The position numbers were made by a program, and so were the translations under genes. A stretch of DNA of 38,173 nt from Candidatus Merdenecus merdavium (GTDB taxonomy: Bacteria; Bacillota; Clostridia; Lachnospirales; Lachnospiraceae), in contig DVLR01000139.1 of NCBI GenBank assembly GCA_018715425.1, positions 1-38,173 of the forward strand. Direction: 5' to 3'. Below are positions 1 to 38,173 of this stretch, in pieces. The notes under the pieces are model-generated. The model was not told the origin of the DNA. It saw only the letters and a list, made by a program, of their open reading frames with translations, and did no database searches. The stretch's first letter is position 1; each line of letters starts with the position of its first letter.

Positions 1-122
1 ATGGATGGATAATTGATTGCGTTTCATTCATCCTAAATAAACCAATGTAGACAAAAATTAATATAATGTTTTAGCATAATGTATAACTAAAATAAGAAAA
101 ATAATATTAAATAGTAATTAAA

Positions 123-138
123 TGTTTCACGTGAAACA
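123..138. promoter_or_regulatory. parS: parS centromere-like ParB-binding site
   Basis: A perfect 16-bp palindrome TGTTTCACGTGAAACA lies at 123-138. It matches the Firmicutes parS consensus (TGTTNCACGTGAAACA) and sits about 100 nt upstream of parA-parB. Confidence 0.8.
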
Positions 139-236
139 TTTGCTAGTAGATAAATAGAAAATTAAGTGTTATAATAAATACATAAGTTATTTGGAGTATA
201 AATATAATGAAAAGTACAAAAGAAAGGGGATAAATA

Positions 237-1010
237 ATGGGTAGGATCATTGTGGTTGCTAACCAAAAAGGTGGTGTAGGTAAGACGACTACAGCAATCA
301 ACTTATCGGCATCTTTAGCAGAATTAGAAAAAAAAGTATTAATGATTGATATGGATCCTCAAGGAAATGCAACGAGTGGATTGGGTATTGAGAAAAATGA
401 AGTTTCTAATACCGTCTATGAATTATTAATAGGTCAAAATACAATAGAAGAATGTATTCAAAGGGAGGTCTTTGAAAATCTTTCTGTATTGCCATCTAAT
501 ATGAATTTATCTGCAGCGGAAATAGAATTAATAGGTGTTGATGAAAAAGAGTATTTATTAAAAAAAGAAGTTGATAAGATAAAAGATGAATATGATTTTA
601 TTATTATTGATTGTCCTCCATCATTAAATATGTTGACAATTAATTCAATGACAACAGCGGATACTGTTATAGTACCAATTCAGTGTGAATATTATGCATT
701 AGAGGGACTGACTCAATTAATACATACCATAGAGTTGGTAAAGGAAAGATTAAATCCAAAGCTTGAAATGGAGGGGGTAGTATTTACCATGTTTGACGCA
801 AGAACAAATCTTTCATTACAAGTGGTTGAAAACGTAAAAGAAAATTTAAATCAAAATATATACAAAACTATTATTCCTAGGAATATTAGACTTGCAGAAG
901 CACCAAGTCATGGTTTGCCTATTAATTTATATGATAATAAATCGGCAGGAGCAGAAAATTATAAACTCCTAGCAGAAGAAGTAATATATAGAGGAGAAGA
1001 GGAGTTTTAA
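237..1010 (+). CDS. parA: ParA/Soj chromosome-partitioning ATPase
   Basis: 257-aa ORF. It has the deviant Walker A VANQKGGVGKTTTAINL plus DMDPQGN and IIIDCPPSL motifs. An SD AAAGGGG precedes the ATG, and parB starts 2 nt after the stop. Confidence 0.95.
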   Translation: MGRIIVVANQKGGVGKTTTAINLSASLAELEKKVLMIDMDPQGNATSGLGIEKNEVSNTVYELLIGQNTIEECIQREVFENLSVLPSNMNLSAAEIELIGVDEKEYLLKKEVDKIKDEYDFIIIDCPPSLNMLTINSMTTADTVIVPIQCEYYALEGLTQLIHTIELVKERLNPKLEMEGVVFTMFDARTNLSLQVVENVKENLNQNIYKTIIPRNIRLAEAPSHGLPINLYDNKSAGAENYKLLAEEVIYRGEEEF

Positions 1011-1012
1011 TT

Positions 1013-1903
1013 ATGGCAGTAAAAAAAGGTGGTCTAGGTAAGGGATTGGATTCTTTAATTCCAAATCAAGTTAAAAAAACGGAAAGAAAAATAGACAATC
1101 AAGTTGTTAAAGAGGAAAAAGTAGATCTTTTTGTCAAGTTATCCCAAATAGAGCCAAATAAAAATCAGCCAAGAAATCATTTTGATGAAGATAGTCTACT
1201 TGAATTAGCAGATTCTATTAAGCAATATGGTGTTATTCAACCTATTGTTGTGCAGAAACAAAAGGATTTTTATGAAATTATTGCAGGGGAACGTAGATGG
1301 AGGGCGGCTAAACTGGCTGGTCTTAAAGAAGTTCCAGTGATTATTAAAAATTATACCGAACAAGAGATTTTAGAAATATCATTAATTGAAAATATTCAAA
1401 GAGAAAATCTAAACCCAATTGAAGAAGCTCTCGCCTATAAAAAGTTATTGAATGAATTTGAGTTGAAGCAGGACGAAGTAGCTGAGAGGGTTTCGAAAAG
1501 TAGAACTGCTGTAACAAATTCTATTAGATTATTGAAGCTATGCGAAAAGGTTCAACAAATGTTGATTGATGATATGATTTCTACAGGTCATGCAAGAGCC
1601 TTATTGGCCATTGAAGATGAAGAATATCAATACACCATTGCAACAAAGATCTTTGATGAAAAATTAAGTGTTAGGGAGACGGAAAAACTGGTAAAGGCTA
1701 TTCAAAAACCTGTTAAAGAAAAGAAGGTTATCGAAAAAGCTAACGATTTTATTTATAAAGATATAGAAGAAAAAATAAGATCAATTATAGGAACGAAAGT
1801 CATTGTGAATCATAAAGCTAATAATAAGGGAAAAATAGAAATTGAGTATTATTCTAATGAGGAATTAGAAAGGTTAATAGAGTTATTTGAATCTATAAGA
1901 TAG
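1013..1903 (+). CDS. parB: ParB/Spo0J chromosome-partitioning protein
   Basis: 296-aa ORF with the ParB-box region IQPIVV..YEIIAGERRWRAAKLAGL and an HTH segment (QDEVAERVSKSRTAVTNSIRLL). It is tightly linked to parA. Confidence 0.95.
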   Translation: MAVKKGGLGKGLDSLIPNQVKKTERKIDNQVVKEEKVDLFVKLSQIEPNKNQPRNHFDEDSLLELADSIKQYGVIQPIVVQKQKDFYEIIAGERRWRAAKLAGLKEVPVIIKNYTEQEILEISLIENIQRENLNPIEEALAYKKLLNEFELKQDEVAERVSKSRTAVTNSIRLLKLCEKVQQMLIDDMISTGHARALLAIEDEEYQYTIATKIFDEKLSVRETEKLVKAIQKPVKEKKVIEKANDFIYKDIEEKIRSIIGTKVIVNHKANNKGKIEIEYYSNEELERLIELFESIR

Positions 1904-1921
1904 ATGAGGAGATATAGATAA

Positions 1922-2443
1922 ATGAACAATGGAAATAATAGTAAAATTTTAAATGCTTTAGGCATAGATCCAGGAATCATTATCATAATTTTATTGATTT
2001 TGATTATAATCCTATTTGTTATCGTATTTTCTATGCTTATGCATTTTAAACGTTTTGATAAAAAGTATAAAATGTTTATGAGAGGTAAGGACGGAGTATC
2101 ATTAGAAAAAACTTTTTTAAGAAGTTTTCATGAATTGGATAAACTAATTGAATCGAATAATAATCATAGAGAAGAAATAAAAAATATCAAAGAGACATTA
2201 TCTAAGACTTTAACGAAAAGAGCTATTGTGAAATACGATGCATTTAAAGAAGTTGGAGGAAAATTGAGTTTTGCACTTGCAATGTTAGATGGAAGCAACA
2301 GTGGATACGTTATGAATGTCATTCATAGTAGAGAGGGCTGTTATACTTACATTAAAGAAATTTTAAATGGAGAATCTTTTATAGCTCTTGGAGAAGAGGA
2401 AAAAGAAGCCCTTAGAATGGCTTTGGAGGAAGAAATTATATAA
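1922..2443 (+). CDS. Small membrane-anchored protein, DUF4446-like (family recalled from memory)
   Basis: 173-aa ORF with an SD GAGGAG and one N-terminal TM helix (IIIILLILIIILFVIVFSMLM). Its position right after parB is typical for this family in Firmicutes. Confidence 0.7.
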   Translation: MNNGNNSKILNALGIDPGIIIIILLILIIILFVIVFSMLMHFKRFDKKYKMFMRGKDGVSLEKTFLRSFHELDKLIESNNNHREEIKNIKETLSKTLTKRAIVKYDAFKEVGGKLSFALAMLDGSNSGYVMNVIHSREGCYTYIKEILNGESFIALGEEEKEALRMALEEEII

Positions 2444-2542
2444 AAACGAAAAATTAGAATTAAAAAAAGAGATTGTTTTTAAATTATTTTATATATATGA
2501 GATAAAATAGTTGGAAATAGGGCAAATGAGTGTATAAGAAGT

Positions 2543-2574
2543 GGGATATGGAATTTTTAAAACATCCATATCCT
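2543..2574 (+). terminator. Hairpin downstream of the DUF4446-like gene (possible terminator)
   Basis: A 10-bp stem GGGATATGGA / TCCATATCCT (one G-U pair) with a 12-nt loop. It is followed by ATTTATATA, an interrupted U-tract. Confidence 0.45.
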
Positions 2575-2710
2575 ATTTATATACGTAAAAATATAGATTA
2601 TAATAGAATTATGGTGGTTCATTAACGGTTTTGCCCTTTAAATCAAATAAATAGGAAATATGATAAATATTTGTAAAAATGGGTATCATAAGAATATTAG
2701 ACATATATAC

Positions 2711-2739
2711 TTGAAAAAAGTAAAATAGTATTATATAAT
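2711..2739 (+). promoter_or_regulatory. Sigma-A type promoter for the serS leader
   Basis: TTGAAA (2711-2716), a 17-nt spacer, then TATAAT (2734-2739). Confidence 0.55.
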
Positions 2740-2799
2740 GGTGAAGTATAAATGAAATCGTATTTTTACCATAGATTATAAATAAAAGCTATTTATTCG

Positions 2800-3035
2800 T
2801 AATATAAAAAAGTAAAGAGACAGTGATAAAAGCTAAGATTCATCATTCTTATAAAGAGAGTCAATGGTTGGTGTGAATTGATAAAGAATAGAATTGTTCC
2901 ACTTTTAGAGTCGCCAGGATAACTGGAAGGTTGGTAACCTTTATCTTACTTCAAGAGACTATAATATTATTATAGTAATTTGGGTGGCAACGCGGATTCT
3001 TTCGTCCCATATAAAGGGAGGAAAGGATTTTTTTA
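2800..3035 (+). promoter_or_regulatory. T-box leader (tRNA-Ser responsive) with intrinsic terminator
   Basis: The T-box core AATTTGGGTGGCAACGCGG at 2977-2995 is close to AANNNGGGTGGNACCGCG. A terminator stem ATTCTTTCGTCCC / GGGAGGAAAGGAT (2996-3028) follows, then a T7 run. AGAGA-type stem I elements lie at about 2815-2870. It sits directly upstream of serS. The 5' boundary is approximate. Confidence 0.8.
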
Positions 3036-3091
3036 TTTTAATGAATAATCAATGTATGATAAAATCATATAGTAATAGAAGGAGATAAGAG

Positions 3092-4369
3092 ATGATAGAT
3101 ATTAAGTTATTAAGGACAGATTTTGATAAAGTAGAAAAAGCACTTTCTACTAGAAATGAGGACTTTGATTTAAGTAAATTTAAATCTTTAGATGAAAAGC
3201 GAAGAGCCCTTCTAAGTGAAGTTGAAACATTAAAAGCAAAGCAAAATTCCGTTTCAAAAAGCATACCAGCTCTCAAAAAAGAAGGAAAAGATGTTGCTCC
3301 TATTTTTGAGGAAATGAAGGGATTATCAGAACAGGTAAAGGTATTAAATAGTCAAGTTTCAGAAGTGGAAAAAGAATTGAACGACTGGATGTTAACCATT
3401 CCTAATATTCCAAATGAAACGGTACCTCAAGGAAATAGTGATGAAGATAATGTTGAAATTAGAAAATTTAGTGAACCTACTGTCTTTGATTTTGAGCCAA
3501 AGCCACATTGGGATTTAGGATCTAATTTAGGGATTGTAGACCCTGAAACAGCGGCTAAAGTATCTGGTTCAAGATTTACATTTTATAAAGATACAGGAGC
3601 AAGATTAGAAAGAGCCATTACAAATTTCTTTTTAGATACTCATACATCAGAACATGGATATACAGAGGTATTTCCTCCATTTATGGTAAGTAGAGAAAGT
3701 ATGACAGGAACTGGACAGTTACCAAAATTTGAAGAAGATGCATACAAAGTACAAGGTGATGGTAAAGAATATTTCTTAGTTCCAACAGCTGAAGTTCCAG
3801 TAACCAATATGTACAGAGATCAAATTTTAGATGGAGCAACACTCCCAATTAAACATGTAGCATATACAGCATGTTTTAGAGCAGAGGCCGGATCAGCAGG
3901 TAGAGATACTAGGGGATTAATACGCCAACATCAATTTAATAAAGTAGAACTTGTTAAATTTACTCGACCAGAGGATTCATATGAGGAACTAGAAAAACTT
4001 TTGGCAGATGCTGAACATGTGTTACAGCTATTAGAACTTCCATACCGAGTGGTTAAGATCTGTATTGGAGATCTTGGCTTTACGGCAGCTATGAAATACG
4101 ATATCGAGGTTTGGATGCCAAGTTATAATCGCTATGTTGAGATATCAAGTTGTAGTAACTTTGAAGACTTCCAGTCTAGAAGAGCTAATATTAAGTATAA
4201 AGATAGTGTAAAGGATAAAGCAAAATTGGTTCATACCCTAAATGGTAGCGGTGTAGCAGTTGGTAGAACTACAGCGGCTATTCTAGAAAACTATCAGCAG
4301 GCTGATGGAAGTATAAAAATTCCTGAAGTTTTAGTTCCTTATATGGGTGGTATAACAGAGATTAAATAA
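3092..4369 (+). CDS. serS: Seryl-tRNA synthetase
   Basis: 425-aa ORF with an SD AAGGAG. It has the N-terminal coiled-coil arm (MIDIKLLR...) and class II aaRS motifs ([33 protein letters not shown]). Confidence 0.97.
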
Positions 4370-4475
4370 ACTTTCGATTTAAACGAGACAAAAGAATAAA
4401 AATAAGATAAAATAATAGATGTAGTGGTATTATAATTACTATCATTATCATAGAAATGATAATATTAAAAGCGGT

Positions 4476-4504
4476 GGCAAATAGTTGTAAGGATTCTATT
4501 TGCC
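4476..4504 (+). terminator. Hairpin after serS (probable terminator)
   Basis: A 9-bp stem GGCAAATAG / CTATTTGCC with an 11-nt loop, followed by the T-rich TTATGCTTTCTG. Confidence 0.5.
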
Positions 4505-4542
4505 TTATGCTTTCTGTAAATGATATATTTATTTGAAGTGAG

Positions 4543-5433
4543 GTGAGTTTTGTGCATAATTATCTTAGGGCAATAGGATTTAGTAAAATAAGAAACAAAA
4601 AGGAATTAGAGGCTATTTTAAAGGAAACCATAACCAAGTACGATGAAAAGAATATGGTATATTCTCATGAAGGTGCTAACTTTGCAGAAATCTCTAAGTC
4701 ATTTTTATTTGACGGAGGAATTACTGTTTGTGGAGAATACGATGAAGAAGATAATTTCGTTCCAGAATATTACTTTCCTTTTTTTAGAGGAACGGGAGTT
4801 TCTACAACGGAAGATGTGATTGTAGAGAGGCATGCTGGTAAGGAATCTTACGCTGGCGCATGTGATGATATTAGAGTGGGAGTCACCATGATTTTTTATT
4901 TGCAGAATGCTGCAGAATATAAAAAACAATTGTTTAAAGAAGATTTGCCGAAACAAAATACCTCGGTCACATTTTCGGCTCTTAGCACAGATGGTAAAAT
5001 ATTATTGCCAATAGCCAAAAACAAGGATTATAAGAAGGAAACTAAGAAAGCCTTAGAAATACGCAACAATCTAATTTCAGCGGCTAGAAAAGGCGATGAG
5101 GAGGCAATGGAGAGTCTTACCATAGAAGATATTGATACTTATTCTATGATATCAAGAAGAATTGCTACGGAAGATGTTTTTACCATTGTAGATACCTACT
5201 TTATGCCTTATGGAATGGAATGTGATCACTATAATGTCATGGGAGAGATTATCGACTATAATTTAGTAAAGAATACATATACAAATGAAAAGATATATCA
5301 GCTTTACCTTGAGTGCAACGATGTCTTTTTTGATGTTTGTATCAATGAAGAGGATCTTATGGGCAAACCAGAAGTAGGAAGACGATTTAAAGGTAATATA
5401 TGGTTGCAAGGATATATTAACTTTGAAAAATAA
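4543..5433 (+). CDS. Conserved hypothetical protein (possibly DUF3881-type; recalled from memory)
   Basis: 296-aa ORF with a GTG start 4 nt after GAAGTGAGG. The N-terminus HNYLRAIGFSKI..ELE.IL resembles clostridial DUF3881 proteins. No catalytic motif was recognised. Confidence 0.7.
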   Translation: MSFVHNYLRAIGFSKIRNKKELEAILKETITKYDEKNMVYSHEGANFAEISKSFLFDGGITVCGEYDEEDNFVPEYYFPFFRGTGVSTTEDVIVERHAGKESYAGACDDIRVGVTMIFYLQNAAEYKKQLFKEDLPKQNTSVTFSALSTDGKILLPIAKNKDYKKETKKALEIRNNLISAARKGDEEAMESLTIEDIDTYSMISRRIATEDVFTIVDTYFMPYGMECDHYNVMGEIIDYNLVKNTYTNEKIYQLYLECNDVFFDVCINEEDLMGKPEVGRRFKGNIWLQGYINFEK

Positions 5434-5463
5434 TCAGTTGATTTTTAATATTAGAAGTGTTAG

Positions 5464-5510
5464 AATAAATAGCGTAGGTTTTTTAATATAAGATTCCTAT
5501 GCTATTTATT
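5464..5510. terminator. 15-bp inverted repeat between the hypothetical gene and the tRNA
   Basis: AATAAATAGCGTAGG / CCTATGCTATTTATT (one G-U pair) with a 17-nt loop. No clean U-tract follows the stem. Confidence 0.45.
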
Positions 5511-5584
5511 ATATGGATGATACCACAACTTTCCCTGAGCAAAGGTGATGGTTAAATAGGAAAAATTGAATAAAATGAATCATT

Positions 5585-5656
5585 GTCCTCTTAGTAAAAT
5601 GGATATTACGAGACCCTCCTAAGGTTTAAGTGCAGGTTCGATTCCTGCAGGGGACG
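5585..5656 (+). tRNA. tRNA-Arg (anticodon CCU)
   Basis: Cloverleaf folded by hand. Acceptor stem GTCCTCT/AGGGGAC, D stem GTAA/TTAC with a GG loop, anticodon stem AGACC/GGTTT. Anticodon loop is CT-CCT-AA (U33 present, A37). T stem GCAGG/CCTGC with loop TTCGATT. Discriminator is G. CCA is not encoded. Confidence 0.85.
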
Positions 5657-5668
5657 CTAGAATATTCA

Positions 5669-5707
5669 CCGGAAACTCACATAAACACTGGGTTTTCGGT
5701 TTTTTTG
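5669..5707 (+). terminator. Rho-independent terminator after tRNA-Arg
   Basis: An 8-bp stem CCGGAAAC / GTTTTCGG (one G-U pair) with a 15-nt loop, followed by a T7 run. Confidence 0.7.
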
Positions 5708-5861
5708 TTTTTAGAGAAAATATTCAATTATCCAAAAAGGTTAGAATTTCTTGCTAAGAAAAGTTCAATTATTTACGAGTTTTTGAAAACAAACAGGCAA
5801 AGGGTTTGTTAAGAAATCTAGTTTTGATAACTGGTTGGATGGCGAAAAAGGAGAATAAATT

Positions 5862-6079
5862 ATGGCATCAATCGTTAGACGAAAACGAAGTATTGTGTTG
5901 TGTATCATTACACAGATGAAAAGGGAAAAGCGAGTGCTAAGAAAAGAGATATCGAAACTGTTGAGTCGACTCCTAAGAAGGAAGAACCAACAGAGGAGGA
6001 TACAGCAGCACTTCTCACCAAATTATTACAGAATCCTGAAACAGCCAGTCTGCTAAAAGCGTTGGCGAAGAATCTTTAA
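5862..6079 (+). pseudogene. Tyrosine integrase remnant (frameshift plus large internal deletion)
   Basis: An SD AAAGGAG precedes the ATG. MASIVRRKRS is followed, after a 1-nt frame slip at about 5890, by YCVVYHYTDEKGK. This is the typical N-terminus of Firmicutes ICE/phage integrases (MASI.KR..SY.V.Y.Y.D..GK). Only about 72 codons remain. The remnant ends in an acidic/helical tail (...AALLTKLLQNPETASLLKALAKNL) like the C-terminal tails of such integrases. Confidence 0.6.
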
Positions 6080-6095
6080 AATTGAACATTGTATG

Positions 6096-6131
6096 AAAAA
6101 ACCTCTGTGATCGGATTATCCGTACAGAGGT
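6096..6131 (-). terminator. Rho-independent terminator of the 135-aa gene
   Basis: On the minus strand, ACCTCTGT...ACAGAGGT forms an 8-bp stem (plus an inner CGG/CCG pairing). It is followed by TTTTTT. Confidence 0.7.
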
Positions 6132-6135
6132 CCTA

Positions 6136-6543
6136 TTATACGTCGTAACTCATTTTTTCTGGAATAGTTCCATCCTCTTGATATTTTTGAAATAGCCAAA
6201 ACAGTAAGTACCCTATCATAACATCCATTCCATTATCAAACGTTTTCCAGCAATTAGAACAGTTCGTTGTTTTTATTAGATCTGATTCAATCATTTTAGG
6301 ATAATCTACAGAAACAGGGATTCTTTTAGTTATGAGTTTCTTGCGACCACTTGGCATCTTCTTTATTTTTTCGTGTATCTCGGGTTCTATGAAACATTGC
6401 TTATCTATAACAATTTCACCATCATAAATATGCTCATAGTTTTTATATTTGTTTTCATTTAGATTGTATCCACCGTACAGATACATTACTGTTGAATCAT
6501 CTTCCAGAACCTTAACCGCCACTGCTCCGATACCACGACTCAT
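6136..6543 (-). CDS. Hypothetical protein (135 aa), no recognisable domain
   Basis: The ORF was trimmed to MSRGIG..., whose ATG lies 5 nt after GGAGGTG. It has its own terminator. No motif was recognised. Confidence 0.7.
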   Translation of the reverse strand: MSRGIGAVAVKVLEDDSTVMYLYGGYNLNENKYKNYEHIYDGEIVIDKQCFIEPEIHEKIKKMPSGRKKLITKRIPVSVDYPKMIESDLIKTTNCSNCWKTFDNGMDVMIGYLLFWLFQKYQEDGTIPEKMSYDV

Positions 6544-6677
6544 AAAAACACCTCCAACAATTACTTTAGATAATACAATTATAAACAATGATATTTACAT
6601 ATTCAATAGAATTAGAAACATTCAAATATCAAAGTAATATTTGAGAATATCAATATTATTTGCTATACTGTTTATGA

Positions 6678-6797
6678 TATATTGTCGATTATATTGAGAA
6701 TGTTTCTACAGAGGTTATTTGTAAAATATGTAATGTTCTGAATTGCCAAGTGGAAGATATTATGGAATTAGTAAACGAAAAGTGTGTAAATGATTAG
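6678..6797 (+). pseudogene. C-terminal fragment of an XRE/Cro-type HTH regulator
   Basis: A startless open frame reads ...IENVSTEVICKICNVLNCQVEDIMELVNEK... This matches the third helix and tail of HTH_XRE domains (..L..LC..L.C...DL.E). A stop lies immediately upstream and there is no start codon. Confidence 0.45.
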
Positions 6798-6912
6798 GCA
6801 ATAAAATGAATCATTAAGGTTAAGGGCGTTGCTCCATTCGTATACAGTTTAATCAACAAGATGGACAATTACTTAAGGGAATATTATTGCGCCAGATTTT
6901 GAAGGAGACATT

Positions 6913-8388
6913 ATGTCAAAACAACTTACTTTAGGGATAACCAAGATTGGGGATTTACTCCTTGCAAATAGAATAACCAGAGATGAGCACAACAATCCGA
7001 TCCAAGGAGTGCAGTTAACTGTACCAGAGTATCAGCGACCTTACAAGTGGACCGCGAAAAATGCCAATCAGTTGTTGGATGATATTATCGGTGCGAAGAA
7101 TGAGAATAAGGAAGTGTATCGTATAGGTACGCTTATTCTGCATGTAGATGAGAAAAAAGATAACATTTACAATATTGTCGATGGACAGCAGAGGATAATA
7201 ACATTTACACTTCTTTTAAAAGCCATGGGGGAGACAGAAATTAATTTCTTAAAACAGGGTCTTTCCAACAATCAATACAATGCCTTCAATGTCCTGAATA
7301 ATTATCGTGGCTTTAAGAGGCGTGTGATGAACATGAAGGATGAAAAGGAGAAAGGGGATTTACTTGATTATATTAAGAATAATTGTGAGTTGATTGTTGT
7401 ATCTACAGGTGATATATCTGAGGCATTCCAGTTCTTTGATTCGCAGAATGCACGTGGAAAGAAATTGTATCCGCATGATCTTCTGAAAGCGTATCACTTG
7501 CGAGAGATGAATAATCTTGATGTTAGTGAAACGGAAAGGATTGTAAAGATTTGGGAAGATATGAATCAAAAGGATCTTGCAAATCTTTTCCAAGAGTATT
7601 TGTACCGTATGAAAGAATGGATTAAGGGTAATAGGTCATATAGATTAGATGAAAATAATATGAGAATGTTCAAGGGTGTTACCAAGAATAATAATTATCC
7701 GTATGCAAAGTTTTATAAGGGGGCATATGCGTATGCAGATTATCTGAATCAATCATCAGTTCCATTTGTAACGGGAATGGTTGAAATGAATCCATTTCAA
7801 ATAGACACAACTATTATTGCAGGTAAAACTTTTTTTGAGTATGCAAAGCACTATTTTGATGTCCTAGCGGATATCAGGAACAACGATAAATATGAAGGAT
7901 ATTTCATTAATGACAACGATATTGTAAAGACATTGAATAATAGGAAGTATCGCAACGGTGTTGGAAATGGTATTGCTAGAAAAATGTTTGATACGGTAAT
8001 ATTACTTTATGTAGATCGTTTTTGCTCGGTGCCCCCATCCAAAGTAGACTCGGAATTGTTAGATCAGTTTGTTGTGTATGCATTTGTTTGGGCATATTCT
8101 ATGCGTGCGCAGTACAAGAATGTAGGATGGCAGGTGGCTGAAAATTATATTATGGGTACTTCATCAAAAGGTGCGATAAACTCTTTTAACATCTACAAGG
8201 TTATTGCAGAAGCAGATTCTCCGATTGTGGTTTTAAATTGTTTATCTGATAAAGTGCAGTATTTACCTGATAGCAGGATTGTTGCAAATAAGGACGGTCT
8301 GGGAGATAAAGAGAATGGTGCGTACATAAATTATCTTGATCATTTTAAAGAAAATGGATTTTGGAAGGGAGATACGTCCAATGAGTAA
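6913..8388 (+). CDS. DUF262-family protein (GmrS-like ParB/Srx-fold NTPase domain), no nuclease domain recognised
   Basis: 491 aa with an SD GAAGGAG. DUF262 motifs are VPEYQRPYKW, IVDGQQRIITFTLLL and FFDSQNARGKKLYPHDLLKAYHL. The C-terminal region of about 300 aa has no motif I can name. Confidence 0.85.
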   Translation: MSKQLTLGITKIGDLLLANRITRDEHNNPIQGVQLTVPEYQRPYKWTAKNANQLLDDIIGAKNENKEVYRIGTLILHVDEKKDNIYNIVDGQQRIITFTLLLKAMGETEINFLKQGLSNNQYNAFNVLNNYRGFKRRVMNMKDEKEKGDLLDYIKNNCELIVVSTGDISEAFQFFDSQNARGKKLYPHDLLKAYHLREMNNLDVSETERIVKIWEDMNQKDLANLFQEYLYRMKEWIKGNRSYRLDENNMRMFKGVTKNNNYPYAKFYKGAYAYADYLNQSSVPFVTGMVEMNPFQIDTTIIAGKTFFEYAKHYFDVLADIRNNDKYEGYFINDNDIVKTLNNRKYRNGVGNGIARKMFDTVILLYVDRFCSVPPSKVDSELLDQFVVYAFVWAYSMRAQYKNVGWQVAENYIMGTSSKGAINSFNIYKVIAEADSPIVVLNCLSDKVQYLPDSRIVANKDGLGDKENGAYINYLDHFKENGFWKGDTSNE

Positions 8389-10402
8389 ACTACCACTTAG
8401 TGAGGAAACAATTGAAGAATTGTGCAATGGTTCAAAACATGTGACGTATGAAATCCCTATTTACCAGAGAAATTATGCATGGGAAAAAGATGAGATTTCC
8501 GCTTTGGTTCATGATGTATATGATGCTTTTTGCAAGAATGGACAGGCAAAGTATTATATTGGAACTTTAGTATCATATAAAAGAGATGATGATATCTATG
8601 AGGTGATTGATGGACAGCAACGACTCACAACAATAAACATCTTAATGCATGTTTTTGGCCAAAATGTAAAGAATAAGCTGACATATCGTGCAAGAAAGAA
8701 ATCTAATAAGACACTTCAAGGGATGGATAACTTTGATAGACTCGAAGAAAAAGATCAAGGAATTGTGAAAGGGCATGGTTTTGCAAAAGCAGCAATAGAA
8801 GAACTTAACTTCAACAACAGTACCAGAATTACGGAGGAGAATTTTATTCGCTTTTTCAAAGAAAAAGTATGCATTATCCATTATAAAGTGCCAAGGGATA
8901 TTGATCTGAATCATTACTTTGAAATTATGAATTCAAGAGGAGAGCAACTCGAAAAACATGAAATAGTGAAGGCTCGTCTTATAAGCGAATTTACAGAAGA
9001 AGAAGAGAAGATATCAATACGCAAATTCAATTACATCTGGGAATCCTGTAGCATGATGAATGTGTATGTTCAGCAGAAATGCAAGAATAAAGCTGTGTTT
9101 GGAACAGACTACAGCAGTTTTATCATTTATGACTTCGATGATATAGAAATGGATGAAGAAGAGCGAGAAGACGGTGAGATATCCATCGAAAAACTACTGG
9201 AAGAAGATTCTCCAGAAGGGGTTCGTGATCAGGATGATATAGCAGATACCTTTCAACCGATTATCGATTTTCCAAACTTTCTACTAATTGTGCTTAAAAT
9301 TACAAGGACCATGGAAGAAAAGAAATTTGTTCCAACAGAATTCAATCTAGACGATAAGGAATTGATTAATGAGTTTGATAAGCTGGACAATAGTTTGGTT
9401 AAGACATTTGCATTTAATCTAATAAAGGCAAAATATTTTTTGGACAATTATATCGTGCATCATTCTAATGAGGATGATGTTGAGGGGAATAATCCGTGGT
9501 TGCTGGAAAAATGGAAAAAAGAAGGAAAGAATGGATATAACAAGAACCTCGTAGAAGGGAATAAGAACATACAAGATAAACTGGTTCAGCTGCTTTCTAT
9601 GTTTGAAGTTTCTTTTACAGCTAGACAACGAAAAAACTATCTCTTTTATTGTTTATTATTTCTCTTCAAACAAGATAGATTTGATGCCAATGAATATTGT
9701 GCATTTGTTGAAAAGTTAGCGCAGAAGTATATGTATGATGTATATCTGGATTCAGGTGCGCTAAATGATAGGAATATACCAAAACCTGGTAGCTTCGATG
9801 AAGCGATTCTAATGAATGGTGAGCTTCAAGTGGAATGCAGTAAAAAAACAAGTACATTTTCAGAGGTCTATGGAGAGGGAACGAGTGTAAGTAATGGAAT
9901 TCCATTATTCGTATTTAATTATATGGATTATAAGATCTGGAAGAAATACGCAGAGGAGTTACGTGGTGAAAAAGTAAAAGAAGGATCTGCAGAACGTAAA
10001 ATATTCTTTGCGCATCTTGGATGTAGCGACTTCGGATTAGATGCCTTTAGAGCATTCTATTTTTCCAGAACCAGAAGAAGTTTGGAACATTATTATCCGC
10101 AAGCCAATGTAGGATTAAGTCATGATAGATTAGATGTTGCAAAGATTAATTGCTTTGGCAACTTTGCAATGATTGGCAGCGAGGCCAATAGTGCTGGATC
10201 TAATTGGAGTCCGATTGTAAAAGTCGGACGTTATCTGGATACTTCACGGAAGATTGCACCTATAAGTGTTGCATCACTTAAATTCATGGTGATGATGCAG
10301 ATGTGCAAGGATAATGAGAACATTAGAGATTCTGGAGAGGAGTGGAAATTTGAAGATATAAAGAAACACCAAGAGAAGATGGTTGCGCTGTTAATGGAGT
10401 AA
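8381..10402 (+). CDS. GmrSD-like protein (DUF262 + DUF1524 His-Me finger nuclease domain), putative type IV restriction enzyme
   Basis: 673 aa counted from the ATG at 8381, with an SD GGAAGGGAG 10 nt upstream. It overlaps the upstream stop by 8 nt (ATGAGTAA). N-terminal motifs are IPIYQRNYAW, VIDGQQRLTTINIL and IMNSRGEQLEKHEIVKARL. The C-terminal segment SLEHYYPQ....NCFGNFAMIGSEANSAGSNW is typical of DUF1524. Confidence 0.85.
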   Translation: MSKLPLSEETIEELCNGSKHVTYEIPIYQRNYAWEKDEISALVHDVYDAFCKNGQAKYYIGTLVSYKRDDDIYEVIDGQQRLTTINILMHVFGQNVKNKLTYRARKKSNKTLQGMDNFDRLEEKDQGIVKGHGFAKAAIEELNFNNSTRITEENFIRFFKEKVCIIHYKVPRDIDLNHYFEIMNSRGEQLEKHEIVKARLISEFTEEEEKISIRKFNYIWESCSMMNVYVQQKCKNKAVFGTDYSSFIIYDFDDIEMDEEEREDGEISIEKLLEEDSPEGVRDQDDIADTFQPIIDFPNFLLIVLKITRTMEEKKFVPTEFNLDDKELINEFDKLDNSLVKTFAFNLIKAKYFLDNYIVHHSNEDDVEGNNPWLLEKWKKEGKNGYNKNLVEGNKNIQDKLVQLLSMFEVSFTARQRKNYLFYCLLFLFKQDRFDANEYCAFVEKLAQKYMYDVYLDSGALNDRNIPKPGSFDEAILMNGELQVECSKKTSTFSEVYGEGTSVSNGIPLFVFNYMDYKIWKKYAEELRGEKVKEGSAERKIFFAHLGCSDFGLDAFRAFYFSRTRRSLEHYYPQANVGLSHDRLDVAKINCFGNFAMIGSEANSAGSNWSPIVKVGRYLDTSRKIAPISVASLKFMVMMQMCKDNENIRDSGEEWKFEDIKKHQEKMVALLME

Positions 10403-10419
10403 ACAGTATCTCAACATTC

Positions 10420-10632
10420 TTATTTCTTTTCAGTAAAACGAAATATAGGGGCTTTGGTGTTTAAAGGTAATCCATAACGTCCTCTTGGTAAAAGACATGC
10501 ATGTTTATGTGTAATTGTTATTTTTTCTTCGATATCCTCATCTGTGATGATGAGAATTGGACCATCTTTGGGAAAGTCTGATGGATTTTCAAGTAAATTG
10601 ATAATAGGTTGGAGGATTGTTTTTTGAAGCAA
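10420..10632 (-). pseudogene. Startless C-terminal gene fragment (family uncertain; ..GPILIITDEDI.. is reminiscent of VWA/DUF2201-type tails)
   Basis: The open frame is only about 74 codons long and is bounded by a stop 3 codons upstream. Only a TTG is available as a start and there is no SD. It abuts the LysR fragment. Confidence 0.3.
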
Positions 10633-10811
10633 GACCCCATGTATTTATCAGCTCTACTCATCCATTGGAAGAGAATATTATTGCAAGGCCACTTGAAGTG
10701 GATGAAATAATGGAAATAGGAGTGACTACACAAAAACAGATGCCACTTACTGCATATGCCAGAAGATACATAGAGTCATTAAAAATATATGTAACTGAAT
10801 ATAATAAGTGA
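10617..10811 (+). pseudogene. C-terminal fragment of a LysR-type transcriptional regulator
   Basis: 64 codons: ..IIARPLEVDEIMEIGVTTQKQMPLTAYARRYIESLK.. This resembles the end of LysR substrate-binding domains. The N-terminal HTH and most of the effector domain are missing. Confidence 0.4.
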
Positions 10812-10815
10812 ATGA

Positions 10816-10866
10816 AATTATCAGTCGGATATAATAAAAAACTATAACCAACTGATAATTTTTTGT
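10816..10866 (+). terminator. Inverted repeat plus T-run after the LysR fragment
   Basis: AATTATCAGT / ACTGATAATT form a 10-bp stem with a 25-nt loop, followed by TTTTTTG. Confidence 0.4.
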
Positions 10867-10967
10867 ATTTTACCGATGCGAAAATAGTTTGTATAATAAA
10901 GAGGAACAGATGAACAAAGTGGCAGAAGACTATGTGGATGTAGTGACAGATGAGGAGATTTAGAACT

Positions 10968-12095
10968 ATGAAAAAACAAAACGCACCATTCAAATTTGAT
11001 GTAGTAGGAAGCTTTCTTCGACCAAATGAATTAAAGAAAGCAAGAGCAGATTATGATGCTGGAACAATCAGTGCAGAGCAGTTGACTGAGGTAGAGAATA
11101 AGTGTATTACAGAACTCATTGAAAAACAAAAAAAAGCTGGGCTTCCAGTAATCACAGATGGTGAATTCAGAAGGAGTTATTGGCATCTTGATTTTATGTG
11201 GGGATTCAATGGAATCGAACATATAGAGCTCGATCATGGATATTTTTTCCATGGAGAAGAAACAACACACGGTTCTATCAGAGTAACAGGCAAAATTAGT
11301 GGAGAGAATCATCCTTTTGTGGAGCACTTTAAATTTGTGAAACAGTTTGAAGATGAAAATACAGTAGCCAGGCAGACTATTCCAGCACCTGCTCAGCTTT
11401 TAGCAGAATTGTTCCGTGAGGATAATGGAAAGGATACTCTTGCAGTATATCCCAATCAGGAAGAATTGATCCAGGATATTGCAAAGGCATATCAAATCGT
11501 AATGAAAGAATTATATGCTGCAGGCTGTAGAAATGTACAGTTTGATGACTGTACCTGGGGCATGTTCTGCGATACAAAATACTGGGCAGCAAGACAGAAG
11601 GAAGGGAATGTATCTGTAGAAGATGAAGCAACGAAATATCTTCGACTTAACAACCTTGCTATAGAAGGGAAGCCAGAAGACATGGTTATTAATACACATG
11701 TGTGCCGTGGTAATTACCACTCGACATGGGCAGCGTCAGGCGGATATGCACCAATTGCTCCGTTTTTGTTTGCTGAGGAGCATGTGAATGCTTATTATCT
11801 GGAATTTGATGATGAACGTTCAGGTAACTTTGAACCATTAAAATATGTATCAGAAAATAAGAAAGTAGTGCTTGGACTGATTACAACCAAATCACCGGTG
11901 CTTGAGGATAAAGAAACAGTAATTGCAAGAATTCATGAAGCTGAGAAATTTATTCCATTAAACAGATTATGTTTAAGTCCCCAGTGTGGATTTGCATCCT
12001 GTGAAATTGGTAATAAACTTACAGAAGAGGAACAGTGGGCGAAGCTTGCATTGGTAAAAGAAATATCAGAAGAAGTATGGGGCATTAACGCTTAA
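10968..12095 (+). CDS. Cobalamin-independent methionine synthase family protein (MetE C-terminal-like, YxjG/YxjH type)
   Basis: 375 aa counted from the ATG at 10968 (SD GAGGAG). The N-terminus KFDVVGSFLRP.ELK.AR and the Zn-ligand region ...HVCRGNY...LSPQCGFAS are typical of this family. Confidence 0.85.
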   Translation: MKKQNAPFKFDVVGSFLRPNELKKARADYDAGTISAEQLTEVENKCITELIEKQKKAGLPVITDGEFRRSYWHLDFMWGFNGIEHIELDHGYFFHGEETTHGSIRVTGKISGENHPFVEHFKFVKQFEDENTVARQTIPAPAQLLAELFREDNGKDTLAVYPNQEELIQDIAKAYQIVMKELYAAGCRNVQFDDCTWGMFCDTKYWAARQKEGNVSVEDEATKYLRLNNLAIEGKPEDMVINTHVCRGNYHSTWAASGGYAPIAPFLFAEEHVNAYYLEFDDERSGNFEPLKYVSENKKVVLGLITTKSPVLEDKETVIARIHEAEKFIPLNRLCLSPQCGFASCEIGNKLTEEEQWAKLALVKEISEEVWGINA

Positions 12096-12233
12096 GGGTG
12101 ATGTTCATTGAAAGGATATCCCATTGACTTGGTAGAAGAAAAAAACTATAATACAAGAGAAGAATGGTTTGCCTGGATATAGCAATGTATTCGGGCAATT
12201 TTTTGATAGATTATACTGAAGGAGGCTGACAGA

Positions 12234-12779
12234 ATGACTAGAGAAGAGGCATGGAGTTTATTAAAGGAATATAATCAGGATGAATTTCACCTGCAGCATG
12301 GCCAAATCGTAGAGAAGACAATGATGTATTTTGCAGAAAAACTTGGATATGAGGAGGAAAAAGAATTTTGGGGAATTGTAGGATTACTCCACGATCTTGA
12401 TTTTGAAAAATATCCCAATCAGCATTGCATCAAAGAACAGGAAATCATGCGTGAAAGAGGAATTGATGAAAGAATCATTCACGCAACAGCGAGTCATGGA
12501 TACGCACTTACGGTAGATATCAAACCCGAGCATGAGATGGAAAAGGTGCTGTATGCAGTAGATGAACTAACTGGATTGATCGGTGCAGTTGTTCTGATGA
12601 GACCATCGAAAAGTGTACAGGATTTAGAGCTAAAATCTGTTAAGAAAAAATATAAGGCAAAAGGCTTTGCAGCTGGATGCGACAGGGAAGTAATCAAGCG
12701 CGGTGCTGATATGTTGGGGTGGTCGTTGGATGAATTGATTGTGCAGACAATTGATGCACTCAAGACATTTCAGGATTGA
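12234..12779 (+). CDS. HD-domain metal-dependent phosphohydrolase
   Basis: 181 aa with an SD GAAGGAGG and the HD signature GLLHDLDFEKYP. Confidence 0.8.
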   Translation: MTREEAWSLLKEYNQDEFHLQHGQIVEKTMMYFAEKLGYEEEKEFWGIVGLLHDLDFEKYPNQHCIKEQEIMRERGIDERIIHATASHGYALTVDIKPEHEMEKVLYAVDELTGLIGAVVLMRPSKSVQDLELKSVKKKYKAKGFAAGCDREVIKRGADMLGWSLDELIVQTIDALKTFQD

Positions 12780-12934
12780 TAGGAATAAAGATGTTCATCT
12801 CTACTATCCACTACTATCACTATCAGAGGTAGATTTTCCTGTTTACATTTTGGACAGTAGAGAGGGTAATTCATCAAAATGGTATCCTCTCTAATTTTAT
12901 CACGGATTTTATTTCCGCAAATAGGCCATAGTAT
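12770..12934 (-). pseudogene. Cysteine-rich KTR-domain gene remnant (mobile-element associated small protein)
   Basis: The minus strand reads ILWPICGNKIRDKIREDTILMNYPLYCPKCKQENL.. This matches the Cys_rich_KTR signature (CPxCGNKTR.KIREDT.L.NFPLYCPKCKQE). There is no start codon: a TAA lies 2 codons before the W. The first Cys of CPxC is replaced by W. It overlaps the HD gene 3' end by 10 nt. Confidence 0.6.
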
Positions 12935-13400
12935 TTATTTGGTTTTTATTTCGCTCCATTGTCTTGATAGATGCAATACTATCTTTCTCAACAGACAACT
13001 ATTTCTATGGTTTTTTCAAAAAATTCAAGTTATCCACTTTTATCCTTTCTTTTCTCATTTTTCAAGAAAGTTATCAACACTATAGGAGTCTGTTTCTCCC
13101 CGAATATTAATTTTGTGGATATTTTTTTCTGTCTTTTCTATCCCCTTTTTTCAATTTCCTGTACAAATACAGCTGCCGAAAGATATCTACTATCCAGGTA
13201 ATGGTTTTTATAGGTAGAGACATTGGATTGGAATAATAAACCTTCTCTCCACCAGCTTATCTCTTGAAATTTTTTTGCCAGTGTAAAGGTGTTGTCAAAT
13301 CTCAAAATGAAACCTTTGCTGGCTTCATTAGCGAAGCCGATGAAGCAATCTCCATTATGCGTATTGAATCCTCTCCATTTTATAGTAAAATAATCGAAAT
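12935..13400 (-). mobile_element. Non-coding debris, possibly frameshifted fragments of a Tn916-ORF7-like sigma/HTH gene
   Basis: Minus-strand frames give ..GFILRFDNTFTLAKKFQEIS.., ..KLVERRFIIPIQCLYL.. and ..YLSAAVFVQEIEKRG.. These resemble region-4 sigma-like proteins of Firmicutes conjugative elements but are broken across frames. The similarity is weak and recalled from memory. Confidence 0.3.
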
Positions 13401-13603
13401 ATTGAAAGACTAAAAAATAGAATTGCTTATGAAGGTATTACTAGATTCTTTCGTTTGGAAAATGAAAAAGTGAGGAATAAAATTTAAAAAAACGTATAAA
13501 AAATACTAAAACAGAGAAAAATATTGAAGAAATCATTGTTTTATGGTACCATTATAGTCATAATATGTAGTACAGGATGATAGATATAAGGAGAAGAATA
13601 AAG

Positions 13604-14998
13604 ATGAAAAGGCCTATTGTTCGTTTGTCATCATTACAATTGACGAATATAAAAAATGTAAAAAAAGGTATTATATATATGCCAAATACTACAAATAAAA
13701 TTTTATTAGCCGATAAAGCAGAAGTGCTGGGTATTTATGGACAAAATGGCTCAGGAAAAACTGCCATTGTTGATGCATTGTATTTTTTACAAAAAGTAAT
13801 GGTAGGAGCTAATCTTGATCATTCAATGGAAGATTACATTGATATGGATTCTAATAAGGCTGAAATTATGGCAGATTTCAATATTTTTATTGAAAACATA
13901 GTGTTTGAAGTTGGTTATAGACTTTATCTAAGCAGAGAAGAAAAAGAGGTTTTTATTAGTCGAGAAGTATTGAGTGTTGCAAAAAATGAAAATGGAAGTA
14001 GAACAAATAAGACAGCTTTTATGGACTATCAGAGAAAGTTAAAAGATTCTATTTTCAAACCAAAGAATAGGCTTGATGAAGTTGTTGAAGCGAATAAAGA
14101 AATAAAAACTGACTTGATTGTAGCACGTAAAATAGCTGAAAAAAGTAATTGTTCGTATATTTTTGGTGAAAGCAGTCGGGAAATTTTTTGTAGAGAATAT
14201 ACAAATGGTTTTAAACAATATTCCTTTATCATTTCTTCTTTGTTTGAATTTGCATTGAAAGACTTATTTGTAATCCGTAATACGCATTCAGGAGTAATTT
14301 CAGCCAATTTTGTCTTGCCTATGGCCTTTCGAATTGAAAATGATAGCGTTGGAGCCAAAGGAGATTTCACAGTGCCTTTGACAGAACCAATACTGGTTGA
14401 TGAAGAAAGAAAAAATATTCTGGAGACAATTGTAGAACAGATTAATATAGTCTTATATACAATTATTCCTGGTATTCAGGTAACTATTAAAAATTATGGA
14501 AAACAGTCATTGAACCATGGAGAACAGGGCTGGAGACTGGAATTAATGTCAAAGAGAGAGGGAATGAAAGAGATTCCAATCAGAATGGAGTCAGAGGGAA
14601 TTATCAAAATTATTTCCATTCTTAATGCACTAATACAGGCATTTGGGAATCCTTCAATTTGTCTAGTAATTGATGAACTTGATGCAGGAGTTTTTGAATA
14701 TATGTTGGGAGAATTGTTGGATATTTTCAAAAAAAGTGCAAAAGGACAATTGATTTTTACTTCCCATAATCTTCGTGCACTTGAAATGCTTGATAAGGAA
14801 AGTATTATGTTTTCCACTACGAACCCTAATAATCGTTATATTCATATGAAGAGTGTAAGAGAAAGTAATAATCTTCGCAATATGTATATTCGAAGCATTA
14901 CGCTTGGTGGTCAATCAGAAGAAATTTATGAAGAAACAGATAGTTTGAAGATTGCCAGAGCATTTAGAAAAGCGGGGCGAGGTGTTCGCAATGAGTAA
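13604..14998 (+). CDS. ABC-type ATPase (AAA_21/AAA_15-like; AbiLi/AriA-like)
   Basis: 464 aa counted from the ATG at 13604 (SD AAGGAG 10 nt upstream). Motifs are Walker A GIYGQNGSGKTAIVDAL, signature-like MESEGIIKI, Walker B CLVIDELDAGV and H-loop LIFTSHN. A long insertion lies between Walker A and the signature. Confidence 0.85.
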   Translation: MKRPIVRLSSLQLTNIKNVKKGIIYMPNTTNKILLADKAEVLGIYGQNGSGKTAIVDALYFLQKVMVGANLDHSMEDYIDMDSNKAEIMADFNIFIENIVFEVGYRLYLSREEKEVFISREVLSVAKNENGSRTNKTAFMDYQRKLKDSIFKPKNRLDEVVEANKEIKTDLIVARKIAEKSNCSYIFGESSREIFCREYTNGFKQYSFIISSLFEFALKDLFVIRNTHSGVISANFVLPMAFRIENDSVGAKGDFTVPLTEPILVDEERKNILETIVEQINIVLYTIIPGIQVTIKNYGKQSLNHGEQGWRLELMSKREGMKEIPIRMESEGIIKIISILNALIQAFGNPSICLVIDELDAGVFEYMLGELLDIFKKSAKGQLIFTSHNLRALEMLDKESIMFSTTNPNNRYIHMKSVRESNNLRNMYIRSITLGGQSEEIYEETDSLKIARAFRKAGRGVRNE

Positions 14999-15287
14999 GA
15001 AAAAAGTAATTGCAGTCATTGTAGAGGGACCTAGTGATGAGGCTGCATTGGGACCAATTTTGAAAGAGTACTTTTCGAGTGAAGAGATTCAGTTTGTAGT
15101 AGTTCATGGAGACATAACAACGAAAGATTATACTTCTGTAGATAATATACTTTCAAAGATCAATCATTTAATTGAATCAGTAAAACAAAAATACGGTTAT
15201 AATATAGATGATTTTATGAAAATTATACACATTACTGATATGGATGGCGTTTATTGTAATAATGCCATAGTAGAAGGAGATGTGTAA
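14991..15287 (+). CDS. TOPRIM-like (RloB/AbiLii-like) protein, N-terminal segment ending at an in-frame TAA
   Basis: 98 codons. The ATG overlaps the ATPase stop (ATGAGTAA), with an SD GAGGTG 6 nt upstream. It has the TOPRIM acidic motifs VIAVIVEGPSDE and IIHITDMDG. Confidence 0.75.
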   Translation: MSKKKVIAVIVEGPSDEAALGPILKEYFSSEEIQFVVVHGDITTKDYTSVDNILSKINHLIESVKQKYGYNIDDFMKIIHITDMDGVYCNNAIVEGDV

Positions 15288-15302
15288 GGAGTTCAGTATT
15301 AT

Positions 15303-15665
15303 TTGGATCGTATAGAAACGAAATATCCAGATTATTTAAATAGAAAACATACACAAAAAGCAAAAAATTTATTCAAATTATATTCTTCTGGAAAAATTAA
15401 GGGTGTCAGCTATAAAATATACTTTAATTCTTGTAATTTGGAGCATGTCCTTTTTAATGAATTGAAGGATTTTACAGATGATGAAAAAGAAGATCTGGCA
15501 GATGATTTTGCAGAAAAGTATGAAGGTAGGGTAGAGGAATTTATTGAATTTATATCCCAAGAAGATTTGATTGCCCCAGGTACTTTTAAACAAACTTGGA
15601 GATTTATTGAAAAGGAAAAACATTCATTAGAAAGATACACAAATATGCATTTGATCTTTAAGTAG
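15303..15665 (+). CDS. RloB-like protein, C-terminal segment (same frame as 14991-15287)
   Basis: 120 codons. The frame resumes 5 codons after the TAA, and only a TTG start is available. An AAGGAG (15286-15291) lies 11 nt upstream. The segment YKIYFNSCNLEHVLFNE resembles the RloB motif SNPCFE.WLLLH. Confidence 0.65.
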   Translation: MDRIETKYPDYLNRKHTQKAKNLFKLYSSGKIKGVSYKIYFNSCNLEHVLFNELKDFTDDEKEDLADDFAEKYEGRVEEFIEFISQEDLIAPGTFKQTWRFIEKEKHSLERYTNMHLIFK

Positions 15666-15748
15666 TTATAAAGTTTAGTAATATATGTATAAATTAGTTC
15701 AACTTCATACTGTTCATCATGCTCCAATGTATGAAAGAGGTGGATATT

Positions 15749-16051
15749 TTGAAATATATAAAGGACAAAAATTTAGTTAAACTGTTGTTGATTGTATTGC
15801 TGCTATGTATATTTTTATTTATTAGGTTAAGTAAGAAGAAAAATTATATAGATGGTGTAGTTTTAAAAAAAATTGAAAATGTTATCACGATACAATCGGA
15901 AGATGATTCTAAATTTACAATTACTATGGAAGAAATAAAGGATAAAAATGTAAAGGTAGGTGACATAGTAAGGGTGGAATATATTGGTGAAATTCTAGAA
16001 ACATCTCCCGCTAGAATCAATCATGTAAAAAACATCCACATAATTAAATAA
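15749..16051 (+). CDS. Small membrane-anchored protein (DUF3221-like?)
   Basis: The ORF was trimmed to a TTG lying 6 nt after GAGGTG, giving MKYIKDKNLVKLLLIVLLLCIFLF (a signal-anchor). An ATG start at 15731 is also possible. The tail ..VGDIVRVEYIGEILETSPARI.. resembles DUF3221. Confidence 0.55.
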   Translation: MKYIKDKNLVKLLLIVLLLCIFLFIRLSKKKNYIDGVVLKKIENVITIQSEDDSKFTITMEEIKDKNVKVGDIVRVEYIGEILETSPARINHVKNIHIIK

Positions 16052-16212
16052 AGAGTAGGAAGTTATCAATTCTATTTACCAGTCCAACATGATCTAAGGT
16101 TTGTACAGGTTCAGCAGAATTTTTAGCTATTTTATATTATATATTAATTTGTATATAGTTAAAGTAGTTTATCTATTGAAGTTAGGAAGATATTTATTTA
16201 AGAGAATTTCAT

Positions 16213-16239
16213 AGCGGAACAGAAATATGCTGTTCCGCT
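16213..16239. terminator. Hairpin downstream of the permease gene
   Basis: AGCGGAACAG / CTGTTCCGCT form a 10-bp stem with a 7-nt loop. The U-tract is weak on both strands. Confidence 0.45.
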
Positions 16240-16252
16240 GATCGGATAAGGA

Positions 16253-18580
16253 TCATGAATTTCCTATTGCTTCGATGATAGACTGGTTTTTCCATGAATG
16301 AATAAGCAATAGAATCATCGAGCTTTCAAGGATAAGCATACCAACAACAAACAGGATAAAGGAAGTGATGGGAAATACGAATCCTCTGGACATACCTGAA
16401 TTTTTTAAGCATATACCAATTAGATATCCTCCTGGTACTCCGAAAACAACAGTGATTAGAATGGAAATTAAAGTATTAAAAAGTCCTTCCAGAGCAAAAG
16501 ATTGTTTCAATTGTTTATTCGTCATACCAATGGATTTTAGTATTCCCATTTCTTGTTTCTGAGCTAAAAAGTTTGTAATAGTAAGATTGATTTGGTTGAT
16601 CGCCGCAAATATCCATAAAACAGCTGATATTGCATATGCCAGTGCGAAGCCTGTACTATTAGCGGATTGATGTTCTGTGATAACATCTTGAATCGTTTGT
16701 AAGTAGACATCATTATTTCCAGAAATGAAACCTTTAAGTTTCTGTTCAACTATTTCGTAGCTTTCAGGTTTCTCCTGTATCTCTATTGCGTAAGTACAGT
16801 CATAGCCCGCAAGTTCTTTCATCATTTTTTCTGGCATTCTAAAGATATAACCACCCATTCCATCTCCATTTGAAGTAATCGCACTGATCTTGAAATCTTT
16901 TGTTATTATTGTTCCGTTGCTATGTTGAAAACTAAGGGACACGAAATCTCCAATTTGTGGATCCCAATGGTACACATCATAGATACGGTTAGGATCACTG
17001 ATAATTAACTCAGTTTCATCAGTGATACTTCCCGATAAAGTGGAAGAATTTAAAAAATCAATATCCTTTTCATTGTAGCCAAGTAACAAAGTGTTATCAT
17101 AAATATTATTGTCTGTAGAAAACTCAACTGGTAATGCAGAGTAGGAAAATATATTTATAATTTCCTCCATATTTTCAATACGTTTCACATAATCAGAAAA
17201 ATATTCTCTTTGTAAAAGAGTATTGATATCTTTACTGTTATCTTCCAAATCCACACTGATTTTAAAATCTCCGTATCTCATATCCCAATAACGAGCCATG
17301 CTCTTTGCGTTAAAAGAACTCTGGTAACTTGCGGAAAGAAAGAATATAACCCCACACAATCCCATTGATAAAATAGTCAATAGAGACTTGTTACGATTTC
17401 TAAAAAAACTAATTTTTGCTAAATATGCAGGTGAGATATGATGGTTTTTGTGTTTATGATAAGTTATAGTTTCTATTTGATTTTTCAAAGCGGAAATAGG
17501 TGAAGTGTTAGCTGCGATTTTTGCAGGTTTACGAATACTAATATAAACAAGAAGTATTCCAAAAAGGCATGATCCCAACAATGAAAGGATAAATGCGGAG
17601 ACAGACCAACCCTTTGGTTGTAAATAATAGCTAATCATTGTTCCAATCATACTTCCAATTAAAATGCCTGGAAATCCAAGGATATATCCTTGTTTGAGGA
17701 CCATCTTATAGATTTGCTTTTTACTTGCGCCTATTGTCCGTAGTTGTCCGAACTCTGTAACCTTATGTCCAACAGAAATATAGAAAATACTATAAATTAC
17801 AAGAGAAGCAGATAAAAAGAGGATAGCGGCGACTACACCATATACCGCATAATGATTAAATGAAAGATTTGCATTGGCATCGTAGTAATTGCTGACTGTC
17901 CAATCATTTAGTCCAGTATTTTCTGAAATTTGAGATAATATCTCTGTGGCTTCATCTTTAGTAAAAGTATCAGCGTTTTCAATCCAAACATATCCATTGA
18001 GTAAGTCATTTCCCTTCAATTCCTGGAATTTAGAAAAGGAAACGAAAACAGGATAAGCGGAGGTATTTTCATCATGGAAGATACCAACGATAGTATAGTC
18101 TTTCAAAGTTCCATCAATATTCAATGGAATGATAGTATTGATTTCTGGAGGATTATTTTCACTGGTAAAAAAGGTGTCTGTAACAGCAATTTCGTTTGAT
18201 TTTTCTGGATATTTTCCATTAAAGTTAGGAATAAAATGAAACATGGTATTATCGTAGTAAATCAAAGATAAATTTTTAGAGTTTTCTTGAACCGTTTTTA
18301 TATTATACGAAAGGCCAACATTTTTCACATTTTCTTCGGATAATATTTTTTCTTTACTGTCCAACGTAACATGAAAGAAAATTCCTTGATGTAAATCTTT
18401 GATTTCTGTTTGATTTTGTTGAATTATGTTTTGTACCGTGAGTAATGACATCATGATCATTGCAACGGCTACAATTATTGCCGAAAGGCAAAATAAGTTT
18501 TTCTTCTTGTCAAAGTGAATACTTTTTTGTGCTAATTTTTTGATTACAGCACTGGTATCATTTTCAAAAGCCCATATCAT
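16253..18580 (-). CDS. ABC transporter permease, FtsX family (MacB/BceB-like, two FtsX modules)
   Basis: 775 aa with an SD GAGGAGG. It has an N-terminal TM helix, a large extracytoplasmic region, and two clusters of TM helices with FtsX-type loops (..GQLRTIGASKKQIYKMV.., ..GILKSIGMTNKQLKQSF..). Confidence 0.9.
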   Translation of the reverse strand: MIWAFENDTSAVIKKLAQKSIHFDKKKNLFCLSAIIVAVAMIMMSLLTVQNIIQQNQTEIKDLHQGIFFHVTLDSKEKILSEENVKNVGLSYNIKTVQENSKNLSLIYYDNTMFHFIPNFNGKYPEKSNEIAVTDTFFTSENNPPEINTIIPLNIDGTLKDYTIVGIFHDENTSAYPVFVSFSKFQELKGNDLLNGYVWIENADTFTKDEATEILSQISENTGLNDWTVSNYYDANANLSFNHYAVYGVVAAILFLSASLVIYSIFYISVGHKVTEFGQLRTIGASKKQIYKMVLKQGYILGFPGILIGSMIGTMISYYLQPKGWSVSAFILSLLGSCLFGILLVYISIRKPAKIAANTSPISALKNQIETITYHKHKNHHISPAYLAKISFFRNRNKSLLTILSMGLCGVIFFLSASYQSSFNAKSMARYWDMRYGDFKISVDLEDNSKDINTLLQREYFSDYVKRIENMEEIINIFSYSALPVEFSTDNNIYDNTLLLGYNEKDIDFLNSSTLSGSITDETELIISDPNRIYDVYHWDPQIGDFVSLSFQHSNGTIITKDFKISAITSNGDGMGGYIFRMPEKMMKELAGYDCTYAIEIQEKPESYEIVEQKLKGFISGNNDVYLQTIQDVITEHQSANSTGFALAYAISAVLWIFAAINQINLTITNFLAQKQEMGILKSIGMTNKQLKQSFALEGLFNTLISILITVVFGVPGGYLIGICLKNSGMSRGFVFPITSFILFVVGMLILESSMILLLIHSWKNQSIIEAIGNS

Positions 18581-18594
18581 AGGGTGCTACCTCC

Positions 18595-19260
18595 TCAGTC
18601 TACAATCTTTCCGTCCTCAATACGAATCATACGATCTGCAAGGCAGGCAATATCGTTATTGTGAGTAATCATAACTACGGTTTGATGAAACTTTTTGCTG
18701 GTATGCTTGATAAGAGCCAATACTTCGGCACTGGTCCTGCTATCAAGATTGCCTGTCGGCTCGTCAGCAAGCACGATTTCCGGTTTGGTAATCAAGGCGC
18801 GAGCAATTGCCACACGCTGTTGCTGCCCACCAGAGAGGGTGTTTGGCATACTGTCTTGCTTATCTTCTAGTCCCAGAAGGTGTATGATTTCTCCCATAAA
18901 ATCTTGATCTACGGTATCGCCGTCTAGCTCTACTGGTAGAACGATGTTCTCATACACATTTAGAATTGGAACAAGGTTGTAATTCTGAAAGATAAATCCA
19001 ATGTTACGTCGGCGAAAAATGGTAAGTTGTTCATCGTTCTTCTTTGATAATTCTTCTCCATGGATAATCACGGTTCCATTGGTAGGGGTGTCCAGCCCGC
19101 CCATCATGTGAAGGAGGGTAGACTTTCCACTACCAGAGGTTCCAACAATGGATACAAACTCTCCGTCTTCTATGGAAAAGTTTACTCCATCAAGAGCACG
19201 GGTGATATTTGGTTTTATGCCATAATACTTTTTCAGATCAATAGTCTGTAAAATGCTCAT
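18595..19260 (-). CDS. ABC transporter ATP-binding protein (MacB/BceA type)
   Basis: 221 aa counted from the ATG at 19260 (SD AAAGGAG). Motifs are Walker [10 protein letters not shown], signature [15 protein letters not shown] and Walker [13 protein letters not shown]. Confidence 0.93.
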
Positions 19261-19314
19261 ATTCAAAACTCCTTTCAAAGTGTCTTGTATCTGGATAAAA
19301 TCATTGTAAAACCC

Positions 19315-19334
19315 AAATGTTACAGAAATGTCCG
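19315..19334 (-). promoter_or_regulatory. Candidate response-regulator box upstream of the ABC operon
   Basis: The minus strand reads CGGACATTTCTGTAACATTT, with two ACATTT cores 11 bp apart. It overlaps the -35 region of a TACAAT -10 (19303-19308). The same 11-mer and 9-mer recur at 21196-21217. Confidence 0.5.
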
Positions 19335-19433
19335 AGGTGCTAAAAATTCATTAAAAATTAGGATAAAGTGTTATGAAGCATGGATATGTAAAAAAATATG
19401 GCAGATAGCTCAAAAAAAACTGTCCTCCATATT

Positions 19434-20465
19434 TTACTTTAAAGGAAGCATAATAGAAAAAGAAGAACCATGACCAGGACTTGAAATGACTTTAATATAG
19501 CCACCCTGCCGTGTCACAATCTCACGGGAAAGATAAAGACCAATCCCAACGCCCTGTTGTTGGTGTACTTCTTCTTCACGGTAGAAACGTTGGAAGATAG
19601 AAGCCTGATTGTTTTCAGAGATACCTTTGCCAGTGTCTGTCACTTTGATTTCTACATACATTTCCCATGGCACTACTGATACAGAAATTTTACCGCCTGG
19701 GGGTGTGTACTTTACTCCATTGTCTAACAGATTAAAAAGGGCCTCCGCTGTCCATTTGCTGTCATGGGAAAGCATCAGATCTTCTGGACAGTCCACCGAG
19801 ACAGCAATTTCTTTTTTTTCAGCTTCATATACAATTCCGCTCATGGCTTGTGCTACTGTGTCAAATAAATAGCATGGTTTCCTTTCCAGTCGGATGATGC
19901 CTATTTCCAATCGGGAGGATTTTACAAGAGCTTGAAAGAGAAAATCTAGCTTATCTGCTTGCGCACGTATCCCCCGAATAAAATCGGTGCGTTCCCCTTC
20001 GGTTACTGCCCTTTCAAGGAGGGTGTCTGTCACCATCTTCAAGTTGCTCACTGGTATTTTTACTTGATGGGAAATATCTGATACAAGAGTTTGAAGCTCC
20101 TGCCGTTCTTCATCCACTCTGCCAAGATTTTCTTGCATGATCTTGTACAGACGGTACAGTCGGTGATTGATACGGGCAATCTGGGTTTCACTGTCCTCTG
20201 GATGTTTCGGTGCTTTATTCCCATTGATCATATGGTCGAGGGTCTGGCATAGATCAGAGGTAAACAACACTAGCCACTTTCCAAATACATGTGTCAGCGC
20301 AAAGATCCAGATAAAGGCGCAAAGGAGTAGTGCCCCGCTTACCAGTAGTACCACCGTTTGTTTTGTAATAAAAAATATCACAGCTGTGATCGCTAACATA
20401 GACAAGAACAGTCCTGCCATTATCCAACAAAATAGCTGCTTCACCGAGAGATTGTTGAATTTCAT
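19434..20465 (-). CDS. Sensor histidine kinase (intramembrane-sensing type)
   Basis: 343 aa. Two N-terminal TM helices are joined by a very short linker. It has the H-box DISHQVKIPVSNL and the N/G boxes NLLDNGVKYT and TDTGKGIS..GVGIGL. The start overlaps the RR stop (ATGA). Confidence 0.9.
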   Translation of the reverse strand: MKFNNLSVKQLFCWIMAGLFLSMLAITAVIFFITKQTVVLLVSGALLLCAFIWIFALTHVFGKWLVLFTSDLCQTLDHMINGNKAPKHPEDSETQIARINHRLYRLYKIMQENLGRVDEERQELQTLVSDISHQVKIPVSNLKMVTDTLLERAVTEGERTDFIRGIRAQADKLDFLFQALVKSSRLEIGIIRLERKPCYLFDTVAQAMSGIVYEAEKKEIAVSVDCPEDLMLSHDSKWTAEALFNLLDNGVKYTPPGGKISVSVVPWEMYVEIKVTDTGKGISENNQASIFQRFYREEEVHQQQGVGIGLYLSREIVTRQGGYIKVISSPGHGSSFSIMLPLK

Positions 20466-21154
20466 TTTATCTCACCTCCCGTCCATTGATACCCCATACC
20501 GTAAATGGTTTTAATGTAAGGGGGACCACCATCTGCTTCGATCTTGCCACGAATCCGGCTAATGGAAGTTGTCAGAGTGTGTTCGTCCACAAATTTCTCG
20601 TCAATATCCCACAGTTTTTCTAAAAGATGCCCACGGGTTAACACTTGTCGAGGATTTTTACGGAACAGATTTAACATTTTAAACTCCATTGTGGATAATA
20701 TTAAGGGATTGCCATTTAGGGTCGCAGTTTGTTCAGAAAAATCTAAGAATAGCCACCCATCGTCGTAAATATCCTTTGCTGGTTTATGGTGCTCTAGCAT
20801 GGAAAACATGGCTTTGATTTTTCGTTGCAAAGCCCCAATGACAAAGGGTTTTGTAATATAGTCCACCGCACCTACTTCATAGCCTCGTATCTGATCGTTC
20901 TCCTGATCGTTGGCGGTTAGGAAGATCACGATGGTATCTGGTTGCTGGGGCTTTATCTGCTGGCATAATTCAAAACCATTTCCATCTGGAAGGTTAATGT
21001 CTAGCAGTACTAAATCAAAATCCCGCTGATGGAGGGCTTCGGTGGCACTTTTGGCATTTAAGGAAGAGGTCACACTGTAACCGTCAGCGATGAGGTTATA
21101 GGATAATATCTTATTCAAAAAACTGTCATCCTCCACAATTAAAATCTGCTTCAT
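20462..21154 (-). CDS. OmpR/PhoB-family response regulator
   Basis: 230 aa counted from the ATG at 21154 (SD AGGAAG 8 nt upstream). It has a receiver domain (ILIVEDD...LVLLDINLPDGNG) and a winged-helix C-terminus (..LTTSISRIRGKIE..IKTIYGMGY). Confidence 0.93.
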   Translation of the reverse strand: MKQILIVEDDSFLNKILSYNLIADGYSVTSSLNAKSATEALHQRDFDLVLLDINLPDGNGFELCQQIKPQQPDTIVIFLTANDQENDQIRGYEVGAVDYITKPFVIGALQRKIKAMFSMLEHHKPAKDIYDDGWLFLDFSEQTATLNGNPLILSTMEFKMLNLFRKNPRQVLTRGHLLEKLWDIDEKFVDEHTLTTSISRIRGKIEADGGPPYIKTIYGMGYQWTGGEIK

Positions 21155-21195
21155 TTTTGTCACTTCCTTTGTTTTTTTTAGATAGTATAACAGGA

Positions 21196-21217
21196 AAATG
21201 TCCGCAAAATGTTACAG
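21196..21217 (-). promoter_or_regulatory. Candidate response-regulator box upstream of the RR-HK operon (autoregulation)
   Basis: The minus strand reads CTGTAACATTTTGCGGACATTT, with two ACATTT cores 11 bp apart. It overlaps the -35/spacer of a TATACT -10 (21184-21189). It is also part of the inverted repeat TGTCCGC/GCGGACA. Confidence 0.5.
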
Positions 21218-21534
21218 CGGACAATAAAAAAGATTCTGTTTTTTATTATATTACAGTCTCATATTCAAAACAAGGTGATTAGAGCATCAATGATATTCTA
21301 CCACTAGCTTGGGTTGGATCTAATAGAATTTACTTTGTGACAGTGGAAGTACGAATGAAAAAAGATTTAAATATATAAAATAGAAAGATTAAAAATTGGA
21401 CAATCAGATTATTATTTAGTCTAAAATGAATTTCTAAACAAATGATATCTAAATAGTGAACGTAATATCCAATAGAGGTATAGAAAGATGATAGAAGAAT
21501 ATATAAAATAAAAAGAAAAAGCAAAGGAGACATT

Positions 21535-23856
21535 ATGCAGGCAAATTTAATGATGACAAATTGGATATGGACTCCCCAATGGACTTTTTTGGATAACGAA
21601 AATCCCCAATTTGTTTTTTTTCGGAAAAGCTGTACATTTGATGGAGAACAAACGATCAATCTGAAAATTTCTGCTGATTCCAGATATAAGCTATATGTAA
21701 ATGGAAATTTTATTCAAGAAGGTCCAGGAAAGGGGAATGAACAGTATTGTTTTTATGATGAAATTGATTTATCATCTTATTTAAAAAAGGGAGAAAATAC
21801 AGTAGCAGTCATTGTTCTAAGATATCCGTCGGATTTAAGTCGCAGAAATCATAGTATCTGCCGTTCAGAGATTCCACATTTGTATATAGAAGAAGAGAGT
21901 TCAGGAAAAGATAAACAGTTAAACGGAAAATCAGGATGGAAATGTTCACTGATTCGGCACATCCGTCTTGTTGGTGAGAATGCTCGCCCTGCACCTCTTC
22001 ATATATTGGAACATGGATCTGGCTGTGCCAAATACGCTGGATGGATGGAAAACGGATTTGATGATTCAAATTGGAAAGATGCAGTTCCATATACTATTTT
22101 CCAGATAAATAGAGCAACCATTCCAGGAAATATGGTAAAAAATCCGTTACCTGCACAGCGTCATATTCCCGGTCATTTGATAACAACAGTATGTCTGAGA
22201 GAAGAGGAAAACATTGTCACAGATGTAAATCGGTTGTCTGGATGGAATAAAATGCTGGCAGGGGAAGGTGTAATGGTAATACCTGCCCATACAAAAGTTC
22301 ATGTTGAAATCAGTGCAGGTGAACTGATGACAGGGTATCTAAAGTTTGTATGTCAAGGAGGGGAACAAGCTAAGGTAACGATACATTGTGCAGAAGCCTA
22401 TTCTTATCCAGAACAGAAAAAAGAAGGATCCCAGGTTCCTAAAAAGGGAGATAGAATTGATTTTATTAATGGGAAATTATGCGGATATGAAGATATATAT
22501 CTAGTTGGAGGCTGGGGTAATAAAGAGCGGCCAGAGGTGTATGAACCATTTTGGTTTCGGACATTTCGCTTTATAGGAATTACCTTAGAGACAAAGAGTG
22601 AACCACTGATTATTCAAAATTTTACTTACACAGAAACTGGATATCCGTTGCAAGTAATGACAAATGTGGAGACATCGGATTCATCTTTGCAGGATATCTG
22701 GGATATTAGCTTAAGATCACTGAAACGCTGTATGCATGAAACCTATATGGATTGTCCATTTTATGAGCAGCTTCAGTATGCCATGGATTCTCGGGCGGAA
22801 ATTCTTTTCACTTACCAGGTTGCTGCAGATGACCGTATGGCGAGAAAATGTATGGAGGATTTCCGGATTTCACAGAGATATGATGGTATGATTACTTGTA
22901 GTGCACCTTCGGTAAGAGCCAATGTCATTCCTGGTTTTTCTATTTTTTATATTCTTATGGTCTACGATCACATGATGTATTTTGGAGATAAAGGACTGGT
23001 TAAAACCCATATGCCTTCCATTGATCGTATTTTATTGTATTTTGAAGAGCGCATCGGAAAGAGTGGAATGCCAGAAAATCTGGGTGGTCTATATATGCGT
23101 CATTCATATTGGTCTTTTATTGACTGGACAGAGGAATGGAATCAAACGTCAGGTGTTCCTACTGCAATAACAAGGGGTCCTATTACCATGGAAAGTCTTC
23201 TTTATGTAATGGGGTTGCAAAATGCAGCAATGTTAGCGGAATATATAGAAAAGCATGAAACAGCACAAGAATATAGGATGCGAGCAGAGAAAATCAAGGA
23301 TATAATCAGAGAAAAGTGTATTGGTGAAGAGGGATTACTTCAGGACGGTCCTGGAATAGATGAATATAGTGTACATTGTCAGGTGTTCGGTATCTTAACA
23401 GGTGTGCTGGACCATCAGGAAGGAAGAAGTAATCTGAAACGTACCATCAATAAAGAGGGTTATGCTCAATGTTCAGTGGCAATGAGTTTCTACTTGTTCC
23501 GCGCCCTGGAATTAACAAATTTATATGAAATGGCAAATAAAATCTGGGATACATGGAGAAATATGTTAGGACAGCACTTGACAACTTGTGTGGAAAATAC
23601 TACTGATGAACGTAGCGATTGCCATGGATGGGGAGCAACAGCTTTGTATGAGCTGCCTGCAGTAACGCTGGGAGTACGTCCTGCATCACCTGGATATGAA
23701 AAAGTTCAGATTCATCCCATTCCAGGATATCTGGATTATGCTAAAGGTGATGTAATTACACCAAAAGGAATGGTTCACGTGGAATGGAAAAAGAGAGAAG
23801 ATGGAGAGATAAACGTAAGCTGCCATCTTCCAGAAGGAATGGAGGAATATAGATGA
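21535..23856 (+). CDS. GH78-like (alpha-L-rhamnosidase-related) six-hairpin glycoside hydrolase
   Basis: 773 aa with an SD AAAGGAG. The N-terminus WIWTPQW..FFRKS....ADSRYKLYVNG and the central MDCPFYEQLQYAMDSR are typical of rhamnosidase-family proteins. Substrate specificity is not inferable. Confidence 0.75.
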   Translation: MQANLMMTNWIWTPQWTFLDNENPQFVFFRKSCTFDGEQTINLKISADSRYKLYVNGNFIQEGPGKGNEQYCFYDEIDLSSYLKKGENTVAVIVLRYPSDLSRRNHSICRSEIPHLYIEEESSGKDKQLNGKSGWKCSLIRHIRLVGENARPAPLHILEHGSGCAKYAGWMENGFDDSNWKDAVPYTIFQINRATIPGNMVKNPLPAQRHIPGHLITTVCLREEENIVTDVNRLSGWNKMLAGEGVMVIPAHTKVHVEISAGELMTGYLKFVCQGGEQAKVTIHCAEAYSYPEQKKEGSQVPKKGDRIDFINGKLCGYEDIYLVGGWGNKERPEVYEPFWFRTFRFIGITLETKSEPLIIQNFTYTETGYPLQVMTNVETSDSSLQDIWDISLRSLKRCMHETYMDCPFYEQLQYAMDSRAEILFTYQVAADDRMARKCMEDFRISQRYDGMITCSAPSVRANVIPGFSIFYILMVYDHMMYFGDKGLVKTHMPSIDRILLYFEERIGKSGMPENLGGLYMRHSYWSFIDWTEEWNQTSGVPTAITRGPITMESLLYVMGLQNAAMLAEYIEKHETAQEYRMRAEKIKDIIREKCIGEEGLLQDGPGIDEYSVHCQVFGILTGVLDHQEGRSNLKRTINKEGYAQCSVAMSFYLFRALELTNLYEMANKIWDTWRNMLGQHLTTCVENTTDERSDCHGWGATALYELPAVTLGVRPASPGYEKVQIHPIPGYLDYAKGDVITPKGMVHVEWKKREDGEINVSCHLPEGMEEYR

Positions 23857-25696
23857 AATATTATTGCAATCCCCTTAATGTTCCATATCGATATCAGTTT
23901 AATATGGATCCGCGATTACAGGGAACATTACAGATCAACAGGGAGGCGGCAGATCCGTCCATGATCTTTTTTAAAGGAAAATACTATATCTTTGCATCTA
24001 TGAATTTGTCGGTATGGGTGTCGGAGGATATGGTGACATGGAACACCTATTGGCTTCCCAAAAACCTTCCTTTGTATGATTATGCACCAGATGTGAGAGT
24101 ATGTGGGGAATATGTTTATTTCTGCGCATCTAAAAGAGGAGAAAACTGTAATTATTACCGTACAAAGGATATTGTTCACGGACCATACGAGGAGATTCAG
24201 GGGACATTTGATTTTTGGGATCCCCATCTGTTTCAGGATGATGATGGGCGCATGTATTTTTACTGGGGGTGCTCTAATATTACACCAATATGGGGTGTGG
24301 AATTGGATCCCACCACAATGGAGCCCAAAACAGAACGTCTGGAATTAATCTCTGGAGAGGGATATGAAAGAGGATATGAAAGAGTGGGTGTAGATCATTG
24401 TGAATTTCCACGTAGTGAAGAGGAAGTTGAAGGAATGCTCCTTGCATTTTTAAAACAAAGAAATATGTCTCTAGAACAAATACCTAAGGAAAATAGTTCT
24501 ATGGTTAGAGGTATGTTTACAAGACGTCCATTTATTGAAGGACCATGGGTAAATAAATATGAAGGAAAATACTATCTCCAGTATGCCTGTCCTGGAGCAG
24601 AGTTTCATGTGTATGCAGATGGAGTTTATGTAGGAGAGACACCCCTGGGACCATTTAGACTGGCAAAAAATAATCCGTTTTCATACCATCCAGGAGGATA
24701 TATGCCAGGGGCTGGACATGGATCTACCATGTGGGATCGGGAACATAATCTGTGGCATACATCTACTATGCGAATCAGTGTCAATCATCAGTTTGAGCGC
24801 AGAGTCGGCATCTGGCCCGCAGGATTTGATCGAGATGGAGAACTATTCTGCAATCAAAATTACGAGATTGGCCAATTGCAGTTGCAGAAGGGAAAATGGA
24901 TCCCTGGAGAGAACCAGAATGGTTTCTGCTGGACTATGCAAAACCGGTAAAAGCATCTTCGTCAGCGGAAGGAAAGGGGCCAGATCAGGCGGTCAATGAA
25001 GATGCAACGACCTGGTGGCGAGCGAACACGGCAGATAGGGGTCAATGGCTGGAAGTAGATTTGGAACATACTATGGATGTGCGTGCTGTACAAATCAACT
25101 TTGCAGATGATGAACTTCCCATAGAATCGCCAGGAGAGATTCGTGGTAATGCTGCACAGCCACGGTATATTGAGGAGAGAGAGCTGACAACCCGATGGAT
25201 ATTGGAAGGGTCTGAAGATGGTATTACCTATTTTATGATTGAAGATAAGTCACAGGCAGATACAGATCTGCCCCATGATTTGATTGTCAGGGAGGATGGT
25301 ATATCTGTGCGGTATCTGCGTCTGACGATCTTAAAAATTCCATACGATGTAACTCCTTGTATATCGGGATTTCGAGTATTCGGAATCGGAACAGGAGAAA
25401 AACCATCCATCCCAGTTTTCACGGCTGACAGAAGTGAAGACGCATTAGACTTGCTGGTTGAAATCCAAGGGAAAAACGATGCTGTTGGATACAATATTTT
25501 GTGGGGACACGAAGAAGCAAAACTATATCACAGTTATCAGATATACAGAAAGCCAGAAGATGTACAGGATGGAAAAGAGACTGGCATAAAGCAGAAAATC
25601 GGAGCTCTTGTAAAAAATCAAGATTACTTTGTACGGGTGGATGCTTATAATGAAAACGGAATTACCAAAGGAACTACAGTTAAGCTGAAACGTTAG
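23853..25696 (+). pseudogene. GH43 glycoside hydrolase fused to an F5/8 type C (discoidin) domain, interrupted by a 1-nt frameshift
   Basis: The GH43 N-terminus (YCNPLNVPYRYQF, EAADPSMIFFKGKYYIFAS) is in frame 0 up to ..FCNQNYE. The expected continuation DWPIAVAEGKMDPWREPEWFLLDY...TWWRA..QWLEVDLEHTMDVRAVQINFADD is in frame +2, starting at 24866. The total span of 1844 nt is 3n+2. Confidence 0.8.
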
Positions 25697-25714
25697 GATG
25701 AGAAAGGATTGGAT

Positions 25715-27943
25715 ATGAGAAAAAGAATAGAAATCATGGATGGTTGGAGATTTATAAAAGAGAATATTACGGCGGAGAACGCCTCTATGGCAGGAGGAGA
25801 TTCTATAACCCTGCCACATACATGGAATGCACTGGACGGACAGGACGGCGGCAATGACTATTACCGTGGAACTTGCTGGTATGTCAGAAAATTTAAAAAA
25901 CCAGAAATCCAAGATAATGAAGAGACCTGGATGGAGTTTGAAGGAGTGGCAATGAGGGCAAAGGTTTATGTGAATGGATCTTTTGCAGGAAGTCACGATG
26001 GAGGTTATTCAACGTTTCGTGTAAATGTAACGGAGTATTTGAAGGATGAAAATACGGTGGCTGTATCTGTAGACAACAGCTATACGAGAGAAGTATATCC
26101 ACAGAAGGCAGATTTTACATTTTACGGGGGGATCTACAGAACCGTATCTGTATTGACCGTTCCAAAAGGGCATTTTACATTGGGATATTATGGAGGTAGC
26201 GGCGTGAAAGTGACACCTCACATAGAAGGAGAGAATGCCCGTATTGTGATAGAAGCATGGACGGAAAATGCAGTCGAAGGTGAAAAAGTTACTTTCATAG
26301 TTCTGGATGCAGAGGGAAATAAAGTTGCAGATGCAAAAACAGATATTTCTGAGAATTATACAAAGGTAGAAGTTTCGCTTGAACAGGTACATTTGTGGAA
26401 CGGCAAAAAAGATCCGTATTTGTATACATTGAAAGCAGAACTTGAAAGTGGAGATGAAGTTGAGGAGAAATTTGGCTGCCGTACATTTTCCATTGACCCG
26501 GAGAAAGGATTTTTCTTAAATGGAGAAAGCTATCCTTTATGCGGAGCAGCGAGACATCAGGACCGTCAGGGAGTGGGAAATGCACTGACAAAAGAGATGC
26601 ACGAGGAAGATATGCAGATGATGTTGGAGATGGGGGCGAATACAATCCGCATGGCACATTATCAGCACGACCAGTATTTCTATGATCTGGCAGATCAATA
26701 TGGAATGATTGTTTGGGCAGAAATTCCATATATTACAGAACATATGCCAGAAGGAAGAGCAAATACCATTTCCCAGATGACAGAATTGGTTGTTCAGAAT
26801 TATAATCATCCTTCAATTGTGTGCTGGGGGTTGTCCAATGAAATTACAGCAACAGGCGGTGTGACAGAGGACCTAGTAGAAAACCACAAAATTTTGAACG
26901 ATCTTTGTCATCAGTTGGATCAGAACAGACCGACAACGATGGCGCATGTGTTTATGCTTGATCCAGAGGACGAGTTGGTAATGCTCCCCGATATTCGTTC
27001 TTATAATCTGTACTACGGATGGTATGTAGGGGATGTAGAAGAAAATGATAGCTGGTTTGACCATTTTCATGAAAAGCATCCAGATACAGTGATGGGATTG
27101 TCAGAGTATGGTGCGGATGCGAACCCGCAATATCAGAGTATATCACCGGAGAAAAATGACTATACAGAAAGCTATCAGGCACTTTATCATGAACATATGT
27201 TGAAAATGTGGAGCGAGCGTCCATATATCTGGGCGATGCATGTATGGAACATGTTTGACTTTGCCGCAGACGGAAGAGAAGAAGGCGGAAAACCAGGACA
27301 GAATCAGAAAGGACTTGTAACATTTGACAGGAAGATCAAGAAAGATGCCTTTTATATCTACAAAGCATATTTATCAAAAGAGCCGTTTGTACATCTGTGT
27401 GGAAGTCGTTATGTGGATAGAACAGAGAAAGAGACCGAAATCAAGGTGTATTCCAATCAATCAGAAGTGACCTTGTATGTGGATGGAGAACTAGTGGAAA
27501 CAAAGCAGGCTGAAAAGGTATTTTGTTTCCGTGTGCCGATCAGTAGGGAGCATGTGATTGAGGCTGTGAGTGGAGATATTTCAGACCAGATGAAGATTCG
27601 CTACACAGAGACGGCAAACAAAGGTTATATTTGTCCAGGACGTGAAGTAATCAATTGGTTCGACAGAGACGATATGCAGGAAAGAGAAGGATATTTTTCT
27701 ATCAAGGATAGTGTTGCTTCAATCAAAGGGGTGCCAGAAGCTGCAGCGCTAATGGCAACAATGATGGAAAAGGTCACAGCTGCATACGGAGATGTGGCGA
27801 AAAATGTGAAACTGCCAGAAGAAATGGTGCGAAAAATGGAAGCAATGTCTCTGGAGACATCTTTGAAACAGGCAGGTAAGGCAGTCACCACAGAGATGAT
27901 TGTGGAATTGAACCGGAAACTCAACGAAATTAAAAAAATGTGA
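25715..27943 (+). CDS. GH2 family glycoside hydrolase (beta-galactosidase/beta-glucuronidase-like)
   Basis: 742 aa counted from the ATG at 25715 (SD GAAAGGA). It has a sugar-binding N-domain (LPHTWN...YYRGTCWY..FEGVAMRAKVYVNG) and TIM-barrel motifs (NTIRMAHYQHD, HPSIVCWGLSNE, GLSEYGADA). Confidence 0.88.
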   Translation: MRKRIEIMDGWRFIKENITAENASMAGGDSITLPHTWNALDGQDGGNDYYRGTCWYVRKFKKPEIQDNEETWMEFEGVAMRAKVYVNGSFAGSHDGGYSTFRVNVTEYLKDENTVAVSVDNSYTREVYPQKADFTFYGGIYRTVSVLTVPKGHFTLGYYGGSGVKVTPHIEGENARIVIEAWTENAVEGEKVTFIVLDAEGNKVADAKTDISENYTKVEVSLEQVHLWNGKKDPYLYTLKAELESGDEVEEKFGCRTFSIDPEKGFFLNGESYPLCGAARHQDRQGVGNALTKEMHEEDMQMMLEMGANTIRMAHYQHDQYFYDLADQYGMIVWAEIPYITEHMPEGRANTISQMTELVVQNYNHPSIVCWGLSNEITATGGVTEDLVENHKILNDLCHQLDQNRPTTMAHVFMLDPEDELVMLPDIRSYNLYYGWYVGDVEENDSWFDHFHEKHPDTVMGLSEYGADANPQYQSISPEKNDYTESYQALYHEHMLKMWSERPYIWAMHVWNMFDFAADGREEGGKPGQNQKGLVTFDRKIKKDAFYIYKAYLSKEPFVHLCGSRYVDRTEKETEIKVYSNQSEVTLYVDGELVETKQAEKVFCFRVPISREHVIEAVSGDISDQMKIRYTETANKGYICPGREVINWFDRDDMQEREGYFSIKDSVASIKGVPEAAALMATMMEKVTAAYGDVAKNVKLPEEMVRKMEAMSLETSLKQAGKAVTTEMIVELNRKLNEIKKM

Positions 27944-28018
27944 TATAAAAAGACATAAAAAAATGAATATTGAGCCCAATGGGAATTTATGCTAGGAATA
28001 GGACAGAGGACGGAAGAA

Positions 28019-28046
28019 GGGGATATCTGAAATTTCAGATATCCCC
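28019..28046. terminator. 28-nt perfect palindrome between the convergent GH2 and AraC genes
   Basis: The sequence GGGGATATCTGAAATTTCAGATATCCCC includes the last codons and the stop of the AraC gene. Confidence 0.55.
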
Positions 28047-29288
28047 TGTCTGATGGTATGTGTTCCGATATTCACTTGGAGAAAGACCTGTTTGTTCTTG
28101 AAAAACTCTCGTAAAGTAACTTCGTGAGGAGTAGTTCAGCTCTTGGCTAATATCCTGAATATTGTGATCTGAAGCACTTAGAAGTAGTTTTGCATGTTCT
28201 ATTTTTTTCTGATTAATGTATTCATTGATTGACAGACCAGTTTCCTTTTTGAATTTTTTAGTAAGATAATATTCGGCATAGCCAACAAGTTTTGCCAAAG
28301 AACTAACGGAAATCTTTTCACATACATGCATCTTGATATAATCGCAACAGGTAAGAATGGGTGTTGATAGTGACATTTCTTCTTTTGCTCTTTTTATGGA
28401 GTGTACTCGGCGAATAAAATCGTCATACATTGTATGATTCAGGTTCGCAAGCTCAGACATGGTCTTAGAGTTCTCAACCATATCTGTGTAAAAATCGCAT
28501 AAATTGTAAGCAGTGGCTGGAGGAAGTCCACCTTTGATAGCAGCGCGGCTTGCTAGTGTAATAAAAATAATAGAAGAATTTTTCCCTCTTCTCAAAGAGG
28601 TATTTCCTTTCATTTGCACTCCATTACTTATTAAAGCGGCTGATTCCAATACAGAAGAGTAGTTCAAATTGCCATCTTCAATCATGGTAAGCATCCGGCG
28701 CTCTATCGTATTGACACCTAGATGCAGAGAGGTGTGAGAGGTTTCTGCCTCCGAATTACCATCTACTCTACCGAAAAATGTTTCGGAATCATTTTGCTGA
28801 TGATGAATCTGGTCAATGGTTATATGGTGACCATTGACACAATACTCCAACATCAAAGTATATTGAAAAAGATTAGATGAAGAGATCGTAGGAATGGTTT
28901 CCAATATTTTTTCAGCTTCTCTTTGCATTTTAATAGAAATAGATTTTTGTCGAATCTGTTTTTTTAATTCAGGTAAAGCAGATTCATTGATAAAAAAGGG
29001 ACCCATAATGTGGATTTGCTGAATACTTTCGTCAAGAGTATTTTTCTCCATAACAGCAATCCACATCAAGCTTTCTTGATCGTACAGAAAAACGGGAAGA
29101 GTGTGTGATTGGATATAGTCCCACAAATATGTCTTACATTTAGAGGCAGAAAAGATAGCATCCAAAATTAGAGGGTTTTGATAGGAACTATCCTGAAGTT
29201 TTAAGGATGTATCGTAAATCCAAAAATATATCTCATGACAGCAGCAGAGAAATTCTTCTAAGAGTTTTAATCGTTCTTTTATAAACAT
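28035..29288 (-). CDS. AraC-family transcriptional regulator
   Basis: 417 aa with an SD AGGAG. The C-terminal double HTH reads ..LAKLVGYAEYYLTKKFKKETGLSINEYINQKKIEHAKLLL....YSSRSYFTRVFQEQTGLSPSEYR. Confidence 0.88.
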   Translation of the reverse strand: MFIKERLKLLEEFLCCCHEIYFWIYDTSLKLQDSSYQNPLILDAIFSASKCKTYLWDYIQSHTLPVFLYDQESLMWIAVMEKNTLDESIQQIHIMGPFFINESALPELKKQIRQKSISIKMQREAEKILETIPTISSSNLFQYTLMLEYCVNGHHITIDQIHHQQNDSETFFGRVDGNSEAETSHTSLHLGVNTIERRMLTMIEDGNLNYSSVLESAALISNGVQMKGNTSLRRGKNSSIIFITLASRAAIKGGLPPATAYNLCDFYTDMVENSKTMSELANLNHTMYDDFIRRVHSIKRAKEEMSLSTPILTCCDYIKMHVCEKISVSSLAKLVGYAEYYLTKKFKKETGLSINEYINQKKIEHAKLLLSASDHNIQDISQELNYSSRSYFTRVFQEQTGLSPSEYRNTYHQTGDI

Positions 29289-29543
29289 ATCTTGTTTCTC
29301 CTATATAGAAATATAAAGATTCTTTACATATGAGAACCTTGTTATCAGTTTACCTAAAATCTATTATAAGGGATATGAAGATAAAATAATAGATCTAATG
29401 TATAAAAATTTGACTTTCATTTAAATAAAAGCGAAATAGTTATCCATATAAGGAAAAAGTATTCTTTAGTTAGTACAAAAAAATGTATAATAAGACCTAT
29501 GAAAAGTACTTTTTGCATAGAAAACTTTAAGGAGTGTAGGGAA

Positions 29544-30935
29544 ATGAAGAAAGAAAAACAAAAGAATCCGAACAGACTTTCGGTGGGTAAATTTTTTGCA
29601 TGGAAAACAAGGGATGTCTCTCTGGCAGCTATTACGGTTATTATATCAGGGTACCTGATGATGTTTTGTACCGATACCTTAGGGATGTCCGCAGCTCTTG
29701 TGGGAAGTTTGATGATGGCATCAAAGATATTCGACGGAATTACAGATATTTTTGCAGGATATATTGTAGATAATACAAATACGAAGCTGGGAAAAGGGCG
29801 TCCTTATGAAATTGCAATTATTTTTGCGTGGCTTTCAACTGTATTGCTGTTTTTTGCAGATGAAAGCTGGTCAATGACTGCAAAATCAATTTGGGTATTT
29901 ACCATGTATTCCTTTGTATATTCTATCTTTTCAACATTGCTGACAGCCTGTGGCACTCCATATACAGTTCGTGCATTCAGTGGAAACCGCGTAGTGATAA
30001 CCAAGGTCGCTTCTTATGGGGGAATCGTTTCCATGGGTGGATCGATTATTGTTTCTTTACTTTTTCCAAGGATGATGGCTAAGCTTGTAATTTCTGCTAA
30101 TGGAGGAAGTGATGGATGGAGACAATTGATTGTCATGTTTGCAATTCCACTGGCTTTCATTGGAATTTTGCGATTCATCTTTGTAAAAGAGGATCCATCT
30201 ATTGATGCAGGAAAGAGCCCACATATTAGTATAAAAGAAGCAGGGCAGATGATTCGAATGAATAAATATGCATGGAGCCTTGCAGGTGTTGTAGGAATCT
30301 ATAATATGGTAGTAGGATTCGGAGCTGGAAGTTATTATTTTAGGTATATAGTAGGAGACATTTCGGCTTTCGGGCTTGTGGGTGTTTTGGGAATGCTGTT
30401 GTTACCAGTGATGTTTATTTTTCCCGCTTTGATTCGAAAGCTTGGGGTATCCAAGCTGTTTATTATAAGTGGTATTTTGGCCGCAGCAGGATATCTGCTT
30501 GTGTTTTTTGCAAAAGATAATATGGCAATGTTATACAGTGGAATTATCATGAGTACGATAGTCTCTCTTCCGATTTCCTATCTGCAGGTTCCTTGTATCA
30601 TGGATCTTTCTACATATAATGAATACAAAGGTATGCATCGTATGGAAGGGACAACAACAGTTGTGATTAACTTTGTTACGAAAATATTAAGTGGTCTTGG
30701 TGCTGGTTTAGCAGGAGTTTTACTTGGTGCATCTGGATTTGTTTCCACAACTGGAAGTGAGACTGTTGTACAGCCAGATAGCGCAATTTTTATGATCCGC
30801 GGTCTCTACAGCCTTATTCCATTAATTTGTATGATACTTATTATTTTATGTGCATTTTATTTCGGAAGACTTGAAAAGAAGATGCCTGAAATTGAAAAAG
30901 TTGTCAAAGAGAAAAAAGAAGCTATGACAAATTAG
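29544..30935 (+). CDS. GPH-family (glycoside-pentoside-hexuronide:cation) MFS symporter
   Basis: 463 aa counted from the ATG at 29544 (SD AAGGAG). It has about 12 TM helices and the GPH motif KIFDGITDIFAGYIVDNTNTKLGKGRPY. Confidence 0.85.
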   Translation: MKKEKQKNPNRLSVGKFFAWKTRDVSLAAITVIISGYLMMFCTDTLGMSAALVGSLMMASKIFDGITDIFAGYIVDNTNTKLGKGRPYEIAIIFAWLSTVLLFFADESWSMTAKSIWVFTMYSFVYSIFSTLLTACGTPYTVRAFSGNRVVITKVASYGGIVSMGGSIIVSLLFPRMMAKLVISANGGSDGWRQLIVMFAIPLAFIGILRFIFVKEDPSIDAGKSPHISIKEAGQMIRMNKYAWSLAGVVGIYNMVVGFGAGSYYFRYIVGDISAFGLVGVLGMLLLPVMFIFPALIRKLGVSKLFIISGILAAAGYLLVFFAKDNMAMLYSGIIMSTIVSLPISYLQVPCIMDLSTYNEYKGMHRMEGTTTVVINFVTKILSGLGAGLAGVLLGASGFVSTTGSETVVQPDSAIFMIRGLYSLIPLICMILIILCAFYFGRLEKKMPEIEKVVKEKKEAMTN

Positions 30936-30971
30936 GCATAGAAGATTTAAAGTATGAATGGGAGAAACCTT

Positions 30972-33269
30972 ATGAAGAATGAAGAAATCAGACAGCTAGT
31001 AGAACAGTTGACATTGGAAGAAAAAGCATCTCTTTGCTCTGGAAAGGATATGTTTTCCACCCAGGATATTCCACGACTGCAAATACCTTCCTGCACTCTA
31101 TCCGACGGCCCTCATGGAGTAAGGAAGCAGGAAGGAGAGCAAGACTTCATGGGTCAGAATGTTAGTGTAACGGCCACTTGCTTTCCAGCTGCCTGTGCCA
31201 CTGGTTCCAGCTTCGATCCAGAGCTTTTGAAAGAAATGGGGCAGTCGTTGGGACAGAATTGCCAAAAAGAACATGTACAGGTTTTATTAGGTCCAGGAAT
31301 TAATATTAAGCGAAGTCCTTTGTGTGGAAGAAATTTTGAATATTTCAGTGAAGACCCCTATGTATCAGGTGTACTTGGTGCTGCTTATATAAAAGGTGTT
31401 CAGTCAGAGGGTGTTGGAACATGTTTGAAGCATTTTTTAGCTAATAGCCAGGAAAATAGAAGACGTACACAGTCATCAGAGATGGATGAACGTACCTTGA
31501 GAGAAATCTATATCTCTGCTTTTGAGTATGCATTAAAAGAAAGTAAACCTTGGTCAGTGATGGCCTCCTATAATAAAATACATGGGATTTATGCTACAGA
31601 AAATAAAACTTATTTAAAAACACTTTTACGTGATGAATGGAACTATGAAGGGGCTGTAATAAGTGATTGGGCAGCGGTTCATGATCGGGTAGAAGTAGTA
31701 AAAGGTGGCTGCGCATTAACAATGCCAGGAGATAAAGGTCAGGACCATCTTATTATAGAAGCAGTGGAAAACGGAGAACTCTCCCTGAAAGATTTGGATT
31801 CCTGCTGTGAACAGATGATCGGACTGGCTATGAAGGGAAAAAAGGGAAGCCGAGAAGTACTTCCCTATGATTATGAAAAAGCCCATGAGCTTGCACGGAA
31901 AGTTTCAGAAGAATCTATGGTATTGTTGAAGAACGAAGAACATGTGCTGCCAATAGATTCTCAACAAAAGAAGATTGCCATGATAGGAAAGTTTGCAGAG
32001 ATACCAAGATATCAAGGACGGGGATCTTCTCAAATCAACGCATATCGTGTTCCATCCATCTTGGATGTGGTTAAGGACGAGAAAGATGTCTGCTATACAG
32101 AAGGATTTGATTTTGGAGAAGAAACGGATAAGGAAAAATTATTACAGGCTGTTATGCTTGCTCAAAAATCAGATGTTGCTGTAATTTTTGCCGGATTACC
32201 TCCAGTTATGGAGTCCGAAGGATATGACCGCTGGACCATGAAGCTGCCCCTTTGTCAAAATGAGCTGATTGAAGCTGTCAGTAATGTTCAGAAGAATACC
32301 ATTGTTGTACTTCAAAATGGAAGCCCAGTTGAAATGCCATGGGCGGATAAAGTGAATGGTATCGTAGAAGCTTATCTTGGCGGAGAAGCTGTATGTGAAG
32401 CAATATGGAATGTATTAACAGGCAAAGTCAATCCTTCGGGACATCTTGCAGAGACATTTCCTAAAAAATTATCGGATAACCCCAGTTATTTATTCTGGCC
32501 AGGGGAAGGAGACCGTGTGGAATATAATGAAGGTATTTATGTAGGATACCGCTATTATGCCACAAAGGAGATGGATGTTCAGTTTCCCTTTGGTCACGGA
32601 TTAAGTTACACAACTTTTGAATATACAGACTTATCTGTTGATCGAGATACATTTTCGGCAGGAGACACCATTCAGGCAGATGTAACAGTAAAAAATACAG
32701 GAAACAGAGCAGGAAAGGCATTGGTGCAACTTTATGTAGGAGTATTGTTAAATACTATGACCGTAAAGCGTCCCGTCAGGGAACTGAAAGGATTTAAAAA
32801 AGTATTCTTAAATCCTGGCGAGAGCAGGACCATTTCCTTTACACTGGATAAGCGCGCATTTGCTTACTGGGATAAAGAAGCTCATAATTGGAGAGTTGCA
32901 GAAGGAACCTACGAAATTCAGGCGGGATGGTCAGCAGAGGAAGTATGTCTGGGTAAACAGATAGAAGCAGAAGACGAATTTATTCCAACAGGAATAGTAT
33001 ATACCATTATGACACCAATCTGCGATGTGAAGAAGAATCCTGTGGGAAAAGAGTTTCTGACCCGAATCATGCCTATGGCAGAAGGAATTATAAAACGCAT
33101 GGGTAAAAATAAAGGCAGTGAACCTATGCCTTATGAAGAATTACGACCTTTGAATATGGGATTGCTCTCAGAACCTTTGCAGACTTTGAAGAGGATGCTG
33201 CCCAATATAACAGAGGATGAGTGGAAGAGCGTATTGGCTGAAATGAACAGTATAGAACGAATAGAGTAA
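30972..33269 (+). CDS. GH3 family beta-glucosidase/beta-xylosidase-like enzyme
   Basis: 765 aa counted from the ATG at 30972. Motifs include LTLEEKASLCSG, SDGPHGVR, KHFLANSQE, the nucleophile region GAVISDWAAV, and a C-terminal Fn3-like domain (VQLYVG...PVRELKGFKKVFLNPGES). Confidence 0.92.
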   Translation: MKNEEIRQLVEQLTLEEKASLCSGKDMFSTQDIPRLQIPSCTLSDGPHGVRKQEGEQDFMGQNVSVTATCFPAACATGSSFDPELLKEMGQSLGQNCQKEHVQVLLGPGINIKRSPLCGRNFEYFSEDPYVSGVLGAAYIKGVQSEGVGTCLKHFLANSQENRRRTQSSEMDERTLREIYISAFEYALKESKPWSVMASYNKIHGIYATENKTYLKTLLRDEWNYEGAVISDWAAVHDRVEVVKGGCALTMPGDKGQDHLIIEAVENGELSLKDLDSCCEQMIGLAMKGKKGSREVLPYDYEKAHELARKVSEESMVLLKNEEHVLPIDSQQKKIAMIGKFAEIPRYQGRGSSQINAYRVPSILDVVKDEKDVCYTEGFDFGEETDKEKLLQAVMLAQKSDVAVIFAGLPPVMESEGYDRWTMKLPLCQNELIEAVSNVQKNTIVVLQNGSPVEMPWADKVNGIVEAYLGGEAVCEAIWNVLTGKVNPSGHLAETFPKKLSDNPSYLFWPGEGDRVEYNEGIYVGYRYYATKEMDVQFPFGHGLSYTTFEYTDLSVDRDTFSAGDTIQADVTVKNTGNRAGKALVQLYVGVLLNTMTVKRPVRELKGFKKVFLNPGESRTISFTLDKRAFAYWDKEAHNWRVAEGTYEIQAGWSAEEVCLGKQIEAEDEFIPTGIVYTIMTPICDVKKNPVGKEFLTRIMPMAEGIIKRMGKNKGSEPMPYEELRPLNMGLLSEPLQTLKRMLPNITEDEWKSVLAEMNSIERIE

Positions 33270-33275
33270 GAAAAT

Positions 33276-33310
33276 CCCCTGTTCAATTTCTGAGAGAAGT
33301 TGAACAGGGG
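33276..33310 (+). terminator. Hairpin after the GH3 gene
   Basis: CCCCTGTTCAA / TTGAACAGGGG form an 11-bp stem with a 13-nt loop. The T-tract is weak (TAGCTTGTTTG). Confidence 0.55.
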
Positions 33311-33342
33311 TAGCTTGTTTGCATCGAAGGGAGATAAAATAT

Positions 33343-34722
33343 ATGATTTATGGAATTGATATGCAGATCAGACAGACGAATGAAGATGAGAAAGCAGCAG
33401 CATTGTTAGACAAATATATACCTGAGATGAGAGGGATGGCAGCTTCTAACAAGGAGGCAGGTGGATTTTCTATCAGAATGCTTTCCAAATATATGAATGG
33501 AGCTGTTTCAGAAGAAACACTTAAACAATTGGATCAAGAACTAAAAAAACTAGGAATAGAAAATGGGGGTATATCTCCAGCGGAAAAAGAACGGATAAAA
33601 CTGTATCAGCAAATTGCTGCAAAGGATGCTTCCAAGAAAAATGAAAAAGAAATATTTTGTAATACAGAAGTAAGACCTGGAGAAATATGGAGAGATACAA
33701 GAGGCAATCGAATAGAGGCACATGCTGGAGGTATGCTTTACGAAGACGGAGTATATTACTGGTATGGGGAGAATAAAGAACATACAGACGGTATATCTCG
33801 TATCTGGACATGGGGAATTCGCCTATATGCCTCCAGGGATTTCTATAATTGGACAGATATGGGACTGATCATCCCACCTGTTTTGGATGATCCAAACTCC
33901 GATCTTTTTCCAGAGAAAAGAGTGGATAGACCTCATATTGTTAAAAATAAAAAAACTGGAAAATATGTCTGCTGGCTGAAACTATGCGGTGCCAGTGCAA
34001 GCTTTGTCGTATTGACTGCAGACAAACTAACTGGTCCATATACTGTTGTACGAGAGCAATATAATCCTTTTGGAATGAAAATAGGAGATTTTGATATTTC
34101 CGTGGATGAAGACAATCAGATTGCCTATTTATATTGTGATGCAGAACATGATATGATCGTTGGCATAAGGTTGGATGAGACCTATACAGAAGGTATGGAG
34201 ATCGTATCCAAGCAATATGAACATCTTCATCCGCCATTTTGCAGAGAGGCCGTAACGGTATTTGAAAGAAAGAAGAGACTGTATATGCTGACAAGTGGAA
34301 TGACGGGATATGTGCCTAATCAGAGTGATTCTGCTGTAGCGGGTGGCTATGAGGACACTTTTGTAAGTATTGGTGATCCACATGTAAAGGATGCATCCAT
34401 GGCTTCCTTTAACAGCCAGATAGGTCAGGTGTTTAAGGTGCCAGGAAAGAAAGATTTATATGTGACGATAGCGGACCGATGGGTACCAGAATATATAGTG
34501 GATTACAAACGGGCAGATATTTTAAGACGTGCCATTGCTTCTAACCACGCTCCTGAAAAATATCAGGTAACAGATGAAGAGAAAAGAGAATTAATGAAAG
34601 CGCCCATGTTAGAAAGTGCCAATACACATCTTGCAACTTATGTGCTTCTCCCTATTTGTTTCGATGGGGATAAACTAAAGATTGAGTGGAAAGATAGTTG
34701 GAAGTTGGAGGATTATGAGTAA
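33343..34722 (+). CDS. GH43-like glycoside hydrolase (exo-beta-1,3-galactanase-like subgroup) with an N-terminal extension
   Basis: 459 aa counted from the ATG at 33343 (SD AAGGGAG). The segment WRDTRGNRIEAHAGGMLYEDGVYYWYGENK...IRLYASRDFYNWTD...VDRPHIVKNKKTGKYVCW is typical of that GH43 subgroup (recalled from memory). Confidence 0.7.
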   Translation: MIYGIDMQIRQTNEDEKAAALLDKYIPEMRGMAASNKEAGGFSIRMLSKYMNGAVSEETLKQLDQELKKLGIENGGISPAEKERIKLYQQIAAKDASKKNEKEIFCNTEVRPGEIWRDTRGNRIEAHAGGMLYEDGVYYWYGENKEHTDGISRIWTWGIRLYASRDFYNWTDMGLIIPPVLDDPNSDLFPEKRVDRPHIVKNKKTGKYVCWLKLCGASASFVVLTADKLTGPYTVVREQYNPFGMKIGDFDISVDEDNQIAYLYCDAEHDMIVGIRLDETYTEGMEIVSKQYEHLHPPFCREAVTVFERKKRLYMLTSGMTGYVPNQSDSAVAGGYEDTFVSIGDPHVKDASMASFNSQIGQVFKVPGKKDLYVTIADRWVPEYIVDYKRADILRRAIASNHAPEKYQVTDEEKRELMKAPMLESANTHLATYVLLPICFDGDKLKIEWKDSWKLEDYE

Positions 34723-34760
34723 ATCATGCAGTAGTGTGAATGAACAGGTTTTATTTCAAG

Positions 34761-34790
34761 GAACAGCCCCTTCCTCAGAAGGGGCTGTTC
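34761..34790. terminator. Bidirectional terminator hairpin between GH43-like and the NRAMP-like gene
   Basis: GAACAGCCCCTT / AAGGGGCTGTTC form a 12-bp perfect stem with a 6-nt loop. Confidence 0.7.
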
Positions 34791-34824
34791 CTATACCGTT
34801 ATTTAAAAGTTGCTATGTCAGAAG

Positions 34825-36106
34825 CTACAGAACTTTTGAAATGGTATTGTATAAGGACGCAACAGTGAGTATAATACAGAATACATAGCAGACAACCATG
34901 CATGCTTGAAGGATTCTGGGCTGTTTTAATCCTCTATTAACATCTTTTCTGAAAATCATTCGACATATAAAGAAACCTGCAATAGGGGTGGAGATTCCAG
35001 TCAATACATTTGCGATAAATATCAATTGTGTTGGAGAACCACCGTAAAAAAAGCAAATAACAGCAGCGATTATAATTACGATCATAGCACTCCATTTTAT
35101 GCTTTTGTCTTCCAGTGAAGTAGGTCGATTAAATCCAGCATTTAACAGTACTACTGCTCTTTGTGTATTTCCTAATAGTGAGGAGAATCCAGCGGCTAAC
35201 AATGCAATTCCCATTATGTACTTTGCAGCATTTCCCATGATTGGAACCAACATTTCTGCTAATTGTGCTGGAGCAGAAATAGTGGTGCCAGTCGGATTGA
35301 GTACGATTGCTCCAACCAGCATTATAGCTATAGAAATGAGAACAACCCCAAGCACATGAACAATTGCATCAGTAAGCATAACACCATTGAACATATCTTC
35401 CTTTTTCCAATGTTTTTCTTTTCCAAGATAAGTGCCATAGATACCAGTAGTTACAGAAGCATGTGTACTCATAAATCCCAGTGAGGTTACGATACTGCCG
35501 ACTGGAAAAGTCCAGTGAATAAGACCTTTTCCAAGCTCGATAGGATTGGGACCACCAGTTCCAACCAGAGTAACATAAAAAGCAAAAAATCATGCCTAAG
35601 ATGCATAATGTTACACCTTTTTCAACTTTACTGTATACGCCTTTGGAAAAATAGCAATAGGTTAAAACGGCAATCATTAGTAAGGCACCTAGCTTCCAGT
35701 CAATATTGAAGAGGAGATTCATTCCAGCTCCAGTTCCAGAAATATTACCAATCGTAAAGAAGAAACAGGACATAAAGGTTGCTAAACTTACAAATTTGGC
35801 GGCAAACTTGCCATAGTAGTGCTCAATGGCGTGAATGGTTGGCATGCCTGTAAGAAGTGTGATGCGATAGGTGGTCATCATGTATACAATTCCCATAAAA
35901 ATAATTGGGATGTATAGCCAGACTAAGTCATACCCATATTTAGAACCAATCATTGCGGCAGTAGTAACTGCACCAGGTCCAATTACAACACCAGTCAGAA
36001 TTAACCCTGGTCCTACCCGCTTTAGTAGGGATAAAAAGGGTAGTTTTTCTATCTGCCCCTGATTGAATGTTTCAGCAGTTGTTTGTGTATTTTCTAAATC
36101 GGACAT
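34825..36106 (-). pseudogene. NRAMP-family metal transporter, frameshifted in a homopolymer
   Basis: It starts MSDLENTQ (SD AAAGGAGG). NRAMP-like TM1 reads GPGLILTGVVIGPGAVTTAAMIGSKYGYDLVWLY. The reading frame changes at the A6 run at 35584-35589 (..ILGMIF | AFYVTLVGTGGPNPIELGKG..). The span of 1282 nt is 3n+1. Confidence 0.8.
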
Positions 36107-36352
36107 AAAAATTTCCTCCTTTATTTTCGTTCTATTCTTACATACTGTGCACATACGTAGAAAATTGGTTTGAAACACTAATTAGGTTATATCATTCAAA
36201 TAAAGAATATGTCAATATATACAATAAGAGCTGCAATAATTTGCATAATTAGTTAAAATCACATAACTACATAGAGAAAGTGGTTTGTATTTTTGTTTGA
36301 TATGTGTTATAAAAGAAGTAATAAATAAACAATTATACATAAGGAGGGCGAA

Positions 36353-37351
36353 ATGGCTACTTTAAAAGATGTGGCAAAATTGGCTAATGTAGACATTAGC
36401 ACAGTCTCAAGGGCACTCAATAATACATCTTACGTTCATCCAGAAACAAAAAAACAGATCTTTAAGGCAGTCAAACAGCTAAGCTATAAGCCTAACTTGT
36501 TGGTAAAAGGTCTGAGGCAAGGAAAAAGACATAGCATTGGAGTAGTAGTACCCAGTATCAATCTGTCATTATTCGGAGAAGTGGTACAAGGCATTGAGAT
36601 TCAAGCCAGAGAGTTAGGATATAGTATCATGATCTGCCATACAAAAGATGATCCAGATGTAGAGGCAGAATGTTTAAATCGGCTAAGAAACGGATTAGTA
36701 GATGGAATATTGATTGCTGCCACAGGACAGAATTCAAGACTTTTGCGAGATATTAGAGTGGATGGTGTTTCTGTAATACAAATGGTAAGAAAGCAGGATA
36801 AAATATTTAGCAGCATCGTGTCAGATTTTTATGCATGTGCATATAAGGCGGTGAAATATTTGTACAAAAAGGAATGCAGAAATATAGGATTTATTAATGG
36901 ACCTCTTGATATCATACCTTATAAGGAAAGATATGCAGGATATAAAAAGGCCATGAAAGAATGCGGGTGCCAAGAATACGTAACAGAATCTGTGCTTCCG
37001 AAAAGAAACTATTTCAAAGATGGGTATGAAGGAGTGCAGCAGTTGTTTGAACAGAATCCCAATATTGACAGTATTATGGTTGCAGTGGATATTCAGGGAA
37101 TTGGTGTGATTCGCGCTTTGAAGGAACAGGGAATCAGGGTTTCTGAGCAGGTTAAAGTGATTAGTCTTACTGGTCATTCAATAGGAGGATTACTTGAGAC
37201 CACGATGACCTCGCTTGAAGTTCCAGCAAAAGAGATGGGAGAACAGGCGGCAAAAATGATTGTAGAGGAAATAGAAACCAGAGTTGATAAAGAATATCAA
37301 GTGCAACATGTAGTACTGAATGCTTCACTAATTGAACGTGAGACAACATAA
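36353..37351 (+). CDS. LacI-family transcriptional regulator
   Basis: 332 aa with an SD AAGGAGG. The N-terminal HTH reads ATLKDVAKLANVDISTVSRALNN, followed by a periplasmic-binding-fold C-domain. Confidence 0.92.
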   Translation: MATLKDVAKLANVDISTVSRALNNTSYVHPETKKQIFKAVKQLSYKPNLLVKGLRQGKRHSIGVVVPSINLSLFGEVVQGIEIQARELGYSIMICHTKDDPDVEAECLNRLRNGLVDGILIAATGQNSRLLRDIRVDGVSVIQMVRKQDKIFSSIVSDFYACAYKAVKYLYKKECRNIGFINGPLDIIPYKERYAGYKKAMKECGCQEYVTESVLPKRNYFKDGYEGVQQLFEQNPNIDSIMVAVDIQGIGVIRALKEQGIRVSEQVKVISLTGHSIGGLLETTMTSLEVPAKEMGEQAAKMIVEEIETRVDKEYQVQHVVLNASLIERETT

Positions 37352-37760
37352 TTAATAAGTTTAAAGTAATTCTACTTGTATTCCATTGGATAAAACCAAC
37401 TCGGTGTATTGAGAAGCGGCTTCCAACCGTTTCTCAATGCTAGATCACGGAACAGATTGATTTTATTGTCAGTTGTGATTTCTACGCGGTCATAAGTGTT
37501 TCCTGTGGTTGGGTGTCCAGTGGCTTCGTTCAACTGTATATCTTGACGGAACCATATTTTTGAGTTGTTTTTTATGGTTTTCTTTTCTTGTTTTCACTTC
37601 AGATATATTCTGGAAGAAAATTCAATATAAATCAAAATCCTCGATGTTTCAATCTGTTTGAGTTATTTAAAACTCTATTAGTATATCCCTTTATCTGTAA
37701 CATATAGTTTACACGCATTATAGTCAAAACTGGTTGAAAAATCAACAAATTAATAATATA

Positions 37761-37774
37761 TGCAAATGTTTGCA
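37761..37774. promoter_or_regulatory. LacI-type operator-like palindrome O1
   Basis: TGCAAATGTTTGCA has arms TGCAAA/TTTGCA. It lies 17 nt upstream of the -35 element. Confidence 0.45.
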
Positions 37775-37790
37775 GAACACTTCTGAATGA

Positions 37791-37819
37791 TTGACTGTAT
37801 TTTTTGTGCATGATATAAA
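37791..37819 (+). promoter_or_regulatory. Sigma-A type promoter of the DapA-family gene
   Basis: TTGACT (37791-37796), a 17-nt spacer, then TATAAA (37814-37819). Confidence 0.5.
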
Positions 37820-37832
37820 TAAAACATAACAT

Positions 37833-37844
37833 ACAAACGTTTGT
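37833..37844. promoter_or_regulatory. LacI-type operator-like palindrome O2
   Basis: ACAAACGTTTGT is a perfect 12-bp palindrome centred on CG. It starts 13 nt after the -10 element. Confidence 0.5.
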
Positions 37845-37913
37845 GCAAAAGAAGCAAATGCGCAGAGCTTCCTAAAAATTGAAATAATATGAAAGTATAA
37901 AGGAGAACATATC

Positions 37914-38173
37914 ATGGAAAAAGTCAAAAATTTTAAAACAATATTCCCAGCGGTTTCTGTGCCATTGAAAGAGGATTTTTCAATTAATGAAAAGGAGTTT
38001 CGTGCATATCTTCGTTGGATTAAATCCTTCTATGGCAAAGGAATCGAAGGGTTAGTGTGTAACGGTCATACTGGAGAGGTTACAGGTCTTTCACGTGCAG
38101 AACGTAAACGTGTTATAGAAATCTGCAATGAAGAGTGTGGGGATTTGATGACGATTATTTCAGGTTTAAATTG
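37914..38173 (+). CDS. DapA/N-acetylneuraminate-lyase family (class I aldolase) protein, 5' partial
   Basis: An SD AAAGGAG lies 8 nt upstream. The N-terminus reads ..FPAVSVPLKEDFSINEKEFRAYLRW....GIEGLVCNGHTGEVTGLSRAERKRVIE. The GxxGE plus LS..ER pattern is typical of the DHDPS family. The gene runs off the window. Confidence 0.85.
   Translation, partial: MEKVKNFKTIFPAVSVPLKEDFSINEKEFRAYLRWIKSFYGKGIEGLVCNGHTGEVTGLSRAERKRVIEICNEECGDLMTIISGLN

Follow-up and report, generated by a model that had tools for sequence, protein, structure and literature searches.

The window, as we call the whole 38,173-nucleotide stretch analysed here, carries two consecutive intact genes on its forward (+) strand, to which all positions of the pair and its domains refer. 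The tgvA-like gene (6913..8388) encodes protein 1 (P1, 491 aa), which has a DUF262 and a DUF7834 domain and no nuclease domain. The tgvB-like gene (8381..10402) encodes protein 2 (P2, 673 aa), which runs from a DUF262 domain through a helical middle region to a DUF1524 His-Me nuclease. The two ORFs overlap by 8 nt (ATGAGTAA, 8381-8388). The junction (8363..8388) also includes a purine-rich, SD-like GGAAGGGAGA at 8363-8372, which falls inside the 3' end of gene 1, 8 nt ahead of the gene 2 ATG (8381-8383); the gene 1 TAA occupies 8386-8388. These ORF coordinates and sequence elements bear out the original prediction of an 8-nt overlap with the second gene's SD inside the end of the first.

P1 begins with a DUF262 (ParB-like NTPase) domain (7000..7497, residues 30-195; Pfam GmrSD_N PF03235, E 2.9e-30) that includes a DGQQR motif (7180-7194, residues 90-94). 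Residues Q41, R42, D90-R94, F175 and N179 are invariant among 37 homologues, and the QR, DGQQR and FxxxN motifs are intact. The roughly 300-aa C-terminus of P1 had been described as unrecognisable, but Pfam matches it to DUF7834 (7531..8262, residues 207-450; PF25202, E 1.4e-54). This TgvA-specific C-terminal domain is also found in Vibrio cholerae TgvA (PF25202, E 3.4e-38) and in TgvA homologues of Exiguobacterium, Tolumonas and Haemophilus. A search of the literature for DUF7834/PF25202 found nothing, a PDB sequence search with P1 gave no match, and DUF7834 has no solved structure. The AlphaFold2 model of P1 was confident for DUF262 and poor for residues 180-330 (mean pLDDT 69.6, pTM 0.45). 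Searching the PDB with this model in Foldseek returned significant matches only to SspE and DndI, with TM values of 0.25-0.31 that are uninformative for DUF7834. The idea that DUF7834 is a diverged copy of the helical middle/nuclease region of P2 was rejected, as hhalign detected nothing in common outside DUF262 (probability 0.2%); with such shallow profiles (Neff ~1.8) this is a weak negative.

P2 likewise opens with DUF262 (8411..8980, residues 11-200; PF03235, E 5.4e-34), with DGQQR at 8609-8623 (residues 77-81), and its family likewise shows no variation in the QR, DGQQR and FxxxN motifs. Its DUF1524/His-Me finger region (10004..10387, residues 542-669) gives a weak Pfam match to GmrSD_C/DUF1524, which at 20.8 bits falls under the 23-bit gathering cut-off. 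At the family level the nuclease call is firm: PF07510 is matched by 14 of 15 P2 family members (best E 6e-18), and the family profile aligns the nuclease segment with the nuclease motif of the solved DUF262 protein 20yv. None of E569, H570, Q574, G593, N594, N603, S604 and N608 varies across the 15 aligned family sequences; among them, H570 (10088-10090) and N603 (10187-10189) are catalytic-type residues. The H-to-N spacing is 31 residues both in the TgvB of Escherichia coli pLAO4 (H550/N581) and in that of V. cholerae (H571/N602). From motif and spacing, with pLAO4 TgvB as the bridge, we infer that P2 H570/N603 are equivalent to TgvB H571/N602. In P1 the Pfam search gave no match to PF07510 (DUF1524). 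The domain searches thus agree with the original prediction of DUF262 hallmarks in both proteins (two strong Pfam matches, DGQQR in each) and of a DUF1524-type His-Me finger in the second only.

The pair sits in a variable defence hotspot downstream of a tRNA-Arg(CCU) gene (5585..5657, +), a conserved anchor that is not part of the system; the related backbones L054, L079, L084 and L092, all of which lack tgvAB, have the same tRNA after DUF3881. Besides this tRNA, the flanks of the pair contain short ORFs without domain matches and a single intact ORF, of 150 aa and unknown function, and the variable region reaches as far as an AbiL module (13475-15664) that carries a nonsense codon. The earlier description of the pair as the one intact cargo in a decayed island holds only in part. 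As had been claimed, no DNA methyltransferase, specificity subunit or helicase was found within about 3 kb of the pair; the Meth_synt_2 gene at 10950 encodes an enzyme of the methionine synthase type rather than a DNA methylase. No hsd genes adjoin the pair, so the type I R-M setting known for some TgvAB systems is absent here, and no ssp or dnd modification genes were found near it in the window.

The two-gene cassette is mobile. Nucleotide similarity to all relatives is restricted to 6912-10397 and ends at the two CDSs, and a relative with 78% identity is located in a Tn916-type mobile defence island. A search for att-type direct repeats matching the tRNA 3' end on either side of the island found none; the sole repeat of note is 16 nt long and links 5569-5584 to 6800-6815 as an exact match. 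Composition does not shift across the island (GC 0.29-0.38 throughout). A candidate integrase N-terminal remnant at 5862-6079 was dropped for want of Pfam support. Scans for promoters and terminators gave match counts no higher than in shuffled sequence, and the promoter-like match at 6641-6669 is a consensus match only, of a kind no commoner than in shuffled sequence.

The genes also travel together elsewhere. All 16 genomic loci that could be assessed have a P2 homologue directly downstream of the P1 homologue; they belong to Clostridia, Bacilli, Bacteroidota, Acidobacteria, Actinobacteria and Proteobacteria, and this survey answers positively the question of whether orthologues of the first gene are consistently adjacent to a GmrSD-like gene. 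Plasmids show this direct adjacency too: those examined from Klebsiella and Aliarcobacter, and E. coli pLAO4. At each of the 15 junctions that could be measured, the genes either share 4-25 nt or are separated by no more than 7 nt, and the 8-nt overlap itself recurs in the Klebsiella plasmid pair and in the 78%-identity relative. Within the clade P1 is the better conserved protein (67% identity, with a pairwise mean of 71% for DUF7834, versus 60% for P2), and the most variable stretch is residues ~201-280 of P2.

Two-gene systems of this layout are known as TgvAB. The TgvAB of V. cholerae VPI-2 (VC1767/VC1766) is a two-protein type IV anti-phage restriction system that targets phages with glucosyl-hmC DNA, and its defence is glc-hmC-dependent (Vizzarro et al. 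2024, J Bacteriol, PMC11411939; Gomez & Waters 2024, bioRxiv 10.1101/2024.04.05.588314). Both genes are needed, neither protecting alone even when over-expressed, as are the DGQQR of both proteins and H571/N602 of TgvB, and the tgvA and tgvB ORFs overlap by 8 bp (PMC11411939; bioRxiv 10.1101/2024.04.05.588314). P1 aligns with V. cholerae TgvA at 25% identity over 349 aa (E 5e-21), across both domains. P2 aligns with V. cholerae TgvB at 23% over 384 aa (E 1e-25) and with pLAO4 TgvB at 22% over 703 aa, its full length. Cross-matches between A and B proteins are mostly confined to DUF262 (about 200 aa), whereas A-A and B-B matches reach further. Much closer is a published TgvA/TgvB homologue pair from Desulfotalea psychrophila LSv54, CAG37104.1/CAG37103.1 (Table S5 of Vizzarro et al. 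2024, PMC11411939), with 68% identity to P1 and 53% to P2 over the stored ~400 residues. CAG37104.1 also came up, as P0095, in our own search. By eye, the signatures IPxYQRNYAW and MNxRGEQLEKHE can be recognised as well in the TgvB homologues of Tolumonas, Haemophilus and Exiguobacterium listed in Table S5. DefenseFinder, a standard annotation tool, reports the system type "TgvAB"; PADLOC v2.0.0 (2023), which has no TgvAB model, matches the window pair to HEC-06, Orf5 and SspE, in N-terminal parts only.

We consider it very probable that the window pair is a two-protein restriction system of the TgvAB family, type IV (modification-dependent), likely acting as a complex in which P2 cuts modified DNA. 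TgvAB homology, the synteny of all 16 loci, the tight junction of all 15 and the nucleotide similarity ending at both CDSs together support a two-subunit, probably modification-dependent, defence module that would be inherited and selected as a unit. The two genes would be co-transcribed, with the 8-nt overlap and internal SD probably coupling translation of gene 2 to that of gene 1, and P1 and P2 would most likely work together in one complex. In both subunits, the DUF262 domain is predicted to bind or hydrolyse NTP and to sense modified (phage) DNA, which the P2 His-Me finger (H570, N594, N603) would then cut. Unmodified host DNA would be spared, and for that reason a methyltransferase would not be needed. 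This scheme combines directly observed homology, domain architecture, motif integrity, strict pairing, tight junction and cassette mobility with genetics from V. cholerae only; that the window pair is active, needs both subunits and forms a complex is expected by analogy. Its function and specificity are extrapolated, because the proteins have only 22-25% identity to the sole experimentally tested TgvAB.

These data bear on the reason why an enzyme with the full GmrSD-like make-up should need a partner that lacks a nuclease. One reading is that the pair is TgvAB-family by descent but P2 is self-sufficient, with P1 as an accessory: a regulator, or a decoy against IPI*-like phage inhibitors, an anti-inhibitor idea raised by the TgvAB authors themselves (PMC11411939). 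P2 does have the complete single-chain GmrSD architecture, and its single-chain relatives Eco94GmrSD, BrxU, HEC-06 and EF_B0059 function alone. We regard this as unlikely, given that in V. cholerae over-expression does not rescue either single gene and the TgvA DGQQR is required, and given the strict pairing in 16/16 loci and the stronger conservation of P1. The conservation pattern does not favour P1 as a fast-evolving specificity module. That P1 and its DUF7834 are more conserved than the nuclease subunit, and that the junction stays tight across phyla, are both easier to reconcile with an obligate stoichiometric complex than with a specificity adaptor that is optional.

The original prediction proposed that the nuclease-less DUF262 paralogue could be a new specificity or sensor subunit in a two-subunit architecture not known to be characterised. 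DUF7834, with no structure solved and no literature found, and the unexplained mechanistic contribution of TgvA lend this some appeal. Contrary to it, the first protein maps fully onto TgvA (DUF262+DUF7834), the architecture is published as TgvAB, catalogued in 1,341 genomes and included in DefenseFinder, the Desulfotalea orthologue pair stands in the published list, P1 evolves more slowly than P2, and a further two-gene system, GrwAB, has been published as well. On novelty this reading is refuted, and as a whole we hold it to be very improbable.

A phosphorothioate-sensing nuclease of the SspE/DndI kind seems equally improbable. The best solved-structure relatives by profile and fold are SspE, DndI (9jfl) and an unnamed DUF262 protein, and the PADLOC SspE matches point the same way. 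However, these matches cover the shared DUF262 and His-Me modules only, the window holds no ssp or dnd modification genes near the pair, and SspE and DndI are single-chain proteins without a DUF7834 partner. Least probable of all is a GrwAB-type system: it likewise has two DUF262 proteins, DUF1524 on one only and a need for both, but its nuclease-bearing gene comes first, where the window has the nuclease-less gene first, and GrwB has an extended multi-domain C-terminus that its authors distinguish from TgvA, where the window partner carries DUF7834. A classical GmrS/GmrD split or a single-chain GmrSD was rejected on the two DUF262 domains and the strictly linked DUF7834 partner. E. faecalis pTEF2 EF_B0058/EF_B0059 was rejected as a tested Firmicute pair, its upstream gene being a recombinase and only one protein having DUF262.

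Returning to the TgvAB assignment, identity within the sub-clade of the window pair stays at 60-70% across Bacillota, Bacteroidota, Acidobacteria and Proteobacteria, yet is only 22-25% to the tested V. cholerae system. Tentatively, and somewhat against the balance of probability, the DNA modification recognised by the sub-clade may be neither glucosyl- nor arabinosyl-hmC but another, such as one found in gut phages; the highly conserved DUF7834 subunit may then be a core mechanistic part, such as a nuclease activator or clamp, rather than a specificity add-on.

The window pair resembles V. cholerae TgvAB in gene order, with the nuclease-less gene first; in architecture, TgvA being DUF262+DUF7834 and TgvB DUF262+linker+DUF1524; in the DGQQR motif of each protein, the H and N residues of the His-Me finger and the 8-bp ORF overlap; and in needing no cognate methyltransferase. 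It differs in sequence, with only 25% (A) and 23% (B) identity, and in context: V. cholerae TgvAB is embedded between hsdS and hsdR (hsdMS-hsdR), whereas the window pair stands alone beside a tRNA-Arg gene in a Clostridia-type gut bacterium. Embedding in hsd is not a defining feature of TgvAB, because the published homologue survey counted 1,341 stand-alone pairs against 79 embedded in type I R-M (PMC11411939). The Desulfotalea pair has the same architecture and belongs to the same sub-clade, and differs in phylum and genomic context. Single-chain members of the GmrSD family (Eco94GmrSD, BrxU, SspE, HEC-06, EF_B0059) share the DUF262-linker-DUF1524 layout and catalytic motifs of P2, but they act alone, whereas P2 is strictly linked to a DUF262+DUF7834 partner gene. 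GrwAB of WASA-lineage V. cholerae, a two-gene GmrSD-like system with broader targets including 7-deazaguanine-modified DNA (PMC12137116), is set apart by its description (gene order, partner C-terminus) and by that broader target range. The architecture is already known, published and named TgvAB, and the window pair is an ordinary additional member of it. As a discovery its value is low, TgvAB being published, catalogued in >1,000 genomes and present in a standard annotation tool; as an example it has modest value, showing a cassette of this type away from any R-M operon, in the genome of a Clostridia-type gut bacterium.

The window carries two open reading frames on the same strand, gene 1 at 6913..8388 (P1, 491 aa) and gene 2 at 8381..10402 (P2, 673 aa when read from the ATG at 8381). 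At their junction, AATGAGTAAA (8380-8389), gene 2 starts (ATG, 8381-8383) before gene 1 has stopped (TAA, 8386-8388), giving an overlap of 8 nt; a GGAAGGGAGA element lies within gene 1 at 8363-8372. Pfam searches placed a GmrSD_N/DUF262 domain in both P1 (E 2.9e-30) and P2 (E 5.4e-34), and a GmrSD_C/DUF1524 match in P2 only, a weak one at 20.8 bits (cut-off 23). The overlapping frames, the element inside gene 1 and this distribution of domains had all been described in the original prediction and are real. The C-terminus of P1, which it had left as unknown, is a known Pfam domain, DUF7834 (PF25202; residues 207-450, E 1.4e-54).

This architecture is that of TgvAB, described from the VPI-2 island of Vibrio cholerae (Vizzarro et al., 2024, J Bacteriol, PMC11411939; Gomez & Waters, 2024, bioRxiv 10.1101/2024.04.05.588314). 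There, TgvA (VC1767) carries DUF262 only and TgvB (VC1766) carries DUF262 and DUF1524, and the two frames overlap by 8 bp. Neither gene protects on its own, even when over-expressed, and defence is abolished by DGQQR substitutions in either protein and by TgvB H571A and N602A. The system acts against T-even phages, defence being lost when hmC is not glucosylated, and a survey of 41,142 genomes counted 1,341 stand-alone homologue pairs (PMC11411939; 10.1101/2024.04.05.588314). We found that V. cholerae TgvA (its first 399 aa, from Table S5, the homologue list of Vizzarro et al.) has the same GmrSD_N plus DUF7834 arrangement as P1 (DUF7834 E 3.4e-38), as do its homologues in Exiguobacterium, Tolumonas and Haemophilus. 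P1 aligned with V. cholerae TgvA over 349 aa spanning both domains (25% identity, E 5e-21) and P2 with TgvB over 384 aa (23%, E 1e-25), while cross-matches between A and B proteins mostly stayed within the ~200 aa of DUF262. E. coli plasmid pLAO4, with the gene order hsdM-hsdS-tgvA-tgvB-hsdR, encodes proteins 53% and 48% identical to V. cholerae TgvA and TgvB; P2 matched its full-length TgvB over 703 columns (22%, E 9e-24). Much closer is a Desulfotalea psychrophila pair listed as TgvA/TgvB in Table S5 (CAG37104.1/CAG37103.1; PMC11411939), 68% identical to P1 and 53% to P2, respectively. CAG37104.1 is identical with P0095, a protein recovered in our own P1 homologue search.

The nuclease region of P2 is sound, judged from its family. 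PF07510 was matched by 14 of 15 family members (best E 6e-18), and residues E569, H570, Q574, G593, N594, N603, S604 and N608 are invariant in an alignment of 15 sequences that takes in the Klebsiella, Aliarcobacter and pLAO4 proteins. The family profile aligned this segment to the EH..PQ...GN...ENSS..N of the solved DUF262 nuclease 20yv. Since the H-to-N spacing is the same in pLAO4 TgvB (H550/N581) and V. cholerae TgvB (H571/N602), P2 H570 and N603 are likely the counterparts of H571 and N602, by way of pLAO4.

Of 8,000 candidates scored in the P1 homologue search, 6,029 matched at E<1e-5, and the top 120 (63-88% identity; Lachnospiraceae, Clostridium, Butyrivibrio, Accumulibacter, Desulfotalea and Syntrophales) all carried PF03235 and PF25202. 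A genome scan gave 18 loci, including Clostridia, Oscillospiraceae, Sporolactobacillus, Myroides, Prevotella, Paludibacteraceae, Acidobacteria, Eggerthellaceae, Enterobacterales and Accumulibacter. The consistent adjacency for which the original prediction had suggested a survey was borne out: wherever the flank could be assessed (16 loci), a P2 homologue lay immediately 3' of the P1 homologue; the other two loci are remnants. At all 15 measurable junctions the genes overlapped by 4-25 nt or were separated by at most 7 nt, often with a GGAGG-like element within gene A. The examined Klebsiella plasmid, among ~900 matched by P1 at about 30% identity, carries this pair too, its genes overlapping by 8 nt; a pair on an Aliarcobacter plasmid overlaps by 11 nt. 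Two loci appear to carry the cassette in decayed form. In Prevotella bivia (L017, 6001-6627), P1 residues 2-146 and P2 residues 619-671 are ~30 nt apart, indicating an internal deletion, and in Accumulibacter contiguus (L013, 6001-9407) both genes match only as several shifted pieces and may be frameshifted. On Aliarcobacter cibarius pACIB (L020, 1633-9251), the pair overlaps the genes on either side, which encode a PD-(D/E)XK nuclease (upstream) and a UvrD helicase (downstream), and a Sir2 gene is nearby; together these may make up a larger, composite defence operon.

Mean pairwise identities were computed over nine pairs of the clade (window 6913-10402 against the L001-L025 pairs). P1 averaged 67% (DUF262 70%, DUF7834 71%) and P2 60% (DUF262 64%, middle 52%, His-Me 67%), P2 residues ~201-280 being least conserved (27-47%). 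The TgvA-like protein was consistently the better conserved, so the nuclease-less subunit is not a decaying paralogue; nor, on these identities, is it obviously a fast-evolving specificity module. That the clade recognizes a different target modification, with a core mechanistic role for DUF7834, is a tentative proposal that we consider somewhat unlikely.

The window is part of a metagenome assembly and opens with parA-parB-DUF4446, an ordinary T-box leader (2814-3012; Rfam RF00230, 100.7 bits) upstream of serS, and DUF3881, the chromosomal origin-proximal backbone of a Clostridia-type gut bacterium. Directly after DUF3881 lies tRNA-Arg(CCU) (5585-5657). Both tgvAB and the metE-like gene (at 10950 in the window) were absent, up to 8 kb downstream, from 38 related serS-DUF3881 backbones (55-63% identical). 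DUF3881 followed by this tRNA is kept in several of these tgvAB-less backbones (L054, L079, L084 and L092), so the tRNA delimits a variable defence hotspot on one side. An AbiL-like two-gene module further along (13475-15664) includes a 473-aa ATPase (13577-14998) matching PADLOC AbiLi (E 2.1e-27). It is 85.6% identical in nucleotides to L084 10499-12688, at the same position, against only 67-70% for the backbone genes there, suggesting that the module recently entered the same hotspot by horizontal transfer. Its second gene (14952-15665) has an in-frame stop at 15285-15287 in the window; the L084 copy encodes 237 aa and is 86% identical. Given the tgvAB-less backbones, the shared tRNA and the AbiL module, the post-tRNA region is a variable defence hotspot in which tgvAB is one intact cassette. 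With every relative, the window shared nucleotide similarity only over 6912-10397, precisely the extent of the two coding sequences. Among well-assembled relatives, the closest (78% identity) carries the cassette within a mobile defence island with Tn916-type integrase/Xis, TnpV, Abi_2, IS3 transposase, PLD-helicase and NUDIX genes. GC content did not differ between the tgvAB region and its flanks, and the short flanking ORFs gave no domain matches. Between the tRNA and gene 1 is an intact 150-aa ORF on the minus strand (6136-6588); neither Pfam nor PADLOC matched it, and none of the related loci has a counterpart beside tgvAB. The 16-nt sequence AATAAAATGAATCATT is repeated exactly and in direct orientation, at 5569-5584, abutting the tRNA 5' end, and at 6800-6815, some 100 nt before gene 1, and may have been left behind by insertion or recombination.

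Altogether, the best-supported reading is that the pair encodes a TgvAB-type modification-dependent restriction complex, its anatomy and homology being established here, and the defence interpretation of the original prediction is supported. By analogy with V. cholerae, to which identity is low, both subunits would be needed, would form a complex and would target modified DNA. The original claim of novelty is refuted on its own terms, as the first protein maps onto the published TgvAB architecture; "TgvAB" also appears in the DefenseFinder output of a 2026 paper. GrwAB, a second published two-gene system, differs from the window pair in its reversed gene order and its partner domain (PMC12137116). 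The two-gene architecture was thus already published in 2024 as TgvAB, and the window pair adds a member to it.

Follow-up and report, generated by a model that had tools for sequence, protein, structure and literature searches.

A coupled ABC-ATPase and TOPRIM-like gene pair in Candidatus Merdenecus merdavium: a predicted sensor-effector cassette with a nonsense allele of the effector

The two-gene cassette and its boundaries

The window, by which we mean the whole stretch of 38,173 nucleotides that was analysed, carries a unit of two genes whose features are collected in Table 1. The first gene encodes an ATPase. The second encodes a small TOPRIM-like protein, here termed the effector, and is interrupted in this genome.

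Table 1. Features of the cassette and of the sequence immediately upstream, with positions in the window
Feature	Position	Strand	Remarks
Tn916-type "cysteine-rich KTR" gene fragment	12835-12934		
Tyrosine integrase remnant, last 20 codons	13286-13345	+	Found by tblastn; outside the module
Cassette unit (ATPase and effector)	13476-15665	+	Self-contained
Conserved 5' region	13476-13603	+	DNA homology with the closest cassettes
Small palindrome	13493-13508	+	In the 5' region
Putative promoter	13524-13552	+	-35 TTGAAG (13524-13529), 17-nt spacer, TGG-TACCAT (13544-13552)
Ribosome-binding site AAGGAG	13588-13593	+	Before the ATPase
ABC/SMC-type ATPase gene	13604-14998	+	464 aa, intact; AbiLi-like; predicted to act as sensor and to hold the effector
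Walker A, GQNGSGKT	13739-13762	+	Residues 46-53; invariant in 21 homologues
ABC signature-like ESEG	14588-14599	+	Residues 329-332; E329, S330 and G332 invariant in 21 homologues
Walker B, VIDELDAG	14666-14689	+	Residues 355-362; D357, E358, D360 and G362 invariant in 21 homologues
H-loop, TSHN	14759-14770	+	Residues 386-389; invariant in 21 homologues
Ribosome-binding site GAGGTG	14979-14984	+	Of the effector
ATPase stop/effector start overlap, ATGAGTAA	14991-14998	+	8 nt
TOPRIM-like effector gene	14991-15665	+	224 codons; pseudogene here
Glu12 in VEGPSDE	15024-15026	+	TOPRIM-like Glu
DMDG	15237-15248	+	D83-x-D85-G86
Premature in-frame TAA	15285-15287	+	Effector codon 99; product cut to 98 aa
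AAGGAG (15286-15291) and in-frame TTG (15303)	15286-15305	+	11 nt apart; speculative restart
NSCNLEH segment	15426-15446	+	Of the effector

A first-pass annotation, made from the letters of the sequence, had placed Walker A, signature-like, Walker B and H-loop motifs and a long insertion in the first gene. All are present as placed, and the motifs are invariant in 21 homologues of 38-88% identity. The insert, approximately 275 residues between Walker A and the signature, is highly conserved. With all four motifs present and the Pfam cut-offs passed for AAA_21 (48.8 bits; cut-off 27) and AAA_15 (32.4 bits; cut-off 32.1), the gene encodes an ATPase of the ABC or SMC-Rad50-RecF type; SMC_N, at 39.2 bits, lies narrowly below its cut-off of 40. 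The homologues start at the ATG at position 13604 and do not use an upstream ATG at 13577. In the defence databases, the top match is the PADLOC AbiLi model (PDLC02335; E 3.3e-27, 93.4 bits), although the match spans only profile positions 50-277 of 326. PDB sequence searches with the single ATPase and with its profile gave nothing useful beyond RecF, the best match of the profile (2o5v, E 1.5e-4), and a PHROGs search returned only families of unknown function.

The stop/start overlap of the two genes, also noted in the first pass, is real. Its form, ATGAnTGA, is kept in 67 of the 70 complete junctions compared, and it indicates that translation of the two genes is coupled.

DNA homology with the closest cassettes (~84-86% identity) sets in at 13475-13481, is confined to 13475-15663, and ends at the effector stop. 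A small membrane-protein ORF downstream (15749-16051), previously considered as a possible further member, must be left out of the cassette: it lies beyond the end of this homology and has no homologue at the other 87 loci. Within the 5' region, the promoter hexamers and the AAGGAG are invariant in seven aligned loci, from which we infer promoter function for the 13524-13552 segment; a generic promoter scan gave no enrichment over shuffles. No direct or inverted repeat that might mark an insertion end was recognised in the flanks, where the search gave AT-rich chance matches only. The cassette is AT-rich, as was said of it earlier, with 28-33% GC versus 35-43% over most of the window.

The effector family and the premature stop

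Uninterrupted homologues of the effector number 811, each of ~224 aa, and the family comprises 1622 clusters at 50% identity. Among 140 members (30-92% identity), E12, G13, D41, D83, D85, G86, K166 and N218 are invariant. The TOPRIM-type Glu and DxD first read from the window are among these residues, and K166 and N218 lie in a C-terminal helical domain that is itself conserved.

No Pfam, NCBIfam or PADLOC (v2.0.0) model was passed by the family. The top three among 24,736 Pfam models are Toprim (PF01751; 20.6 bits for the window effector, cut-off 23.1), OLD-like_TOPRIM (PF20469; 18.7 bits, cut-off 23.2) and DUF4276 (PF14103; 16.6 bits, or 21.9 for the family consensus, gathering score 30.2), all sub-threshold. 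The same three recur across the 140 members, as do PADLOC mad4, HEC-01B and PDC-M38B. The commonest sub-threshold Pfam match is DUF4276, seen in 15 of the 140 and covering only the N-terminal half of the model. UniRef labels one Bacillus family member "DUF4276 family protein". DUF4276 and RloB are both members of the Toprim superfamily (PMC12065111).

The "RloB-like" label originally given to this gene does not survive. Neither RloB (PF13707) nor PADLOC AbiLii matches the window effector at E <= 10, any of the 140 members at E <= 0.01, or the family consensus. DUF4435 (PF14491) and the AriB profile likewise match neither the window protein nor family members. PDB sequence searches with effector profiles gave chance matches only (chorismate mutase, integrin I-domain), and PHROGs gave nothing.

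An AlphaFold2 model built on 140 diverse sequences reached a pLDDT of 96.1; an earlier run on 24 close sequences (pLDDT 60) was discarded. The predicted order of elements is b1-a1-b2-a2-b3-hairpin-a3-b4 followed by helices, with E12 directly after strand E6-11 and D83-x-D85-G86 directly after strand E75-83. In the model, the effector therefore has the TOPRIM Glu and DxD and the core order, meaning order along the sequence and not strand order in the sheet. Foldseek searches of PDB and BFVD found nothing below E 1e-3, and TM-scores were under 0.3; the best matches were PDB 8ux9_A (E 0.019) and a BFVD entry (E 0.004). The former, a chain of the PARIS complex that we judge by its length (306 aa) to be AriB, aligned with probability 0.47 over 111 columns at a TM-score of 0.19. 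An hhalign comparison of family profiles with a single P2 Old sequence, which has little power, aligned only the Glu motif, at a probability of 1.3%. The proposed TOPRIM similarity is thus borne out by residues and core order, and not by profile scores, all sub-threshold, or by any significant fold match.

The effector can be described as a minimal TOPRIM core joined to a C-terminal helical domain that matches no solved structure and no predicted viral-protein structure significantly; its target or mode of activation may therefore differ from that of AriB. The absence of a recognised relative for this domain, and of a statistically significant match of the small protein to any nuclease family or structure, would also suit a TOPRIM- or Rossmann-like regulator that binds metal or nucleotide, with the ATPase as the real effector. 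We consider this highly improbable, because the invariant Glu and DxDG occupy exactly the TOPRIM catalytic positions and are joined by an invariant Lys, all of the weak matches are to nuclease-type TOPRIM families, and related ATPases have nuclease partners (PMC11464382; bioRxiv 10.1101/2024.01.29.577857). The high-confidence model and its clear candidate catalytic residues make the family, read as predicted nucleases, easy to test.

The closest relatives of the window effector carry GAG (Glu) at codon 99, where the window has TAA. The first-pass annotation touched on this stop only in passing; it makes the window effector a pseudogene, with a 98-aa stub from which strand 4, the N-S-C-N-L-E-H segment and the entire C-terminal domain are missing. 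The same TAA is found in locus L089 and in a contig from an independent sample (L090) that is 99.978% identical to the window over 9 kb. Recurrence in an independent sample shows that the stop is a real allele and not an assembly error. An alternative genetic code was ruled out: TAA is an ordinary stop and the commonest one in the window (12 of 24 long ORFs), the ATPase stop included. Only 2 of the 87 other loci have effector stops, the remaining 85 having intact single-chain genes, and such stops are not clearly commoner than ATPase stops (1 of 86 loci). Downstream of the TAA, dN/dS against the closest relatives is 0.06-0.11, so that selection is not relaxed, and all family-invariant residues are still encoded. 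The nonsense mutation is recent and lineage-specific.

The same two observations could instead mean that the effector still functions, either by readthrough of the TAA or by reassembly of two halves. A restart at the TTG, preceded by the AAGGAG, would possibly yield a 120-aa C-terminal fragment, although this is speculative. That the gene works in either way is very unlikely: a recent mutation explains the low dN/dS equally well, the AAGGAG is merely ancestral Glu-Gly coding sequence, and TAA is a normal stop here. Moreover, restarting would lose the nearly invariant Tyr103 along with the rest of residues 99-104, the break would split the TOPRIM core ahead of helix 3 and strand 4, and single-chain genes are the rule elsewhere. 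Most likely, the window copy is a disarmed remnant, an intact ATPase beside a dead effector, within a decayed integrative element. The window itself provides only this naturally disarmed allele rather than a working system, and the allele is therefore useful as a negative control.

Distribution, mobility and selection

The pair was found in 80 species genomes, mostly of Lachnospiraceae. In every retrieved locus with sequence upstream of the effector, the ATPase immediately precedes it, and the two genes almost always occur together. Across both genes dN/dS is 0.03-0.23 (0.03-0.09 for the ATPase), and both are under strong purifying selection. Homologues also reside on plasmids of Bacillus, Lysinibacillus, Paenibacillus, Ruminococcus and Cetobacterium and on a Clostridioides phage-plasmid.

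Mobile-element debris next to the cassette, reported in the first pass, is indeed present as the integrase remnant and the "cysteine-rich KTR" fragment. The remnant shows 75% identity over 20 aa (tblastn, E 0.015) at the equivalent position to an intact tyrosine integrase, which lies immediately before the cassette in Faecalimonas umbilicata (L009) and in locus L015. In the PDB, the intact protein matches the integrases 3nkh and Tn1549 Int. Cassette-free strains were sought by exact look-ups of the ATPase and of a neighbouring 181-aa protein, which returned the same locus only.

Cassette neighbours differ in every species, with 134 flanking ORFs falling into 108 clusters. Most flanks are housekeeping genes; the families present include ABC_tran (6 of 134), AAA_21 (5) and Phage_integrase (4), and no defence-island enrichment clearly stands out in the 25 commonest families shown. 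Two DUF262/GmrSD_N genes lie ~3 kb upstream of the cassette in the window. A Menshen system was considered and rejected, given that unrelated genes separate the DUF262 genes from the ATPase, that the ATPase has no DUF3696 match in the Pfam scan, and that no other cassette locus carries the DUF262 genes.

The changing context answers a concern raised at the outset, namely that the ATPase might belong to a housekeeping family with conserved neighbours; such neighbours were not seen. A housekeeping DNA-repair pair, comparable to RecF (an ABC/SMC-like ATPase) with RecR (TOPRIM) or to SbcCD, is suggested by the RecF match in PDB, by weak NCBIfam recF, RecN and Rad50 matches together with the SMC_N score, and by the RefSeq GO term "double-strand break repair" on a homologue in E. 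eligens. We regard it as extremely improbable. Distribution is patchy (at least 585 matches among 185,579 species genomes), the pair is carried by plasmids and a phage-plasmid, one genome has two copies 6 kb apart, and scores of the RecF type fall far under the family cut-offs (23.6 bits versus 172). The pair is also dispensable, as seen in the nonsense alleles and in E. eligens, where the effector has been lost and an orphan ATPase kept.

A pure toxin-antitoxin module, in which a TOPRIM toxin and an ATPase antitoxin would stabilise the integrative elements and plasmids that carry them and have no role in phage defence, would be expected to decay by losing the toxin and keeping the ATPase, which is the state seen in the window and in E. 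eligens. The integrase beside the closest relatives, the occurrence on plasmids and the lack of a defence-island signal fit this explanation, and AAA ATPases do neutralise TOPRIM_OLD toxins in E. coli (NetFlax; PMC10440598). However, most copies have chromosomal housekeeping genes on both sides and, within the 4-kb flanks, no mobile element, the effector does not clearly have stops more often than the ATPase, and a 464-aa ATPase with so long a conserved insert would make an elaborate antitoxin. PARIS shows, in addition, that such behaviour and defence can coexist (PMC11464382). On balance, a module of this kind with no defensive role is unlikely. The repeated retention of the ATPase could also mean that it has a function of its own.

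Proposed function and comparison with known systems

The core of the first-pass proposal, the coupling of an ABC-type ATPase with a small TOPRIM-like protein, has held up: the cassette is self-contained and mobile, AbiLi is the best model for all 21 ATPase homologues, and the Glu and DxD are kept. Our favoured reading, which we think probable, is a self-contained, horizontally mobile module of an ABC-ATPase sensor and a TOPRIM-nuclease effector, with the logic of AbiL, PARIS, HEC-01 and the NetFlax pairs. By analogy with PARIS, whose mechanism has been described (PMC11464382), and with the NetFlax pairs, an ATPase oligomer would keep the metal-dependent nuclease inactive. Through its insert, the ATPase would sense a cue from a phage or mobile element, and this cue, together with ATP binding or hydrolysis, would release or activate the nuclease. 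The freed enzyme would then cut RNA (tRNA or rRNA) or DNA and arrest growth. A role in defence or abortive infection is predicted from homology only.

In human-gut Firmicutes the family seems to be common, and the libraries of defence and domain models that were searched would overlook it. We suggest, tentatively and with considerable doubt, that the pair represents a distinct immune or toxin-antitoxin system of the ATPase-TOPRIM type, abundant in human-gut Lachnospiraceae and very widespread: at 50% identity it has at least 1600 clusters. If so, none of the models searched, from PADLOC (v2.0.0), Pfam or NCBIfam, would call it.

Pairs in which an ABC ATPase accompanies a TOPRIM protein (PARIS, AbiL, RloAB, HEC-01 and MADS3-4) are a recurrent design in bacterial immunity. 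To our knowledge, the mechanism is understood for PARIS only among them.

In OLD nucleases (P2 Old of class 1, GajA of class 2), an ABC ATPase and the TOPRIM Glu and DxD likewise occur, but fused in one polypeptide, whereas the cassette is split into two genes.

The likeness to the MADS genes MAD3-MAD4/DUF4276 consists of profile matches: besides the sub-threshold DUF4276, PADLOC mad4 matches 9 effector family members (best 2.4e-5), and PADLOC mad3 matches all 21 ATPases (best 4e-15). Judged by its DUF4276 scores, all sub-threshold, the cassette does not count as a DUF4276/Mad4 member; the NCBIfam MAD3 equivalog gives the ATPase 24.6 bits versus a cut-off of 420. No methyltransferase or other MADS gene, and no conserved neighbour, was found beside the cassettes.

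HEC-01 and PDC-M38, PADLOC candidates with an ABC ATPase and a separate TOPRIM protein, have the same two-gene architecture, and the PDC-M38B model (219 positions) is close in length to the cassette effector. Both cassette proteins match the A and B models only weakly and partially (ATPase, 8e-12 to HEC-01A, partial, and 2e-7 to PDC-M38A; effector family, 3e-4 to 1e-2 for HEC-01B and 4e-4 for PDC-M38B). No Hma genes or other defence systems were seen around the cassette. HEC-01 itself gave no phage protection in E. coli (bioRxiv 10.1101/2024.01.29.577857).

The NetFlax AAA(D29):TOPRIM_OLD pairs of C. algidicarnis (D44) and S. agalactiae (D60) resemble the cassette in joining a small TOPRIM-type protein, in their case a toxin, to a cognate AAA/ABC ATPase in Firmicutes, and toxicity and neutralisation have been validated for them (PMC10440598). 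D44 (WP_104409920.1) is described as RloB-like, unlike the cassette family; it and D60 (WP_000010056.1) were compared by description only, and no Streptococcus member was among the effector relatives retrieved.

PARIS (PDB 8UX9) likewise pairs a separate, insert-bearing ABC ATPase, AriA, with a TOPRIM protein, the DUF4435 tRNA nuclease AriB, and has the toxin-antitoxin-like sensor/effector logic in common with the cassette. The cassette effector differs in lacking DUF4435, with 8ux9_A a top but non-significant fold match. The ATPase matches two PADLOC "AriA" models (9e-16 and 8.5e-10), whose lengths of 304 and 373 positions make them look like the generic AAA_21 (304) and AAA_15 (374), and its profile did not recover PARIS AriA (8UX9) in the PDB sequence search.

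AbiL of Lactococcus lactis pND861 has the same bicistronic order, the AbiLi ATPase followed by AbiLii, a small TOPRIM-type protein of the RloB family, and the cassette ATPase likewise fits the AbiLi model best. The second protein differs, with none of the 140 members matching the RloB or AbiLii models and with a C-terminal helical domain of its own. AbiLii, at ~300 aa, is also longer than the cassette effector. As the first-pass annotation stated, the mechanism of AbiL is unknown, and a 2026 review still lists it so (PMC13064643).

Because the effector matches neither RloB/AbiLii nor DUF4435/AriB, and its weak affinities point elsewhere, the pair appears to belong to neither AbiL nor PARIS, although its logic is common to both. 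To the known ABC ATPase and TOPRIM pairs it adds a large, well-conserved branch, in which an AbiLi-like ATPase is joined to an effector that is neither RloB nor DUF4435.

The coupled gene pair and its interrupted effector frame

From sequence alone, the first-pass annotation had described an ABC-type ATPase gene coupled to a gene for a TOPRIM-like protein. This observation is confirmed, because the motifs, the gene overlap and the second reading frame are all found in the sequence. What has to be added, and matters, is that in the window the cassette's second gene is a pseudogene.

Features of the cassette and its surroundings (positions in nucleotides of the window unless residues are stated)
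Feature	Position	Strand	Remarks
tRNA-Arg(CCT)	5585-5657		
Second integrase C-terminal-tail stretch, AALLTKLLQNPETASLLKALAKNL	5972-6076	+	Just after tRNA-Arg(CCT)
GmrSD_N/DUF262 protein	6913-8388	+	491 aa, with DUF7834
GmrSD_N/DUF262 protein	8336-10402	+	688 aa
Truncated ORF at KTR fragment	12770-12877	-	Begins MMNYPLYCPKCKQE
"Cysteine-rich KTR" gene fragment	12835-12934	-	~76% identity to gene on Campylobacter pTet, Enterococcus and Streptococcus conjugative elements
Integrase C-terminal remnant, KVLSNLKMKPLLASLAKPMK	13286-13345	+	Last 20 codons; 75% identity and place equivalent to L009 integrase
Palindrome	13493-13508		~20 nt upstream of putative -35
ATPase ribosome-binding site AAGGAG	13588-13593	+	Read from sequence
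ATPase ORF	13604-14998	+	464 aa; homologues start at ATG 13604; TAA stop 14996-14998
Walker A GQNGSGKT	ATPase residues 46-53		
ABC signature-like ESEG	ATPase residues 329-332		
Walker B VIDELDAG	ATPase residues 355-362		
H-loop TSHN	ATPase residues 386-389		
Effector ribosome-binding site GAGGTG	6 nt upstream of overlap	+	
ATPase stop/effector start overlap, ATGAGTAA	14991-14998	+	
Effector reading frame	14991-15665	+	224 codons; broken by in-frame TAA
VEGPSDE	Effector Glu12		
DMDG	Effector Asp83, Asp85, Gly86		
NSCNLEH	Effector residues 146-152		
Premature in-frame TAA	15285-15287	+	Effector codon 99
Small ORF	15749-16051	+	100 aa; N-terminal hydrophobic segment; weak DUF3221 match, E 9e-4
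FtsX-type permease (775 aa), ABC ATPase, histidine kinase, OmpR-type response regulator	16253-21163	-	

All four ATPase motifs are invariant among 21 homologues (38-88% identity), and the insert of ~275 residues between Walker A and the signature is highly conserved too. The Pfam models AAA_21 (48.8 bits) and AAA_15 (32.4 bits) match above cut-off; no NCBIfam model came near its cut-off. AbiLi, the ATPase of AbiL, is the top PADLOC model for the window protein (E 3.3e-27) and for 21 of 21 homologues tested (best E 1.8e-30). Behind it rank "AriA" (9e-16), whose models of 304 and 373 positions resemble the generic AAA_21 and AAA_15 models, and mad3 (of MADS), HEC-01A and PDC-M.

The premature stop is genuine, arose recently and is an exception in the family: a lineage-specific knock-out of an otherwise strongly constrained gene. 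This conclusion is drawn because codon 99 is GAG (Glu) in the closest relatives, and because the same TAA recurs both in an ENA metagenome contig, 100% identical to the window over 13.4 kb, and in an independent Logan assembly of another run (99.978% identity over 9 kb). Moreover, stops interrupt the effector in only 2 of 87 other loci (the ATPase in 1 of 86), dN/dS is low (ATPase, 0.03-0.09; effector, 0.05-0.23; post-stop segment on the window's branch, 0.06-0.11), and the window copy has kept every family-invariant residue. Recoding was rejected as an explanation for codon 99, because TAA terminates 12 of the window's 24 long ORFs, more than any other stop codon does, and ends the ATPase as well. 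Helix 3, strand 4 and the C-terminal domain are all missing from the 98-aa stub, and a possible restart at TTG 15303 behind AAGGAG (15286-15291) is unlikely to restore effector function. The window's cassette, a naturally disarmed allele, is most likely inactive.

Distribution, limits and mobility of the unit

A collection of 5.8 billion proteins holds 811 effector homologues, all of ~224-226 aa, uninterrupted, and with no precomputed Pfam domain. An exhaustive profile search reached 1622 clusters (50% identity) at E <= 1e-3, 382 of them at E <= 1e-30. A scan of one genome per species produced at least 585 hits, mainly in Lachnospiraceae (Faecalimonas, Blautia, Mediterraneibacter, Lachnoclostridium, Hungatella, Enterocloster and Lachnoanaerobaculum). 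One family member from a Lachnospiraceae MAG (P0062) is named "Hsp33 family molecular chaperone HslO" in NCBI/nr, almost certainly a misannotation.

The two genes are obligatorily paired and translationally coupled. The proposed synteny comparison found an ATPase homologue directly upstream of the effector in every locus with upstream sequence, and the 8-nt overlap ATGAnTGA is retained in 67 of 70 complete junctions. Across the family, catalytic motifs are intact in both proteins, purifying selection is strong, and the cassette is mobile. More distant pairs (~31-41% effector identity) reside on plasmids of Bacillus thuringiensis, B. mycoides, Lysinibacillus, Paenibacillus, Ruminococcus albus and Cetobacterium, and on the Clostridioides phage-plasmid pCD1602_4; RefSeq names these effectors "hypothetical protein".

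The module consists of the two genes and their own 5' region, nothing more, and is mobile as a single unit. This follows because the window and its closest relatives share DNA homology (~84-86% identity) only over 13475-15663, from ~130 nt of conserved upstream sequence through the effector stop; because the 134 ORFs that flank cassettes in other genomes group into 108 unrelated clusters; and because the downstream membrane ORF, mentioned as a possible further member, has no homologue in any other cassette locus and is specific to the window's genome. The conserved 5' stretch includes a plausible promoter. The palindrome within it, present at aligned positions in loci L009-L016, reads CGAAT-A5-ATTCG in most relatives and CGTAT-A5-ATACT in the window; its central change is compensated in the window and uncompensated in L010. 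An operator is one possible reading of it, a mere boundary of the mobile unit another.

In L009 (Faecalimonas umbilicata) and L015, which are the closest relatives, the ATPase start is preceded, at a distance of ~205 nt, by the end of a 477-aa tyrosine integrase that matches PDB integrases 3nkh and Tn1549 Int. The "mobile-element debris" noted beside the window's cassette was correctly recognized, since an integrase remnant and a KTR fragment lie upstream; the KTR gene is characteristic of Tn916/pTet-type conjugative elements. Probably the cassette was brought in as cargo, located at the integrase end of an integrative element that later decayed, and the two integrase tails suggest that related elements repeatedly integrated and decayed at tRNA-Arg(CCT). 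The stretch downstream of this tRNA, holding the cassette and, ~3 kb upstream of it, two adjacent GmrSD_N/DUF262 genes, looks like a decayed genomic island. That gene pair probably forms a defense-type module in its own right, of the GmrSD/BrxU kind. The genes at 16253-21163 are arranged like a module for sensing and efflux of peptide antibiotics of the bacitracin type, and are unrelated to the cassette.

Two other loci have unusual arrangements. Lachnospiraceae bacterium EP-SM-12S-S03 carries, on the single contig JAJBSL010000012.1, two diverged whole cassettes ~6 kb apart (L013 and L015), the latter preceded by an integrase. On the [Eubacterium] eligens ATCC 27750 megaplasmid (NC_012780.1; locus L007, locus coordinates 5001-6401), an orphan ATPase homologue (38% identity) is followed by no effector ORF and has an IS256 transposase gene ~870 nt upstream; it is a second case, after the window, of an ATPase kept and an effector lost.

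Effector family and fold

No model from Pfam, NCBIfam, PHROGs or PADLOC passed for the effector. Of 24,736 Pfam models, the three ranking highest for its N-terminal 98 residues, all below cut-off (in parentheses), were Toprim at 20.6 bits (23.1), OLD-like_TOPRIM at 18.7 (23.2) and DUF4276 at 16.6 (30.2); the family consensus scored 21.9 bits against DUF4276. Among 140 diverse members, sub-threshold matches to DUF4276 recurred in 15, to Toprim in 9 and to OLD-like_TOPRIM in 3. The effector had been called RloB-like, a label that gained no support: RloB, like DUF4435, matched none of the 140, and PADLOC gave neither AbiLii nor AriB, only weak matches to mad4 (best 2.4e-5), HEC-01B and PDC-M38B. 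One Bacillus member is labeled "DUF4276 family protein" in UniRef.

An AlphaFold2 model from 140 sequences (pLDDT 96.1, pTM 0.92) has the order b1(6-11)-a1-b2(32-37)-a2-b3(75-83)-three short strands-a3-b4(139-146), then five helices. Glu12 follows b1 and DxDG follows b3, and Toprim catalytic residues sit at the same places in RNase M5, OLD, DUF4276 and RloB (PMC12065111). Element order and residue placement thus agree with the proposed TOPRIM fold, but Foldseek found no significant neighbor and, in BFVD, nothing meaningful; the best PDB match, not significant, was PARIS complex chain 8ux9_A (E 0.019, TM-score 0.19), which at 306 aa is the size of AriB. The effector is very probably a TOPRIM-superfamily protein. 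It would represent a family for which no curated model exists, with DUF4276/Mad4-type proteins as its nearest relatives and with its own C-terminal domain.

Possible role and relation to known systems

The AriA hexamer of PARIS keeps hold of AriB and frees it upon sensing a phage protein, and freed AriB cleaves tRNA-Lys (PMC11464382). In NetFlax pairs, small TOPRIM_OLD toxins are neutralized by AAA ATPases (PMC10440598). By analogy with both, the ATPase would sequester the predicted nuclease until a trigger, sensed through the ATPase insert, released or activated it, and the nuclease would then act on an RNA or DNA substrate.

A role in defense is weakened by two observations. Housekeeping genes make up most of the immediate neighbors of the cassette in ~75 genomes; among 134 flanking ORFs, ABC_tran (6), AAA_21 (5) and Phage_integrase (4) are the most frequent families, and the 25 most frequent of 139 families show no obvious defense-island signal. 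Also, HEC-01, a candidate that shares this architecture, failed to protect E. coli (bioRxiv 10.1101/2024.01.29.577857). A role purely as an addiction module is a serious rival to defense. The nearest PDB relative of the ATPase by sequence is RecF, only at E 1.5e-4; a housekeeping RecF/RecR-like role is unlikely, because the distribution of the cassette is patchy and mobile.

The first-pass comparison with AbiL and PARIS holds for the proposed working logic and fails for membership. The ATPase matches AbiLi, but the effector matches neither RloB/AbiLii, as in AbiL, nor DUF4435/AriB, as in PARIS; matches to DUF4276/Mad4 and HEC-01 are below threshold. As far as sequence comparison indicates, the module would work like AbiL and PARIS yet belong to neither. 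It is best described as a variant of the "ABC ATPase + separate TOPRIM protein" design, a principle already well known, in a large family without a curated model that seems to be missing from the libraries searched here. The AbiL-type mechanism is still unknown (PMC13064643), and this family provides a good, testable handle on it.
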